From IMG/VR virus record IMGVR_UViG_3300025849_003344: a stretch of DNA of 64,000 nucleotides; one strand, written 5' to 3'. This document shows, piece after piece, positions 1 to 64,000 of the stretch. Position 1 is the stretch's first letter, and each line of letters begins with the position of its first letter. The stretch is from a virus (Duplodnaviria > Caudoviricetes). A program made the translations under genes and the position numbers. The notes below the pieces were generated by a model, which worked only from the letters and a program-made list of their open reading frames with translations, searched no databases and was not told where the DNA came from.

Positions 1-539
1 GGAATAGAACGCTTTGACCATACCATATTAAAACGATCTTGTTTAGTCTGATAGTATTCTTTATAAGATCGAACAGGATCACCCTCATACATACATTGTG
101 GTTCATGTTGCATAGCAAGAGGAAAGTCTGTATATAGGTTAGACCATTTAATACCGCTAGGTGGTTTACTTAGCATATCACGTAGCTTAGTCTCTGTGGC
201 ATGGATTTTACCATAACGATGTGTGTATTCTTCGCACAGCGCCACAAAATGTTTATAATGCCATTCGTAATTAGCATTTGTCTGCATAGTCCATACAGTA
301 CACGGGTGACCATGATGTACTGCTTTATATAGTAATTCTTCGTGTGAATGCTTTGGATGGACCCAGTAATTAGACATACGTTTGCCTGATTTCGATGGGC
401 GTTTTTCCACGTAGCCGTCAAGCATACGGTGTGCAGTAGATAGCATTTGTGCTGACTCTACAATCATTTTTACAACATGTTTGTCACATTGTAGTTGTGC
501 CGCTTTTACTGGGCAAGTATCTAGTATAAAGATATTCAT
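1..539 (-). CDS. Pyrimidine-dimer DNA glycosylase / endonuclease V-like protein (3' end runs off the window)
   Basis: Hand translation MNIFILDTCPVKAAQLQCDKHVVKMIVESAQMLSTAHR...HPCTVW matches the denV-like family; GGAGG SD upstream; absent from the ORF track, probably because the stop lies outside the window. Confidence 0.8.
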   Translation of the reverse strand, partial: MNIFILDTCPVKAAQLQCDKHVVKMIVESAQMLSTAHRMLDGYVEKRPSKSGKRMSNYWVHPKHSHEELLYKAVHHGHPCTVWTMQTNANYEWHYKHFVALCEEYTHRYGKIHATETKLRDMLSKPPSGIKWSNLYTDFPLAMQHEPQCMYEGDPVRSYKEYYQTKQDRFNMVWSKRSI

Positions 540-569
540 GTATTATCCCCTCCAACAGAGTACACTCTT

Positions 570-597
570 ATTATACCACGTTGGAGGGAAATGTAAA
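570..597 (-). promoter_or_regulatory. Early sigma70-type promoter
   Basis: TTTACA-N16-TATAAT with TG extended -10. Confidence 0.75.
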
Positions 598-604
598 CCC
601 CTTA

Positions 605-760
605 TTAAGTTAAAGATTGATTAATGCGACTGTCAAGATAGACTTGTTTTGCTAAGATCTTTTGGTAAAGAACATCCTTGCCACGTTGTTTGAGCTTTTC
701 TGCATATTCACGTAGCTCAGTGGAATCTTGGATCAAGCGGTCTAATTGAATTTTTGACAT
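605..760 (-). CDS. Hypothetical protein, 51 aa
   Basis: MSKIQLDRLIQDSTELREYAEKLK...; AAGGA SD; fills the intergenic gap. Confidence 0.6.
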   Translation of the reverse strand: MSKIQLDRLIQDSTELREYAEKLKQRGKDVLYQKILAKQVYLDSRINQSLT

Positions 761-802
761 TCATATTTCCTTAATTTACTTAAAGTTTATAATATCACTT
801 TC

Positions 803-1237
803 TCATAACGAATCTTTCAACAACCCTGGAAAAGCTTCTTCCACGGCGGGTCGTGAAATTCCTTTAGGTGCTCGCTTGTTCGTCATATCAACGACAAGCT
901 GGGCATCCTTTGGATGAATTCCTTCGATGATTTCAAAGAAAATTCTCTCTCTTTTATATGCAGGCATAGCATCATGTTGCGTACCCTTTACAAAGTATAC
1001 AAAACGCTTATGCTCTTTAATTAAATTTTTTGGTGCGCTATGATCCTCTCCTGGCGTGTATGGTGGATCGCCAGGGGGTAACGCAAACTCTACGGTAGAA
1101 TCCATAGATCCTCGTAGTATGTCTTTAAGTGCCCAAGTTTCGTTTGCTTGTAGTACAGCAACAACTTCGGCTTTCGATCTTTTTCTTCGTGCTTCGTCTA
1201 GCACTTCATGAATCATTTTAGGGTAGCTATCAGCCAT
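803..1237 (-). CDS. Hypothetical protein of a type conserved in T4-like marine phages
   Basis: 144 aa, GAGG SD, LPPGDPPY motif; late promoter upstream. Confidence 0.65.
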   Translation of the reverse strand: MADSYPKMIHEVLDEARRKRSKAEVVAVLQANETWALKDILRGSMDSTVEFALPPGDPPYTPGEDHSAPKNLIKEHKRFVYFVKGTQHDAMPAYKRERIFFEIIEGIHPKDAQLVVDMTNKRAPKGISRPAVEEAFPGLLKDSL

Positions 1238-1258
1238 CTTTTCACCTCACTATGTTTT

Positions 1259-1266
1259 TATTTATA
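1259..1266 (-). promoter_or_regulatory. T4-type late promoter (gp55)
   Basis: TATAAATA. Confidence 0.65.
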
Positions 1267-1678
1267 CTTTTACTTTTACGTGTTTTGAATGTATTTTACA
1301 TCCTATGAACTCGTTATAGTAATCATCACTAAGTAATACATCATATTGAAACTGTAGCTTTGCTTCATAGTATGAGCATTCACCTTTACTTATGCATAAT
1401 CTTAGTATCTCTTTATGGTAGTTGTCTATACCCTTTTGCTCAATGAGCTTCTGTACGGCCACGCTGGAGCCCGTGTATGTGTACCAGTCAGACATAACGC
1501 GAGTCTTTACCCGCCTCTTCCTTGTCTTAGTAACGGGTAAGATTTTCGGTTTCCAGAAGAATTTCTTACCGATGTATTTTTTACCGGTATCTAACTCGGT
1601 AATGCAATAGACAAAGCCCTGATAATCCTTAAGATCATCAGGGCCAAGCTCAAAGTTTTTGTTTTCATATAACCACAT
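1262..1678 (-). CDS. GIY-YIG-like nuclease
   Basis: GFVYCIT...KKYIGKK motif pair, later YYE. Confidence 0.6.
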   Translation of the reverse strand: MWLYENKNFELGPDDLKDYQGFVYCITELDTGKKYIGKKFFWKPKILPVTKTRKRRVKTRVMSDWYTYTGSSVAVQKLIEQKGIDNYHKEILRLCISKGECSYYEAKLQFQYDVLLSDDYYNEFIGCKIHSKHVKVKV

Positions 1679-1691
1679 AAGGCTATCTATA

Positions 1692-1829
1692 CTAGTATTC
1701 GTCTGAGTCCATTTCTATAGCATTAGTAGTATTACCACAAAATGGACAATAGTCTGGTGCCATACCAGACTCACTTTCGACTTCACAATCTTCATCACAA
1801 AAACTACATTCAATTTCGTACTTACTCAT
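1692..1829 (-). CDS. Small zinc-ribbon protein, 45 aa
   Basis: Hand translation MSKYEIECSFC...YCPFCGN; two CxxC pairs. Confidence 0.65.
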   Translation of the reverse strand: MSKYEIECSFCDEDCEVESESGMAPDYCPFCGNTTNAIEMDSDEY

Positions 1830-1832
1830 TAA

Positions 1833-3479
1833 TTATGCCTCACAGCTCGCGCAGTTCATGATGTCCCGTACCAACTCTTGAGCTGGATTAGCAGAACGTT
1901 GATAGTAAAAGGTCTTGACTCCAAGTTTCCAACCTTCGATGATAAGAGCATTCACGTCTTTTGCCGATACTTCTGGATGTATCATAATATTTAATGATTG
2001 CGCTTGGTCTATATATTTCTGTCTGGCAGCAGCTTGTTGGACAATAACCAGTGGTGTGATTTCGCTAAATGTTTTAAACACGCTTTTTTCGTGCTCAGTT
2101 AAGAAATCAAGATGCTGTACAGATCCACCGCGCTTTAGTATTGTTAGCCAAGTATCTTCGTCATCTCTGCCATATGTTTCTAATACAGTTTTTAGATATG
2201 GGTTTCGATAAGTAAACTTACCTTTGGCCAGATCCTTTGTAAAGTAGTTAGATGCCAGTGGTTCGATAGATGGGCTAACTTGTCCTAAAATGAAGCTGGA
2301 TGATGTCGTAGGAGCCACAGCAGTCCGCGTGAGGTTACGTTGTCCATAACCTAACATTCCAACAGGCTCTCCATATTCAATCGCTAATTCCTTAGAAGCT
2401 TCTAAGGATTTCTCATCGATGAATTTAGAAACCTTTGTTGCGGTCATATGTGCTTCAAATGATTCGAATGGAATAGATTTCGACTGCAAATAAGAATGCC
2501 AGCCAAGTTGACCTAAACCGAGAGCTCGCCACTTCATAGCAAAGTTACGGGCCGAATCCATGAACTTGATGCCATCAGTCTTCTCAATATACTCTTCCAT
2601 AACAGCATCAAGAAACCAAATCATAGTTTCGACAGCATCAGTTTCCATCCACTCGTCTGCAGTTAGAAGATTCATTGATGCTAGGTTACATACAAATGAT
2701 TCTTCTTCATTAGCAGGCAGACATATCTCTGAGCATAAATTAGATGCCCAAATATTGATGCCCTCATCTTTAAGAACTTGTGGCTTGTTATTGTTTACTG
2801 TATCCTTAAAGAACAAGTAAGGATAACCACTCTCACGGCGCTTGCGAAGTATGCGAGCCCACACAGTGCGCTTATCATTATCTCCTTCAATCATATCCTG
2901 CATCCACTCATCACCAATCGTGACGCCAAGACTTAGGTTTATAATAGAAGAACCTTCTTCACGCGCATCTAGAAATTCCATAATGTCAGGTGATTCTACA
3001 TCAAGATATGCAGCAAATGAACCACGGCGGACATTGCCTTGTGCAACAACATCTACAGTAGTTTCAGTTAAGTTCATAAAGTGTACAGGACCGTCTGCTG
3101 TACCACCAGATTTAATAGGCGTACCACGTGGACGCAAAGCACCAAAGTAACCAGAAGTTCCGGCACCCATTTTAGTTTGCATGCCAACTTCTGCTACTTT
3201 CGTTAGAATAGATTCCATATCATCATTAATGAATACACCATTACATGAGATAGGTAATCCCTTCTTAGTTCCAAAGTTTGACCATACCGGAGACGATAAG
3301 CTATAAAACCCTCGACTCATATAGTCATAAAACTTATCGGCAAAACCTTCTTTATCCAAGATGGTTTCTGCTGTCTGTGCAATACCCCGCACACGTTCCT
3401 CGGCGGTCATGTTACCGTCGATATATCCACGACTTAGGAAGAGTCGTGAATCGTCATTGAGCCAATCAAATGCCATCAT
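1833..3479 (-). CDS. nrdA: Ribonucleotide reductase class I alpha subunit (short, no ATP cone)
   Basis: PISC, SNLCSEI, VAPTTSSS, C-terminal CASCEA. Confidence 0.95.
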   Translation of the reverse strand: MMAFDWLNDDSRLFLSRGYIDGNMTAEERVRGIAQTAETILDKEGFADKFYDYMSRGFYSLSSPVWSNFGTKKGLPISCNGVFINDDMESILTKVAEVGMQTKMGAGTSGYFGALRPRGTPIKSGGTADGPVHFMNLTETTVDVVAQGNVRRGSFAAYLDVESPDIMEFLDAREEGSSIINLSLGVTIGDEWMQDMIEGDNDKRTVWARILRKRRESGYPYLFFKDTVNNNKPQVLKDEGINIWASNLCSEICLPANEEESFVCNLASMNLLTADEWMETDAVETMIWFLDAVMEEYIEKTDGIKFMDSARNFAMKWRALGLGQLGWHSYLQSKSIPFESFEAHMTATKVSKFIDEKSLEASKELAIEYGEPVGMLGYGQRNLTRTAVAPTTSSSFILGQVSPSIEPLASNYFTKDLAKGKFTYRNPYLKTVLETYGRDDEDTWLTILKRGGSVQHLDFLTEHEKSVFKTFSEITPLVIVQQAAARQKYIDQAQSLNIMIHPEVSAKDVNALIIEGWKLGVKTFYYQRSANPAQELVRDIMNCASCEA

Positions 3480-3487
3480 ATACTCCT

Positions 3488-4459
3488 TTAAAATAAATCA
3501 TCTACGCTAATGCCTTTTCCTTTAGCGTATTCAACAGGCCGCTTCTGAAAGAAGTCTGTCATGTTTGCGCCATACAATTCTTCATCAAACCAAAACGTTT
3601 CGTCTGATAAGGCTTTGTCATACACAATTTCACTACTATCAAATCCAATTGAATCAATTGATTCTGCCATACGTTTAGCGATAAAGGCCTTAAGAATATC
3701 AGCACTTAGACCTGGAGCAGAATATCCGTCCATAATCCAATCAATTACCTTGCTCTCTGCCTTTAATGCTTCGATGCACTCTTCTTGTACACGGGCCTGT
3801 AGTTCTTCATCAAATAATTCTGGATACTCTTCACGTAGCGTCTGGATCAGCTTGATGCCTACCTGAGCATGAAGCATCTCTTCGTTACGTGTATATTGTA
3901 CCTGTTGAGCACAATCTTTCATTACTGCTTTATTACGATTAAGGTGCATAATGATATAGAATTGGCTAAACAGAGATACGTTTTCAACAAACAATGTAAA
4001 TAGCATAATAGAATAGATATATTGTTTTTTGTCATCCGCATATACTTTTTGATTGTATTTACGTAAATAATCAACACGCCCCTTAATCACATCAACGTTT
4101 AAGTTCTCTTCAAATACGTGTGTGAGATGCAATACATCTAGGATTTTTTCATAGGCCATGTTGTGAATGACTTCTGAATTGGCCATAGCGTAGCCAAGAT
4201 CCTTGATTGATGGATGTGGCAAATGATTTCCAATATCTGCCCAAAACGATTTTACTGCTATTTCAATTTGACCAATTGCGCTCATAGTCTTAACAACAAC
4301 TTCTTGCTCGGCTGGAGTCAAATCTGTTTTAAACTGCGAGTAGTCTGACCGAAAATTAAATTCATCCGGCGTCCAAAACCCCTTCCAAATTGCTTCGATG
4401 AACTGCTTCGTCCATGGATACAAATCGGGTTTTCGTGCAATTTGTTCTTCAAATAGCAT
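3488..4459 (-). CDS. nrdB: Ribonucleotide reductase class I beta subunit
   Basis: WTPDEF, EVIH..AY, EEMLH diiron motifs; DFFQKRPVEY tail; ATG at 4459 follows GGAG. Confidence 0.95.
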   Translation of the reverse strand: MLFEEQIARKPDLYPWTKQFIEAIWKGFWTPDEFNFRSDYSQFKTDLTPAEQEVVVKTMSAIGQIEIAVKSFWADIGNHLPHPSIKDLGYAMANSEVIHNMAYEKILDVLHLTHVFEENLNVDVIKGRVDYLRKYNQKVYADDKKQYIYSIMLFTLFVENVSLFSQFYIIMHLNRNKAVMKDCAQQVQYTRNEEMLHAQVGIKLIQTLREEYPELFDEELQARVQEECIEALKAESKVIDWIMDGYSAPGLSADILKAFIAKRMAESIDSIGFDSSEIVYDKALSDETFWFDEELYGANMTDFFQKRPVEYAKGKGISVDDLF

Positions 4460-4502
4460 TCGTATCTCCAAAATTTTTGTGATTTCTTTTTACATATGGT
4501 GT

Positions 4503-4531
4503 ATTATATATTAGAAATAATACTTCGTACA
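4503..4531 (-). promoter_or_regulatory. Early promoter for nrdBA
   Basis: TGTACG-N17-TATAAT. Confidence 0.7.
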
Positions 4532-4569
4532 TCGAATAATAGCTAATATGTCACAACATATTTTATATT

Positions 4570-4953
4570 TTATTCGTCTAATTGTGTAATAGATTTTTCA
4601 TAGTACGCAATGATTTCTTTTTGCTGTAGGACATACCTACGCAAATCATTAATACCTATCGCAAGGTTTTCATAGCCCTTTGGCGTAATAGCAATAAATG
4701 CCGGAACACCGCCTTCGGCTTCAACACGAGTAATAAACTCATCAAGATTATCTTCATTAACTACAAACCATTCAACGTCCGGCATATCAACCGGTTTCGG
4801 TGGTTCTTGTAATGCAATATTTGGTTTGACGTATTCAGTCTGAGTTACTATCTCCGGGATCAGCATCCCCGACAGGCAACCGCTCAGCGTCATCGCTAGG
4901 GTCAGTAGGAGTAGTATCTTCCAAAATTTGTTTAATGAGTCTGTCAACACCAC
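4570..4953 (-). CDS. Outer-membrane spanin (Rz1-like lipoprotein)
   Basis: Hydrophobic signal ending LSG|C lipobox, Pro-rich segment, overlaps the i-spanin 3' end. Confidence 0.7.
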   Translation of the reverse strand: MVLTDSLNKFWKILLLLTLAMTLSGCLSGMLIPEIVTQTEYVKPNIALQEPPKPVDMPDVEWFVVNEDNLDEFITRVEAEGGVPAFIAITPKGYENLAIGINDLRRYVLQQKEIIAYYEKSITQLDE

Positions 4954-5284
4954 GGTTTATCCTTTTTTCTAAATCAGCCGGGTCAGCAAGCGCTTCCCGT
5001 GTAATATCAATTTCACTAAACCGCTTTCTAAGTCTGCTCAAACCTGCTTCAGATTTTTGCAATGCTTTTTGCAGTTCTCTGTTATTAGCTTCTTGCTGTT
5101 CAGCTTCTTTTTCTAATGTATCTATAGTATCATTTAATGTATCAGCTGCATTTTGAAGTACAAGATTATTGGCGCTCAGAGTAGCAATCTTCTCCTGGGT
5201 ATCCTCATAATACCATTTAGCTCCATAAACAACAGAACCCATAGTACCTATAACAAATAAAAAGATATAAATTCTAATCATCAA
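4835..5284 (-). CDS. Inner-membrane spanin (Rz-like)
   Basis: N-terminal TM followed by long coiled coil; paired with a lipoprotein. Confidence 0.7.
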   Translation of the reverse strand: MMIRIYIFLFVIGTMGSVVYGAKWYYEDTQEKIATLSANNLVLQNAADTLNDTIDTLEKEAEQQEANNRELQKALQKSEAGLSRLRKRFSEIDITREALADPADLEKRINRGVDRLIKQILEDTTPTDPSDDAERLPVGDADPGDSNSD

Positions 5285-6077
5285 TATACTTTCTAAACCT
5301 CTTTAGAAGTTTTGGTTGCCTGTGTGGCCCGCGTCTCCTGTCGACTACTACAATACCCTGGGGATTTGATCCGGCACCTGCAACTGAAGTTGTAGCAGTA
5401 CCAGGGGCTTCTTCCACTTTAAATTTCTTATCAGGAGTGCTAAAGTTCTTTTTGCGCATAATAGTTTTTGCGTACATCTCTAACTCCTTCTTCTTTGGAT
5501 TCCAATTAAGTACAAACGGAATATTAACATCAGATGCCAAATCGCTCATGACGCCTTCTGCATCATCGCCCATTTTAGCAATAGGTTTACCCCATTTTAT
5601 ATATTCTTTTTTAAACAAAACTGCTAACTCTTTAACAGTAATTTGTTGCTTATTACGGATATCATTTACCCGATCTAAGAAATGCTTAGTGAATTCTACG
5701 TCCATGCCTATTCTAGCAAAGACTTTATCTAAAACCTTTTCTAGTGCATTCAGCTGAAGCTTAGTGACTTTATCTTCGTTTAGCTTATAATCTACAGATT
5801 CATACCTAAACATATTTGAATAGTCAGCAACCTTTTTCCCTTGGTTATTCCATTGTCCCATTTTCATAGCTTGCTCTTTAGCATAAGCCTTCGGACTATA
5901 TGTTTCGTGCCATTCAAACTCTCTTGTGCGTTTATCCCACTCCATAACTTTCCACTCACCTCGGTGGCGTTCATTATGATCAAGTTGCTTTTCAACCATA
6001 AATCTCCGGCCGGTAGGAAACTTAATTTCCTGCTCGCCGTTTGGTCCAGCTCTTTTCCATTTAGGGATAACAGTCAT
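5274..6077 (-). CDS. Hypothetical multi-domain protein, possibly virion-internal
   Basis: Likely start MTVIPKW at 6077; central FTKHFLDR domain; low-complexity EEAPG tail. Confidence 0.6.
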   Translation of the reverse strand: MTVIPKWKRAGPNGEQEIKFPTGRRFMVEKQLDHNERHRGEWKVMEWDKRTREFEWHETYSPKAYAKEQAMKMGQWNNQGKKVADYSNMFRYESVDYKLNEDKVTKLQLNALEKVLDKVFARIGMDVEFTKHFLDRVNDIRNKQQITVKELAVLFKKEYIKWGKPIAKMGDDAEGVMSDLASDVNIPFVLNWNPKKKELEMYAKTIMRKKNFSTPDKKFKVEEAPGTATTSVAGAGSNPQGIVVVDRRRGPHRQPKLLKRFRKYIDD

Positions 6078-6078
6078 G

Positions 6079-6645
6079 CTACTTAACCAACTCCATAGAA
6101 GATACATATATCTCTTGATTTGTGTTTATATGTGTGGCTTTGTAAATATCAATGCCGTTAATATTTCCAACTGGGAATGAATGTTCTAATATACGAATCT
6201 TATCATTACGTCTGACTACTTCTTCACATGTCAGATTTATAGCTTTATCAGTAACAACCCGGTACGTTCCTGGTGATAGCTGTTTGCCTTCTAACATAAA
6301 CCACTGACTTTGCTCAAATAATTCTATACTATTATCTTTGTTAGACTCTATAATTATCTTATTAATACTGGAATCTGATAGCTCAAACTTCTCTTTAAGT
6401 AAAAATAAGGCTGAAGCGTATGAACCGATTTTACCGCCTGGGATAAGTTTCTTAATGTTAAACACCATCCGCATGAACGGTGTCATGGCATCTCGCTCTT
6501 CGGACGTTTTGGATTTTCTTAATCTCTTACCGTTTTCATCAATAAGACCAAGCTCAAAGGCTTTAGTCTTGTTAAACGGCGTAACAAGCAATTTTAAAAA
6601 ACGGAAGGTATAGACAAGATCTGCCGATTTCTTTAGAATACCCAT
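6079..6645 (-). CDS. Conserved T4-like hypothetical protein
   Basis: DLVYTFRFLKLLVTPF N-terminus typical of marine T4-like late region. Confidence 0.65.
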   Translation of the reverse strand: MGILKKSADLVYTFRFLKLLVTPFNKTKAFELGLIDENGKRLRKSKTSEERDAMTPFMRMVFNIKKLIPGGKIGSYASALFLLKEKFELSDSSINKIIIESNKDNSIELFEQSQWFMLEGKQLSPGTYRVVTDKAINLTCEEVVRRNDKIRILEHSFPVGNINGIDIYKATHINTNQEIYVSSMELVK

Positions 6646-7010
6646 TATATTTTCCTTAGTGCCTCTACTACGCTCTTATTCATATGAATATCCGCGTACT
6701 TCGTATTTTCTATATATCGTAAGAAGATTAAAAAAGGCTTTATAACTGGCCAATGTTCATCATCAAGTTTTAATTCCAAGATCCTACAAGCTGGCTCAAT
6801 ACCAAACACATTAAATATAACGATAAGATGATTTAGAATCAATCTATCTGGTAAATCTTTTGCCTGTAGATACTTATTAACTAATCGTTTTACGTAAGTA
6901 AACCTTTTCAGATCTTCATAAAAGTCCTCTGAGCTTGCACCCAGAGGATTATGATAATGCTTCGCTGCGAACAGCATAACATTATGTTCGTTTATATTGT
7001 CAAAATTCAT
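6645..7010 (-). CDS. Conserved T4-like hypothetical protein
   Basis: FAAKHYHNP...EDLKRF...RLILNH. Confidence 0.7.
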   Translation of the reverse strand: MNFDNINEHNVMLFAAKHYHNPLGASSEDFYEDLKRFTYVKRLVNKYLQAKDLPDRLILNHLIVIFNVFGIEPACRILELKLDDEHWPVIKPFLIFLRYIENTKYADIHMNKSVVEALRKI

Positions 7011-7049
7011 AATATTCTCATAAGCTATGTTTCAAACTTATTTATGTAA

Positions 7050-7400
7050 TTACTCAGTGAGTGTTTTCAACTCAGCAAGAAGTGCAGTTTTTGATTTTCT
7101 ACGATCAAGCTCAACTCCATGTTGACGCCCTACAGCTTCTAGTTGAGTCTTAGACATATCATCAAGAGCTACATTGTTTTGTGGTGCTTCGTTTAATTGT
7201 TGCACTATAACTTCCTCTACTACAGGCTCAGGGACGTGAGCTGGAGTCGGTGCAGGAGCACTAACTTCAACTCCGTTATATACATCAATATCTTCCTGCG
7301 TAAGACGTTGCGATTTAAGTAGTTCACCGGTACGAGGCTCTTGCCAACCATTTGGAGTTGGCACAGCATTCTTCGCCCAGCTTGGTGGTTGAATTGCCAT
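7050..7400 (-). CDS. Hypothetical protein with C-terminal HeH/Rho-N-like helical motif
   Basis: LDDMSKTQLEAVGRQHGVELDRRKSKTALL. Confidence 0.55.
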   Translation of the reverse strand: MAIQPPSWAKNAVPTPNGWQEPRTGELLKSQRLTQEDIDVYNGVEVSAPAPTPAHVPEPVVEEVIVQQLNEAPQNNVALDDMSKTQLEAVGRQHGVELDRRKSKTALLAELKTLTE

Positions 7401-7401
7401 A

Positions 7402-7953
7402 TTATGTTGTTCCTTTCACTGGATTAATAATAGCCTTATCACCCTTCATGTTATCACCATTACGTGCAGCCGCTTTTGGACCAACTCGCCCGGCCGCTGC
7501 TGCGTCAGTGTGACCTTTTTCTTCGGTGTCGTTAACTTCTGGTTTATGATCTGCCCGCATTTTCTTTGCAGTAACCGAATCTTTCGAGTCGATCTCTTCA
7601 GCAGGTGCGCCCTCTTTACCGTGCGACGCTTTTTCCCACATTTGCATCATAGCATGTCGCATACCTGACTGAACGCCTACGTATGTTTCTTCGATCTGTG
7701 TTTCAAGGCTTTCAAGCTCGGTAGACTCTTTAGTAGCTTCTTCCTGGCTTTTATCAGTATCCATTTTCTGAGTAGGCTTAACTTCGACTTCAGACTTCTT
7801 ATCTTTTTTGCCTTTATTACGCAGGCCTTTAAAGTCTGCAGCATCAATGTCACCATCTTTGTCGTGATCAAGTTTGTGCTGATCTCCGGCTAGTTTCTTT
7901 TCAGTGACCGCTTGGAATGCAAGGGCCATGTTTCTTATATCTTGAGTTTTCAT
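7402..7953 (-). CDS. Hypothetical charged protein with EF-hand-like loop
   Basis: DHDKDGDIDAADF. Confidence 0.6.
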   Translation of the reverse strand: MKTQDIRNMALAFQAVTEKKLAGDQHKLDHDKDGDIDAADFKGLRNKGKKDKKSEVEVKPTQKMDTDKSQEEATKESTELESLETQIEETYVGVQSGMRHAMMQMWEKASHGKEGAPAEEIDSKDSVTAKKMRADHKPEVNDTEEKGHTDAAAAGRVGPKAAARNGDNMKGDKAIINPVKGTT

Positions 7954-7962
7954 TTTTTATCC

Positions 7963-8244
7963 TTACATAAAAACTTGTGTTGCAATTGCACCTGTGACAG
8001 CGATTATCGTGACCCAGAATAATTTATTAATTAGCATAACAGTGTGCGCGTTGTCCTGCACCTGCTTTTCTATATTGTCGAGCTTCTCCGAAAACTTATT
8101 CATACGATTCCACGAGTCTTCCCTATAAACATTGTATGCTTCTAGTTTCTCTTCGAATCGGGCTATTTGAATAAGAGCATCTGCCAACTTATCAATCTTT
8201 TGTTCTATTCGGTCGAGCCGGGCTTTACCGTCATTACTATCCAT
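7963..8244 (-). CDS. Coiled-coil protein with C-terminal TM helix
   Basis: RLDRIEQKIDKL...LFWVTIIAVTGAIAT. Confidence 0.6.
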   Translation of the reverse strand: MDSNDGKARLDRIEQKIDKLADALIQIARFEEKLEAYNVYREDSWNRMNKFSEKLDNIEKQVQDNAHTVMLINKLFWVTIIAVTGAIATQVFM

Positions 8245-8265
8245 ATTACTAAACTTCCAATTAAA

Positions 8266-8556
8266 TTAACATTTCCAGCGGCGTAGGCTCATAGCCTTAC
8301 GTGTGGGTCTACCTTGGTCGTCTTTCATTGGACCTTTATTCCCGCTCATTCTTGCACAGAAGGATTTTCTCCTACCAGCTGCGGCACTACCTGCTTTAAC
8401 TTTACCAGTCACAGCAGTCTTCAGGTTTCCACCTGTCTTTCTATTGACGGCATCAACACCCTTTTGTGTCATACCGGCACCCTTTTCGGTTGAGATATAG
8501 TGGCCTTTGGCATCTTTACCTCGTTCAATAATAAAATGTTTAAAACTAATCATCAT
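8266..8556 (-). CDS. Small basic putative virion-internal protein
   Basis: Start MMISFKHFIIE; RRKSFCARMSG...SLRRWKC motif. Confidence 0.65.
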   Translation of the reverse strand: MMISFKHFIIERGKDAKGHYISTEKGAGMTQKGVDAVNRKTGGNLKTAVTGKVKAGSAAAGRRKSFCARMSGNKGPMKDDQGRPTRKAMSLRRWKC

Positions 8557-8668
8557 CGTTATTTTCTTTACTATTTTCAGAAGTATCACATTCACCACAA
8601 CAGTCCACTGTCCCGCACTTATCATGAGTCTCGGCCAAAATAGGTACAGGAGTTTCTGTAGTTGTCAT
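8546..8668 (-). CDS. Cys-rich 40 aa peptide
   Basis: Hand translation MTTTETPVPILAETHDKCGTVDCCGECDTS...; overlaps neighbouring stop and start codons. Confidence 0.5.
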   Translation of the reverse strand: MTTTETPVPILAETHDKCGTVDCCGECDTSENSKENNDDD

Positions 8669-16922: not shown

Positions 16923-17884
16923 TAGTATAGTCCGTTAGGAACTATGGCATAATGGATTGCTAATACAACACCGACTGATGCTGCAAGACCAACCATCATT
17001 TTCAGAAAGTCTTTTCCAATAAGTGGGAATACCACTTTGAATTTTTCTTTTCCAGTTACAGTAGCCATAGCAAGTTCACGTCCACACAATAAGCCAACAA
17101 ATACCCATGTCGTTGACATTGGAATATCATTCAACTCTTTAAAGAAGAATAAGATAAGCCAATAAACACCATCAATAATTGTAGCAGATCTTACATAACG
17201 AGTATTATGTTTTTCGAGAACGATCTGCTGGATTTTACCACCACCTTCTCTGAACATATACCAAAGACCAAGTACGAAGACTGCACTAACGACAATCATT
17301 AGATCGACCGGTATTTGTCGTGGTAAGAATACTGCGATGTTAGCTACATCATGCGAAAGCCATGTAAACCACAAAAATCCTGTAGTTACCCATTGACCGA
17401 TTCGCCAATATCGTTTATGTTCTTCTTTAACAGGTTTTGCTTCGTCTAATATTTTACTTACTACGATCCATATTGCATATGCCGCTACTGCAGCGACTGC
17501 ATATCCCATCATAGATTTCATAAGCATTTTTTCTAAAATAAATGTAGAAGCAAATGCAGATAAAACTAAAAAAGACGTGCTTACTGGTACGCCTATTCGA
17601 GTCAAGATTAGCAATAAACCTGGTGCCATTGCATGATACCATTGGATTTCTTGAAACGGAATCTTATTCAAACGACCATAACTAATGTCGCCTCCGTTCA
17701 TATACCAACCGTACCATAAGGTGTAAAGCAAGACAGCCGAAGCTGATCCCCACATTACTTTCCAGTTTACTCTCTCATTGTTTGATGCGATCCATGTACC
17801 GAGAGTCTGTACAGAATCATTAGCAATAACTGAATAAGCCGCGAATAAAAATCCGACGGCCATCCAGAGAGTTACAAGTTCCAT
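16922..17884 (-). CDS. PiT/PHO4-related multi-pass membrane transporter (putative phosphate transporter)
   Basis: About 9-10 TM segments; IANDSVQTLGT, PVSTS, HDVANIAVFLP, PMSTTWVFVG resemble PiT signatures. Confidence 0.55.
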   Translation of the reverse strand: MELVTLWMAVGFLFAAYSVIANDSVQTLGTWIASNNERVNWKVMWGSASAVLLYTLWYGWYMNGGDISYGRLNKIPFQEIQWYHAMAPGLLLILTRIGVPVSTSFLVLSAFASTFILEKMLMKSMMGYAVAAVAAYAIWIVVSKILDEAKPVKEEHKRYWRIGQWVTTGFLWFTWLSHDVANIAVFLPRQIPVDLMIVVSAVFVLGLWYMFREGGGKIQQIVLEKHNTRYVRSATIIDGVYWLILFFFKELNDIPMSTTWVFVGLLCGRELAMATVTGKEKFKVVFPLIGKDFLKMMVGLAASVGVVLAIHYAIVPNGLY

Positions 17885-17935
17885 TGTAATTTTTCTCCTA
17901 GTTGTTACAATGAAACTATATATGTAAAATTAACT

Positions 17936-18886
17936 TTAGGCAGCAGTGGCGTATGCCACTGCTTTCTCTGCCGCAGTTACTTTTTTGGATTGATTGTAAC
18001 CAAACCACTGATTGTGAAGACGATTCTCTGAGTTCCGTCCTTGCAGGTGATCAGTGTAGTAAGTCACACTGTTGAATGCCTGCCACCATGTACCAGCGGC
18101 GAACTGAGCACCTGGCTGAACCTCAAGAGCATCGTAACACATCTTTGCAGCTTTAGACAAATCATCATAAACTGCAACCGGAGTTTTTTCCTCTTTACGA
18201 GATGTAGTTGGAAACACATCGTTGTAATATTGGATAAGAGACTCTGCGGTAATTTTACGGGAACCTAAGAACTGAGCCATCTCTTTGTACTTAGCAAACT
18301 TTTCAGAAGCAATACCAAGAGTTTCTTTTACAGTATCAGCATCAAATGCTGTACGATGACCAACTTTGACAGAACGCTTTGCATCCTGCTGGAGAGAGAA
18401 AGTCAATGTGTTATTGCATACAACACGAATTGGAGTAAACCGAACGTCTACTGCTTTTCCGTACTGATGCGGATTTGAAAAGAGAAGGAAAGATTCGATA
18501 GTGTCTTCACCAAACACATCAAAAGACTCTTTGACTTTTGCCAAAGCCCACACATTACGACCTTCTTTCAAAGATCCTGCTGTGTGCATTTCCATATCAC
18601 CAGCAGCAACAAACTCTGAGAAGAAAGTAAATGCTTCTTCGTTCTGTACTGGCTTCCAATCTTTACCTGTGACGTCAAGCAAAGTATTATCTGATGTACG
18701 GACAAGAGCAACCTTGTCATTGATTTCGAGACCAGATTCGGTAACGATTTTTTGCTGTTCAACTTCCCAGTCGACTCCAGCTTTTTGCATCATTTGTAAT
18801 GGTGTCAAGTCATTGCTAACTTCTGTTCCAAGACCGTGCCATGGAAGTTCACCTGCGTAAGCCATTGTTTCTACTTCATGTGACAT
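17936..18886 (-). CDS. DUF932 family protein
   Basis: MAYAGELPWHGLG, TPIRVVCNNTL, GTWWQAFNSVT. Confidence 0.85.
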   Translation of the reverse strand: MSHEVETMAYAGELPWHGLGTEVSNDLTPLQMMQKAGVDWEVEQQKIVTESGLEINDKVALVRTSDNTLLDVTGKDWKPVQNEEAFTFFSEFVAAGDMEMHTAGSLKEGRNVWALAKVKESFDVFGEDTIESFLLFSNPHQYGKAVDVRFTPIRVVCNNTLTFSLQQDAKRSVKVGHRTAFDADTVKETLGIASEKFAKYKEMAQFLGSRKITAESLIQYYNDVFPTTSRKEEKTPVAVYDDLSKAAKMCYDALEVQPGAQFAAGTWWQAFNSVTYYTDHLQGRNSENRLHNQWFGYNQSKKVTAAEKAVAYATAA

Positions 18887-19047
18887 TATATAACTCCTTG
18901 TTCAATTAGTTCATTAACCATCTTTACTTCAGCATTAAACTGTCTTGTAGTAGACTGCGAAAAGTCAAGCACCATATTATCAAATACTTTTTCTGCTTTT
19001 TCCATATCGCAGCTTAACAGCTTCATGATGTCTTTTAGATATAACAT
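18886..19047 (-). CDS. 53 aa hypothetical early protein
   Basis: Hand translation MLYLKDIMKLLSCDMEKAEKVF...; GAGG SD and promoter. Confidence 0.6.
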   Translation of the reverse strand: MLYLKDIMKLLSCDMEKAEKVFDNMVLDFSQSTTRQFNAEVKMVNELIEQGVI

Positions 19048-19078
19048 TAACGATTCCTCTCATTCATTTGATAAGACC

Positions 19079-19107
19079 ATTATAGCACAGTACTTATCAT
19101 ATGTACA
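19079..19107 (-). promoter_or_regulatory. Early promoter
   Basis: TGTACA-N17-TATAAT. Confidence 0.8.
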
Positions 19108-19197
19108 CAGTTAATTTGCGTTTTTTAAACTTTTTTTTCATTTTGTTAGCACTAACATTTTATAGATATTTACATCTTAAACAAAAGGTGTGACAAA

Positions 19198-19452
19198 ATG
19201 TGCAGCCCATGGAAACGTAAAGAAGCCAATCGATTATTTTGGATGGTTAAAGGACATCTTATTCCTAAGAGTGAACCAGATGATGTTGTTGAAGGTTACT
19301 ATGAAAGTTATTTCAAAAGATTATGGAACAACGAATCGCAGTGTTTAAGCGAATATGAAGCCGGATTTGAACAAGCTTACAAATTAAGAGAAATAGAAAT
19401 GCTTAGTGAAGAAGTCTCACGTGTAGCAGTGCTAGGCGGGCACTTTGATTAA
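19198..19452 (+). CDS. Hypothetical protein
   Basis: 84 aa, AAGG SD; NRLFWMVKGHLIP...SYFKRLW. Confidence 0.6.
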   Translation: MCSPWKRKEANRLFWMVKGHLIPKSEPDDVVEGYYESYFKRLWNNESQCLSEYEAGFEQAYKLREIEMLSEEVSRVAVLGGHFD

Positions 19453-19461
19453 ACCCGCCTA
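19431..19461. terminator. Hairpin between convergent genes
   Basis: CTAGGCGGG...CCCGCCTAG 9-bp inverted repeat. Confidence 0.55.
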
Positions 19462-19665
19462 GTCAGTCCACTTCGAATCAACCGCTGAAGCATCCCAAAC
19501 CCATTGTCTGTAAGTTGGATCTCCAACTACAACAACGTCTTTGTCTCCAACTTCAGTCCAGACACGATCGTCCATCCATCTGTGATAGTATGCTGGACCA
19601 CCCCAGACTCTACGAGCTCGTTGATAAGTCGCTTCATCCATTCCTACATAGTGTACTGTTCGCAT
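19459..19665 (-). CDS. Hypothetical protein
   Basis: MRTVHYVGMD start after TAAGGAG. Confidence 0.65.
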   Translation of the reverse strand: MRTVHYVGMDEATYQRARRVWGGPAYYHRWMDDRVWTEVGDKDVVVVGDPTYRQWVWDASAVDSKWTD

Positions 19666-19679
19666 AATATAACTCCTTA

Positions 19680-19814
19680 CCTCATACGCCCAAGCTAGTA
19701 TATCCAATCTCTCCGCACGGCCTTATTGACATTGCCGCTCTAGTTTGATTGAAACTAACATCTCATAAAAGATTGTGCTTTCAGGTGGCCTGCCCTCCAC
19801 ACGGACGTATGAGG
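19680..19814 (-). ncRNA. Candidate structured RNA or leader
   Basis: 12-bp closing stem CCTCATACGTCC/GGGCGTATGAGG enclosing several hairpins; lies in the gap upstream of the likely 19665 start. Confidence 0.35.
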
Positions 19815-19873
19815 AAAAGAGTTATGCTACTAACTCTTTAAACCTCTTAATCTGTAACCCAATCCCAAAAGGG

Positions 19874-19914
19874 ATCATAAACTTCCATCATAAACTTCCA
19901 TCATAAACTTCCAT
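19874..19914. repeat. Tandem repeat, 3 x 13 bp
   Basis: (ATCATAAACTTCC)x3. Confidence 0.95.
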
Positions 19915-20133
19915 TCCTGTAAAACCTTCTTGAGTCCAACCACGAGCGTCAGCATGAGCGGCGACCATATGAATATAATCCATTTGAGGCCAATGACCTT
20001 CCTTCAAAGCCCACTGTTTCATATCTGATTGAACAGCGATTGACTGCTCGCCTTGAGCAGTCTCGGCATAAATACGTTCAGCCTCAGACTCAACCATGTT
20101 CCATTCGGTGTTTTGCGTTTCAAAATTTGTCAT
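19888..20133 (-). CDS. Hypothetical protein whose C-terminus lies in the tandem repeat
   Basis: 81 aa, GGAGA SD. Confidence 0.6.
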   Translation of the reverse strand: MTNFETQNTEWNMVESEAERIYAETAQGEQSIAVQSDMKQWALKEGHWPQMDYIHMVAAHADARGWTQEGFTGMEVYDGSL

Positions 20134-20348
20134 TATACTGTTTCTCCAAAAAAGTTATCAACTAGAACTTCAAAGCACTCATACAGATATTCTGAAGTGT
20201 ACCACAATGAAAGTTCTAAGTTTAGGTCAGCGTCAACAAAGTTCCAGTTAATACCACCCGATGAATTAATATTCTCAGGATTCGTAGTAGCTTTGTTAAA
20301 AGCTTCGATTACGTCATTCTTGATCATTGCACCGTTTGATAATAACAT
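20133..20348 (-). CDS. Hypothetical early protein
   Basis: MLLSNGAMIK after GAGGAG; INWNFVDADL motif. Confidence 0.65.
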   Translation of the reverse strand: MLLSNGAMIKNDVIEAFNKATTNPENINSSGGINWNFVDADLNLELSLWYTSEYLYECFEVLVDNFFGETV

Positions 20349-20373
20349 GGTTATCTCCTCATTTGATATATAC

Positions 20374-20402
20374 ACTATACACTATCTAAAAGGTAATGTA
20401 CA
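20374..20402 (-). promoter_or_regulatory. Early promoter
   Basis: TGTACA-N17-TATAGT. Confidence 0.7.
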
Positions 20403-20615
20403 TAAAAAAATGCGGTTTTTTAAAAAATAGTTTTGTTTAAAAGCAAAGGTTTATAATTTTATGCGAGAATTTAATTAGTGGTATAGAAAAAGCTCCTAAT
20501 ATGTGTCAAATATTCTGTAAGAAGATACATACTAAAACCATAAATGGCTCTCCTAACTGTGCGATAAATAGAACTAGAGTTAAATTAAAAGATGATAACA
20601 ATTATTTGGTGAAGT

Positions 20616-21272
20616 ATGACAATTAGCGAAGAACGATTAGAAGAAGTAATTTATTGGAACAGACTCCAGAGCATGTCTGACTGGCAGGAGTTTCACGGAT
20701 TTAGCGCAAACAGAATTAAAGAAGAGCTTAAGCCGTTTGAAAATGATTGGGTACGATATAATCCTAAGAAACCAAACAACCGCTGGGGCTTAAGTGTTAC
20801 TAGTTTAGATGGTGGACTTAGTGGCATTCCAGATCTCACAAGTTTAAAAGACTGGGAACTTCAAACAGGTGAAGTATTAGCAAACCACGACATTACAACT
20901 CCCACCCGTGTGTGGACGGAAAGTGAACATCTTTCGCAGATGCTCGAACCATGGAAACAGTGGATAACGCGTTGTCACTTTCTTAGAATGGACCGCGGTA
21001 GCTTTTTTCCAGATCATCACGATATAAACAAATCAGACTTATCATATGATGAAGTAAGACTAACTGCGTTTATCGATTGTGATGAATATAATTTTAAATG
21101 GATTTACGACGATAAAATTGTAAAGTGCAATCCTGGTTCAATGTGGTATTTTAATGCTAACAAGCGCCACAGCGTTCATTCAACACGAGATGGAGTAATC
21201 ATCTTAGTGATTTGTTTAGCGTTTGACAAGGATCTTTTTCTATATATGCAGGACGCTGGACTAGTTAGTTGA
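20616..21272 (+). CDS. 2OG-Fe(II)/cupin oxygenase, Asp/Asn beta-hydroxylase-like
   Basis: HxD (PDHHD) ... YFNANKRHSV distal His. Confidence 0.65.
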   Translation: MTISEERLEEVIYWNRLQSMSDWQEFHGFSANRIKEELKPFENDWVRYNPKKPNNRWGLSVTSLDGGLSGIPDLTSLKDWELQTGEVLANHDITTPTRVWTESEHLSQMLEPWKQWITRCHFLRMDRGSFFPDHHDINKSDLSYDEVRLTAFIDCDEYNFKWIYDDKIVKCNPGSMWYFNANKRHSVHSTRDGVIILVICLAFDKDLFLYMQDAGLVS

Positions 21273-22528
21273 TTTATGCGCTATTCGGCATTCTTGCCGG
21301 AACAGTCTTTGGCATTATTCCAGGCGCTGGTCCTTTCCTAGCAATTGCCACACTTTATCCCATACTTGCCACATTTGATCCAATTGGGATTATGATATTT
21401 TATGTGGCTTTGCTTATTACATCAAACTATACAAACAGCGTAACTGCTATTCTTTATGGAATACCAGGAGATGCAGGAGCTGTAACTACTGCAAGATACG
21501 GCCATAAAATGTTTCTAGAAGGCAAAGGACATTATGCGGTAAGTAGTAACGCAATATCGAGTACGATAGGATCTATTTTTGCAATCGTGGTATTTCTAAT
21601 ATCACTTCCATTTATATTTCAGTTATTTAAATTTTACAATTCTACGATTCAATTAATTGTTATCAGCATTGCTATTATATTCCTAACAATAATGACAAAG
21701 CAGGCTTATTGGAAAACCATAGTTCTTTTTATTCTTGGTGGAATATTAGCCAAGATCGGATATGATAATCTGACAAAAGAAACATGGGGAACATTTGGAT
21801 TTACATATCTAACCCTTGGCATACCTTTTAGCACAATTATGATTGGTCTCTATATTGTCCCTGAGTTACTTAAGTTTGCTGAGAAAGATTTTACTGGTAA
21901 AAATAAAATTACAAAGTTTGCGTATGATCTAAGCACTTGGAAGGCTACGGCCACCGGTAGTTTTGTAGGATTTTGGTGTGGCTTAGTTCCTGGAATTACA
22001 AATGTTTTAGGCAGCTATCTAAGCGCTAATTTTATGAAGAAGGACATAGATAAAATAGCTGCAGCAGAAGCTGCTAATAATAGTGGAGCATTAAGTTCTC
22101 TTCTTCCGCTTATTATTTTAGGAATACCGATTGTTGGAAGTGAAGTACTAATATATTATCTTGTAGTTACTCGTGGATTTACTTTTGATTTAGAAAACAT
22201 TTACATGCTACAAGACGTATTGTATTATATTCCAATCGTATTAGTAGCATGCTTAGTTTTATCATGGTTGTATTTTAATCAACTAGGATATATTGCGGAT
22301 CTATATAAAAGATATAAGCACTATTTTATTATTGGCATTTTTGTATTCATCTCTGTTATGAGCATATACATATACCCAATAAAATTTTGGATAATAACAT
22401 GTCTGATAGTCACAACTGGAATTGGATTTCTTATAAGAAAGTGGGAAACGTTCCCAATTCTGTATGGATTCTTTTTAACTGATTTATTCTATAACAACCT
22501 ATTACGAGTCATAGCGATATACACATGA
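21269..22528 (+). CDS. tctA: Tripartite tricarboxylate transporter large permease, TctA-like
   Basis: GIIPGAG, AILYGIPGD, GLVPG, AAAEAANNSG, LGIP; about 11-12 TMs. Confidence 0.8.
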   Translation: MIYALFGILAGTVFGIIPGAGPFLAIATLYPILATFDPIGIMIFYVALLITSNYTNSVTAILYGIPGDAGAVTTARYGHKMFLEGKGHYAVSSNAISSTIGSIFAIVVFLISLPFIFQLFKFYNSTIQLIVISIAIIFLTIMTKQAYWKTIVLFILGGILAKIGYDNLTKETWGTFGFTYLTLGIPFSTIMIGLYIVPELLKFAEKDFTGKNKITKFAYDLSTWKATATGSFVGFWCGLVPGITNVLGSYLSANFMKKDIDKIAAAEAANNSGALSSLLPLIILGIPIVGSEVLIYYLVVTRGFTFDLENIYMLQDVLYYIPIVLVACLVLSWLYFNQLGYIADLYKRYKHYFIIGIFVFISVMSIYIYPIKFWIITCLIVTTGIGFLIRKWETFPILYGFFLTDLFYNNLLRVIAIYT

Positions 22529-23679
22529 ATAATTTAATATTAGGATACAAACGAGGGTATTATCGGTGCCAGGCTATTCAAACAGCGTTAGCTAAATTTC
22601 AGCAGAAGTCAACTATTATAACTGATGAAGATGATTTTGAAAAGATCGAAGGCAACTATGATCGAATATTTACAATGTCAGAAAGCTTACTGCCATTACA
22701 ATACAAATTAGAACAGCAATTAGGAATTAATAACCTAACAAAAGAGTCAGTTGAAATACTTACTAATAAATTTAAAATGGATGAATACGCCAGATCTTTA
22801 GGGTTTACTATTACACCTAAAAGTGTATTGCCTGAAAATGCTGAAGATCTAAACGCATTTGGAGATAAACCTGTTTTTGTAAAACCTGTTGTTGGATCTG
22901 GCACAAAAGATCAGCATCATAACTTTCCATACACTGCATTTAAAAATAAAGATGAATTGTTAAAGCATGTAAGTTTTAATACATGGATTGATAAAGACTT
23001 TAACAACACGCAAAATCAATTGATGGTTCAAGAACATTTACCAGACAACTCAGAGATATACGCGCTTTATGCTTATGTCAATTCTTCTGGAAGAGTCACA
23101 CCTCTCTATTGGTGTAAAGGCATCATAATGGTGAATAATAGGACTGAGACACATTGGCAACCAAGAAATTACTCATTTGAAGGAATACCCACAAATGAAG
23201 TTCCAGGAAAAATAAAACATACCGTGACTTATTTCTATCAAAAATTAGTAGACGGACTTAAAATAAAAAATCTATCAATGGTTGCTGACTTTTATTATTT
23301 TGATGACACGATTAAATTCATTGATTTAAATCCACGTATCGGCCAAGGAATGGTTATGTACGACGATTTATGTGACAATGAATTTTTACCTAATGTCTTT
23401 GCAGAAATGCCTTTACCAGAATTTAAAAGACATTTGTGGAAAGAAACTAAGTTAAAGGCCGGAACCATAAAAAGTGTTGGCGATTATAAATCTGTAGAAG
23501 GAGCGGGCGTTGCTTCAAATTTTCATTTGCATGATGGTGTTGTAATACCGGAAGAATACTGTTTATCAAGTCAGGATTTTCATTTTTCATTATTCGTATC
23601 TGGAAAAGAAAAAACCGATATGTACGAAACATATCGGTCTTCCCATAATCAATTACAAGCTTGTATAGAATATTATTGA
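22525..23679 (+). CDS. ATP-grasp fold protein
   Basis: NKFKM, FVKPVVGSG, VQEHL, FIDLNPRIG. Confidence 0.75.
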   Translation: MNNLILGYKRGYYRCQAIQTALAKFQQKSTIITDEDDFEKIEGNYDRIFTMSESLLPLQYKLEQQLGINNLTKESVEILTNKFKMDEYARSLGFTITPKSVLPENAEDLNAFGDKPVFVKPVVGSGTKDQHHNFPYTAFKNKDELLKHVSFNTWIDKDFNNTQNQLMVQEHLPDNSEIYALYAYVNSSGRVTPLYWCKGIIMVNNRTETHWQPRNYSFEGIPTNEVPGKIKHTVTYFYQKLVDGLKIKNLSMVADFYYFDDTIKFIDLNPRIGQGMVMYDDLCDNEFLPNVFAEMPLPEFKRHLWKETKLKAGTIKSVGDYKSVEGAGVASNFHLHDGVVIPEEYCLSSQDFHFSLFVSGKEKTDMYETYRSSHNQLQACIEYY

Positions 23680-24443
23680 GTATTGAGAGCTACAGCAGCT
23701 TTAACTTTATCAACAATCATATTTGCATTTGCATCATTTACGACATAAGTCTCAGTTCCTTCAAATGCTGCCAACCATTCATCAGTTGACATTAGTTCGG
23801 CTACGGCTGCGCGCGCTTGCCATACAACGGCCTCTGATGCATTAACGGCAAGAATAATATCAACAAATGCAAAGTCTAGATCACCATTTGCGCTAAAGGC
23901 AAAACAATTTCCGTCTGCTTCAATTTTTTCTTGTCGTGTTTGAATAGTAAAAATAGTATCTGCATCATTAGCAAGATAACCACGAGTTGTTCCGCCTGAA
24001 CCTTCATATGGAACAATCTCAAAATTTACATTATTTGCTTCACCTAACTCATTAATAAATTTAGTTACAGCATCAACGCCACCCCAAGTTGCGACCTTTA
24101 CGGTCTGACCTGCCATATCATCAACCGAGTTGAATGTACGACTGCACATTACTGTTTCATATGTTTGAAGAGCTACGATGGTTGAATCATCAATTGCCAC
24201 TGTTGGCATTTCTGAATCACCTGGCCATTCTGTACTCCACATTGTGAGCACATCGCCACCATCAAAGTAGGTAGACGCTACCACTGGATTTCCAGCTTGT
24301 ACAAAATTATGATCGATTTTAGTACCAACCATATCTAGTACTGCTTTAAACCCGCCCGAATCAGATCCGGTATTAACAATTGTAGTAGCATTTGCGAGAG
24401 GAGCAGCCAAGGAAAAGGCTGCGGCTAGAATAACATTTTTCAT
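23673..24443 (-). CDS. Periplasmic substrate-binding protein, TctC/Bug-like
   Basis: Signal peptide; IVPYEGSGGTTRGYLANDAD resembles the Bug/TctC hVPykGgg.a...llgg motif; adjacent to tctA. Confidence 0.6.
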   Translation of the reverse strand: MKNVILAAAFSLAAPLANATTIVNTGSDSGGFKAVLDMVGTKIDHNFVQAGNPVVASTYFDGGDVLTMWSTEWPGDSEMPTVAIDDSTIVALQTYETVMCSRTFNSVDDMAGQTVKVATWGGVDAVTKFINELGEANNVNFEIVPYEGSGGTTRGYLANDADTIFTIQTRQEKIEADGNCFAFSANGDLDFAFVDIILAVNASEAVVWQARAAVAELMSTDEWLAAFEGTETYVVNDANANMIVDKVKAAVALNTQ

Positions 24444-24476
24444 TATCAGTCCTTATTTACAAAAAATTATAAAGTG

Positions 24477-24497
24477 TGGGGCTAACCTCGGCCCCAC
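24477..24497 (-). terminator. Putative terminator hairpin
   Basis: GTGGGG...CCCCAC followed by TTT. Confidence 0.5.
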
Positions 24498-24532
24498 GCG
24501 CATCCGATAGTGGATGATACTTCTTCTATATA

Positions 24533-24901
24533 TTAGAAAGAAAAGCTAGCGCCAATTACGACATCGCCGCGAGTTTCGTTTTCTAAATCATAATCAGTTT
24601 CAACATATACTTCTGCGTTGTCGAAGATACCATAACCGACTTTAAAGTCAAGTGTTGGATTTGTATCCATGAATACAAACTCGTCGTTGTAAATCATGAG
24701 ATCAGTTGAAAGTGTAAAGTCCATGCCGTAAAGACCATAACCCATTTCTGGAGTAAGTTCAACGGTCATGTTTTCAACATCGACATTATATTCAGCAGTT
24801 GTTGTAGCACCAAGTGAGATACCAGTGGCTCCAAGCTCAGCGGCTTGAATAGTTGTTGCTGAGGCCAGCAACACAGCAGCAGTAATAGCAGCAAATTTCA
24901 T
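24533..24901 (-). CDS. Small outer-membrane beta-barrel protein
   Basis: Signal peptide, alternating beta strands, terminal ASFSF. Confidence 0.65.
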   Translation of the reverse strand: MKFAAITAAVLLASATTIQAAELGATGISLGATTTAEYNVDVENMTVELTPEMGYGLYGMDFTLSTDLMIYNDEFVFMDTNPTLDFKVGYGIFDNAEVYVETDYDLENETRGDVVIGASFSF

Positions 24902-24925
24902 TAGTTTATTTCCCTTATAAGAAAG

Positions 24926-25156
24926 TTATTTTCGATTCCAGATTTCGTATAGAACCCAAACAGCAAGTAAACCTACAAGGCCTTGTGATCCCAATGCGGC
25001 TATCATAGCACTTACATTAGCCACAACGCTTACAGCAGGAATGAATGGAAGTGTTCCCACGCCCAATACTTCAAGTACAATCATGAGAGCGGCGATACTA
25101 ATACCGACTTCTGCTAGTCCAGCAGCCCATGTTTTTACTTTGTTTAGAATGTCCAT
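24926..25156 (-). CDS. Small membrane protein (2 TM)
   Basis: 76 aa hydrophobic; GGGG SD. Confidence 0.65.
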   Translation of the reverse strand: MDILNKVKTWAAGLAEVGISIAALMIVLEVLGVGTLPFIPAVSVVANVSAMIAALGSQGLVGLLAVWVLYEIWNRK

Positions 25157-25169
25157 AGTTGTCCCCTTA

Positions 25170-25430
25170 GAAGTTAAAACGCCACACTTCTGTTACTAGG
25201 CAGTGGCCGCCCTCTTAATTATGCAGCTAGTGCGTAATCAGATGGTGCAAAATTATTGTTTGCATTTGTAGTGATTGACCTATTTCGCAGTCAGCCGGTA
25301 AACTCCACGTCACTTTCACACCTGTCGATCCTATTTCAGCCCCATCAAAAATACACATTATGTACTTATGGTGGAGCTGCCGGGTACCGCCCCCGGGTCC
25401 AGTATGTGTCTACGTTGCTTCAACGTTTAC
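25170..25430 (-). ncRNA. ssrA: Two-piece (circularly permuted) tmRNA; outer ends approximate
   Basis: Acceptor piece ending CCCGGCAGCTCCACCA (25369), 25-nt spacer, coding piece starting GGGGCTGAAATAGGATCGAC (25343), tag ANNNFAPSDYALAA* at 25263-25219. Confidence 0.92.
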
Positions 25431-25524
25431 AAGATTATTTATGACGTATTTGGCGTAATCCCTGACTATACGTGGGCTGTGTGATATAATTATCACTCGT
25501 CCGTCTTCGCCATAAGCTGTGTAT

Positions 25525-25881
25525 TTATTCTTCCTCTTGACTATCGTGTACATGTAATTGTAATAGCGCGTAATGAATGACTTTTAGAAGATCCTTGCGC
25601 GCATCCTCTCTAGTACCTTTTTTGCCATAACGATTTGCGTACTTGTCAACATTACCCATACAGAAACCAGTACCGTGACCTCTAGCAATAATAACTTCAG
25701 TCGATTGAAACTTATTTGTAGCGTAGTGACCTTTATACGTCGAGTCAATATATTCTTTTAGCTCTTGCATATATTTATCTTCACCGAACTTATAATCAAT
25801 TAGATCGAGTTCTGGGAAATCAAATGTAGTATCACCTAGAGTTATAGTTAAGTTGTCTGTCGTCATGATTGAATCCTTCAT
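25525..25881 (-). CDS. DUF3310-like protein
   Basis: GFCMGNVDKYANRYGKKG...DLLKVIHY. Confidence 0.6.
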   Translation of the reverse strand: MKDSIMTTDNLTITLGDTTFDFPELDLIDYKFGEDKYMQELKEYIDSTYKGHYATNKFQSTEVIIARGHGTGFCMGNVDKYANRYGKKGTREDARKDLLKVIHYALLQLHVHDSQEEE

Positions 25882-26370
25882 TTATTTTTCCCAGTAAAAT
25901 ATGTGTGCTCCGATACGAGCAATACGGTTAAGTTTCTTTGACCAGAATGGTTTAGCATAAGTAGCGTGATAGTGTGTTGCGCCTTCAGTAATTCCACGAA
26001 ATTCACCATGGATATACATGTCCCGAGCAAACTTACGTGATTTTTCCCATGCTTCATCATCGTGTGGAGTATCTGATTTGCCATCACAATACCAGCTAAA
26101 TTGGCAATAACGGTTGCCTTTTTTATATCCTTGATGAACTACATCGCATGGTGTGTTTGGATAACGTGTGCTTTCTACACGATTTAAAACAACATCAGTG
26201 ACTGCCATTGCATCCGCTAAGCTACGAGAATGTGTCTCATAATAAACGTTAAGCGCTAAGCATTCTAATTGTTTTTCTTGTTCTACCTTTTCTGCCGCGT
26301 CTACTCCGATAGCCATAACGCTTGTTGCAACTATAGTGTTAATCATTACTGATGCGATTAACTTTTTCAT
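25882..26370 (-). CDS. Cell wall hydrolase, SleB/Hydrolase_2 family
   Basis: CLALNVYYE, VVLNRV, CQFSW, GATHYHATY..PFW, IGAHIFY. Confidence 0.9.
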   Translation of the reverse strand: MKKLIASVMINTIVATSVMAIGVDAAEKVEQEKQLECLALNVYYETHSRSLADAMAVTDVVLNRVESTRYPNTPCDVVHQGYKKGNRYCQFSWYCDGKSDTPHDDEAWEKSRKFARDMYIHGEFRGITEGATHYHATYAKPFWSKKLNRIARIGAHIFYWEK

Positions 26371-26401
26371 GGTACTGCCTCATTTTTTTATATATGAGTA
26401 T

Positions 26402-26430
26402 ACCTTAACATGTTTTAAAAGCAATGTACA
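26402..26430 (-). promoter_or_regulatory. Putative early promoter
   Basis: AAATTAACTG-TGTACA-N17-TAAGGT. Confidence 0.55.
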
Positions 26431-26433
26431 CAG

Positions 26434-27114
26434 TTAATTTAGCTTTATTGGAAATATTTTTTCAATAGCTTTACCTACTTCGATAGCCAAATCCATATGT
26501 TCTTTCTGTGTTCCATTTGCAGATCGAAGTTCGATATAATGAATCCATGATCTAATAGTACCATTCACATACAATCTAGAAACGGTATTGCCTTCTGGCA
26601 GAACAGCTCTGGCTTGCTCTTTGGCAATGCCTGCTTCAATAGCCCAGTCATAAGCATGCTTCGCCGCTTCGATTACTTTTTGCTGATGGGCATGCCACGC
26701 TCTTTGAAGATGTTTATCATCTGTATCAATTGAGTTCTGGCGGTTCTTAGTATCTTGTAGGCGCGCCTCTCGAATTACAAAATTATTACCAAGATCACGT
26801 ACATCAGCATAGCGCTGACTAAACTCCTGAAAAGAAAACGAACGATGCCGGAGTAACTGTCTGGCGATGTCTCTTGTCGTGGTGACTTCGATGCACGCTG
26901 ACGCCATTTCGAATGGTGACCAGTGCTTGTGCTTGACGAGGTACTCCAAGAGTTTTTGTGTTGTCTTTGTGTTCCGCTGATTCGACGGATTGGAGACACG
27001 GGCGGCAAACGCGATGAGATCCGCAATGTTATCTAAACCTCCTATTGCCAATTCTCCGCCATGAATACGGTAAGATGGCTGACTGTGTGAAATTAGGCGA
27101 GCTTCCATGGTCAT
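26434..27114 (-). CDS. thyX: Flavin-dependent thymidylate synthase
   Basis: HWSPFE, RHRSFSFQEFSQRY, RSWIHYIELR. Confidence 0.95.
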   Translation of the reverse strand: MTMEARLISHSQPSYRIHGGELAIGGLDNIADLIAFAARVSNPSNQRNTKTTQKLLEYLVKHKHWSPFEMASACIEVTTTRDIARQLLRHRSFSFQEFSQRYADVRDLGNNFVIREARLQDTKNRQNSIDTDDKHLQRAWHAHQQKVIEAAKHAYDWAIEAGIAKEQARAVLPEGNTVSRLYVNGTIRSWIHYIELRSANGTQKEHMDLAIEVGKAIEKIFPIKLN

Positions 27115-28475
27115 AGTTTAAAGTCCTCAAATCTTTTATTTGCTTCTGATTTATCAAATACTGGAGTATCATCCATTAGAGATTGGTTATTTTCGTCTAC
27201 GTCAAATAGACGCATCTTAGATCTATCTATTCCTAGAATAAACCTTTTCTTATATGTTGGATCATTATAGCGATTCTTCAATTGCTTAACCATCAGTTGT
27301 CCTTGTTGTTCAAGTTCTTCGGTTGAAACAAGTGCGAACATAAGGTCGGCCGTTGCGGGTAATCCAAAAGACTCGGACGTATCTTCAAGCCCAACATCTG
27401 AGTTAGAGTAACCACTACGCGTCGTCTGAGTTGCAGATACGACCGGAACGTCAAATTCAACTGCAAGGCCTCTAAGTTCTTCTGCAATCGCTTTGACATA
27501 AGTGTAAGAGTTGATAGCACCGCCCATACCTTTCATACGTGAAGACGAACAGATATTTAAATAATCAATAAAGATAATATCTGGTTCAAATTTCTTTTTA
27601 AGTTTTAACTCATTTAGTAATGCCCTAAAGTGCCCAGAGTGTGCTGAACCCGTTGGATATTCTTTTACGATCAATCGGCCAGTTGTTTGTTTTGCTAGTT
27701 GAGATACCTTTTGTGAAAACATATCTTTCGAAAGTTTGTCTAGCTGATCAATAGGGATATTAAGAAGATTAGCATCAATGCGTTCAGCGATACGTTCTTC
27801 TGCCATTTCCATAGTAATATACAAAACATTTTTTTGGTCAGTCAATGCTGCAGCGCCCATGTGGCACATAAACAAAGACTTACCGACACCGGTGCCAGCC
27901 AAAGCAATATTCAATGTCTTGTTTGGCAAGCCGCCCTTAGTAATCTTATTAAAGTAGTCGAGATCAAAGGCAATACGTTCTTCTTCTTTATGGTAAAACT
28001 CATAACGATCATTGAAGTTTTCAATATAGTCATGACCGATATTCGCGTCAAAGTTAACTGCCAGAGCATCAGAGAGGATCTCTGGTAGCGCATTCTTTGA
28101 AAGCGTTTGGTGTTTACCGTCAATAATACTGATAGATTCCATTACTGCATTGTGCAATGCTCTATCTTGACACCACTTCTCGGTTTTATCGATTAGCCAT
28201 TCATAATCAATATCTTCGACTTTAAAGATCTCTGGTAGGATCTCAACAGCATGCCGATATTGTTCATCGTTAAAGCTATCAGAATCATCTAACTCAATCT
28301 TAAATGATTCCTGAGTTGGTAGTTTATTATATTTAGAAACGTATTTGCCGACTTCCTTAAACAGCTGACGATAGACACCTTCAAAATATTCATTATGTAT
28401 AAAAGGTAAAACCTTCCGCATGAATTTATCATTCACCAAAAGGTTTCTCAAAATTGTTTGTTCAATGTTCGTCAA
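27111..28475 (-). CDS. 41: Replicative DNA helicase gp41
   Basis: AGTGVGKS, ITMEMAEE, IDYLNI, TQTTR, KQLKNRY. Confidence 0.95.
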   Translation of the reverse strand: MTNIEQTILRNLLVNDKFMRKVLPFIHNEYFEGVYRQLFKEVGKYVSKYNKLPTQESFKIELDDSDSFNDEQYRHAVEILPEIFKVEDIDYEWLIDKTEKWCQDRALHNAVMESISIIDGKHQTLSKNALPEILSDALAVNFDANIGHDYIENFNDRYEFYHKEEERIAFDLDYFNKITKGGLPNKTLNIALAGTGVGKSLFMCHMGAAALTDQKNVLYITMEMAEERIAERIDANLLNIPIDQLDKLSKDMFSQKVSQLAKQTTGRLIVKEYPTGSAHSGHFRALLNELKLKKKFEPDIIFIDYLNICSSSRMKGMGGAINSYTYVKAIAEELRGLAVEFDVPVVSATQTTRSGYSNSDVGLEDTSESFGLPATADLMFALVSTEELEQQGQLMVKQLKNRYNDPTYKKRFILGIDRSKMRLFDVDENNQSLMDDTPVFDKSEANKRFEDFKL

Positions 28476-28882
28476 AGCATTCCCTCTTCACGCATTTTTG
28501 CACGGATTTTTGTAGCACTAATATTATGAATATCATTACCAAGATCGTGCTGCGTGAAGGTATATCCGACGCCACGACCATAGCTAATGTCTACGATGTT
28601 TGGTACCTCCATTATAACATATTCTTTATTGATAGTAAACCCCTCACGGGCCAATCCTTCAACAATTTGTGAAGAAACAAAATCAAATCCAAAGGGATTA
28701 TCAGTTTGAGCTTCTGTCCTTCCACCGCCAGCATCTTCACCAACAATCCCGCCAACATCACGAACCATAATAACAACTTGCCCGGTTTGACCCAAAGCTT
28801 TTTTAAATAATTCCGTGTGGCCTTTATGCCAAGGCTGCCATCGCCCTAACATTTGCGCCGACGGCTTTTTCCAATCAAACAT
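28472..28882 (-). CDS. HIGH-family nucleotidyltransferase-like protein
   Basis: LGRWQPWHKGH; C-terminal ISATKIR. Confidence 0.75.
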   Translation of the reverse strand: MFDWKKPSAQMLGRWQPWHKGHTELFKKALGQTGQVVIMVRDVGGIVGEDAGGGRTEAQTDNPFGFDFVSSQIVEGLAREGFTINKEYVIMEVPNIVDISYGRGVGYTFTQHDLGNDIHNISATKIRAKMREEGML

Positions 28883-29294
28883 GGTATGTCTCCTTCATCC
28901 GGTTAGCTAAATCTAGGATCCACTCATCAGATTGAAATGCGTCAATAACATAATCAAAGTCGGTTGGCTCTTCGAAGATCTTGTTGGTATCATCAAACCG
29001 GCCTGCTTCGATAGTGTTCATCCAAATTATGATATCGGCGTTGAACTCTTGACGAGTAGCACCTGTTGGACAAACAAAGTCACATATGACAGTACGACCT
29101 CTAGTACCTTCAAATGTTGCAATCGTATTCATACGCTCTGATTGTCGCCTACGACCAGCATCACTAAAGTCCCAGTCATTCGCCATTTCCCGTACTTTAT
29201 CAGCATTGTACCAAGCACAATTCAGATGGATCTGTAGCCGCTTGGCTAGATGTGTTTTACCAGAACCTGGCAATCCCATTATTAGTATTTTCAT
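28875..29294 (-). CDS. cysC: Adenylylsulfate kinase-like P-loop kinase
   Basis: GLPGSGKT, NADKVR, DFS..GR.RQ, CDFVCP, FEEP. Confidence 0.7.
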   Translation of the reverse strand: MKILIMGLPGSGKTHLAKRLQIHLNCAWYNADKVREMANDWDFSDAGRRRQSERMNTIATFEGTRGRTVICDFVCPTGATRQEFNADIIIWMNTIEAGRFDDTNKIFEEPTDFDYVIDAFQSDEWILDLANRMKETYHV

Positions 29295-29596
29295 TTTTTG
29301 TCTTCCATAAGCAATTCATCTTTTAAGATTGCCATTTCAATCACGTCGTGCAGTACTAATCCGGTATATTGTTGAAAGTTTTCGTCGTCAGTATTTAAGG
29401 TATCATCAGGCGTTTCAATGATTTCAAAATTATAATGAATAGCTTCATCTGGCCCATTAATTGTAATAGCGCCAAATTGTATTACTGTTTCAACGTATGG
29501 ACCAGTAAGAACTCTGATCCACCAAGACTGATCGTTTTCTGGTGATGGAATTAATTCGTAATCTACCCCTTCTGAGAGTTTGTCGATATTAATCAT
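29291..29596 (-). CDS. Hypothetical protein at the gp40 position between uvsX and 41
   Basis: 101 aa acidic; synteny only. Confidence 0.5.
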   Translation of the reverse strand: MINIDKLSEGVDYELIPSPENDQSWWIRVLTGPYVETVIQFGAITINGPDEAIHYNFEIIETPDDTLNTDDENFQQYTGLVLHDVIEMAILKDELLMEDKK

Positions 29597-30642
29597 TATG
29601 CTTCCTCAATGATTTCATCCATGGATACTTGTTCTCTGTGGCCGATCGTGTATTGCTTTTTCAAGAACTCTTTAAAATCCGTATCAGCAAAGATTGGGTC
29701 CCAGAAGGACTGATCGAGAGTGGCATCGTGCCGAACTTTTGGTCCAACTTCGCCAGTAGTTTGATCGACCATAGCATACCAGCCATTGGAAGGCTTAGTA
29801 ACATAACCACCAGCAAGAGCGCAATCGAGCAAACCAGAATACTTACGGACACCACCGTCCCAAGAAACAGTAATAGGAATTTTAGATTTTTCTTTAACAT
29901 AGCGTGATTTCTCTACATTGATTACAAAATGGTACCCTTGAATCTCTGTACCCTTTTTGTCTTGCTGACGACCAAGGATCCAAATATTATCTGCAGAATA
30001 ATAAATGCCTGTGCCACCAGAAACAATAGCTTTAGGGAACAAGCCGATTTCTTGGTACGTATGATTAACTGCTAACATAGGAATGTTTTTCATAGCAAGA
30101 TATGGCGTGGCCATACGGAACAATCCTTTAAGAGCTTTTGCTCTTGACATATCAGCAACTGACTTTTCGTTTAGTGCATCTTCCATTTCTTTTTTAGAAG
30201 CAAGGTTGCCAATAGAATCAATGACGACAATTACTTTATCACCGCGGTCTAACGATTCTAATTGACCAATCATATCGAATTTTAGTTCTTCTACGTTTGT
30301 AATTGGTGTATGAAGAACACGAGATGTATCAACTTCAAATTGCTCAAAGTATGCCTGAGGTGAACCAAACTCTGAATCATAGAACAACATTACAGCATCT
30401 TTATGCTTTTTCAAATATGCTGCTGCCATAATCAAAGCAAAAGAAGTTTTAAAATGCTTTGAAGGACCTGCAAGAACTGTAAGACCAGAAGCCAAACCTC
30501 CATCTACAGATCCAGATAGCGCCACGTTAATCATTGGCGAATCTGTCGGAGTCATATCTTTTTCATTAAAGAATTTTGACTCAGAAAGAACCTCCGTGTT
30601 TTTTAACTTAGAATTCTTTTTGAGTTTGTCCATTACTGACAT
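29596..30642 (-). CDS. uvsX: RecA-like recombinase UvsX
   Basis: AGPSKHFKT, YDSEFG, IDSIGNL, SGGTG. Confidence 0.95.
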   Translation of the reverse strand: MSVMDKLKKNSKLKNTEVLSESKFFNEKDMTPTDSPMINVALSGSVDGGLASGLTVLAGPSKHFKTSFALIMAAAYLKKHKDAVMLFYDSEFGSPQAYFEQFEVDTSRVLHTPITNVEELKFDMIGQLESLDRGDKVIVVIDSIGNLASKKEMEDALNEKSVADMSRAKALKGLFRMATPYLAMKNIPMLAVNHTYQEIGLFPKAIVSGGTGIYYSADNIWILGRQQDKKGTEIQGYHFVINVEKSRYVKEKSKIPITVSWDGGVRKYSGLLDCALAGGYVTKPSNGWYAMVDQTTGEVGPKVRHDATLDQSFWDPIFADTDFKEFLKKQYTIGHREQVSMDEIIEEA

Positions 30643-30653
30643 ATGTGTGTCTC

Positions 30654-31592
30654 CTAATTTACGTTATAATATTGTTTGTACCATGATACAAATTCAGCAA
30701 TACCAGTTTCAATATTTGTCATAGGTCTATAACCCAGTTTCTTGATCTCTGATATATCAGCTAATGTGTGACGAATGTCAGCTTTATGCATATCACAATA
30801 ATTAATGTCTGCTTTACGTTCTAGATTTTCTTCAATAAGATTTACGAATTTCATAAGCGGAATTGATTTTCCGCTGCCAATGTTATAGATTTCGTGAGAC
30901 TTACTTCTAAGCACTTTATCTATTAACAATTGTACACCATTTACGATGTCTTGTACATAGGTAAAATCGCGGGACATTTCGCCAAAGCCATAAACATCAA
31001 TTGGTCTACCTTTGATGATATTGTTTGTAAATCCATGTAAAGCCATGTCAGGTCGTCCATAAGGTCCATAGACTGTAAAAAATCTAAAGCCAATTGACGA
31101 AGGCAATTTACTGCTTTTAAATTGGCATTCATTTGCATATTTAGTCCAAGCATAAGGATTTAAATGATGCTTGAATTGCATATCCTCAACAAATGGAGGT
31201 TCTTGTCCTGCATAGACGCTAGAACTAGAAGCATAGACAACAGGAATATTAAGTTTTTCTGCCTGATCAATTACTCGTTGTGTTCCATTGATATTATTAT
31301 CAATATAGGTGTACGGATCGTCCAGCGAGTTTCTTACTCCAGCCCAAGCAGCCAAGTGAACAATTACATCTACGTCATCTAGATAATCTTGAAGGTAATT
31401 AAAATGCCGTATATCATCAGCATACGTTTGTATAGCCGAATCATTTAAAATCTTTGCTCGATCCATTTTTAGGTTTTTATCATAATAAGCGTTAAAGTTA
31501 TCTACACCTAAAATAGTATGCCCGAAAGCTTTAAGCTCACGGGCCAGATGAAACCCGATAAAGCCAGTTATTCCTGTTATGAATACTTTCAT
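30654..31592 (-). CDS. NAD-dependent epimerase, UDP-glucuronate 4-epimerase-like
   Basis: TGITGFIG, HLAAWAGVR, ASSSSVY, YAWTK, RFFTVYGP.GRPDM. Confidence 0.9.
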   Translation of the reverse strand: MKVFITGITGFIGFHLARELKAFGHTILGVDNFNAYYDKNLKMDRAKILNDSAIQTYADDIRHFNYLQDYLDDVDVIVHLAAWAGVRNSLDDPYTYIDNNINGTQRVIDQAEKLNIPVVYASSSSVYAGQEPPFVEDMQFKHHLNPYAWTKYANECQFKSSKLPSSIGFRFFTVYGPYGRPDMALHGFTNNIIKGRPIDVYGFGEMSRDFTYVQDIVNGVQLLIDKVLRSKSHEIYNIGSGKSIPLMKFVNLIEENLERKADINYCDMHKADIRHTLADISEIKKLGYRPMTNIETGIAEFVSWYKQYYNVN

Positions 31593-32440
31593 CGTTCATT
31601 CACGTGTGCTATTTCGCCAGTCATATTATACTGAATGTTTTGTTCTTTTTCTCTATCATCTTTTTCATATTCAGATCGATACTTATTATTACGATCCATG
31701 ACATATTCAAGCAACGGCATACGTGTAGTAAAGTTTATAAACGCCGAAACATCTTTTGGAAAACAAGCACCGCCAAAACCACGCTTGCCGTCAAAGCCAG
31801 GGACACGAGTATGGGCATGCCCAATTCTTGGATCAGTACCAATTGCATTTGCGATACGACCATAATTACCTCCGAACTCTTTTATCGAATCATAAAATTC
31901 GTTAAAGAATGTTAGTTTAGTTGCTAGAAAAGTATTGATTCCATATTTAACAAAGCTAGCATCAGTTGCTGCCATATGATATGAAGGACATGGTTTACAT
32001 ATACTGTATTCTTTATAAATTCTTTCCAGCTTTTCAGTAGCTTCGCTTTCGCCACCAAAGATATGTACGAATGGATTTATAATATCTTCATTGGCATTCT
32101 TTTCTGTCAAGAATTCTGGATTATAAACCATTCTATGTTTAGCAGAACCACGGAATAAATTTTCTATTCTATCAGGTGGTATTGTGGATTTAACAACTAT
32201 TAGACCGCTTCGTCGTTGTGCAACTTTCTTTAAAAGTTGTTCAACGATAGACGTATCGCACTGTCCATTTTCGTGCATTGGAGTCGGTAGACACATAAAT
32301 GTAACATCAGCAGATATTGATACATCATCTAAACCGACCCCATATTTAGGATCGATAATTTGTTTTTCTACGTCATCTTGAAATGCGTAATCGATTGCCT
32401 TGCCAACAAATCCGTGGCCAATGATTGTAATTTTTAACAT
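31589..32440 (-). CDS. ugd: UDP-glucose/GDP-mannose dehydrogenase (short form)
   Basis: IGHGFVG, CLPTP, KSTIPP, YNPEFL, GFGGACFPKD. Confidence 0.85.
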   Translation of the reverse strand: MLKITIIGHGFVGKAIDYAFQDDVEKQIIDPKYGVGLDDVSISADVTFMCLPTPMHENGQCDTSIVEQLLKKVAQRRSGLIVVKSTIPPDRIENLFRGSAKHRMVYNPEFLTEKNANEDIINPFVHIFGGESEATEKLERIYKEYSICKPCPSYHMAATDASFVKYGINTFLATKLTFFNEFYDSIKEFGGNYGRIANAIGTDPRIGHAHTRVPGFDGKRGFGGACFPKDVSAFINFTTRMPLLEYVMDRNNKYRSEYEKDDREKEQNIQYNMTGEIAHVNER

Positions 32441-32446
32441 AGTTTA

Positions 32447-33463
32447 TTATACCATAAATTCATCTAGTTGTACACCCCTCATAGGCGGAATTCCTTGTCT
32501 TTGTTCCCAGCCGGATTCCCATCCAGATGCATTTGATAATGTCGAAGGAATATGATCAAACGTTCCATTTCCACGTGGTACATAGTTTTGTCCGAACCTA
32601 ACAAAGTCACACATAACATCTTCAAGATCTTTTGGTTTACCACCAGTTTTTTCTCTTAATAAGTCCATAAAATTATCTGGCTTCCACCCACTTGATAATT
32701 TTTTCATGCACCTTACTGCGTTATTACCTAAATATGTATGAGAGTCTACGTCAGCATTTTCTGGAAAATAGTCAGAACAATCCATAGAGAAGGCAGCATA
32801 CTGAAAATTAAATTTACGATGACCAGCTTTTTTATTATGCTCATTTAAATGATCTACAATTTCTTTATGTCCTCTTTTTTTCAAAAGTAGAAAATCTGTA
32901 AACCTGTTAATAACTTCAGGCAATTCATTTACCATGAAGTCAACATTACTAACTCCTTTCTTTGGAGCCGGAGGTTGATTGCCTATAGACGTAAACATTG
33001 GTTTGCCTGAAGCTTTAGTCTCTGCTAAATCTTCTGCCATATCTTTAATGTCTCTATGTTTACTCCAATGTTGAATTATGTTATTACGATAACCGTGGTC
33101 ATTTTCAAATGAAGCCCCTGATCCAGTTATGCGATGACAAAGAAATGTGTATAGCCAGGTTTCAATAGTCCAGTTAATATCATCGTTTGATGCTGAAATC
33201 TTACGTCTATCTTCTTTCTGCCATCTCCACTTAGGAGTTTTAGATCCGAACCTTAGATCTTGTAATACGTTTGAGAAGCCTGCAGCATTTCTCGTTTTAC
33301 AATCGTAGATATCAATCTTTTGCATAAGAGGATCATTGATAATGTTATTTGCTTCTGGACCTTCATAGTCCAATTCACCCCAATTAACATTATCTTGTAA
33401 CCAACCGGCTTTTGGATAATAATAATTTACAAGAACATCAATTGCTTCTTCATTGAGCCACAT
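32447..33463 (-). CDS. aGPT-Pplase-like (HhH glycosylase fold) DNA base-modification enzyme
   Basis: FQY...MD...Y...D...YLGNNAVRCM...DLEDVMCDFVRF parallels clade-1 aGPT-Pplase motifs (F.Y...D..., GPGA..GL, E..LCE..KY); sits next to a PLP enzyme and a TS homologue. Confidence 0.6.
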   Translation of the reverse strand: MWLNEEAIDVLVNYYYPKAGWLQDNVNWGELDYEGPEANNIINDPLMQKIDIYDCKTRNAAGFSNVLQDLRFGSKTPKWRWQKEDRRKISASNDDINWTIETWLYTFLCHRITGSGASFENDHGYRNNIIQHWSKHRDIKDMAEDLAETKASGKPMFTSIGNQPPAPKKGVSNVDFMVNELPEVINRFTDFLLLKKRGHKEIVDHLNEHNKKAGHRKFNFQYAAFSMDCSDYFPENADVDSHTYLGNNAVRCMKKLSSGWKPDNFMDLLREKTGGKPKDLEDVMCDFVRFGQNYVPRGNGTFDHIPSTLSNASGWESGWEQRQGIPPMRGVQLDEFMV

Positions 33464-34337
33464 TCTTTTCCCAATCTCTATATGAATCTATTGTATCTGG
33501 TAACGCTTGATTCTGTAATACTGGTTCCTGCCCTACATTCCAAAATAGAATATCGCGATTTGTATCTTTAGGAATATATTTCCATACTTTACCATCGTAG
33601 GTATCTATAGTTGGGAATGGTGGAAGATTATCTTTTTTCTCTGCCGCGGTAAACGCTAATGGTTCTGATACTGCCTCTGCAATACCCAATTCACCAGCCT
33701 TCATATTGCGTGACACGCAAACAGAAGTAAACTTGGCATTAGGCCACGCGATTTGTAAAGCTCTTGTAAGTACCCCAGTAGACGTGGCAGTATATACTTC
33801 TTCAGGTTCTTTTATCTTAGAAGCTGTCTTTACAATGCCTGCCGTTACCATTTCATGCTTAAGACCTAGCGGAACAAAGAAAGCATTCTTTCTTTCATCG
33901 GCCCATTTCTTTGCAATTAGATTTAAATTAGGCATAGCTGCTATTCTATGAAAACTAGTACGAGCCCCTCGTTCGATGCAGCAGGCTTGGTGATCGCTAA
34001 TTCGTTTTGAGGAGGGCATGAAAAGCATGACGTCTTTTTCGTGTCGCTTGGCCACGTCAAGTATACTAACACCAGCAAGGCCAGTGCGAGGTTGAACGTA
34101 AACGATAGTATCAATGTGAGGGCCCAGGCTACTGATGAGGCAATCGCCACCACGAACTTTAGAGCCAACCAAAAAATCATCACGGACAACACGAATATTG
34201 TTATGCCGGCTAATATGTGGGATTCCATAAGGATCCTCCCAGTTTTCTGCTAATTCTAAATAGTACTCTTTCGGGTCTCCGTAAAACGGATTAATATCTT
34301 TATTAATTTTATCAATAACGTGATTATTATGTGGCAA
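33450..34337 (-). CDS. PLP-dependent fold-II enzyme, ACC deaminase/D-cysteine desulfhydrase-like
   Basis: VVRDDFLVGSKVRG, TATSTGV, DTYDGKVW, LFWNVG. Confidence 0.75.
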   Translation of the reverse strand: MPHNNHVIDKINKDINPFYGDPKEYYLELAENWEDPYGIPHISRHNNIRVVRDDFLVGSKVRGGDCLISSLGPHIDTIVYVQPRTGLAGVSILDVAKRHEKDVMLFMPSSKRISDHQACCIERGARTSFHRIAAMPNLNLIAKKWADERKNAFFVPLGLKHEMVTAGIVKTASKIKEPEEVYTATSTGVLTRALQIAWPNAKFTSVCVSRNMKAGELGIAEAVSEPLAFTAAEKKDNLPPFPTIDTYDGKVWKYIPKDTNRDILFWNVGQEPVLQNQALPDTIDSYRDWEKNVAQ

Positions 34338-35292
34338 GAGGCGATACTCCCCAATCGTTGCGTCTATAATATGGCGGGGCTATATGAAAACTAGAACCAT
34401 GTTCCATATAGGTATTTGCGTATTTTTCAGGATCCATTGTATACCATTCTTTTGGTGGCATAATGACTTTGCCTTTAGACTCATCATTAAGCACGTCAAT
34501 AAATTCGTTTGTAAGATCCCACCGCTCTTTCCATGAACCAAAGAATGGAGTCTTTTTGTAAAATCCTGATTTAGGTATACGTCTACCTTCAAACTCTACC
34601 GGCACTGGAGCGGTAAACCATACATCGTCAGATAATTCGTTGCCTTGTCTTACATATTCTTTTATTGTATATCTAAGAGAAAAATCGCCATGACGTAAAA
34701 CATGATGCCTAATATCAATTGAGCCCATACATAATGTAAGCTTTCCAATGGATTCCGATATTTCAGATCGTAAACCTTTTCGAATAGTTCCAAATAAAGT
34801 TTTACCATCAGTACGGTACACGCGATCGCCAGCCCCGCTATAAGCGATTGTGTGTGAATCTCCAAAGGTAATGCCATCGGTTTTTAGATCCTTCTGCTTG
34901 AGGGATGTAATACTTCTAATTCGTTTAGAGACAGCATTACACCACATAGGAGTGATGCCTTTATATGTTGTAGGAGCTTCAAGTCGTTTCTTCAACATCT
35001 CTCCATAATCAGGCATATCCCAATCTAACGAAACAATGTTATCGCATGACATTACAAGATTAATTCTATCATATACTTCTTTGTTAGCGCCACCAAACAA
35101 ATTCAAAGTACCACTAAAATTAGCCCCATGATCTATATAGACTACGTCAGCTTTTTTAATTTGAGGTGTGCATTTGTGGTCAATAGAAGCTTTTAATTGA
35201 TCTCGCCACAGTTGAGTCCACCCGTGCACGTGGGACTTTTCATTCTTGGGTATATTGCTTATAGGGTTCGTAATCACATTCGATAAATTCAT
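34327..35292 (-). CDS. Hypothetical protein with SGNH-like motif
   Basis: FGDSHT, MGSIDIRHH, C-terminal FHIAP; likely start MNLSNV. Confidence 0.55.
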   Translation of the reverse strand: MNLSNVITNPISNIPKNEKSHVHGWTQLWRDQLKASIDHKCTPQIKKADVVYIDHGANFSGTLNLFGGANKEVYDRINLVMSCDNIVSLDWDMPDYGEMLKKRLEAPTTYKGITPMWCNAVSKRIRSITSLKQKDLKTDGITFGDSHTIAYSGAGDRVYRTDGKTLFGTIRKGLRSEISESIGKLTLCMGSIDIRHHVLRHGDFSLRYTIKEYVRQGNELSDDVWFTAPVPVEFEGRRIPKSGFYKKTPFFGSWKERWDLTNEFIDVLNDESKGKVIMPPKEWYTMDPEKYANTYMEHGSSFHIAPPYYRRNDWGVSPLAT

Positions 35293-35797
35293 ATTCAACT
35301 CCAGTTTCTCCAAACATATCGCTTGTACGCTCAAAGGATTCCAGCCACTTATCAGGATAATCGGCAGCAGGCATTACAACACGAGTTATGCCTACCTGTA
35401 TAATACCTTTTGCGCAGTCAGAGCAGACAGGAAGACCCCACACATACAAAGTTGCTTGATCTAATGATACGCCGTTATATGTGGCATTGTATATAACATT
35501 CTGTTCTGCGTGCACAACAAACTGATATTTTGTTTTTCTATCATTATAGCGGATATCGCCATCGTAAATTCCACGCGGAAAACCGTTATAACCCTGAGCT
35601 AATACTTGACCTTTAGATCCAACAGCGATTGCGCCGATCTGAGTAGACGGATCTTTAGACCAACTTGAGACTTCTCTTGCTAATCCCAAATAGCGGTGAT
35701 CCCACTTACTTGACAAGGTGGAAGTGCTTTTCATAGACGTGCAGGTTTTGTACTTGCCATGTAATAGAACCTTCTTCGATTTGAGCGCCGTCATCAT
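35240..35797 (-). CDS. cd: dCMP deaminase (true start probably about 35715)
   Basis: SKDPSTQIG, GYNG, HAEQN, PVCSDC. Confidence 0.92.
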   Translation of the reverse strand: MMTALKSKKVLLHGKYKTCTSMKSTSTLSSKWDHRYLGLAREVSSWSKDPSTQIGAIAVGSKGQVLAQGYNGFPRGIYDGDIRYNDRKTKYQFVVHAEQNVIYNATYNGVSLDQATLYVWGLPVCSDCAKGIIQVGITRVVMPAADYPDKWLESFERTSDMFGETGVEYEFIECDYEPYKQYTQE

Positions 35798-36389
35798 AAA
35801 GGCTTAAGCCGTTATAATCTCTGACTAATCTTCTCATTACTTCACGTTGCCATGCGTAATCATTCTTATATCCAAAGACAACATCATTAGAACGCATCTG
35901 AACTACAGAATGTAGAATGCTATCACGAATATAGTAAGTGACACTGTTAGTACAAATAAAATCCGATTTTCCATTTTCATTAAACTCCAACCAAATAGAC
36001 GGCCTATTGTAGATCATAGAAGCGCGCCGGCCGTCTGGTCTTTCTAACAATTCATCTAGCACACAACCATATTGATTATAGTATTTGTCTGAAAAGATAA
36101 GATGTCCATAATTAGAATTAATTTCACCATGTTTATTTGCAGCGTACTCCCAAGCTTTTGGAGGTACTTCGCGAATATCATTAATGTTTGTAGATTGGCT
36201 GTCATACCATTCTAATTCTTCTTGAACATAATCATAGCTGACTGTTCCAAAGATAGCTGGCTCATCAGCAATAAAAGATGCGCCAAGCATTTCTATTGTC
36301 TTAGCGCCGGTCTTATCGATTGTATAAGCTTCGTCTTTTAGTTCATCAATAAAATATTGACGAATGTCACGGACTGCTGTCATTTGCAT
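35706..36389 (-). CDS. 42: Thymidylate synthase homologue, gp42-like dCMP hydroxymethylase
   Basis: NSNYG, RRASMIYNRP, DFICT, MRSNDVVFGYKNDYAWQ with Asp at the pyrimidine-specificity position as in T4 gp42. Confidence 0.8.
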   Translation of the reverse strand: MQMTAVRDIRQYFIDELKDEAYTIDKTGAKTIEMLGASFIADEPAIFGTVSYDYVQEELEWYDSQSTNINDIREVPPKAWEYAANKHGEINSNYGHLIFSDKYYNQYGCVLDELLERPDGRRASMIYNRPSIWLEFNENGKSDFICTNSVTYYIRDSILHSVVQMRSNDVVFGYKNDYAWQREVMRRLVRDYNGLSLYDDGAQIEEGSITWQVQNLHVYEKHFHLVK

Positions 36390-36789
36390 ATTGAACTCTC
36401 TTTCTCAAATCAGACGACGAGAACCTATGGTCTCGCTTATTAAAATAAAGTTGAATGCCACGTTTGCGACACTCATCCTTACCAGTAAAATCTTTATCTC
36501 TGTACTCTTCACCAAGAATACGTACATCAATTGGATACATGTTTATTATATCACATAAATCAGATTCTGTACAATAAATAATTACCTCATCAACATATTT
36601 TATTGCTGCTAACTGAGCCTGTCTTTCTACTATCGATTGAACAGGTTGATTCTTTTTTGGTCTATCAAGCGTTGGATCTACTTGTAAACCACAAATCAAA
36701 TAGTCACAAACAGACTTTGCTTCACGTAACATGGCAACATGTCCCGCGTGAAGTAAATCAAATGTGGATGCTGTAAATCCTACTTTCAC
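36367..36789 (-). CDS. Cytidylyltransferase, TagD-like
   Basis: TFDLLHAGH, LGEEY, RFSSSDLR. Confidence 0.85.
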   Translation of the reverse strand: MKVGFTASTFDLLHAGHVAMLREAKSVCDYLICGLQVDPTLDRPKKNQPVQSIVERQAQLAAIKYVDEVIIYCTESDLCDIINMYPIDVRILGEEYRDKDFTGKDECRKRGIQLYFNKRDHRFSSSDLRKRVQYANDSSP

Positions 36790-37127
36790 GCGTGGCCTAC
36801 TGTTTCTCGTTTAATATCGTTGTGATTAAACTCAGCCCAGTACAACTCAAACGCTACGCCATCTTCAAGACATTCGAATTGATGATATACACCTGGCTTG
36901 ACCTTTGTGTACATTCCAGGCTCGAGAATGGTTTCATCAACCAAGTCGTAGTCTTTCTGCCATACACGAATAAGCATACGACCCGACTCTACATAGAATC
37001 CATTCCACTTAAATTCATGAAGATGCTTAGAACACACTCCACCTTTATTCATTTCAATGCGATGGAATTCCAAAGCACCATTTGCTTCTACGAGTTCCGT
37101 ATTTCCCCACACCTTACCTGCGATCAT
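36786..37127 (-). CDS. Cupin, sugar isomerase-like
   Basis: KVWG, CSKHLH..K.NGF.V.SG, PG..HQF. Confidence 0.7.
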
Positions 37128-37360
37128 TCTAATTCTCCTCGCTGTGATTTTATCACCTGTTCATACATAAAAAATAATTGCTCAAACTTCCACTGATAAA
37201 GTTGCTGAATCCCCATGAGGGCGTTCATCATCTCATCGTGGGTAGGCTCACGTTCACCATCACCGATCTGTTTGAACACTGTCTCAAGATCATTACATAT
37301 ATGCCAACAGTCCATAATTGGCTGTTCAAGATCGTATAGTTTCATTCCATTTCCTTGCAT
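37124..37360 (-). CDS. Hypothetical protein
   Basis: 78 aa; [11 protein letters not shown]...[10 protein letters not shown]. Confidence 0.55.
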
Positions 37361-38009
37361 CTTCTGCTGTGTTAATTTCTATTCCATTAAACTCGCATGG
37401 AAATACACCTATATCCCAGCCATTTTTTAGCCAACGTAATTGTTCTAATCCTTCTATTCGTTCTTCGCGGGTGCCTGTCAAACCTGGATACATTTCTAGG
37501 GCATTTCGCTTGTATCCATAGATACCTAAATGCCAATCTCCATATCCTGTTATGCCTCTACCAAACCACAAACATTTATCAGCTGCTCTCACTAACTTAA
37601 CTGTGTTGGGATCATTCTGCTGTTCTTCTGGCATCATAGCACACATAGTAGTAACAGAATAATTTTTTAAATGCCAGATAGTCTTTTCAATCATCTCTTG
37701 CGTCACATCTGGCATGTCACCTTGTACGTTAATGAACTGATCATATTGCTTAAAGAACCGAGACTTTATAGCACCTGCGCATCTCTCTGTTCCATTAGAA
37801 TATTCAGTTTTATCTATCCAACAATTATTAGATCCAAATAAGGAAAAAATACGCATATCATCTGTCAACACATAAGTGTCGATGCCGGATTGTACGCAAT
37901 TATCGTAGACACGTTGAATCATTGGCGCGCCGCCCAGATCTACAAGCGGTTTGCCAGGAAATCTTGTAGAATTATATCTAGCTGGAATAAGTATTGCTGT
38001 TGACGTCAT
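37326..38009 (-). CDS. kdsB: CMP-KDO synthetase
   Basis: [39 protein letters not shown]. Confidence 0.9.
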
Positions 38010-38760
38010 AATTAAACTCTACTATCTGCTCTACTACTTTATCAAAATCTTCTAATTTTAACATATTAGGTCCATCACTTGGCGCATTGTCTGGATCTTC
38101 ATGTACTTCTATGAAGAAGTTTGAAACACCCAAAGCAGAAGCAGACCTGCAAAGACCTGGGACATAATCCCTATTACCCCCACTACTATCACCTTGTCCT
38201 CCTGGCTTTTGCACTGAGTGAGTGGCATCAAGTACAATATTATCAAAATTGTCAAGCATGTACTGCAGGCCAGTAAAATCAACAACCAAGGTATTATATC
38301 CAAAACTTGTACCTCTTTCGGTGATCCAGACTTCTTTAGCATCCTTTGTTTTACTAAGAATGCCTTTAACATCCCACGGTGCTAGGAACTGGCCTTTCTT
38401 AATATTAACAATGCAATCGGTGTTACAAGCAGCTAAAATAAGATCTGTTTGTCGACATAGAAATGCAGGAATCTGTAAAACATCTACAAAACTTCGGCAT
38501 CTACTTATTTGTCCCTCGGTGTGAACATCTGTTAAAATCTTTATACCAAGAGTTTCCTTTAAAGCTAAGAGATCCGGAAGAGCAGCATCAATTCCTACAC
38601 CGCGCTCGCCACTTAGAGACGTGCGATTAGCCTTATCAAAACTTGCTTTAAAATAATACTCTATGCCATACTTATTACATATCTCATTGCAATGCTCAGC
38701 AATTTTTAAAGACTGTTCAAATGATTCGTGCTGGCACGGTCCTGCAATTATTCTTATCAT
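37978..38760 (-). CDS. kdsA: KDO-8-phosphate synthase
   Basis: IAGPC, KASFDKANRTS, IPAFLCRQTDL, KKGQF, ERG, DATHSVQ. Confidence 0.95.
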   Translation of the reverse strand: MIRIIAGPCQHESFEQSLKIAEHCNEICNKYGIEYYFKASFDKANRTSLSGERGVGIDAALPDLLALKETLGIKILTDVHTEGQISRCRSFVDVLQIPAFLCRQTDLILAACNTDCIVNIKKGQFLAPWDVKGILSKTKDAKEVWITERGTSFGYNTLVVDFTGLQYMLDNFDNIVLDATHSVQKPGGQGDSSGGNRDYVPGLCRSASALGVSNFFIEVHEDPDNAPSDGPNMLKLEDFDKVVEQIVEFNYDVNSNTYSS

Positions 38761-38879
38761 TTAATAAAGTTCTCTTTAGGATTTCTTAATTCTTCTATAC
38801 GAATGTAAGCAGCATTCAATTGTTCTTGAAGCTGCCTAACATTTTCTTCTAGAATTTTTATATGCTCATCCTTCGTCAT
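38757..38879 (-). CDS. 40 aa coiled-coil peptide
   Basis: Hand translation MTKDEHIKILEENVRQLQEQLNAAYIRIEEL. Confidence 0.45.
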   Translation of the reverse strand: MTKDEHIKILEENVRQLQEQLNAAYIRIEELRNPKENFIK

Positions 38880-39210
38880 TTTTCTTTACTCTATTTAAGA
38901 AATCGCGATTAGGGTCTTGACCGTCAATTTTACCACGAGAATAGGCAACAGCAAACGAAGAATAATTAATTAGATCTTTGAGCGAATCTTCAACACCTTC
39001 AAAGTTAGGCTCATAGTTAGGATCATTCTCCATAGCTTCGAGTACAGACCATAGACGAATAGTCTTTGTGTTAATCAATTCCATGATTGACATGACGCCG
39101 CGTGGATAATAATCAGCTTGACGAATACGTGAGTTTTCGTTTTGATAATCGTTAGATTTTCTTGCTTGAATTTCTGCACATTCTTGCAGGACTTTTAGTG
39201 ATTCTTTCAT
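38866..39210 (-). CDS. Nucleotide-modification-associated domain (DUF1599/Nmad1-like)
   Basis: KSNDY, KTIRL, EDSLKDLINYS. Confidence 0.6.
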   Translation of the reverse strand: MKESLKVLQECAEIQARKSNDYQNENSRIRQADYYPRGVMSIMELINTKTIRLWSVLEAMENDPNYEPNFEGVEDSLKDLINYSSFAVAYSRGKIDGQDPNRDFLNRVKKNDEG

Positions 39211-39212
39211 CT

Positions 39213-39539
39213 TTATGCTGCTTTCATTTTATATAGATTAGTAGGACGATTAGTACGACCGTATTGACCTTTATCTTCGACATAAATCTTTTGACGTGTT
39301 CCAGAGCTATGATCGAAAGCTATACCTTTTTTTGCCATTGTACGCATTCTATCTTGAATAAGACTTTGAAATAATGGATCAGTAGCATGACCGCCGATCA
39401 GACCAATCATGTCGCTACCGGTAATATTACTATGGCTTGAGAATCTATGTAACTGATTAAAACATATTACCTCAGCTTGATGTCTATACGCAGCTCTTAC
39501 TGCAGCTTTTTTTAACTTTTCTTTTTCTTCACTATTCAT
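39213..39539 (-). CDS. Hypothetical protein
   Basis: 108 aa; own early promoter. Confidence 0.55.
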   Translation of the reverse strand: MNSEEKEKLKKAAVRAAYRHQAEVICFNQLHRFSSHSNITGSDMIGLIGGHATDPLFQSLIQDRMRTMAKKGIAFDHSSGTRQKIYVEDKGQYGRTNRPTNLYKMKAA

Positions 39540-39559
39540 AACATATCCTTTCTCACTCT

Positions 39560-39588
39560 ATTATAACACAACATTCAATTGTTGTACA
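39560..39588 (-). promoter_or_regulatory. Early promoter
   Basis: TGTACA-N17-TATAAT. Confidence 0.75.
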
Positions 39589-40007
39589 TAGTTATTTAAT
39601 ATTTCACTTGACGAATTTGTTTTCTTTCCACCGACATTAAATTCCCATTTCATCCAAGGATGATCGCCATATTTTAAATATTCAGGGGTATTTTCTAAGC
39701 TTCTATCTCCGCCATTTGCAAATAACAAATACGATGCATTATGGCCTAATACTTTATCTATAGCATCATTCGAAGTTCCATCGTCATCATTAAATGATAT
39801 GACGTCACTTACATATTTAATAGCACCTAAAACCGCTGCTCGTTCTTCAAAGGGTAGAAAGAATTTACCTTTTTTTCTGATCAGCCATTCGTCAGAATTT
39901 AGTCCTACTATTAATCTGTATCCAAGCGACCTAGCTTCCTTTAGATATGAAATGTGTCCTGAGTGAACAGGATCAAATCCTCCGGTAACTAATACTATAT
40001 TAGGCAA
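39561..40007 (-). CDS. Cytidylyl/adenylyltransferase, RfaE-II-like
   Basis: GGFDPVHSGH, GLNSD, FANGGDR, KTNSSS. Confidence 0.85.
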   Translation of the reverse strand: MPNIVLVTGGFDPVHSGHISYLKEARSLGYRLIVGLNSDEWLIRKKGKFFLPFEERAAVLGAIKYVSDVISFNDDDGTSNDAIDKVLGHNASYLLFANGGDRSLENTPEYLKYGDHPWMKWEFNVGGKKTNSSSEILNNYVQQLNVVL

Positions 40008-40470
40008 CTTTACAATACCATCCTGTAAATTGACTATCTATTAATCTGCTAATTACACTTTCTGCTTTTTCGTATTTTATAAATTTGTGCGGAACAATAT
40101 CGCCAACTTGAAATAATTTATCCGTATCTTCAGTAGTATAAAATAAAAAATGTGTTAACATATTCTTTTCAAAAATAGATTGTTTTAAATTATATAAAGT
40201 TTTAGGATCTGTAATATTAAAATTATCAGTTGCGCATCTTTTTAAATCTGTCAAATGCGGCGGATTAAAATTAAAGATTAGGTCGTGTCTCCATCTATGA
40301 CTAGGAGGATTAGCAAGTTTATTTTTAATTAACCACCATTCAAGAAAGAGGTAATCGCAATTTTTTTCACTTTTATAGCTACCTTGATTCCAGTGATGAT
40401 TTCTATAATCAATAAAGTCTTGCGTAACAACCAGATCTCTATTAATAAGATTAGATATTTTTGTAGACAT
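40000..40470 (-). CDS. Hypothetical protein
   Basis: 156 aa, AT-rich. Confidence 0.55.
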   Translation of the reverse strand: MSTKISNLINRDLVVTQDFIDYRNHHWNQGSYKSEKNCDYLFLEWWLIKNKLANPPSHRWRHDLIFNFNPPHLTDLKRCATDNFNITDPKTLYNLKQSIFEKNMLTHFLFYTTEDTDKLFQVGDIVPHKFIKYEKAESVISRLIDSQFTGWYCKVA

Positions 40471-41392
40471 ATTCTAATGCTCTATCTGCTTCAACGTCCA
40501 TAGGACGGTTTTCATACCAATTGCCAGTTCCCATATCAAACTCTCGACATAGATTAGTTATCTCATGTGACGTGATCGGATACTGTCGTTCAACAGCTCT
40601 TGCCGCAACCGCAACCATTATCTGATACATCTTATGATACCAGCCAGTATTTGAAATGATTTGATATTCTCCGGCCAGTTTCTTTGGCCAGAAAGGACAG
40701 TCACGATAACTTGTCCATACTATATTTGTATTATCTAGTTTTGATTTTTTGTGTTCAAGAACTTGTTTTTGTAAAGCTTCAGGGAGTCTATCGATAAAGT
40801 TTTTGCTTGATTTTTGTGCGTACTCATGTTTTGCCATGAGTTTGAATGGATCAATATGTTCGCCATCATCATTAGAAAAGATGAAGTTATAAGCATTATC
40901 GTAAGTTGCCGGAATATAATACATACGAGATAAATCTTTAGTCTGTTTATCTGCCATGTTACCAAGCTCTGAGTTGAGAGCATACCAGAAGTGCTTGATT
41001 TTATCTTGCTCAACGAAAGATTTAAGTGGGAAAACTACACGAAATTTTGGAAATTCATGAGTGCTACTAGCGGTACTATAACACACATATGTGTAATTAC
41101 CAAAGCGCTCATTAAGTTCATCTTCTAGTTTGCCCTTAAAAACGTGATCGTCAACATCAATAGCAGCCCAACCTGCCCAAGCATCCACATTCTTGTTGGC
41201 CCTAGTTGTATCAGAAACGTATACAGCTGGCGATATAAGTTGCGCATCTTTTTTTCCCTTTACAGGTTGTTTAGACAATTTATAGAAAAGCTCCGAGAGC
41301 TGTTGCCAGTTCTCGAAGTCCATTCTACGATGTGTTTTATTATCAAAGACGCTCTTAAAGAGCGTTAGCGAAATCGCCATGGTTACCCTCAT
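40451..41392 (-). CDS. AEP-superfamily primase/PrimPol-like protein
   Basis: AAIDVDD (DxD), YSTASS, KFRVVFPL, KDLSRMYY. Confidence 0.7.
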   Translation of the reverse strand: MRVTMAISLTLFKSVFDNKTHRRMDFENWQQLSELFYKLSKQPVKGKKDAQLISPAVYVSDTTRANKNVDAWAGWAAIDVDDHVFKGKLEDELNERFGNYTYVCYSTASSTHEFPKFRVVFPLKSFVEQDKIKHFWYALNSELGNMADKQTKDLSRMYYIPATYDNAYNFIFSNDDGEHIDPFKLMAKHEYAQKSSKNFIDRLPEALQKQVLEHKKSKLDNTNIVWTSYRDCPFWPKKLAGEYQIISNTGWYHKMYQIMVAVAARAVERQYPITSHEITNLCREFDMGTGNWYENRPMDVEADRALEYVYKNI

Positions 41393-41765
41393 GATCAGGA
41401 CCCTGCCAGTCAGCAGGTTTAATTAAGTCTGGTAAACCAAATGGATTAGGTCGACCAGGTTTCACTCCAGATTCTTTTGACATATTTGCTTCATAGATAG
41501 CGTCCCATGCTTTATTAGCATCGACACCAAATACGTCAAGCGTGCCAATAGCAAATACGCACATATCAATTAGCCCATCAACAATCTCTTCTGGATCTTT
41601 ATTGTCAAATGCATCTAGCGTTTCGCCTAGTTCTTCTTGGCACATTGATAAACGAAACTTGAGATACGTAGCCATTAAATCTTTATCGTCTTTATTTTTT
41701 TCAAACCATTCTTTGACACCAAATTTATTATGCATCATATAAATGTCATTAGCCCAATCGCTCAT
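41355..41765 (-). CDS. MazG/HisE-like dNTP pyrophosphohydrolase
   Basis: EELGE, EEIVDGLID, YEANMSK, DLIKP. Confidence 0.8.
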   Translation of the reverse strand: MSDWANDIYMMHNKFGVKEWFEKNKDDKDLMATYLKFRLSMCQEELGETLDAFDNKDPEEIVDGLIDMCVFAIGTLDVFGVDANKAWDAIYEANMSKESGVKPGRPNPFGLPDLIKPADWQGPDHEGNHGDFANAL

Positions 41766-41977
41766 TAGTATATTTTCCTCACTTGATAGTTAAATTGGTC
41801 AGTAGTTTTAATGTTAATTTTGCGACCCTTCATATCTCTGCCTTTAAGAGACGTTTGGTCAATCTTACTTAGTTCTGATAGTTCAAAGAACTGTGTTCTC
41901 TTAGTACCATCACTTTCATTGTACCATATTGTGACTTCGTACTTATCATACAAAAGCCTTTTTAGCCAGTTTGTCAT
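41765..41977 (-). CDS. Hypothetical protein
   Basis: 70 aa coupled to gp43. Confidence 0.6.
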   Translation of the reverse strand: MTNWLKRLLYDKYEVTIWYNESDGTKRTQFFELSELSKIDQTSLKGRDMKGRKINIKTTDQFNYQVRKIY

Positions 41978-44499
41978 ATAAAGAAATCCTCCAACGTGTT
42001 TGTATTATCATAGTTAATAAACCAACCAGTCGGATCCAGAATAGGTTTTAATGGATCGCTAAACGTTTTTGAATATTGCATATCGTAATCCACGTACTTA
42101 TCTAAACCGAATTCTTTTGGCAAATAATCAGGGAATGCGATAACATTCTCATTGATAGGATTAGGAGTTTTGAGATAACAGAACTTAACCTTTTCGCCGT
42201 TTTGAATTTTAGTATATTTCTTGTGCAAATTATATTTGTCGATAAGACCATTATACAACAAACTGCCACGAATGTGAATAGGCGTTCCCTTTTTATATGC
42301 GATTTTTTCACCTTTTTTTGTTGCCCACTTGGTTACCTCTCGGGCGCCACGTGGGAAGGATATCGATTCAGGCGGAAACGAACGAAACTCATTATAGAAA
42401 TCTGTGATAAATTGTTGTGTATCTGTTTCATTACCATTTATAATAATTTTAAACGCTTGCTTAAATTTATCACGTACAACTTCAGGAGTTGAAGACTTAA
42501 TAGCTTCAATACCCATAATCTTAAGTTTGGGTTCGGCGTACTGAACACCTTCTGAGTTATGCACATTTAGAATGTATCGCTTCTTAGCAGTCCAGATACC
42601 ACGATCAGCAATAACTTCTCTACCCATTTCCATACGTGGCTTGTAAGCATTCATCTGATCAAACAATAATGCGTATGTTTTACTAAGCACTGACTCAAAA
42701 TGTTCTGAGCATATTTTATCCAGAAACTTGACAGGATCTTTAGGTTTAAAATGATCTACGAGACCGCCCATGTTAATATACAAAGAATCAGTATCAATAG
42801 CGATAACATAGTCAACATTATTAGTCTTGAGTATATTGTTCATCTCCTCGTTAATAGCTCTTTCGGCCCATATAACTGATAGCTGGCCTGACAAGGTGAT
42901 GCCTTCGGCCATTCGCATATCAAAGTATCGGAAATATTTATTACCGAGTGCGCCATAAAGAGAGTTGAGTAGAATCTTAATAGCCATCTGCCGATTATTA
43001 TATCGATTGATTTCTCGCTCAAGCTCTACGGTTTTGTTCTTCTGGTATTTTTGCTCAACACTAAGCATCTCTTTTTTGATTTGAGAACGCTCACTATAAT
43101 AGGCCTCAATAATCTTAGGCAAAATACCTTGAAAGTCTTTATGGTATGTAGAGCCATTAGCCGCCACAGAATGTGGAGATGTGACCTTGTCTTCTAAGTT
43201 AAGGTAATAATCAACACCAGACCGCTCTGTCTGACCTATAAGCGTCTCAGGTGACATGTTGTATTGTACGATCAGGTTTGGATACAGAGAATTAAGATCG
43301 AAGGATACTACCCAGTCGTGCAGACCGACTTGAGGTTCTTTTACATAACCGCCTGGATATGGGTTCTTAATCTTTTCATTGTTAGGCGGTATGGCAATTT
43401 TTTTCTTGTTAAGCTCGCGATAGATAATAGAATCCCATATAGCCGTAGTGCCAAATGTATCGGCAAGATTGACTCCACCACGATATGCCATAGTTTGTGC
43501 CAACTGAATAAGACCCATCTTTTCTTCGATGCGGTTAACTAGCTGAACGTCTTTGATGTTATAGTCTATAAACTTTTGATGATCTTCTTTATACAAGGTA
43601 TATAGATTGCCATGTTCTTCGTACGATAATTTCTTTTCGCCGAGAACAACATGAGCGATGTGATCAAGCTTGTATGATTCTTGTGCGCCATATGAGTAAC
43701 CGAATTTCTTAAATAGTTCTAGATAGTCGGCTTGTTGTACGCCGACGATTTCATAACCGTATTGTGTACGGCCAGTAATTTCTGTATTACGCTCATTCAC
43801 CATATTCCATGGAGACAAGCGTCTTACGGCTTCAGCAGATCCAATACGTGCGATGCGATTAATAAGATAAGGAATATCGAAAAAACGACTGTTCCAACCA
43901 GTGACGATGTCTGGACGATTTTCGCACCAGAACTTATGGAAACTAGCCAGAAGAGCTTCTTCAGTATCAAACTTACGATATTGAATAAGATCGCCATACA
44001 TTTCAATGGCACATTTTTCATAGTTGTAATCTCCTAGACCCCAAACGTGGTAGATAGATGACTGACTTGATTTAAGAGCAATTGAGATAATCGGTTGAAT
44101 AGCTTCTTCAGGTTTTGGGAAACCGTCATCAGACGCAACCTCGATATCAAAGTTAACAACATTGACGTGTGAAGGATTAAATTTAATTTCTTCTGGAAAC
44201 ATGTCGGTAATACATTGCTGAATATAGTTTGTATTACCGTAGACTTTAAATTGATCGATATCTTTATATTGGTCAATAAAGTTACGAGCCTCTTTCATGG
44301 ATGCAAAACCCATAGGCTCGACTGGCGTACCATCGAGGGCTAGCCAGTCTGTGTTTTTATTTTTACTTGGAATAAAAAGTGTTGGTGAGTATTTAATTTT
44401 CTTTTCAACACGCACGCCATTGTCGTTGTAACCGCAATATAGGATCTGATTACCGTAGCGGTTTACTGATGTGTAAAATGACAAATGATAGACCTCCAA
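41974..44499 (-). CDS. 43: Family B DNA polymerase gp43 (probable TTG start at 44484)
   Basis: FDIE, GWNS..FD, YNIKD, SFDLNSLYP, KILLNSLYG, IDTDS. Confidence 0.98.
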   Translation of the reverse strand: MEVYHLSFYTSVNRYGNQILYCGYNDNGVRVEKKIKYSPTLFIPSKNKNTDWLALDGTPVEPMGFASMKEARNFIDQYKDIDQFKVYGNTNYIQQCITDMFPEEIKFNPSHVNVVNFDIEVASDDGFPKPEEAIQPIISIALKSSQSSIYHVWGLGDYNYEKCAIEMYGDLIQYRKFDTEEALLASFHKFWCENRPDIVTGWNSRFFDIPYLINRIARIGSAEAVRRLSPWNMVNERNTEITGRTQYGYEIVGVQQADYLELFKKFGYSYGAQESYKLDHIAHVVLGEKKLSYEEHGNLYTLYKEDHQKFIDYNIKDVQLVNRIEEKMGLIQLAQTMAYRGGVNLADTFGTTAIWDSIIYRELNKKKIAIPPNNEKIKNPYPGGYVKEPQVGLHDWVVSFDLNSLYPNLIVQYNMSPETLIGQTERSGVDYYLNLEDKVTSPHSVAANGSTYHKDFQGILPKIIEAYYSERSQIKKEMLSVEQKYQKNKTVELEREINRYNNRQMAIKILLNSLYGALGNKYFRYFDMRMAEGITLSGQLSVIWAERAINEEMNNILKTNNVDYVIAIDTDSLYINMGGLVDHFKPKDPVKFLDKICSEHFESVLSKTYALLFDQMNAYKPRMEMGREVIADRGIWTAKKRYILNVHNSEGVQYAEPKLKIMGIEAIKSSTPEVVRDKFKQAFKIIINGNETDTQQFITDFYNEFRSFPPESISFPRGAREVTKWATKKGEKIAYKKGTPIHIRGSLLYNGLIDKYNLHKKYTKIQNGEKVKFCYLKTPNPINENVIAFPDYLPKEFGLDKYVDYDMQYSKTFSDPLKPILDPTGWFINYDNTNTLEDFFI

Positions 44500-44510
44500 T
44501 GAATATGTTT

Positions 44511-44539
44511 ATTCTAACACGAAATGAAGGGAAAGTACA
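44511..44539 (-). promoter_or_regulatory. Promoter for gp43
   Basis: TGTACT-N17-TAGAAT. Confidence 0.7.
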
Positions 44540-44578
44540 CAACTATTTTCAGTTGTGTACTTATTTAATATACAGCTA

Positions 44579-44791
44579 TTAGGTTTTGCTAGAAACAAAA
44601 GAATACATTTCTTTTGCTTTCTCCTGAAGTTCTTCCATCGTATACATTTGTGGAACATCTTCGATTGTTTTTTTGCCAGCTTCCATCATTTGAGTGAAGA
44701 GGACCGTATTTAATTCTACTTGTTTATCCATATAGTCTTTTGCCATTGCAAGAATATCTGCACGGATTTCGAAGGGATTTTTATTAGACAT
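44579..44791 (-). CDS. Conserved hypothetical protein
   Basis: KNPFEIRADILAMAKDY; AGGAGA SD. Confidence 0.65.
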   Translation of the reverse strand: MSNKNPFEIRADILAMAKDYMDKQVELNTVLFTQMMEAGKKTIEDVPQMYTMEELQEKAKEMYSFVSSKT

Positions 44792-44814
44792 ATTGTCTCC
44801 TGTGTGTGTTTGTG

Positions 44815-45015
44815 TTATTTTAGGTATTTATTTACCATTTCAAGTAAATCATCATATTTGGCTACTTCATCAAGTTCTTTTTCAATTTCCTCAATGATGT
44901 CTCCATTGTTGCCAACTCCAACTGGATTGGCAAGCAATACTTCTACGTTTGCTAAGTGTTTATCAACATGACCTTTTGCATGCGATACAAAGCATTCAAG
45001 TAATCGATCTCTCAT
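44815..45015 (-). CDS. Hypothetical protein
   Basis: 66 aa; NPVGVG..DIIEEIEKEL. Confidence 0.6.
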   Translation of the reverse strand: MRDRLLECFVSHAKGHVDKHLANVEVLLANPVGVGNNGDIIEEIEKELDEVAKYDDLLEMVNKYLK

Positions 45016-45374
45016 TAGTAATGTTCTCCATCAGCTGCCCGACCATTATACTTAGATCCAGACTGTAGCAATTTATTAATTGAGTCTGGATTGTTTTCTG
45101 CTTGACGGAATGTTATCGCCGTAATTGTAATACCGCTAATTAATAGAAGATGAAATACAGCGCTAAGTCCGAATGCAATTATGCTGCCAACCATTAGGGC
45201 AAAGATACCACTCCAAATAAAGAACAAACATTGGAATACCATATGAGCTACCATAGGATCTAGTTTCCGAAGCGGCGAGTTCTCGATTGTCATTACGCTA
45301 TCCCACATTTCTCGTGGGAGTTTTACAAGTTCTGTAAGGGTAGTTTCCCACCCGATAGGTTTATTATATTTCAT
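45015..45374 (-). CDS. Small membrane protein
   Basis: SPLRKLDP...HMVFQCLFFIWS; 2 TMs. Confidence 0.65.
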   Translation of the reverse strand: MKYNKPIGWETTLTELVKLPREMWDSVMTIENSPLRKLDPMVAHMVFQCLFFIWSGIFALMVGSIIAFGLSAVFHLLLISGITITAITFRQAENNPDSINKLLQSGSKYNGRAADGEHY

Positions 45375-45745
45375 TATTCCTCACCCATTGATTGCAAATA
45401 TGCAATTATGTCTGCGCGCTTGGCTTCTTTCTTTTCCTTAAAGTTCATCTTTGTACGTTTAACCAACTTCTTTGAGTTAGTTAGCCAAGCGTCCATAAGC
45501 TCAGGTGTCCATTTAGGATTCTCTTCAGCCCAAGCAACAAACGTTTTACTATATTTATATTTCTCGGTTACGCCTGTGCCGCGGTTCATAATATTCCAAA
45601 GGTTAGGTCCAGTCTTATTTTTTCCGCCTTCTTCAATACTATGACATGATGCGCATTTCTTAAAGTTTTTTTCGCCTTTAGCGACGTCACCGGCAAAAGC
45701 AGTTGATGCCGATAAAACTAATAATGTAGTAATTGTTTTAATCAT
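45374..45745 (-). CDS. Class I c-type cytochrome, cytochrome c2/CycM-like
   Basis: Signal peptide, CASCH, KTGPNL, axial Met in TKMNF. Confidence 0.92.
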   Translation of the reverse strand: MIKTITTLLVLSASTAFAGDVAKGEKNFKKCASCHSIEEGGKNKTGPNLWNIMNRGTGVTEKYKYSKTFVAWAEENPKWTPELMDAWLTNSKKLVKRTKMNFKEKKEAKRADIIAYLQSMGEE

Positions 45746-45767
45746 GTTCTACTTCCTCTCGTGTTAT

Positions 45768-45787
45768 AAAAGGGGGCCGAAGCCCCC
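45768..45787 (-). terminator. Rho-independent terminator
   Basis: GGGGC-TTCG-GCCCC then CTTTT. Confidence 0.75.
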
Positions 45788-45792
45788 AATTA

Positions 45793-45984
45793 CTATGCTT
45801 TTCTAAGATCTTTAATTTGCATCATGCAATATTTAGATTGTTCATGCAAACCGTTAGCAGCTAAGTGTGCTGCTGCTCTGCTATATCCGATAATCTCAAA
45901 CTGTATGACAATGCTCTCCCAGATTCTGGCGAAAAAAGGACGATAACCAACATTATTGCTTTCAACATATGACATTATACCCAC
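45793..45984 (-). CDS. Small hypothetical protein
   Basis: 63 aa; GYSRAAAHLAANG. Confidence 0.55.
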   Translation of the reverse strand: MGIMSYVESNNVGYRPFFARIWESIVIQFEIIGYSRAAAHLAANGLHEQSKYCMMQIKDLRKA

Positions 45985-46163
45985 CCTCGTAAGTTAGGGT
46001 TCATGTCTACATCTTTGCGAGCGACAGAATATATATCGCCTCTGCTGATACCAATGTCGTTTAGTTCTTTATTAGTTAGCTGATTAAGTTCTTTAACCGT
46101 CTTCCTAATTTCACGTGTAGATAGATAAGAATTATAAATCTTATTCAAGAAGTTCTTTAGCAT
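45975..46163 (-). CDS. DUF1127 (YjiS-like) small protein
   Basis: R.T..EL..L...EL.DIGISRGDI. Confidence 0.85.
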   Translation of the reverse strand: MLKNFLNKIYNSYLSTREIRKTVKELNQLTNKELNDIGISRGDIYSVARKDVDMNPNLRGWV

Positions 46164-46587
46164 TTTTATTTTCCTCGTAATGCCCAATATTGATTTTACG
46201 AGGACGCATTTCTTCTGGGATAACATATTGCAATTCGATTGCCAAGATGCCATCCTGAATATCTGCTCCGTTTACGTGTACGTGTTCAGACAGCCTAAAA
46301 GTACGCTTAAATTTCTTTGTCGAAATGCCGCGATGGATAAACTCTCTACCTTTAGAAATGTGTTCCCCTGTAACAGTCAAAGTTCTGTCTTTAACTTCTA
46401 CAGAGATCTCATCTTTTGTAAACCCAGCAATAGCCAATTCAATCAGATAATCTGTTTCTGAGGCTCTAATAATGTTGTGAGGTGGATAGTGATCATTTGA
46501 ATGTTTAGCTGTAAATTCCAGCTCATTAAATAAATGATCGAATCCTACGAAAGATGAACGCGGGAAAAGTGTATGTACGCCTGTCAT
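46141..46587 (-). CDS. hsp20: Small heat-shock protein Hsp20/IbpA-like
   Basis: FVGFD, YPPHNI, IELAIAGF, HRGIS..F.R.F.L, DGIL; start MTGVH after AAGGAG. Confidence 0.95.
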   Translation of the reverse strand: MTGVHTLFPRSSFVGFDHLFNELEFTAKHSNDHYPPHNIIRASETDYLIELAIAGFTKDEISVEVKDRTLTVTGEHISKGREFIHRGISTKKFKRTFRLSEHVHVNGADIQDGILAIELQYVIPEEMRPRKINIGHYEENKNAKELLE

Positions 46588-46640
46588 TGTTATCTCCTTT
46601 TGACCAAGCAAGATTGTAATGGACCCGTTTCCGGCATCCG
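46588..46640 (-). promoter_or_regulatory. ROSE-like RNA thermometer in hsp20 5' UTR
   Basis: TCTTGCTT pairs with AAGGAGA leaving a bulged G; upstream GAAA-loop hairpin. Confidence 0.7.
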
Positions 46641-46643
46641 ATT

Positions 46644-46681
46644 TATTTATACATTATACAACATTATTACATCGTTGTACA
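46644..46681 (-). promoter_or_regulatory. Tandem early and late promoters for hsp20
   Basis: TGTACA-N17-TATAAT then TATAAATA. Confidence 0.75.
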
Positions 46682-46867
46682 CTATTTTTTTCGTCTTTTT
46701 CCAAATCCAAGACGATGCATGACTATCATGCGGTCTTCATAAGACATTTTAGACCAAGATGATATCTCGTCTATAGTCCTATTACACCCCTTGCACACAC
46801 GGGTATCTTTGTCTATATGACATACGCCTATGCAAGGAGTTATGTATAAATTATCTTGTGTTTCCAT
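46682..46867 (-). CDS. DUF1289-like Cys-rich protein
   Basis: TPCIGVC...CKGCNRTIDEISSW. Confidence 0.8.
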   Translation of the reverse strand: METQDNLYITPCIGVCHIDKDTRVCKGCNRTIDEISSWSKMSYEDRMIVMHRLGFGKRRKK

Positions 46868-46878
46868 ATGGAATGCCG

Positions 46879-48024
46879 TTATTTATTTTTTATAAGTTTC
46901 TTTACTATATATTTAATAAATTCTTCTGTACTACTTCTTTTCATATAATGATAGTAATTATATGTTATCTTTTCTCTTGTAAGAGGATTATCAAAATCTT
47001 TATTCTTTTTAAGTCTAATCATTTCATCTACTAAAGATTTTATCGTTAACTCGTTTGAGTAATCAAACAACTCGTCATATATTTCATAACCTTCGGTTTT
47101 TAAATGGTTACTAAAAGATCCACCTTCTGCAAATGTAAAAAACGGCACCTGAGCAAAAATAGGTTTTAAAGATTTTTCAGTATGCATATAATGATGATTC
47201 TCTATTGTGATATAATATTCGCTGTCAAATATATGCTGTGAAACTCTACGTTGTTCGGTTGTGCGGTATGTGTATTGTTTATTATCAGAATAGCTTATCT
47301 CAAAATCTTCAAATAGTCTTTCTTTAAACAAATGCTCATACTCATCATATTTTTCTATTTTTCCTTTTTTATGTCTTTGATCATCACATAACGTCCAGAA
47401 AAACTGATCATTCAATAAACCATTTTGCTCACAATATACTAAAAATTCTTGATTTAATTTTTTATGTTTAGATCCTAAATAACTGCAGAACAGATATTTT
47501 TTCTTATCGAACCAATTTGGATTGTAAAACAGATATTTCCTATTCATTGTATTCAATGAATCTGTTCTGAAATTAAACTCAAAAAACCTACTAAAGTTTA
47601 CTATAAGATCATCTTCATAGTGCGAATGACCCATTATTTTTATATTATAATTTTGTAAAAATTTCCACCAGTCTTGACTTGTAATAAACACACCATCTTG
47701 TTTTGATATATTTAGTATTTCCCAAGATCGATCTAAATAGCATTGAATGCCATGTTTATTACACCATTCAAATATATTTTCATTTTGCTGTAATAGATAA
47801 AGTTTACGTTCTGGATCGGTTAACCTATGACATATCTCATTACTTAAAACTTTATTAAAGAAGAATATTTTTGGAAGAGATGAACTAGGTGTGTCTATGA
47901 AAATATGTTTTGTCTTTCCGAATGCATATTGTGCAATTTGTCTTTCCTGTAAAAGACCTTCTAATCCGCTTCTTCTATCTGTTTTTCTACGATCAACCCA
48001 TAATTCAAATATTGGTGTTTCCAT
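46879..48024 (-). CDS. Putative glycosyltransferase-like protein
   Basis: C-terminal YITIE...TEKSLKPI...PF...YEIYDELFDYS; paralogous to 49601-50788. Confidence 0.45.
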   Translation of the reverse strand: METPIFELWVDRRKTDRRSGLEGLLQERQIAQYAFGKTKHIFIDTPSSSLPKIFFFNKVLSNEICHRLTDPERKLYLLQQNENIFEWCNKHGIQCYLDRSWEILNISKQDGVFITSQDWWKFLQNYNIKIMGHSHYEDDLIVNFSRFFEFNFRTDSLNTMNRKYLFYNPNWFDKKKYLFCSYLGSKHKKLNQEFLVYCEQNGLLNDQFFWTLCDDQRHKKGKIEKYDEYEHLFKERLFEDFEISYSDNKQYTYRTTEQRRVSQHIFDSEYYITIENHHYMHTEKSLKPIFAQVPFFTFAEGGSFSNHLKTEGYEIYDELFDYSNELTIKSLVDEMIRLKKNKDFDNPLTREKITYNYYHYMKRSSTEEFIKYIVKKLIKNK

Positions 48025-49114
48025 ATGGAATTGCTCCGAGTCTTTCTCTCCATGGATCTACTATAACAGATCCTTCAGGGAATTCATAATCAGTATTTGA
48101 AGAGCCAAATGTTGTTTGATGTGAATGCGCTAGTAAGAATACGGCTGGTTTACTAAAATCATCGAATGTACAATCGCAAAATTGAGAAACTAGAATAGAT
48201 GGAGATCCATCTTCATATGGCACATCAGGTTTAAAACCTTTACCAATAATTATAATAGGAAGATCATGCTCAGTTGATAATTTTTTAAGATACTTTGCCA
48301 TGTTAGCAGCTTGTTTTTCTCTAGCTACTATGATAGTATCAAACATATCATAGCCTAGATCTAATTCTTGAGCTAGCCAACGCAATGCAATGTTATCACG
48401 AGGGTGACAGCTACCTCCGTCACCCATGCCGGCTTTCATATATTTAGGTGACATAATGCGTAGTGTAGATTGTGCTAAGGCATCTGTAACAACATCGACG
48501 TTCATATTACCTAATTTCATAGCAACGTCTTGCACCATATTAGCAAGAGTAATTTTAGTCGTTATAAACGTATTATAGAATATTTTAATAGATTCGCATT
48601 CTTCATATGTGCCACGAATGTATCTGTCACAATCACAAATACCTTTATAGAAATTTTCTAAAATCTCCATTGCTGATTCATCACCGCCCATCATAATCAT
48701 TTCAGGATTAACAAAGTCTTCTTTGACTGTTCCCATTGCGATTAGATAAGGGTTATATACAAACTTTGCATTTTGAATACGAGGTTCAAATTCCCTAGCT
48801 GTTGTTCCTGGTAATACTGTAGAAATTAATACAACAATCTGATCTTTATTCACTAAAGGATTGATTGCTTCGAGTGTTTCATTAACAATAGAATAATCAA
48901 AATCTTTTGGTTCTAGATCTGAACAAACATATCTTCCGTCATACAGCGGATCGTGAGGAGTTGGAACAGCTATAAAAATTATATCTTTATTTAAAACTGC
49001 GTCTGATATTGATCCTCTACCATCGATATCATAACCAGTGACGTCATGCTGTGTAGCCATGACTTCACTGACTGGATTTCCTAGTTTACCTAATCCAATA
49101 AATCCGATTTTCAT
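48005..49114 (-). CDS. UDP-glucose/GDP-mannose dehydrogenase family protein
   Basis: IGLGKLG, AVPTP, YNP, GGSCHPRD. Confidence 0.85.
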   Translation of the reverse strand: MKIGFIGLGKLGNPVSEVMATQHDVTGYDIDGRGSISDAVLNKDIIFIAVPTPHDPLYDGRYVCSDLEPKDFDYSIVNETLEAINPLVNKDQIVVLISTVLPGTTAREFEPRIQNAKFVYNPYLIAMGTVKEDFVNPEMIMMGGDESAMEILENFYKGICDCDRYIRGTYEECESIKIFYNTFITTKITLANMVQDVAMKLGNMNVDVVTDALAQSTLRIMSPKYMKAGMGDGGSCHPRDNIALRWLAQELDLGYDMFDTIIVAREKQAANMAKYLKKLSTEHDLPIIIIGKGFKPDVPYEDGSPSILVSQFCDCTFDDFSKPAVFLLAHSHQTTFGSSNTDYEFPEGSVIVDPWRERLGAIPYGNTNI

Positions 49115-49620
49115 TATTTACCTGCTATTTCTAAGTTATATAATTTATCGTGGATATGATAATAGTAATTATATTTTTCATTAAAGCATGATCGTGCGGT
49201 GCTTCTCGGAAAGGCTAAACTTAGATTAACAATAATACCCTTTCTTGCATTATCTATTGCTATGTCATCATAAGTACTGTATATACATCTATCAATATGT
49301 TGCCCGCAGAAAAAAATATTTGGCTTATGTTTATGTTTTAATTCCTGAGTATAAAACCAATTCTTTGCCTCAACTTTAGGCCAGTCATGATCAGTTAATG
49401 ATTCTATCTAACCATTATGTGTGTTATGCGACACTATCTGATATCCATTGTTCGCTAAAACACTTAGACTGTACTTAAGATAATTATAAAAATATGCTCC
49501 TGACTTTAATACGTCATAAAAATCACTTGTATTGCTAGATTTAAGAGTATTTTCTTTCCAATGAGATTCACTCCACATATCAACTACGACAATATATCCT
49601 TTAGGCCAAGGTGAAGACAT
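49114..49620 (-). pseudogene. Isochorismatase/cysteine-hydrolase-like ORF interrupted by an in-frame TAG (49408-49410)
   Basis: Frame stays open 97 codons past the TAG to TAA at 49114; VVVDMW and FFCGQHIDRC motifs lie on either side. Confidence 0.6.
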
Positions 49621-50788
49621 TATATAAGTGTTCCTTGTATTTAGAAATTCTAGAATTTTTCATGTACAAATAATAGTTATATTCTATCTTTTCAATTAAA
49701 GAAGGTTGACTAAATATTGACATTGGTTCTTTTTCAAGTCGTTTGACGTTGTCAGCAATATGCTGAGCTCTCTTGTATATATTATATCTGCCGTCATCTT
49801 CACCTCCTTGTGGTTCTTCAAAAGAGTAATCAAACAGCTCATCGTATAATTCAAAGCCATATTTACTTGCAAATATTTGATTATCTTTAGGACCGCCAAA
49901 TATAATAAAAGGAAGCTTAGCTATTACGTGCTTAAAAGTTTTTTCTGTATAAAATCCATCAACCGCCATAGTCTCATTAACTACAGAGAAATGGCAATTT
50001 AGCATTTCTTGAGGTATTCTTCTTTCATCTATAATATTTAAAGGATCTTTAGGATTAAAATAAGAATATTTAAATTGCAATTCGTATGGATCGTGTTTTA
50101 AAACTTCTTGCTGATTATTTTTTGCGTAATTAATAAATTGTAAATAACCAGAATCTTTTATATCTAAATTGCAATTGCTAATCCATTCTAGTTTGTTAAG
50201 ATCACTTTTATTAATTTTTGTAACGATAGAGTTCTCATCTATCAAATCATTATATGCAAACACCGAATACAATATACTAGACTTGTCTTTTGTAATATCG
50301 CCTACAAATAAATTATAAAAATATTCTTTATCAGAGAATCTAGAATGGTAAGTATTTTGCCTAGTTCTATGATTCCATTCGTCATGCTGATAACGCATAC
50401 TAAAGAAAAAACTATTAATGTCAACAAAAATAGGATTGTCGGTAATAGTATTTGTTAATATTTTTATATTGTTATCGAGAAAAAACTTTTCGTATTGTCT
50501 TGTCAATTGACTAAGATTTTCACCACCATATTCCCAACTATCGTCTAGAAACACTTTAATATTATTATCTAGACACCATTTTATTTCCTTCATTTGGGTC
50601 TCAGGAAATACACTATTATGTTGTATACTATGATTGTAGTAAATTATTGCAATGTTTTGCTCATTATGATTTACATCTAAAAAGAAAGGTTTGTGGGTAA
50701 ACGTAGTCTCCCACAAACCTGCTAACTTCACGTCTTGAAGCCATGAATTGCCTCCATGGATATCATAATCTAAATATGTATTAATCAT
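49601..50788 (-). CDS. Putative glycosyltransferase-like protein
   Basis: FSVVNET...TEKTFK...PFIIFG...FELYDELFDYS. Confidence 0.45.
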   Translation of the reverse strand: MINTYLDYDIHGGNSWLQDVKLAGLWETTFTHKPFFLDVNHNEQNIAIIYYNHSIQHNSVFPETQMKEIKWCLDNNIKVFLDDSWEYGGENLSQLTRQYEKFFLDNNIKILTNTITDNPIFVDINSFFFSMRYQHDEWNHRTRQNTYHSRFSDKEYFYNLFVGDITKDKSSILYSVFAYNDLIDENSIVTKINKSDLNKLEWISNCNLDIKDSGYLQFINYAKNNQQEVLKHDPYELQFKYSYFNPKDPLNIIDERRIPQEMLNCHFSVVNETMAVDGFYTEKTFKHVIAKLPFIIFGGPKDNQIFASKYGFELYDELFDYSFEEPQGGEDDGRYNIYKRAQHIADNVKRLEKEPMSIFSQPSLIEKIEYNYYLYMKNSRISKYKEHLYNVFTLA

Positions 50789-50790
50789 TA

Positions 50791-51201
50791 TTACTTATTG
50801 CCGATATTATATTTTGGGCAAAGTTCCCACTGTTCTTTCTCTTTAAAAGGAATAATTTTAATCTGTCTAAGTGGCGCTAATGGTTTGGCTTCTTCAGCAT
50901 TTTGAATCTCAACCAAACCCCAATCAGACATTAGAGTTGTAATAGTATTTCTACGAGCTACATCATTTTCTTCAAGATTTGCTTTCTTACCGTCAAGCAA
51001 GAATAACTCTTTAAAATGCACAATAAAATAACGGCCTTGTTTATGCAATATATGACAAGACTGAAATAGTTTTTTATCTTTACGGGATGCGACACCAATA
51101 CGTGTCAATGTTTCACGAACCTTTAAAAAATCATCTGGTTCGTTTAAAGTAATTTCCAACATAGTAGCTGGAGACCACTCAACAATTATTTGTTCTTCCA
51201 C
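50791..51201 (-). CDS. regA: Translational repressor RegA
   Basis: PDDFLKVRETLTRIGVAS, QSCHILHKQGRYFIVHFKELF. Confidence 0.95.
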   Translation of the reverse strand: MEEQIIVEWSPATMLEITLNEPDDFLKVRETLTRIGVASRKDKKLFQSCHILHKQGRYFIVHFKELFLLDGKKANLEENDVARRNTITTLMSDWGLVEIQNAEEAKPLAPLRQIKIIPFKEKEQWELCPKYNIGNK

Positions 51202-51565
51202 CTTTATTCACCTTCTTCTTTAACCCATTTATTTGTTCGGGTGAGAGAAGTGGTAATATTTGACGAGCTTTCTCATTACTATAGCCATAATATTTTTTAA
51301 CCACTTCAACGTCACTCTCAATCTGAGGCTTTATCCATTTAGAAAAGCGTTTGCGCTTTCTAACCATATTTATAAGAAAGTCAAATTGTAAACGATTGTC
51401 AAGGTGGTGGTAGCGATTCATCTCATTAGCTAGTACAACAGTATCGTTAAAATAAGAAAGTGAACGATTGACCATAAAACTGTTATATGCTTTTTCTGTT
51501 ATATCATCTGTTATAACATCTTTTTTAGTGGTATTAATAGAATTTAAATAATCAAACGGGTTCAT
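51179..51565 (-). CDS. 62: Clamp loader small subunit gp62
   Basis: PFDYLNSIN, YNSFMVNRSLS, RKRKRFSKW. Confidence 0.92.
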   Translation of the reverse strand: MNPFDYLNSINTTKKDVITDDITEKAYNSFMVNRSLSYFNDTVVLANEMNRYHHLDNRLQFDFLINMVRKRKRFSKWIKPQIESDVEVVKKYYGYSNEKARQILPLLSPEQINGLKKKVNKGGRTNNC

Positions 51566-52602
51566 AGCTGTCCTTCAATTCCACTATCTACTCCAGGCCA
51601 TTCGGGCTTAAATAGTCTTTTGATACCTTCTAACATTTCAAATGTTTCTTCTGGCCTAGATACGTGAAAACATCGATGAGGAAACGATTGTATTTGTTTA
51701 GCAAAAGGATAATCGTTGCCGCCTTCTTGAGTATCATCGCCAAAGAAGATAATACTATTATACACTTCTTCTAGGTGTTTGTACACCTGTCCTTTATCCC
51801 TTCCGTCTTCACACACGTCGATGCCAGTTTCTCCAGCAATTTGAGCAGAGTACGAATGAAATACTGAATTAAATTCTCTTGCTAAGATTTCTCTTTCATT
51901 AGTGCGTTCATCATATTTAATATATTCCTGACGTTTCTTCTTTGTACAGCCTCTTCCTATAATAGAGAAATTCATCATACCAGGACGTAGGTCAATATGT
52001 TTTTTACCAGTCCTATATGGAAACTTGCTTTCTTCAAGTCGCTGCTTACACCATTTAACCATTACTGTCGACATAGTAAACGTAGGAACAGACTTGACCA
52101 ACTCATCATTTACCCATAACTCATTACCAGCGCACTGATAAGAACCTTTTACAACTTTAGTTAAATCTCCTAATTGCTCTTTAGTCTTGGCAAAGTCTGA
52201 TCCAGTAAGAAAGTAAATATCGACACTACTAGAAAGTTGCCGTATTACTTCTGCATAATCAGGATCGATCTTTTCTCTACTAGGAGTAATAGTTCCATCA
52301 ACATCAAAAACAAGACAATTATCTTTTTTAGTTTGTGCTATAGCTTCTTTTATTCTCTGACCTAAATTTTCACCTGTCAGCTTTTTTGTATCAATATCTT
52401 TATTGATCCATATGTCATGACCAGGCACTCTCCAATAAAGCATAGGAACAGTCTTATGACCTTTCCTTTTCAGGAAGGCTTTTGCCTCTGGATCTTTGGT
52501 AATGTCGACTGCTTGAAAGTCTTCGGTGCCATCCATCTTACTGAGCATGCGCTTCATGATCTCACAATAGTGGCATCTTGGTTGTGTGTATAGTATTAGC
52601 AT
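51562..52602 (-). CDS. Glutaredoxin / HAD-IIB phosphomannomutase-like fusion
   Basis: CHYC..TVPM; FDVDGTI, TGSD, NFSIIGR, FFGD...GGNDY. Confidence 0.8.
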   Translation of the reverse strand: MLILYTQPRCHYCEIMKRMLSKMDGTEDFQAVDITKDPEAKAFLKRKGHKTVPMLYWRVPGHDIWINKDIDTKKLTGENLGQRIKEAIAQTKKDNCLVFDVDGTITPSREKIDPDYAEVIRQLSSSVDIYFLTGSDFAKTKEQLGDLTKVVKGSYQCAGNELWVNDELVKSVPTFTMSTVMVKWCKQRLEESKFPYRTGKKHIDLRPGMMNFSIIGRGCTKKKRQEYIKYDERTNEREILAREFNSVFHSYSAQIAGETGIDVCEDGRDKGQVYKHLEEVYNSIIFFGDDTQEGGNDYPFAKQIQSFPHRCFHVSRPEETFEMLEGIKRLFKPEWPGVDSGIEGQL

Positions 52603-53540
52603 TAATTAAACTCTACATTTGCCATTATCTCTGTCATACAAGCCACAACATTTAATTCGTGATCTGCCACGAAAGCGTGCTTGTATTGATAGTCTGCTAA
52701 TATAAGTACGAGTTGCGGTATTGATCTACTAGCAACTACTTCTGTCATATTATCATATAATCCACGAAAGATAGATGAGGCATCGACGTCCATGTTATTT
52801 GCGACCCAATGCCTCATCTTCTTGAAGTCTTTTTCTTTTAGGTGTTTGGAGAGATCACTAATGGAAGCAAGGCCATTGCTATTATCGTTACCATTAATCC
52901 CGCTACCACCAAATCCACTTCTTTGCCCTTCATTTAATACTCTCCTCCAGTCTGGAGCGTACTTCATAACGAGATTAGCCGCAGCATTTTTCTCGAATGA
53001 TACGCCTTCTTGATTAAGTATATATACGAAACGCTTGAAAAATTGTGCTGCTAGCTCGGCCATTTCTTTCTTTGAAGTATTAAATTCGTATACACCACAG
53101 CGAGAGTGAAGTGGTTCGATAATACGATTTTTAAAATTACAAGTAAGAATGAACCGGCAATTATTGCTAAACTCTTCAATAAATCCGCGAAGTGCAGGTT
53201 GAGTAGATTGTGGATTAAGATAATCTGCTTCGTCTAAGATAACAACTTTATATCCACCCTGTAATGAAACAGTAGATGCAAATTGCTTGATCTTAGTACG
53301 AAGTGTATCAATGTTGCCTTCTTCCGAACCATTGATTATGATATAATCTAAGCCCAGTTCATTGCATAATGCTTTAGCAACAGTCGTTTTACCTAGACCG
53401 GCTGTACCGGTGAAAAGCATGTTAGGCATTTCACCGGTATCAACCATGCTCTGAAACGTGTCTTTAAGTCTAGGAGGCAGTATCGTTTCAGATATAGCTT
53501 TAGGCCGATATTTTTCGACCCATAGAAATTCGTTTGACAT
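52602..53540 (-). CDS. 44: Clamp loader large subunit gp44
   Basis: LWVEKYRP, GTAGLGKT, ILDEAD, SRC. Confidence 0.95.
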   Translation of the reverse strand: MSNEFLWVEKYRPKAISETILPPRLKDTFQSMVDTGEMPNMLFTGTAGLGKTTVAKALCNELGLDYIIINGSEEGNIDTLRTKIKQFASTVSLQGGYKVVILDEADYLNPQSTQPALRGFIEEFSNNCRFILTCNFKNRIIEPLHSRCGVYEFNTSKKEMAELAAQFFKRFVYILNQEGVSFEKNAAANLVMKYAPDWRRVLNEGQRSGFGGSGINGNDNSNGLASISDLSKHLKEKDFKKMRHWVANNMDVDASSIFRGLYDNMTEVVASRSIPQLVLILADYQYKHAFVADHELNVVACMTEIMANVEFN

Positions 53541-53562
53541 ATTCTTTCCTTCATAATATAAT

Positions 53563-53591
53563 ATAATAACATAGTTCAATAGGAAAGTACA
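53563..53591 (-). promoter_or_regulatory. Promoter for gp44
   Basis: TGTACT-N17-TATTAT. Confidence 0.6.
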
Positions 53592-53594
53592 TAG

Positions 53595-53819
53595 TTATTC
53601 AGCGGTAGCTTGCTCCTGCTGATAGTTTTCTGCCAATTGAATAACTTGAACACATTGGTCACGAAGTTGTCCAATAGTAGAAAGCTCTTCTCCTTTAAAG
53701 GCACCTCGTTGACACATAGTGTCAATCACCGCAATCATACTGCGCGAAGCACGATTACTTGTTTCATAAATGGGAGCATGCGGATCCGCTGCTTGCTCTT
53801 CTTTTTTATTTTTTGACAT
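53595..53819 (-). CDS. Conserved hypothetical protein
   Basis: IDTMCQRGAFKGEELSTIGQLRD. Confidence 0.7.
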   Translation of the reverse strand: MSKNKKEEQAADPHAPIYETSNRASRSMIAVIDTMCQRGAFKGEELSTIGQLRDQCVQVIQLAENYQQEQATAE

Positions 53820-53820
53820 T

Positions 53821-54495
53821 TTATACTCCGTATTCTGATGTCTTTTCAAGGGCGATCCAATATTGAATGCCTACTTCTTTGTTAACAAAATGTGAAATAA
53901 GTTTTGATGAGATACCAACTTCATAATCACCCGGAATCATTTTCAGATTTGCAATATTAAAGATGAAGTTAAAATTATCTCCTACAAATTCTCCACTCAC
54001 ATCAATGGAGAATGCATTTGACGTTGCGTTTTGACTATCAACAACTGATAGACTTAACACTCCGTCTTTTCCAGTAATGGAAAGCTCAGAGTGGCCAAGA
54101 GTCGAGGCCGCTCGTTTAATTCGATTTAGTGTATCTTGATCCAAATTAAATGTCACATCAGCAGATGGCATTTTAACATCCTTACTAGGAGACGTTAGCA
54201 TCTCAGGATCAGAAAAGAAATATTTAATTCGAGAGCGATTACTGCTATCTGTAATAACCACATAATCTTGCTCAAATGCTAAACGAGGTTCACCAACGAG
54301 ATTGATAACACCTAGAAACTCATTGAGATCATAGATGCCAAATTCTTGTGGGAAACTTTCATCGAGCGTAGCCGAAGACAAAACATTGCGTGCCTCGGTC
54401 ATAGTTTTAATTGTGTTACCTTCTTGAATCACGATATTGGGATTAATCGATGCGTAATTCTTCAATACAGAAAGTGTTGAGTCTTTCAGTTCCAT
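53821..54495 (-). CDS. 45: Sliding clamp gp45
   Basis: LKNYASIN, FGIYDLNEFL, YWIALE. Confidence 0.95.
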   Translation of the reverse strand: MELKDSTLSVLKNYASINPNIVIQEGNTIKTMTEARNVLSSATLDESFPQEFGIYDLNEFLGVINLVGEPRLAFEQDYVVITDSSNRSRIKYFFSDPEMLTSPSKDVKMPSADVTFNLDQDTLNRIKRAASTLGHSELSITGKDGVLSLSVVDSQNATSNAFSIDVSGEFVGDNFNFIFNIANLKMIPGDYEVGISSKLISHFVNKEVGIQYWIALEKTSEYGV

Positions 54496-54521
54496 TATAT
54501 ACTCCAGTTGATTATGTATAT

Positions 54522-54550
54522 ATTATACCACATGTTAACGTCATTGTAAA
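54522..54550 (-). promoter_or_regulatory. Promoter for gp45
   Basis: TTTACA-N17-TATAAT. Confidence 0.75.
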
Positions 54551-55575
54551 CTATTAAATTCAAATCCACGAATTTTATTCATAATTTTTGTGTTCCTTTC
54601 TAACTCTTCTTTGCAAAAATGATCATACTGAGAAATTATCTCCATAGGCAAATATTCTACGCTATCGATTTCTTTTTGAGTCATGGTGAATATTGGAGAG
54701 CACCACCGTGGATCATATACAATATTATTCCAGACTAGGTTACATTCTATATTTAGAGAGTTATGCCATTCTGTTATTTCGTTAAGACTGCGAATATTAT
54801 AACTAGAAATTGTTGGAACAATACTTAAAACTTGTATTCCTAAATTAAAAACTAACTCTAAGTTTTTTACTGTTTTATCAAACGGAGTACCTCTAATCCA
54901 ATCATATTTTCTTCCTACAGCATCAATGCTGAATATTAATTCGAAATTATAATGATATTTTTTTATAATATCTAAAAACTTCTGAGGTATTAGTACGCCA
55001 TTAGTTACAATTACAACTCGGCAAAAAGGATTTATTTCAAATAAAGATTCTAATATTTGAACGTTACGCATGTCAGCAAAAGGTTCTCCACCTTTCAATG
55101 TTAATGTTTGCAAATCAGGTAATATTTCTAATACCTTTTCTAAATCGTTAGCCGATAAACTATATGATTTTTCTGCTGGACGATCGAAGTAATGTTCTAT
55201 TTTTCTCCACTGGCTACTAAACTTACTTCCACAGGTTACGCATTGTTGATTGCAAGTATTGCTTGTCGTAAGTTCTAAATATTGTAAAGTTTTTAGATCT
55301 GGATCAAATCTCTGAGAATCGTCATAGCCAGTAAAAATGTTTTGCTTTTTGTCATTCTGACAAGCAACACAATCCTTTATTTTGTTCCATCCAAAAAGGT
55401 CAAACGATTTTTGTATTTTTTCATATTCTTCACCATAAAAAAAATCATATAAACTATCTACGTCGCTTATGTGAATATTAAAAATACCTTTTTTGCTTTC
55501 AATCATACAGCATAACGTTAAATAACCCTGCGGATCAATAGTCATGCCAGTCCATGGAAAAGTACAGTTTTTCAT
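54541..55575 (-). CDS. Radical SAM protein with N-terminal SPASM/twitch domain
   Basis: CTFPW...LCC...CVAC; CNQQCVTC; GGEPF. Confidence 0.85.
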   Translation of the reverse strand: MKNCTFPWTGMTIDPQGYLTLCCMIESKKGIFNIHISDVDSLYDFFYGEEYEKIQKSFDLFGWNKIKDCVACQNDKKQNIFTGYDDSQRFDPDLKTLQYLELTTSNTCNQQCVTCGSKFSSQWRKIEHYFDRPAEKSYSLSANDLEKVLEILPDLQTLTLKGGEPFADMRNVQILESLFEINPFCRVVIVTNGVLIPQKFLDIIKKYHYNFELIFSIDAVGRKYDWIRGTPFDKTVKNLELVFNLGIQVLSIVPTISSYNIRSLNEITEWHNSLNIECNLVWNNIVYDPRWCSPIFTMTQKEIDSVEYLPMEIISQYDHFCKEELERNTKIMNKIRGFEFNSLQ

Positions 55576-55576
55576 T

Positions 55577-57283
55577 TTAAGCCGCTATTTTACTAAAGTT
55601 TTTTTCTTTTATAAATTCTAGTTTATGCTGAAACTTTCCATCCAGAATATCTCCCTTGTGAGAAATGATGAACGTATTTGAATTCTCATCAAGTGAATGT
55701 AAGATTTTCATGAGGTTTTCAACGCCATCGTGATCTAGACTGGAATCAAACGTTTCATCTAGTAGAAGTAGGTTTGTTGAAATAGAGTTTTTCATTTTAG
55801 CAATCATTCTCCAAGTAAAGAGAAGCGCCAAATCGATACGCTGCTTTTCACCTTCAGAAAATGAGTCATATGAGAATGCATCTCTGTGGCGTGATCTTAT
55901 TGTTTCTTGAAAGCTTTCATCTAAATCAAAATGAACGTAAAAATCTAAGATTTGCAGATATTGATTAACTAGCTTATTGATCACTGGCATGTATTGCTTA
56001 ATGATTTTTGTTTTAATGCCTGTATCCTTTAGCATCTCTGACATAACATTGTTGTAAGAGTATTCTTCGTTTAGTTCAAATTTCTTATAATTTAAATCAC
56101 TAACAGTATTTTCCATTACTGATAGTTCATCTTTAGCAGATTCAATATCACCAGTTTGATCTAGTTCTGTCTCCAGAGTTCGAATCTCATTTTGGATCCT
56201 GGCGATTGTTTTATTGTTAGAATGAATAACTGACTGCTTCGATCGCACTCCAGTGAGTTCATTAGTGACCCTCGTAATATTTGTTTCCAGATCAGCATAC
56301 TTTTCAGAGGCATGGTCCATTGCTTCTTTAAGTTCTTTTGCTTTAGCTTTGGAGTTATCCAGCTTCGATGATCTGAGTTCATCACTAATATCTTGGCTGC
56401 ACGTTGGGCAATTCTCATTTTCTTCGTAGAACTTAGAATCTTTAACGACCTGGGACATTTGCTGGCGGAATTGAGCTTGGTACTGTACGATCGCTTGCCT
56501 TTTATCGTGGACTTTATTAAGTTCTTCTTCGAGCGGGGCTTGCCTTTCTTCAACTTCCGCCGATAGGCCAATGTTTTCATCTTGTAATTCCTTAGCTTCT
56601 TTAGTTAGCTCATTAACTCTAGAATCTTTCTTTTCCTTCTCTACATTATTCAATGCTTTAATATCAGAAATGTATTTTTTCTGAGTTGTAATTTTATTAT
56701 TTTCGACGTCTAATTTAAAGGAAATATCTTTTAGACTATCTTTAAGTGTAGCAGTTTTTTCTTTTAAAAGCTGATTCATTTTAGAAAAAACATTAATGTC
56801 CAGAAGATCCTCGATCACATCCCGCCGGTGTTGTGCAGGGAGTTGCATGAAAGGAACAAAGGAGGACGACCCCAAGACAACGATCTGATGAAAGCTTTTA
56901 TGATTTAGCTTCAAGATGTTTTGCTCGAGAATCTTCTGGTACTCTTTGGAATGAGATGATTGATTAATCATATCACCATTCTTCCAAATCTCAAATACGT
57001 TTGGTTTAATGCCACGTATAATTTTATACGAAGCTTTACCTACATCAAAGGTAACTTCAACCGAACAGTTTTTATTGTTAATTGAATTTACTAATTGTGG
57101 TTTGTTGATATTACGATGTGGCTTACCAAATAAACCAAACGCAATAGCGTCTAGCATGGTTGACTTGCCAGCACCATTTTGACCTACAATCAATGTAGAC
57201 TTAGATTGGTTTAAATTGACTTCTGTCCAATTATTACCTGTAGACAAGAAGTTTTTAAACCTTAAACTTTTAAATAAAATCAT
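55577..57283 (-). CDS. 46: Recombination endonuclease ATPase gp46
   Basis: GQNGAGKS, CPTC hook, FSEGE, LLLDE, ISH. Confidence 0.97.
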   Translation of the reverse strand: MILFKSLRFKNFLSTGNNWTEVNLNQSKSTLIVGQNGAGKSTMLDAIAFGLFGKPHRNINKPQLVNSINNKNCSVEVTFDVGKASYKIIRGIKPNVFEIWKNGDMINQSSHSKEYQKILEQNILKLNHKSFHQIVVLGSSSFVPFMQLPAQHRRDVIEDLLDINVFSKMNQLLKEKTATLKDSLKDISFKLDVENNKITTQKKYISDIKALNNVEKEKKDSRVNELTKEAKELQDENIGLSAEVEERQAPLEEELNKVHDKRQAIVQYQAQFRQQMSQVVKDSKFYEENENCPTCSQDISDELRSSKLDNSKAKAKELKEAMDHASEKYADLETNITRVTNELTGVRSKQSVIHSNNKTIARIQNEIRTLETELDQTGDIESAKDELSVMENTVSDLNYKKFELNEEYSYNNVMSEMLKDTGIKTKIIKQYMPVINKLVNQYLQILDFYVHFDLDESFQETIRSRHRDAFSYDSFSEGEKQRIDLALLFTWRMIAKMKNSISTNLLLLDETFDSSLDHDGVENLMKILHSLDENSNTFIISHKGDILDGKFQHKLEFIKEKNFSKIAA

Positions 57284-58341
57284 ACTGTTTCGATAGCCTG
57301 TGCTTCAGTCATAAGATTACGCATAGAAACCTTTAGCCTAGGTTTATCTAAGTCTGTATCAACAGCTTCGATATACGAATCCAATAATTCAGTCGTCTCT
57401 TCAATTGAAACAGATTCATCTTCAACATTATCACCAATAAACTCGTCAAAGTTTTCAGCAATTTTTAGATCATGAATCTTCCTGTTTTGTATTCTATCAA
57501 CAAATCGATCAAATGTAAACAGGTCTTTTTTATTAACGACAACAATTTTTACGAACTTATTATCTAAATCAGTTACGTTGTACTTATTATAATCTATTTT
57601 GTCGTCATTGTACACAATTTTATGAAATAAAGTGTGAGGATTTTGTATAGCTTCTATCTCACGTGTTTCTGTATCAACAACATGAAAGTGTTTGGGATCA
57701 TCGGCATCAGACCAAAAGAATTCTAATTGAGTGCCAAGATATGTTACATTGTCACGCTGCGATTTAGTATGGTAATGTCCTGATAAAACTTTTTCAAACC
57801 GAGATAGTGTTCTATGATCTAATCCGTGCGGAGCAACAACACCACGCATAACATTAAAACCAGCAAATTCAAAGTGACCGCCGACCCAGTCGCACTTGGC
57901 ATTTTGTATAAACTCCATTGTGCGGTCGTTGTTTTCAGGACAAATCCACGGTATCATTCCAATCTTAAGAGATCCATATTCCATTACGGTTGGTTCATGA
58001 ATAATATGGACCTCATTCATGTAATGCCCAAGTAACTCTTTTAATGAATTTAGATCATTAGTGTTTTTGTAGTAAGTGTCATGGTTACCACAAATGATAT
58101 CCATTGTTATTTTTTCTTTCCGAATCCGTTCAAGGAATACATGGCGGTTCCGGTTAAGAGCGCGGAAGTTAATAAATTTCCTGTTATCAAAGTAATCGCC
58201 AAGATGGATAATATGGCGAATATCATGTTCCAAAAGATAAGGAAAAAATACATCATTATAAAATTTCTCTGCATTATCGAGAAATACGTCAGAGCTATTG
58301 CGGATACCACAATGAGTGTCATTTAAAATTGCTACTTTCAT
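57280..58341 (-). CDS. 47: Recombination endonuclease gp47
   Basis: NDTH, HLGDYFD, GNHD, GHFE, SGHYH. Confidence 0.97.
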   Translation of the reverse strand: MKVAILNDTHCGIRNSSDVFLDNAEKFYNDVFFPYLLEHDIRHIIHLGDYFDNRKFINFRALNRNRHVFLERIRKEKITMDIICGNHDTYYKNTNDLNSLKELLGHYMNEVHIIHEPTVMEYGSLKIGMIPWICPENNDRTMEFIQNAKCDWVGGHFEFAGFNVMRGVVAPHGLDHRTLSRFEKVLSGHYHTKSQRDNVTYLGTQLEFFWSDADDPKHFHVVDTETREIEAIQNPHTLFHKIVYNDDKIDYNKYNVTDLDNKFVKIVVVNKKDLFTFDRFVDRIQNRKIHDLKIAENFDEFIGDNVEDESVSIEETTELLDSYIEAVDTDLDKPRLKVSMRNLMTEAQAIETV

Positions 58342-58916
58342 TTAAAAAACTTTGTCAAATCAGAATCTACTTTTTGCATTGGACGCCGGCGTTTCTTTTC
58401 TTTTTTAACAAAAGCTTTTACTTCAGTATCATATTCTTTTACTTTTTCGATACGGCCTCTTAACGTGTCAATGAAGTGAGCTGATACTGCATTATCAGTT
58501 TCGTCCAATAAGAAAGATTCAACACCTGTTTGTGACATGTATTTAAATTTAATATCTTGCTGTTTCTTTTCTTTAGCAATACGACGTAAAAACGCATACC
58601 AAGAAATCTGTGTAAAGTATGCAAACGCATTAGGTTTACCAGATCGTGTGGCTGCTTCTAGATTATAATTTTCGATGGCTTTTAAACAATTTTCAACTGC
58701 GTCCATAACCATTTCTTCACGATACGTATACCGAATAAAGTTTGATTTATGAGAAAGTCCTTCAGCAATCTTAAGAAAACACTGAGCAATATAGTTTGGA
58801 ACTATAGGGAGAGCTTCTTCGTTTTGCTTAGCTTCACGTACAATTGTAACGTAGTCTACAACCGCTTGTGAGAATTGTGCATTATTTACGTAATGTGGTC
58901 TATCTTTAGGTTTCAT
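58338..58916 (-). CDS. 55: Late sigma factor gp55
   Basis: HYVNN, IAEGLS..NF..YTY..EM..D, AFAYFTQI. Confidence 0.95.
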   Translation of the reverse strand: MKPKDRPHYVNNAQFSQAVVDYVTIVREAKQNEEALPIVPNYIAQCFLKIAEGLSHKSNFIRYTYREEMVMDAVENCLKAIENYNLEAATRSGKPNAFAYFTQISWYAFLRRIAKEKKQQDIKFKYMSQTGVESFLLDETDNAVSAHFIDTLRGRIEKVKEYDTEVKAFVKKEKKRRRPMQKVDSDLTKFFK

Positions 58917-58937
58917 AATATATCCTCAATATAATAT

Positions 58938-58966
58938 ATTCTATCACATTTGGGCACGGATGTACA
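58938..58966 (-). promoter_or_regulatory. Promoter for gp55
   Basis: TGTACA-N17-TAGAAT. Confidence 0.75.
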
Positions 58967-59000
58967 CTAAAAAAATAATTAATTTTAGCTAAATTAACTG

Positions 59001-59029
59001 TGTACAAACCATATAAACTGGTGTATAAT
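59001..59029 (+). promoter_or_regulatory. Divergent plus-strand promoter (antisense to 59065-59499 and uvsW)
   Basis: AAATTAACTG-TGTACA-N17-TATAAT. Confidence 0.7.
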
Positions 59030-59064
59030 TAAAGAGTAAGCACTGAGGGAGGACAGTATACCTG

Positions 59065-59499
59065 TCAGTGTATCTTATCTGAAGGTCCCGGAAACGATAT
59101 GATATTTCCTAATTCTGCAGAATCTAATCCTTCTTGATCTGACATGTATTGTCTAGCTTTTTTCTCTGCCGTCTTTTTAACGTCATCTTCGTTATTGTCA
59201 CTTGTAAGCCCTTCTAATGAAATAAAATACTCATTAATAAGATCTTTAGATGGAGCAGCTTCAGCCATAATATGTGAACATTGAATTATTTGAAAAGCTT
59301 CAGGTTCTAATTGATACATCATATAAGGGCGAAAGGCAAAAAATCTAACCCCGCTTGGATTCATGCTTTCGATAGCATATAGTTTAAGAGCTTTACGAAC
59401 TACAATAGCGTCTTCTTCTTCGTGAAATTCTACAACTTCACACATGACTTCTTCGCCGCCTGATAATTTAAATTGTCTAAGATCCAATTGGTACCTCAA
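59065..59499 (-). CDS. Conserved hypothetical protein downstream of uvsW
   Basis: RQFKLSGGEEVMCEV. Confidence 0.7.
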   Translation of the reverse strand: MRYQLDLRQFKLSGGEEVMCEVVEFHEEEDAIVVRKALKLYAIESMNPSGVRFFAFRPYMMYQLEPEAFQIIQCSHIMAEAAPSKDLINEYFISLEGLTSDNNEDDVKKTAEKKARQYMSDQEGLDSAELGNIISFPGPSDKIH

Positions 59500-61003
59500 T
59501 TATTTTATAATTAAACTCTTCTTTATTATATATTTTTACTCTTTCTTCGCTATGAAGGAGAGCATAGTTCTTTCTTCCTTTAGTATGCAAATCATCCGCT
59601 AAGTCAAAAAGTTTAGTAGCCTGTCCATTCTCCGATTTCCGTAATCCTCGCCCAATCGATTGTAATACTTTGATTTGTGATTTTGAGGGACTTGCAAATA
59701 TAATATTATGCAAATTCCGTATATTGATACCAGTGCTGAAAGTACCAAGACTAGCGACAATGATAGCATTTTTCTGACTCTCTGTAATTTCTCTTATAGC
59801 TTCTCGATCAGATGTTGCAACTTCACCAGATACATAAAAAATCTTTCTACCTTCTTCAGCCTTATTATTAATCATATCAAAAAGAGGCTTACCGTGTTTA
59901 TCGACATAGTTGAATAACACAAGAGTATTTCCATCAGTATCTAAAGCTAAATTTCGAATAAAATTATTACGTTTTTCATTTCGAACAATAAAGTCAATTT
60001 CATCTTGATAATTTGCTTTTCCTAAAGACTTACGAATTTCTTCATCATATTTAAGAACAATTATATTTATATCGAGTTTAGCAAGCGTGTTACTGTCTTG
60101 CAGAGCCTTGGTTGTTGTAACCCTATGGATTTTACCGAACAAGCCTTGTAATACAAGGTGGTGGACTTGGGCGTTGTCCAGAGTACCAGTTGTACCAATT
60201 CTATATTTTGCTTGACTACATTTATTCATAATGTCTGTCAGAGACTTAGATTTAAATCCATGGCACTCATCTCCGATAACCATGCCAAATTGCTCAAACC
60301 ATTCAGGATCTAGTTTATAAATTGACTGCCACGTAGAAACTACAATATCAGAATCTATGCGGTCTTTGTCTTTACCCGAATAGATTTTATGAATGCCTTT
60401 AGCGTTATATCCATAATCAATAAAATCTTTTTCCATCTGCTCAACAAGTGAAGTTGTAGGAACAACTACTAACACTTTATCGGCTTCAGGATAATTAACT
60501 TCGTTTGTTAAATATTTAAGCCATATTTGAGCTAAACAGTAGATAATTAAAGATTTACCAGAACCAGTTGGAGATAGTAGTACGCATCTATTTAAATTTA
60601 ATGCTTTCATTACAGCATCAAATTGGTAATCTCTTATGTCAATTGGCTTGCCACGAGATTGAAGTTTTAGATCTTTAATATATGTAAAAACATCATTTGG
60701 GTCTTGCTCGCTTCTGTCTACTAAAGATCCGTAATCAGATGATTCTACTTTTAGAGTATAACTATTTCTTTTACAAAATTCATCAACAAAAGGATAAAGT
60801 CCTGCCGGCAATTCTCTTGATGTAGAATTAAATAATCTGATTTTACCATCCCAGATTTTTCGTTTGTACAGTTTCATGTACTTGTAACCAGGAACGAAGA
60901 AAGAAAAATATTCACTTAAACCATGAGCAATACCTGCATCGCAATCTACTAAAGCTATACTTTCATTTTTCTTCCATATTGTAATATCACCCGCCACTCT
61001 CAA
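59477..61003 (-). CDS. uvsW: RNA-DNA/DNA-DNA helicase UvsW
   Basis: SPTGSGKS, VPTTSLV, DECH, TGT, TGINI. Confidence 0.95.
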   Translation of the reverse strand: MRVAGDITIWKKNESIALVDCDAGIAHGLSEYFSFFVPGYKYMKLYKRKIWDGKIRLFNSTSRELPAGLYPFVDEFCKRNSYTLKVESSDYGSLVDRSEQDPNDVFTYIKDLKLQSRGKPIDIRDYQFDAVMKALNLNRCVLLSPTGSGKSLIIYCLAQIWLKYLTNEVNYPEADKVLVVVPTTSLVEQMEKDFIDYGYNAKGIHKIYSGKDKDRIDSDIVVSTWQSIYKLDPEWFEQFGMVIGDECHGFKSKSLTDIMNKCSQAKYRIGTTGTLDNAQVHHLVLQGLFGKIHRVTTTKALQDSNTLAKLDINIIVLKYDEEIRKSLGKANYQDEIDFIVRNEKRNNFIRNLALDTDGNTLVLFNYVDKHGKPLFDMINNKAEEGRKIFYVSGEVATSDREAIREITESQKNAIIVASLGTFSTGINIRNLHNIIFASPSKSQIKVLQSIGRGLRKSENGQATKLFDLADDLHTKGRKNYALLHSEERVKIYNKEEFNYKIIEVPIGS

Positions 61004-61430
61004 ATATTCTCCACTTAATCATATTGCCAATTGTTTGATGTCGCCAAGTAACGTTATTAATAATTTCGTTTAATGTTTCAATAATTGTTTTTAAATATTC
61101 TATTTTCTCAACAGAGTGCTGTATTTCCGGATCTGCATCGTAGTAATAATCCATTTCGCCTTTGAGTATCTTAAGCCCATCAAAAGGGTCCGGCTTCCAG
61201 CCTTTTTCACCAATTTCACTTTGATCCATTTTGCCATTGTAATAAAGCCACTTGTCCTTAAGCAATATTTTCTGGTTCTGTTCAGCCTTTTTTAGGCGAA
61301 GTTTTGTTGTTGAAAGAAGTTCTAAATATTTTGCATGAAGCATGGGAGTTTGTCTAGAAGATTCATCTAAACTAGTTTGACCAATAACACAGTCGCTCGA
61401 CCACATGTCGAGAATCATTTTTAAATCCAT
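60987..61430 (-). CDS. uvsY: Recombination mediator UvsY
   Basis: W..DCVI, P.LHAKY, YY.ADPE, R..TI.N.I.W. Confidence 0.9.
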   Translation of the reverse strand: MDLKMILDMWSSDCVIGQTSLDESSRQTPMLHAKYLELLSTTKLRLKKAEQNQKILLKDKWLYYNGKMDQSEIGEKGWKPDPFDGLKILKGEMDYYYDADPEIQHSVEKIEYLKTIIETLNEIINNVTWRHQTIGNMIKWRIFESGG

Positions 61431-61444
61431 AATATATCCTAAGG

Positions 61445-61981
61445 TTATTCAATTTCAAAGTATGAGAACCTAAACGAAATGGGGAATGTCATATACTGAA
61501 CATCTCCAGCCGCGGCTTCAAAAGCAATATCTCCTAATAGAGTGGGCACTGCATCTCTATATATTATCTTCTTCGCTATGTTATTATGGCTAGTCAATAT
61601 AGAAAGACTAATATCAGCAGTTGAAGGACCCTTTGCTCCGTTCTCTGCCTCTGCAGGTTTTACGTCTGGCGCTTCTACAAATGATTTCAGCCACTCATAC
61701 ATTTCAGTATAAGCTGAAAGGTTTTCATCCATAATAATCATTGCGGTCATTTCACCAAAAACTAGTTTGTCACCAGTAAGAGGGATAGATCCAATTCTTC
61801 TATAAGGAACTTCAATAGCTGAAATTTGCATATCTGGGTGTTGTACAGACTGCGCAAAATATTCAACGTTTGGAAAATACTTACGGTTAATGCCTAACTT
61901 AAATCCAGTTGGCTGTAAGTAGTTTACATTTGTTGCAAGAGTAGATTCTAGAATTCCAGTTGATATAGTTGGTGTAGCCAT
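61445..61981 (-). CDS. 3: Tail completion/sheath stabiliser gp3
   Basis: NYLQPTGF, GDKL.FG, DEN..AY.E.Y.W. Confidence 0.8.
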   Translation of the reverse strand: MATPTISTGILESTLATNVNYLQPTGFKLGINRKYFPNVEYFAQSVQHPDMQISAIEVPYRRIGSIPLTGDKLVFGEMTAMIIMDENLSAYTEMYEWLKSFVEAPDVKPAEAENGAKGPSTADISLSILTSHNNIAKKIIYRDAVPTLLGDIAFEAAAGDVQYMTFPISFRFSYFEIE

Positions 61982-61983
61982 AA

Positions 61984-62598
61984 TTAGTGTCCGTTCGTTA
62001 CGGTGTTATAAAACAACTTGCCAGAGAAATCTGTAGTTTTAGCTATGCTAGGACCAGAGTAACTGAATACCGCCGTACCTGGGCCAGTATCGTTACCGAA
62101 AATAGCATATAGTTTATAGTATTGGCCGTTTATTAAATTAAATGTGCCACTTCTTTCTGTCGCGCCATGTCTACCGCCATTTTGTACAACAGCATTATCC
62201 AGGTCTTCATTTGCAGGAGGTCCAGCGTCAGGTCCAAGGAAAAGATAACTGGCGTCATCTGAGTTAATAAAGAAAGTAAATTCGCCTGTAGCTGGTGCTA
62301 AGAAATAACCAGTCTCAGTATAGGTTGTACTCTCACTAACTGTTCCAGGCCTACTAACGCTAGTAGTAGCACCTTCAGCCGAGATAGTTGCCCCGCCGTT
62401 AATAATAACTGAGTCGTACGTAGGTTGGTCATCATAAGGTCCGGAACCTAGTTGTCCGAAGTAATTATTATAAGTTCTCTCATATACACCAGATGCAAGG
62501 GTAAGATCACTAACGTCATCAGCGACAACGTCGCCCATCTGTATATTCCTGATCATGGAAACTCCAAGACCAGATCCCATACCCATACTAATAGTCAT
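61984..62598 (-). CDS. Putative head-spike fibre with PA14 domain
   Basis: N-terminal MGMGSGLG; GYFLAPATGEFTFFINSDDAS (PA14). Confidence 0.7.
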   Translation of the reverse strand: MTISMGMGSGLGVSMIRNIQMGDVVADDVSDLTLASGVYERTYNNYFGQLGSGPYDDQPTYDSVIINGGATISAEGATTSVSRPGTVSESTTYTETGYFLAPATGEFTFFINSDDASYLFLGPDAGPPANEDLDNAVVQNGGRHGATERSGTFNLINGQYYKLYAIFGNDTGPGTAVFSYSGPSIAKTTDFSGKLFYNTVTNGH

Positions 62599-62599
62599 T

Positions 62600-62863
62600 T
62601 TACCAAAGACCTACTAGGTTAGTTGCAGTAGTTCCGGTCGCATATACTCTAGACGCTCTAACAGGAATAACAGTACCGGCAACCACGCCACTCAACGTTA
62701 CGGTATCACCTAAAACCGTATCGATTTTGACATTACCTGCTCCACCAATATACAACGATCTAGTAGCATTAGTTAAATCAGTTGTGTCATTAGGTGTGAT
62801 AGCAGCCGCATTTTCTGCAGGTGACTCAAGATGCGGCGAATAGCTTTTATATTTGTCTGACAT
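62600..62863 (-). CDS. Head spike base protein, RcGTA Rcc01079-like
   Basis: LESPA..A..ITP.D..DL...R.LYIGG.G...RVYATGTTAT..VGL. Confidence 0.8.
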   Translation of the reverse strand: MSDKYKSYSPHLESPAENAAAITPNDTTDLTNATRSLYIGGAGNVKIDTVLGDTVTLSGVVAGTVIPVRASRVYATGTTATNLVGLW

Positions 62864-62888
62864 TATTTTTCCACTTTACCTTTAAATG

Positions 62889-62896
62889 TATTTATA
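62889..62896 (-). promoter_or_regulatory. T4-type late promoter
   Basis: TATAAATA. Confidence 0.75.
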
Positions 62897-62898
62897 AT

Positions 62899-62926
62899 AA
62901 AAAAAGGGCCGCCGAAGCGACCCTCT
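62899..62926 (-). terminator. gp23 terminator
   Basis: GAGGGTCGC-TTCG-GCGGCCCTT followed by a T run. Confidence 0.85.
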
Positions 62927-62948
62927 AGTTAGATTTTTCCTATTTGGC

Positions 62949-64000
62949 TTAAGCCATAATGTTGTCGACTCGGAAAATTCTGTAGTATTGGTTTGATTTC
63001 GCAGCAGCAAGACCATTTGCAGGTGTTGCACCGACGAATGGGTTTGAAGCCATGCCGTAGCGAGTTTTGAAACCAATTTTTGGCTGGAAGTTATCTTCAC
63101 CAACCGCACGAACCATTGTGAGCGGTACGTATGGGCAATAGAAGAGACCAGCGTCATATGGGTTTGTACCCTTATAACCAACAGTCACATAGTCAACAGT
63201 TGCATATGGGTCAATATAGACTCTTGTGCGACCGTTAAGAACACCAGCAAATGTGTTGCCTGTGTCATCTACGTTCAAGTTAGTGGACAGCGCTGGAGTG
63301 TAATCCAACATACCGGAAGCAGCCAAAGCAGAAGCTACGTCTGAAGAACAGATAATGAAGTTACCTTTTCCTCTACGTGTTTCTTTTGCAATTACGTTTG
63401 CTTCACGTTCGATTTGAACGATCAGGCCTTTGAATTTCTCAACAGACCAACGGCCATCTGCATCAGATGACATATCAAAGATACCGTTAACAGCTGTGGA
63501 AGCTTGAAGGGCACCAGTTTTGGCTTGCGAGTTGATTGTACGAATTACTTCGCGGTTGATTTCAGCCAAGATTTCAGTTGAAAGAATGTTGGCCAACTCT
63601 GTTTCAGCGTCAAGACCGTGAATCGCTTTCAAGTCTTGAGCAAGCTCTAGCGAGTACTCAGCTTTTAGCGCACGTGATTTCGCTGTCACAGTTGCTTTTT
63701 CAATGGTGAAACCCATTTGTTCGAAAGCATTGTTTGCGGAATCACCAAGAGTTTCAGCAGAGTCTGTTGTCATACCAATGTTAGCAAGATTGGTCAGACG
63801 ATCTGAGTCAATTGTGTTTGGTGAGTTAGCGTTAGTAACATCCAAACCTGAACCGTCTGCACCAGCAGCCGCAGCAGTTTTTGTACCTGCGTGACGCGCG
63901 TTAGCTTCGTTGAACAGAGCTTCTGTTGAACCAGTTGCACCAGAGTCGTAACGTGATTTCATCGCAAAGATGAGACCAGTTGGGCCGGACATAGGCTGAA
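62949..64000 (-). CDS. 23: Major capsid protein gp23 (5' part outside the window)
   Basis: QPMSGPTGLIFAM, SRALKAEYS.ELAQDLKA.HG, YCPYVPL, GFKTRYG. Confidence 0.98.
   Translation of the reverse strand, partial: QPMSGPTGLIFAMKSRYDSGATGSTEALFNEANARHAGTKTAAAAGADGSGLDVTNANSPNTIDSDRLTNLANIGMTTDSAETLGDSANNAFEQMGFTIEKATVTAKSRALKAEYSLELAQDLKAIHGLDAETELANILSTEILAEINREVIRTINSQAKTGALQASTAVNGIFDMSSDADGRWSVEKFKGLIVQIEREANVIAKETRRGKGNFIICSSDVASALAASGMLDYTPALSTNLNVDDTGNTFAGVLNGRTRVYIDPYATVDYVTVGYKGTNPYDAGLFYCPYVPLTMVRAVGEDNFQPKIGFKTRYGMASNPFVGATPANGLAAAKSNQYYRIFRVDNIMA

What the first reader, a model, noticed from the sequence alone, without database searches (positions are those of the whole stretch)
20616..24443. 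Phage island with TctA and TctC-like transporter parts, a 2OG oxygenase and an ATP-grasp enzyme
Seen: three overlapping plus-strand genes, rare in this minus-strand genome, converge with a 7-nt overlap on a secreted TctC-like binding protein. No tctB is visible. Established: TTT systems normally import carboxylates using TctA, TctB and TctC. Inference: either a two-component phage uptake system or a hydroxylase-ligase-transporter module that makes or takes up a modified small molecule.
Basis: partly seen in the sequence, partly recalled or inferred. Interest (0 to 1): 0.68.

Follow-up and report, generated by a model that had tools for sequence, protein, structure and literature searches.

The report
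Marine phage solute-import and ligase module
Many uncultured marine phages carry a conserved kit of a small-molecule binding protein, a stripped-down membrane importer, an ATP-using joining enzyme and usually an iron enzyme, which probably pulls one specific compound into the infected cell and chemically modifies it; the compound is unknown.

Summary
A T4-like marine phage (with an alphaproteobacterial-type tmRNA) carries four intact genes under purifying selection: a TctA permease (Pfam 7e-62), a shrunken secreted protein whose predicted fold is closest to Bug/TctC receptors (Z 16.6), an ATP-grasp enzyme closest to L-amino acid ligases (Z 25.8), and an AspH-like iron enzyme. They are co-conserved down to 25-35% ligase identity: ligase 66/66, receptor 44/44 and iron enzyme 66/67 of the untruncated metagenome loci; ligase and receptor meet tail to tail in 92/93 pairs. 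No TctB was found, also in two complete relatives, and phage TctA lacks the last helix of canonical TctA. Corrections: the '2OG oxygenase' keeps its iron triad but lacks the usual 2OG-binding Arg; it is dispensable in one complete genome; the ligand pockets are remodelled, so citrate is unlikely; an upstream radical SAM gene is deleted here. Best reading (about 50%): import one small, possibly zwitterionic acid and ligate it. A rival is make-and-retrieve (signal or metal chelator). The scan found this kind of TctB-less cassette before in other phages; the papers I found report only a tctA domain hit.

The parts
20616..21272 (+). Gene A: AspH-like (cupin/double-stranded beta-helix) non-heme iron enzyme; H134-x-D136...H185 triad invariant, canonical 2OG-binding Arg (distal His +10) replaced by Ile/Met/Val
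   Evidence: next to TctA in 66/67 metagenome loci, absent from one complete genome
21269..22528 (+). Gene B: shortened TctA permease (419 aa against 504 aa in Salmonella); lacks about 20 N-terminal residues, part of the central loop and the last helix; putative pocket remodelled
   Evidence: dN/dS 0.01-0.06
22525..23679 (+). Gene C: three-domain ATP-grasp enzyme of the L-amino acid ligase / PurK / biotin carboxylase fold class; K82, K120, D255, D267, N269, R271 conserved
23673..24443 (-). Gene D: secreted, shrunken Bug/TctC-fold solute-binding protein; invariant cleft loops with W69, E72, W73, W120, Y146, D195; converges on gene C with a 7-nt overlap
20461..20619 (+). Remnant of a radical SAM gene that heads the plus-strand operon in close relatives; about 850 nt deleted, frame broken
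24476..24497 (-). G+C-rich hairpin (terminator-like) between the outer-membrane-protein gene and gene D
   Evidence: consensus match only
24533..24901 (-). Small phage outer-membrane beta-barrel-like protein; next to D only in the window's close kin, so not a core part

Best explanation
A phage-encoded import-and-ligate module. Step 1 (fold shown, function inferred): D is exported to the periplasm early in infection and captures one specific small acid; its aromatic and acidic cleft suggests an amino-acid-like or betaine-like zwitterion rather than citrate. Step 2 (inferred): D hands it to the shortened TctA, which works as an ion-driven elevator without TctB. Step 3 (fold and catalytic residues shown, substrate inferred): C activates a carboxylate with ATP as an acyl phosphate and joins it to an amine, which traps the solute and makes the product the phage needs. 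Step 4 (weakest): A hydroxylates or otherwise oxidises the solute or product, possibly with a co-substrate other than 2OG, and can be lost or replaced. The product probably feeds the phage's modification enzymes (radical SAM, methyltransferase and oxygenase genes nearby).
For: B, C and D co-occur in all loci with enough flank. C/D are convergent in 92/93 distinct pairs and overlap by 4-20 nt in 90, even when B or A+B move. All four genes have dN/dS of 0.2 or less. D's closest folds are TTT receptors (Z 16.6, rmsd 3.8, 238 aligned). C matches B. licheniformis L-amino acid ligase (Z 25.8, rmsd 3.4, 340 aligned); its D255/D267/R271 mirror RhiC E258/E271/R275 (PMC13579937) and are kept in 111/112 homologues. 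B and D trees are the most congruent (13 of 16 strong splits shared). Complex B+D: weak support, 0.40 against best control 0.00, runs agree in 72% or more of contacts, partner pLDDT 82; the mark was reached by 58/80 solved and 2/110 mismatched pairs, but at 0.60 or under by only 7 solved pairs and both mismatches. Sister phage receptor cassettes (TctA adjacent in L134 and L363) carry an unrelated protein with a PP-loop-like motif in place of the ligase, so the partner is repeatedly an ATP-using enzyme. D has a sigma-70-like promoter in 21/35 upstream regions against 0.44 expected. No exporter recurs nearby.
Against: No ligand, substrate or product is identified and nothing is tested biochemically. 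The direction (import then ligate, or make then retrieve) cannot be read from gene linkage. C evolves about twice as fast as the other genes and its tree conflicts with D's in 7 of 14 strong splits. Both metal ligands of C are Asp where ligases have Glu. The first carboxylate-pincer motif of D is degenerate. The pocket reading rests on alignment and topology; I had no access to model coordinates.
Confidence: 0.5

Rival explanations
1. Make-and-retrieve: C (with A) synthesises a small amide, released on lysis or by a host exporter, and D+B in other infected cells take it up, as a phage-to-phage signal or a metal chelator that supplies the phage's many iron enzymes.
For: The ligase-receptor junction is the most rigid link in the module, as for a synthase and its receptor. 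A resembles beta-hydroxylases. A TTT receptor binds metal-citrate (10.64898/2026.07.27.740893). Radical SAM, NifU and rubrerythrin genes lie near several loci.
Against: No conserved exporter, regulator or cytoplasmic receptor. The cleft of D is invariant while C diverges and recombines, unlike diversifying signal-receptor pairs. A is absent from one complete genome.
Confidence: 0.2
2. B+D are a plain auxiliary nutrient importer (for example an organic acid, amino acid or osmolyte for host metabolism); A and C travel with them but act on something else, such as virion proteins or glycans.
For: Bacterial TTT systems are nutrient importers (PMC5812351). The module often sits among tail-fibre-like and modification genes. 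A separates by up to about 7 kb or is lost.
Against: C never separates from D in 93 pairs; its family was found only in this setting where context was read; sister cassettes again carry an ATP-using enzyme.
Confidence: 0.2
3. The phage TctA is not self-sufficient: it borrows the host TctB, or B and D act as decoys or blockers of the host TTT system (resource diversion or superinfection exclusion).
For: No TctB is encoded. TctB is thought to extend the scaffold domain in an AlphaFold model. Mutations in a host TTT operon arose in phage-resistant Roseobacter (PMC13392355).
Against: Both transport motifs and the hairpin Gly-Pro signatures are intact under strong purifying selection. All phage TctAs aligned have lost the same last helix, which fits a stable TctB-free form; archaeal TctA also occurs without TctB.
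Confidence: 0.1

Closest known systems
[quoted passage not shown]
   Same: TctA with both signature motifs; secreted type II binding protein whose best structural matches are Bug proteins; domain-2 pincer loop (Val-Pro-Tyr-x-Gly) kept
   Different: No TctB; TctA 85 aa shorter, without the last helix, about 26% identical to Salmonella TctA; receptor about 60 aa shorter, 11-15% identical, domain-1 pincer motif degenerate, below Pfam TctC detection; receptor on the opposite strand; always joined to a ligase; viral
L-amino acid ligases (B. licheniformis LAL 3VOT, RizA, BacD, RhiC/RhiM) and related three-domain ATP-grasp enzymes (PurK, PurT, GAR synthetase)
   Same: Full three-domain fold; two ATP lysines, Gly loop, two acidic metal ligands and the carboxylate-binding Arg in the same spacing
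   Different: 16% identity; Asp for Glu at both metal ligands; no significant Pfam hit; PurK and PurT are within 3 Z units, so the subfamily and the substrates are not fixed
AspH-like Fe(II)/2OG beta-hydroxylases (PF05118; Cpz10 of caprazamycin biosynthesis)
   Same: HxD...H triad; weak profile matches to Cpz10 (E 0.02-0.05) and PF05118
   Different: The Arg that binds 2OG in Cpz10 (R170) is replaced by a hydrophobic residue in every distinct member read, while neighbouring phage AspH-like families keep it
tctA domain on SUP05 viral contigs (Roux et al. 2014, PMC4164917)
   Same: tctA and 2OG-Fe(II) oxygenase genes noted as auxiliary genes in marine viruses
   Different: Reported as a domain hit only, with role unknown; no binding protein, ligase or conserved module described

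Membership tests
TTT transporter (TctABC) | TctA-family permease with the duplicated G-x3-G-x3-G-x2-P-G motif | tested here: met
   PF01970 E 7e-62; motifs at residues 7 and 230
TTT transporter (TctABC) | Bug/TctC-fold periplasmic binding protein | tested here: met
   Top five VIA hits are TTT receptors, Z 16.6-12.5; first non-TTT hit 11.7; Foldseek and Atlas agree
TTT transporter (TctABC) | Domain-1 pincer motif P-F-x-A-G-G-x-x-D in the receptor | tested here: not met
   Only the second Gly (G30) is kept; distant viral relatives show intermediate forms
TTT transporter (TctABC) | TctB small 4-helix membrane subunit | tested here: not met
   No candidate beside TctA in the window's lineage; PF07331 absent from five relatives, two of them complete. 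Caveat: TctB is poorly conserved, and one distant lineage has a 3-helix ORF of about 130-170 aa upstream
TTT transporter (TctABC) | Receptor docks on TctA | tested here: inconclusive
   Weak support: 0.40 against control 0.00
TTT transporter (TctABC) | Ion-driven uptake of a carboxylate | not testable with these tools
   Needs binding and transport assays
L-amino acid ligase (ATP-grasp) | Three-domain ATP-grasp fold with C2 domain | tested here: met
   3VOT Z 25.8 over 340 residues
L-amino acid ligase (ATP-grasp) | ATP lysines, two acidic Mg ligands, carboxylate-binding Arg | tested here: met
   K82, K120, D255, D267, N269, R271 in 111-112 of 112 sequences, with Asp for Glu
L-amino acid ligase (ATP-grasp) | Joins free L-amino acids | not testable with these tools
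   PurK/PurT-type folds score nearly as well
Fe(II)/2OG oxygenase (AspH-like) | HxD...H facial triad | tested here: met
   H134, D136, H185 invariant
Fe(II)/2OG oxygenase (AspH-like) | Arg ten residues after the distal His, binding the 2OG C5 carboxylate | tested here: not met
   Ile/Met/Val throughout; Arg present in neighbouring phage families and in Cpz10. Invariant K183, R119 or R148 might substitute; not modelled

The most novel reading that the evidence does not exclude
Lytic marine T4-like phages make a dedicated small molecule with a virus-only ligase and iron enzyme, and retrieve or sense it with their own two-part TctA/Bug importer: a phage metal chelator or infection signal released at lysis.
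Probability: 0.2. Interest if true: 0.88.

Novelty: new variant of a known kind. Interest (0 to 1): 0.62.

Why it matters
It points to a widespread virus-encoded uptake system coupled to enzyme chemistry in phages of abundant marine bacteria. It gives a natural minimal TctA (no TctB, no last helix) with which to test the open question of what TctB does; no TctA structure was found in the PDB. Because the receptor cleft is invariant across more than 100 variants, one ligand screen on a soluble 25-kDa protein would show which dissolved compound these phages scavenge or make.

Tried and rejected
PHROGs gave nothing for the four genes, Pfam nothing significant for A, C and D, and NCBIfam only sub-threshold ATP-grasp hits for C. 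PDB sequence searches found nothing for B, C and D. No cultured phage in INPHARED has a close TctA; hits were 24-28% and look like bacterial TctA. GTDB gave only one 27% hit, by a search that finds close relatives only, so a cellular donor was not identified and no tree with cellular TctAs was built. Rejected: 'complete uptake chain with a porin', since the beta-barrel gene and the 76-aa membrane gene sit next to D only in close kin; the 76-aa protein as TctB substitute, for the same reason; a T4 late promoter before A, since the motif lies in the remnant of the radical SAM coding sequence and the promoter scan was at chance level; citrate as ligand, since pocket residues differ from canonical TctA and BctC (alignment-level only). 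The partner genes of the distant cassettes are not ATP-grasp. A was not folded (both jobs used; the Atlas has no model). No whole genome is held for the window.

Full report
Observation. A, B and C are the only plus-strand ORFs over 200 aa in the window. The window is a T4-like phage (polymerase, UvsX, major head protein), closest by helicase to phage C48C1 (71%) and cyanomyoviruses (about 62%). A permuted alphaproteobacterial-type tmRNA lies at 25178-25475, and three of five related genomes also have one, which suggests, but does not prove, alphaproteobacterial hosts. Against close relatives all four genes are under purifying selection (dN/dS 0.01-0.20).

Gene B. TctA family (E 7e-62), with both signature motifs (PMC5812351). 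Aligned to Salmonella TctA (504 aa, 26% identity) it lacks about 20 N-terminal residues, part of the central loop and the last helix; every phage TctA in the alignment ends at the same place. In a recent AlphaFold model of BctCBA, TctB lies against the scaffold domain, which includes the C-terminus; joint loss of TctB and this helix is my inference. In the putative pocket the canonical Glu of helix 4 is Asn or Gln, and a new invariant Glu (E292) appears in the second hairpin, so the substrate is probably not citrate (inference). No PDB sequence matches B.

Gene D. It has no significant Pfam hit; 4 of 103 relatives touch TctC weakly. The model is confident (pLDDT 92) and its five best matches among 48,161 chains are TTT receptors (Z 16.6, rmsd 3.8, 238 aligned for 4X9T); Foldseek and the Atlas agree. 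The domain-2 pincer loop is kept and the domain-1 motif is degenerate. Invariant residues fall on the loops after the strands that point into the cleft of such proteins: G26, S27, G30, W69, S70, E72, W73, T119, W120, Y146, S149, D195. These loops are aromatic and acidic, with only one conserved basic position (170), which suggests a ligand with an amine or onium group as well as a carboxylate. This is inferred from topology, not from coordinates. In 21 of 35 distinct upstream regions D has a sigma-70-like promoter, against 0.44 expected from shuffles (relatedness inflates the count); in the window D instead follows the beta-barrel gene and a hairpin. A B+D complex got weak support: 0.40 against best control 0.00, contact agreement 72% or more, partner pLDDT 82; 58 of 80 solved and 2 of 110 mismatched pairs reach the mark, but at 0.60 or under only 7 solved pairs and both mismatches.

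Gene C. The model (pLDDT 91.5) is a full three-domain ATP-grasp enzyme, best matched by the B. licheniformis L-amino acid ligase (Z 25.8, rmsd 3.4, 340 aligned), followed by PurK, PurT, RizA and BacD. K82, K120, the Gly loop, D255, D267, N269 and R271 are kept in 111-112 of 112 homologues; the spacing mirrors RhiC E258, E271, R275, with Asp for Glu. The family has 114 clusters, none with a Pfam domain or an informative name. It evolves about twice as fast as A, B and D, and its tree conflicts more often.

Gene A. It is AspH-like: Atlas neighbours carry PF05118 in 16-25% of members, and the profile weakly matches Cpz10. The HxD...H triad is invariant, but the Arg ten residues after the distal His, which binds 2OG in Cpz10 (R170, PMC9814697), is Ile, Met or Val in all distinct members, while two neighbouring phage families keep it. 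So the iron site is shown and 2OG use is not.

Co-conservation. Searches anchored on each gene in turn return the same module. Among metagenome loci anchored on TctA with enough flank, A is present in 66/67, C in 66/66 and D in 44/44. Viral loci agree for C and D. Gene order varies (ABC/D, AB-D/C, BD/C, BDA/C, BCD), and FkbM methyltransferase, SET, oxygenase or other genes slip in, yet C and D are convergent in 92 of 93 distinct pairs and overlap by 4-20 nt in 90. These counts are sequences, not independent events. A lies several kb away in one lineage and is missing from a complete 177-kb genome, where an Arg-bearing AspH-like gene stands before tctA. The core is therefore B+C+D. No TctB was found beside TctA in the window's lineage or, by Pfam, in five related records, two of them complete; TctB is poorly conserved, so this is not proof. 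The five genomes checked each hold one such receptor. The module sits in different contexts (beside thyX and the helicase, among tail-fibre-like genes, among enzyme arrays), so it is mobile. In this window the radical SAM gene that heads the operon in close kin has lost about 850 nt; this may be a real deletion or an assembly artefact.

Wider family. A profile search of 1.8 billion proteins links D to longer receptors of 270-300 aa. Of the six contexts read, three show TctA adjacent without TctB, and three have a neighbour with a PP-loop-like motif in place of the ATP-grasp enzyme. Earlier notes of this scan reported such cassettes and gave me that lead. The recurrence of different ATP-using enzymes beside a carboxylate-type receptor is the main reason to think that the enzyme and the transporter share a molecule.

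Mechanism. Most likely (0.5): capture, import without TctB, ATP-dependent ligation, optional oxidation. Rivals: make-and-retrieve signal or chelator (0.2), independent nutrient importer (0.2), dependence on or interference with the host TTT system (0.1). Folds, motifs, linkage and selection are shown; transport, ligand, reaction and direction are inferred.

Novelty. It works like a TTT importer but fails two family features (TctB, first pincer motif), so it is a new variant, not a plain member. My paper searches found only the tctA domain hit on SUP05 viral contigs (PMC4164917, repeated in PMC6359870); the library is incomplete. Within this scan the same kind of cassette was reported on other phage DNA. 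Interest 0.62.

Noticed in passing
window 25178-25475 (-): Circularly permuted, alphaproteobacterial-type tmRNA with tag ANNNFAPSDYALAA; also in three of five related phage genomes.
   Followed up: yes
window 20461-20619 (+): Radical SAM gene reduced to a remnant by a deletion of about 850 nt; two close relatives carry quite different alleles of this gene between near-identical flanks.
   Followed up: partly
window 24533-24901 and 24926-25156 (-): Phage outer-membrane beta-barrel-like protein (PF24653-like) and a 76-aa membrane protein upstream of the receptor, only in close kin.
   Followed up: partly
window 16922-17884 (-): 320-aa membrane protein with a weak phosphate-transporter (PHO4) match (E 0.002); near the module in two other loci (L026, L039).
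   Followed up: no
L134:5592-8881, L135:743-2704, L363:527-3866: Sister phage cassettes: Bug-like receptor with a PP-loop-like protein, TctA adjacent in L134 and L363, no TctB.
   Followed up: partly
L011:11304-12338 and related loci: SbmA/BacA-like peptide transporter gene (PF05992) about 1.3 kb from the ligase in one lineage.
   Followed up: no
L073, L075, L249-L263, upstream of tctA: A 129-172 aa ORF with about three predicted membrane helices lies 0.2-2 kb upstream in one distant lineage; not tested as a TctB relative.
   Followed up: no
window 23673-23679 and 90 related pairs: Ligase and receptor genes overlap at their 3' ends with no room for a terminator, so their transcripts probably overlap in antisense.
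   Followed up: partly

What the first reader, a model, noticed from the sequence alone, without database searches (positions are those of the whole stretch)
32447..36389. Candidate new cytosine hypermodification pathway: gp42-type enzyme plus amino-acid/amine-transfer machinery
Seen: five overlapping co-oriented genes (aGPT-Pplase-like transferase, ACC-deaminase-like PLP enzyme, SGNH-like protein, dCMP deaminase, TS homologue). The TS homologue reads RSNDVVFGYKND, with Asp where ThyA has Asn. Established: that Asp marks dCMP specificity in T4 gp42. To my knowledge, the characterised aGPT-Pplase/AADT and PLP pathways (SP10, phiW-14, ViI, M6) act on 5-hmU and use a 5-hmU DNA kinase. Inference: ThyX elsewhere in the window supplies normal T and I see no 5-hmU kinase in the cluster, so this may put an amino-acid or amine adduct on modified cytosine by a different activation route.
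Basis: partly seen in the sequence, partly recalled or inferred. Interest (0 to 1): 0.88.

Follow-up and report, generated by a model that had tools for sequence, protein, structure and literature searches.

The report
Amino-acid-type hypermodification module for phage hydroxymethylcytosine
An uncultured marine T4-like phage couples a T4-type enzyme that makes 5-hydroxymethylcytosine to relatives of the transferase and vitamin-B6 (PLP) enzyme that put amino acids on thymine in other phages, so it probably makes an undescribed decorated cytosine in its DNA.

Summary
Five co-oriented, overlapping minus-strand genes lie at 32447-36389.

- **TS homologue:** a T4 gp42-type dCMP hydroxymethylase. 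It carries all four diagnostic residues, including the Asp that separates 5hmC makers from 5-hydroxycytosine makers.
- **338-aa protein (P1):** no Pfam hit, but its model has the amino-acid:DNA transferase fold. The best solved match is PaMx11 gp46. It has an invariant EDxxC motif, like ETxxC in the characterised enzymes.
- **295-aa protein (P2):** belongs to the family of M6 gp52, the PLP decarboxylase that acts on amino acids already attached to DNA.
- **321-aa protein (P3):** an unassigned N-terminal domain plus an SGNH-like domain. It occurs naturally fused to P1.

In IMG/VR, 31 of 31 loci with enough flank carry TS, P1, P2 and P3 together, in two gene orders. The set also occurs in a T7-like contig. 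No 5-hmU DNA kinase was found. The neighbouring sugar genes are sporadic.

Most likely (about 0.6), 5hmC in DNA is activated, given an amino acid or amine, then tailored by the PLP enzyme. This is a cytosine version of the ViI/M6 pathways with a different activation step. I found no paper describing it. There is no isolate and no chemistry. The same scan noted this stretch once more, on the same genome only.

The parts
35706..36389 (-). T4 gp42-type dCMP hydroxymethylase, which makes 5-hydroxymethyl-dCMP
   Evidence: phmmer E 1.2e-72 to T4 gp42 structures 1b49/6a9b. PF00303 E 1.5e-13. It has D/C/D/D at ThyA positions L143/C146/D169/N177, the same as T4 gp42. RB69 gp48 (5-hydroxy-dCMP synthase) has E/C/N/D (diagnostic rule from PMC13326640).
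35240..35797 (-). dCMP deaminase (T4 cd analogue). Its true start is probably near 35734.
   Evidence: PF00383 E 3.7e-17. phrog_174 E 1e-40. Present in 28 of 31 full-flank related loci, but its position varies.
34327..35292 (-). P3: a two-domain protein with an unassigned N-terminal alpha/beta domain (about residues 1-135) and an SGNH/GDSL-like C-terminal domain (about 136-321). It is the candidate for the activation or acyl-transfer step. The longest ORF starts at 35334.
   Evidence: AF2 model pLDDT 83.6. VIA-align Z 10-11.3 to many GDSL/SGNH esterases over residues 136-321. Foldseek results agree. GDSH is invariant. phrog_13881 E 2.5e-97. Natural fusions of P3 and P1 exist.
33450..34337 (-). 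P2: fold-type-II PLP enzyme of the M6 gp52 / ViI gp226 family, which decarboxylates amino acids attached to DNA
   Evidence: phrog_7093 E 6.3e-34. M6 gp52 is the core member of that family (E 2.2e-159). hhalign to M6 gp52 gives probability 96.7%, E 3.8e-10, over 217 columns, and K60 aligns with gp52 K36. PF00291 is recorded on some family members. The biochemistry of gp52 is in PMC8989533 section 19.
32447..33463 (-). P1: a divergent protein of the amino-acid:DNA transferase (aGPT-Pplase) fold, with an invariant EDVMC motif at residues 281-285
   Evidence: AF2 model pLDDT 87.6, pTM 0.88. The best solved match is 8z2m, PaMx11 gp46 5-PmdU glycinyltransferase, Z 9.3; the next matches are all HhH glycosylases. 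BFVD 'Amino acid:DNA transferase domain' proteins match at TM 0.80. Atlas clusters that match carry PF18723/PF18724. EDVMC compares with ETVLC at 243-247 of M6 gp51. E281 and C285 are conserved in 98% and 96% of 63 family representatives.
41355..41765 (-). MazG-like (PRA-PH) NTP pyrophosphatase, a candidate dCTPase of the cytosine-replacement core. It lies outside the flagged coordinates.
   Evidence: PF01503 E 6.3e-9. 70% identical to the PRA-PH gene in L006, and 54% to the one beside the deaminase in the podovirus contig L005. TS, PRA-PH and dCMP deaminase co-occur on modified-cytosine contigs in PMC8670742.
26434..27114 (-). ThyX, the flavin-dependent thymidylate synthase that supplies ordinary dTMP
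   Evidence: PF02511 E 7.1e-44.

Best explanation
This is a phage pathway that replaces cytosine with 5-hydroxymethylcytosine and then decorates it on the DNA with an amino-acid-derived group. It is a cytosine counterpart of the thymidine hypermodification pathways of phages ViI, M6 and PaMx11.

Shown by homology:
- The gp42-type enzyme makes 5-hm-dCMP.
- A MazG-like pyrophosphatase and the dCMP deaminase form the usual nucleotide-pool core.
- ThyX makes dTMP.

Inferred steps after replication:
1. P3 turns the 5-hydroxymethyl group into a better leaving group. Given its SGNH-like domain, this is probably an ester rather than a phosphate.
2. P1 attacks C6 with Cys285, expels the leaving group, and lets an amino acid or amine add to the exocyclic methylene, as the characterised amino-acid:DNA transferases do.
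3. P2 forms a Schiff base through Lys60 with the free alpha-amine of the attached amino acid and decarboxylates or otherwise tailors it.

No radical-SAM isomerase is present. The amino acid should therefore be joined through its side chain, for example O-serine, S-cysteine, or the omega-amine of ornithine or lysine. The product would then be an aminoalkyl-type 5-substituted methylcytosine.
For: - **TS identity:** E 1e-72 to T4 gp42 and the D/C/D/D signature. All 54 TS genes linked to the module in IMG/VR keep MRSND..G..ND.
- **P2:** in the M6 gp52 family, with the Schiff-base lysine aligned. gp52 and ViI gp226 decarboxylate amino acids attached to DNA (PMC8989533).
- **P1:** the top solved match is the AADT PaMx11 gp46 (Z 9.3), and only HhH-superfamily folds follow. 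BFVD AADT proteins match at TM 0.8. EDxxC is invariant, compared with the metal-binding Glu-Thr and catalytic Cys (ETxxC) of characterised enzymes (PMC11472151, PMC13458397).
- **P3 and P1 work together:** at least seven clusters at 50% identity are natural P3-P1 fusions. Their neighbours are a deaminase, a dUTPase_2-type pyrophosphatase, a PALP protein and a TS. This parallels the published kinase-AADT fusions (PMC8989533 section 21).
- **Co-occurrence:** 31 of 31 full-flank IMG/VR loci carry TS, P1, P2 and P3, in two gene orders. The same set occurs in a contig with a T7-type RNA polymerase.
- **Position:** the module sits between gene 43 and uvsX, where T4 has 42 and beta-gt and RB69 has its arabinosylation genes.
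Against: - No Pfam or profile-profile match links P1 to the AADT families. The motif equivalence is not backed by a residue-level structural alignment.
- P3's role is a guess. SGNH enzymes are not known to activate DNA hydroxymethyl groups, its N-terminal domain is unassigned, and the block III asparagine is not conserved.
- P2 is only about 30% identical to gp52 and could catalyse a different PLP reaction.
- All characterised AADTs and gp52-type enzymes act on uracil derivatives.
- There is no isolate, no nucleoside analysis and no modification-aware sequencing.
- The complex prediction for P3 with P1 gave no answer.
Confidence: 0.6

Rival explanations
1. The target is 5-hydroxymethyluracil, as in the known pathways. 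Here gp42 plus the linked dCMP deaminase would make 5-hm-dUMP by deaminating 5-hm-dCMP, and P1 and P2 would then act on hmU in DNA.
For: All characterised AADT and gp52-type enzymes act on 5-hmU derivatives (PMC8989533, PMC11472151, PMC13458397). A dCMP deaminase accompanies the module in 28 of 31 loci and in the podovirus contig.
Against: TS, dCMP deaminase and PRA-PH together are the generic signature of cytosine-replacing phages, including T4 and the 5-carbamoyloxymethylcytosine phages (PMC8670742). ThyX supplies normal dTMP. The deaminase is detached from the module in the second gene order. No dUMP hydroxymethylase, dTTPase or 5-hmU DNA kinase was found. P1 has Asp where the uracil enzymes have the metal-binding Thr. 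This recalls the Asn-to-Asp switch that sets cytosine specificity in TS enzymes, but that parallel is an inference.
Confidence: 0.12
2. P1 acts directly on 5hmC with no prior activation. P3 then works later as an esterase or acyltransferase that tailors or trims the adduct, or supplies the donor.
For: No kinase is present. P3 keeps a GDSH serine and an invariant C-terminal histidine, as in SGNH esterases and acyltransferases. From my own knowledge, cytosine C5-methyltransferases can exchange the hydroxyl of 5hmC with thiols without activation, so the chemistry is feasible.
Against: P3-P1 fusions mirror the published kinase-AADT fusions, which suggests consecutive steps (PMC8989533 section 21). 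Hydroxide is a poor leaving group. This rival differs from the best explanation only in the order and role of P3.
Confidence: 0.15
3. The three unknown proteins do not modify DNA bases. They would be a metabolic or cell-surface set, perhaps working with the neighbouring sugar-nucleotide genes, that merely travels with gp42.
For: In this window KdsA, KdsB, a cupin, cytidylyltransferases, a UDP-glucose dehydrogenase and an epimerase flank the module. SGNH and PLP enzymes are common in small-molecule metabolism.
Against: The sugar genes are sporadic: KdsA in 8 of 80 loci, KdsB in 3, the epimerase in 15. They also occur in phage C48C1, which lacks the module. Meanwhile TS, P1, P2 and P3 co-occur in 31 of 31 loci. 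P1's nearest solved structure is a DNA-base-flipping transferase. P2's family acts on DNA-bound substrates (PMC8989533).
Confidence: 0.08

Closest known systems
Salmonella phage ViI pathway to 5-(2-aminoethoxy)methyluridine: 5-HMUDK gp67, AADT gp247, PLP decarboxylase gp226 (PMC8989533)
   Same: Three post-replicative steps: activate the hydroxymethylpyrimidine, transfer an amino acid with an HhH-fold cysteine enzyme, then decarboxylate with a gp52/gp226-type PLP enzyme. No radical-SAM isomerase is involved.
   Different: The base is made by a dCMP hydroxymethylase, not a dUMP hydroxymethylase. There is no P-loop 5-hmU DNA kinase; a two-domain SGNH-like protein stands in its place. The transferase is too divergent for Pfam and has EDxxC instead of ETxxC.
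Pseudomonas phages M6 and PaMx11: AADT gp51 / gp46 (PUGT, PDB 8z2m) and PLP decarboxylase M6 gp52
   Same: P1's best solved structural match is PaMx11 gp46 (Z 9.3). P2 is in the gp52 family (phrog_7093). In both cases the transferase and PLP genes are adjacent.
   Different: M6 needs a radical-SAM isomerase and PaMx11 a flavin oxidase, and both are absent here. Their substrates are 5-phosphomethyl-dU. P1 and M6 gp51 share no detectable sequence-profile similarity.
T4 gp42 with beta-glucosyltransferase, and the metagenomic gp42 with 5hmC carbamoyltransferase (PMC8670742)
   Same: The nucleotide core is the same: dCMP hydroxymethylase, dCMP deaminase and a pyrophosphatase. The genome position between genes 43 and uvsX is the same. 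The logic of decorating the 5hmC hydroxyl is the same.
   Different: The decorating enzymes are not a glycosyltransferase or a carbamoyltransferase. They are an AADT-fold protein, a PLP enzyme and an SGNH-like protein. This predicts a substitution at the methylene carbon, not simple O-glycosylation or O-carbamoylation.
RB69 / DLP3 5-hydroxy-dCMP synthase with arabinosyltransferases (PMC13326640)
   Same: A TS homologue with Asp at N177 sits in the same modification island of a T4-like genome, with sugar-nucleotide genes nearby.
   Different: The window's TS keeps Asp169, so it is the hydroxymethylase type rather than the D169N hydroxylase type. It is only 25% identical to RB69 gp48. No DNA glycosyltransferase was recognised.

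Membership tests
T4 gp42-type dCMP hydroxymethylase | Thymidylate-synthase fold with close similarity to T4 gp42 | tested here: met
   PF00303 E 1.5e-13. phmmer E 1.2e-72 to 1b49 over residues 5-226.
T4 gp42-type dCMP hydroxymethylase | Catalytic Cys (ThyA C146), Asp at ThyA N177 (cytosine specificity), and an acidic residue at ThyA L143 (admits water) | tested here: met
   The alignment gives D, C and D at these positions, identical to T4 gp42. The rule is taken from PMC13326640 section 24.
T4 gp42-type dCMP hydroxymethylase | Asp kept at ThyA D169; Asn here marks 5-hydroxy-dCMP synthases | tested here: met
   RSND is present, so Asp is kept. RB69 gp48 has RSQN. All 54 module-linked TS genes read MRSND.
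Amino-acid:DNA transferase / aGPT-Pplase (PF18724, PF18723 helical domain) | All-alpha HhH-type fold like PaMx11 gp46 and YuA Pplase2 | tested here: met
   8z2m_A is the top hit of 48,161 chains (Z 9.3, 204 residues aligned). BFVD AADT-domain proteins match at TM 0.80 and 27% identity. Matching atlas clusters carry PF18723/PF18724.
Amino-acid:DNA transferase / aGPT-Pplase (PF18724, PF18723 helical domain) | Match to the family's sequence models | tested here: not met
   No Pfam hit at E up to 10 for the 27 sequences of alignment A1 (the query plus 26 relatives), and none at E up to 1 for 10 distant relatives. hhalign to M6 gp51 gives probability below 1%.
Amino-acid:DNA transferase / aGPT-Pplase (PF18724, PF18723 helical domain) | Catalytic Cys four residues after a metal-binding Glu-Thr (ETxxC) | tested here: inconclusive
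   P1 has EDVMC at 281-285 on a C-terminal helix, and M6 gp51 has ETVLC at 243-247. E, D and C are 98%, 87% and 96% conserved in the family. Thr is replaced by Asp. No residue-level structural alignment was available to prove the two motifs are equivalent.
Amino-acid:DNA transferase / aGPT-Pplase (PF18724, PF18723 helical domain) | Works downstream of a P-loop 5-hmU DNA kinase | tested here: not met
   No kinase or PF18723 hit in the module. No window ORF resembles M6 gp54. The only nearby P-loop kinase (28875-29294) is in 11 of 80 related loci. The ViI gp67 and PhiW-14 gp37 kinase types were not queried directly.
M6 gp52 / ViI gp226 PLP decarboxylase of DNA-bound amino acids (phrog_7093) | Match to the family profile, and homology to gp52 | tested here: met
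   phrog_7093 E 6.3e-34. gp52 itself scores E 2.2e-159. hhalign probability 96.7%, E 3.8e-10.
M6 gp52 / ViI gp226 PLP decarboxylase of DNA-bound amino acids (phrog_7093) | Schiff-base lysine (gp52 K36) | tested here: met
   P2 K60 aligns with gp52 K36 and is invariant in 14 diverse relatives.
M6 gp52 / ViI gp226 PLP decarboxylase of DNA-bound amino acids (phrog_7093) | Decarboxylates an amino acid attached to a DNA base | not testable with these tools
   This needs enzyme assays on modified DNA.
SGNH/GDSL hydrolase | Three-layer alpha/beta/alpha SGNH fold | tested here: met
   Z 10-11.3 to more than 20 GDSL/SGNH structures over residues 136-321. Foldseek probability is 1.00.
SGNH/GDSL hydrolase | Block I GDS serine, block III GxND asparagine, block V DxxH | tested here: inconclusive
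   GDSH is invariant. Block III reads GSID or GNID, so the Asn is not at the canonical place. An invariant C-terminal His (SSFH) has no Asp three residues before it. These assignments come from motif order, not from superposition.
T4 beta-glucosyltransferase (for the N-terminal domain of P3) | Sequence or profile similarity to T4 BGT | tested here: not met
   hhalign probability is 1%. Only a 12-residue patch matches (NLFGG against NFFGG). The shared genome position next to gene 42 is the only other link.

The most novel reading that the evidence does not exclude
P3 is a new kind of enzyme that activates the hydroxymethyl group of a DNA base through an ester rather than a phosphate. Together with a cytosine-adapted transferase (EDxxC) and a gp52-type PLP enzyme, it makes the first amino-acid- or polyamine-type hypermodified cytosine. 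That base would fully replace C in a widespread group of marine T4-like and T7-like phages.
Probability: 0.3. Interest if true: 0.9.

Novelty: new variant of a known kind. Interest (0 to 1): 0.78.

Why it matters
**What is known.** In the papers I could search, the described decorations of phage hydroxymethylcytosine are O-glycosylation and O-carbamoylation. Amino-acid and amine adducts are described only on thymine. I found no paper that links an amino-acid:DNA transferase to cytosine.

**What this would add.** The module would extend that chemistry to cytosine. It would also reveal a way to activate a hydroxymethyl base without the known kinase.

**How common it is.** The stretch occurs nearly unchanged in marine metagenomes from 15 studies. 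The transferase family has 138 clusters at 50% identity. A positively charged cytosine adduct could therefore be a common feature of ocean phage DNA. That would bear on restriction and CRISPR evasion, on sequencing bias in viromes, and on enzymatic labelling of 5hmC.

**How testable it is.** The prediction can be tested with three small soluble proteins and 5hmC-containing DNA, which is readily available.

Tried and rejected
- **Pfam, NCBIfam and PHROG on P1:** nothing. The same held for 10 distant family members (Pfam only).
- **tblastn of P1 against 50,697 phage genomes:** no match. Megablast of the region gave no match either. No isolate carries this module.
- **Profile searches against PDB sequences:** none for P1. 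For P2, only a marginal hit to diaminopropionate ammonia-lyase.
- **hhalign of P1 profiles against M6 gp51:** not significant.
- **P3 N-terminal domain:** T4 beta-glucosyltransferase similarity is not supported. The protein-atlas feature search of residues 1-135 gave nothing.
- **Aeromonas phage 44RR ORF233c (795 aa):** its N-terminal half is P3-like. Its C-terminal half does not match the P1 profile, with only a weak PF18723 hit (E 0.0036). It is not counted as a P3-P1 fusion.
- **Complex prediction of P3 with P1:** no answer, score 0.00. This is neither for nor against binding.
- **Whole-genome search:** no genome is held for this window, so dNMP kinase, endonuclease IV and other T4-type genes outside the window could not be sought. 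An endonuclease IV homologue from L006 has no match in the window and is in only 3 of 80 loci.
- **The P-loop kinase at 28875-29294 as the missing activator:** rejected. It is unrelated to M6 gp54 and present in only 11 of 80 loci.
- **The sugar genes as part of the core:** rejected, because they are sporadic.

Full report
**Setting.** The window comes from an uncultured marine T4-like phage. Its UvsX is 76.5% identical to that of Phage C48C1 (Kyanoviridae), the closest deposited genome. C48C1 lacks the flagged genes between its primase and uvsX. The 3.9-kb stretch is found nearly unchanged in marine metagenomes from 15 studies. No whole genome is held for the window.

**The observation.** One search confirms five co-oriented, overlapping minus-strand ORFs at 32447-36389. 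Pfam names two of them: PF00303 for the 227-aa protein and PF00383 for the 185-aa protein. It finds nothing for the other three. ThyX lies at 26434-27114.

**The TS homologue.** It matches T4 gp42 structures at E 1.2e-72.
- A 2026 paper shows that some gp42-like enzymes make 5-hydroxy-dCMP instead, and that these carry Asn at ThyA position 169 (PMC13326640).
- My alignment gives D/C/D/D at ThyA L143/C146/D169/N177 for the window protein, for T4 gp42, and for the homologues in three related contigs.
- RB69 gp48 has E/C/N/D and is only 25% identical. The M6 dUMP hydroxymethylase is 21% identical.
- All 54 TS genes found beside the module in IMG/VR read MRSND..G..ND.
- The enzyme is therefore a dCMP hydroxymethylase, not a thymidylate synthase, a dUMP hydroxymethylase or a cytosine hydroxylase.

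**P1 (32447-33463, 338 aa).** It has hundreds of metagenomic relatives and no annotation.
- An AlphaFold model built from 27 sequences is confident (pLDDT 87.6) and all-helical.
- An exhaustive comparison with 48,161 solved chains puts PaMx11 gp46, the 5-phosphomethyl-dU glycinyltransferase, first (Z 9.3). AGOG, AlkA, EndoIII and related HhH glycosylases follow, and only 53 chains reach Z 2.
- BFVD proteins named 'Amino acid:DNA transferase domain' match at TM 0.80.
- ESM-Atlas clusters with PF18723 and PF18724 members match at TM 0.52-0.74.
- At sequence level the link fails. There is no Pfam hit for 37 family members, and hhalign to M6 gp51 is not significant.
- One motif does carry over. 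The characterised enzymes coordinate a metal with Glu-Thr and use a Cys three residues later (PMC11472151; PMC13458397). M6 gp51 reads ETVLC at 243-247, and P1 reads EDVMC at 281-285 on its last long helix.
- E281, D282 and C285 are among the roughly 26 most conserved positions in 63 family representatives. EDVMC is invariant in 80 IMG/VR copies.
- In PaMx11 the metal contacts O4 of thymine. An Asp in place of Thr could instead accept a hydrogen bond from the N4 amino group of cytosine. This is my inference and is untested.

**P2 (33450-34337, 295 aa).** It hits phrog_7093 at E 6e-34.
- That family is built around M6 gp52 (E 2e-159).
- hhalign gives 96.7% probability over 217 columns and aligns K60 with K36, the proposed Schiff-base lysine of gp52.
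- gp52 and ViI gp226 were shown to decarboxylate amino acids already attached to DNA (PMC8989533 section 19).
- P2 is therefore best described as a member of that family, not as an ACC-deaminase relative.

**P3 (34327-35292, 321 aa).** Its model (pLDDT 83.6) has two parts.
- The C-terminal domain matches many SGNH/GDSL esterases and O-acetyltransferases at Z 10-11. It has an invariant GDSH and an invariant C-terminal histidine.
- The N-terminal domain remains unassigned.
- The key result is that P3 and P1 occur as one polypeptide in at least seven clusters: P0464, P0469, P0470, P0492, P0504, P0526 and P0549. BLASTP E-values run from 1e-15 to 1e-46 for each half.
- These fusions sit next to a deaminase, a pyrophosphatase, a PALP protein and a TS.

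**Co-occurrence.** Of 80 IMG/VR loci with a P1 gene, 31 have at least 4 kb on both sides.
- All 31 carry P2, P3 and a gp42-type TS. Thirty carry UvsX and 28 carry a dCMP deaminase.
- Two gene orders occur: TS-cd-P3-P2-P1 and TS-P1-P2-P3.
- The same four genes occur in a contig with a T7-type RNA polymerase and in more distant T4-like contigs.
- The sugar genes that flank the module in this window are sporadic: KdsA in 8 of 80 loci, KdsB in 3, the epimerase in 15.
- The nearby P-loop kinase is in 11 of 80 loci and is unrelated to the M6 kinase.
- The MazG-like PRA-PH gene at 41355-41765 is conserved. Together with the TS and the deaminase it forms the core already linked to modified cytosine (PMC8670742).

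**Interpretation.** The three unknown proteins parallel the three post-replicative enzymes of phage ViI: kinase, transferase and PLP decarboxylase. The difference is that the base is cytosine and the kinase is replaced by P3.
- I therefore propose activation by P3, substitution by P1 through Cys285, and PLP-dependent tailoring by P2.
- No radical-SAM isomerase is present, so a side-chain-linked amino acid is expected.
- The role of P3, the donor and the final structure are all inferred.

**Rivals.** Three alternatives remain open.
- A route through 5hmU by deamination of 5hm-dCMP.
- Direct action of P1 on 5hmC, with P3 acting later.
- A role unrelated to DNA.

**Expression.** Short contigs from marine metatranscriptome libraries of one study lie on P1, P2, P3 and the TS with few mismatches. 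This is compatible with expression, but DNA carry-over is not excluded.

**Novelty.** Six literature searches found no description of an amino-acid:DNA transferase or a gp52-type enzyme tied to hydroxymethylcytosine. I rate this a new variant of a known kind of system. It is well supported as a conserved module, but its chemistry is unproven.

Noticed in passing
L002 (Erythrobacter phage vB_EliS_R6L gp1) and L003:4105-5696 (Microcystis phage Mae-JY30): A P2-like PLP domain (phrog_7093, PF00291) is fused to an N6/N4 DNA methylase domain in R6L gp1. In Mae-JY30 it sits directly after a ParB-methylase gene. gp52-type PLP enzymes may therefore serve other, undescribed DNA modifications.
   Followed up: partly
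L004:5007-7394 (Aeromonas phage 44RR2.8t ORF233c; also phages 31, 25, Aes012 and relatives): These cultured T4-like Aeromonas phages encode a gp42 homologue (47% identical). They also encode a 795-aa protein whose first 335 residues are P3-like and whose C-terminus weakly hits PF18723 (E 0.0036). No P2 homologue is present. They could be a tractable system for studying the P3 domain.
   Followed up: partly
window 36367-38760: KdsA, KdsB, a cupin and a TagD/RfaE-like cytidylyltransferase are inserted directly upstream of the gp42 gene. They are rare among related loci (3-15 of 80), so they are probably a separate sugar or cell-surface gene set. A link to DNA decoration in this particular phage is not excluded.
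   Followed up: partly
window 28472-29294: A 139-aa APS-kinase-like P-loop protein and a 136-aa HxGH-type nucleotidyltransferase-like protein lie between uvsX and the gene 41 helicase. They are present only in the closest relatives (11 of 80 loci).
   Followed up: partly
window 30654-32440 and 48005-49114: A UDP-glucose dehydrogenase-like gene and an NAD-dependent epimerase separate the module from uvsX. The same pair is present in Phage C48C1, which lacks the module. A second UDP-glucose dehydrogenase-like gene lies at 48005-49114.
   Followed up: no
ESM Atlas cluster matched by the P3 model (row 4): Proteins of 972 aa from giant viruses (Nucleocytoviricota), carrying glycosyltransferase domains PF04488 and PF01501, contain a part with the P3 two-domain fold (TM 0.56 by the query).
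   Followed up: no
window 45374-45745 and 46141-46611: A cytochrome c (PF00034) and an Hsp20 small heat-shock protein are encoded just beyond the DNA polymerase gene.
   Followed up: no
window 29500-39300: Short contigs from marine metatranscriptome libraries of one study lie on the module genes with 0-4 mismatches. The DNA stretch is held by marine metagenome runs from 15 studies dated 2014-2024.
   Followed up: partly
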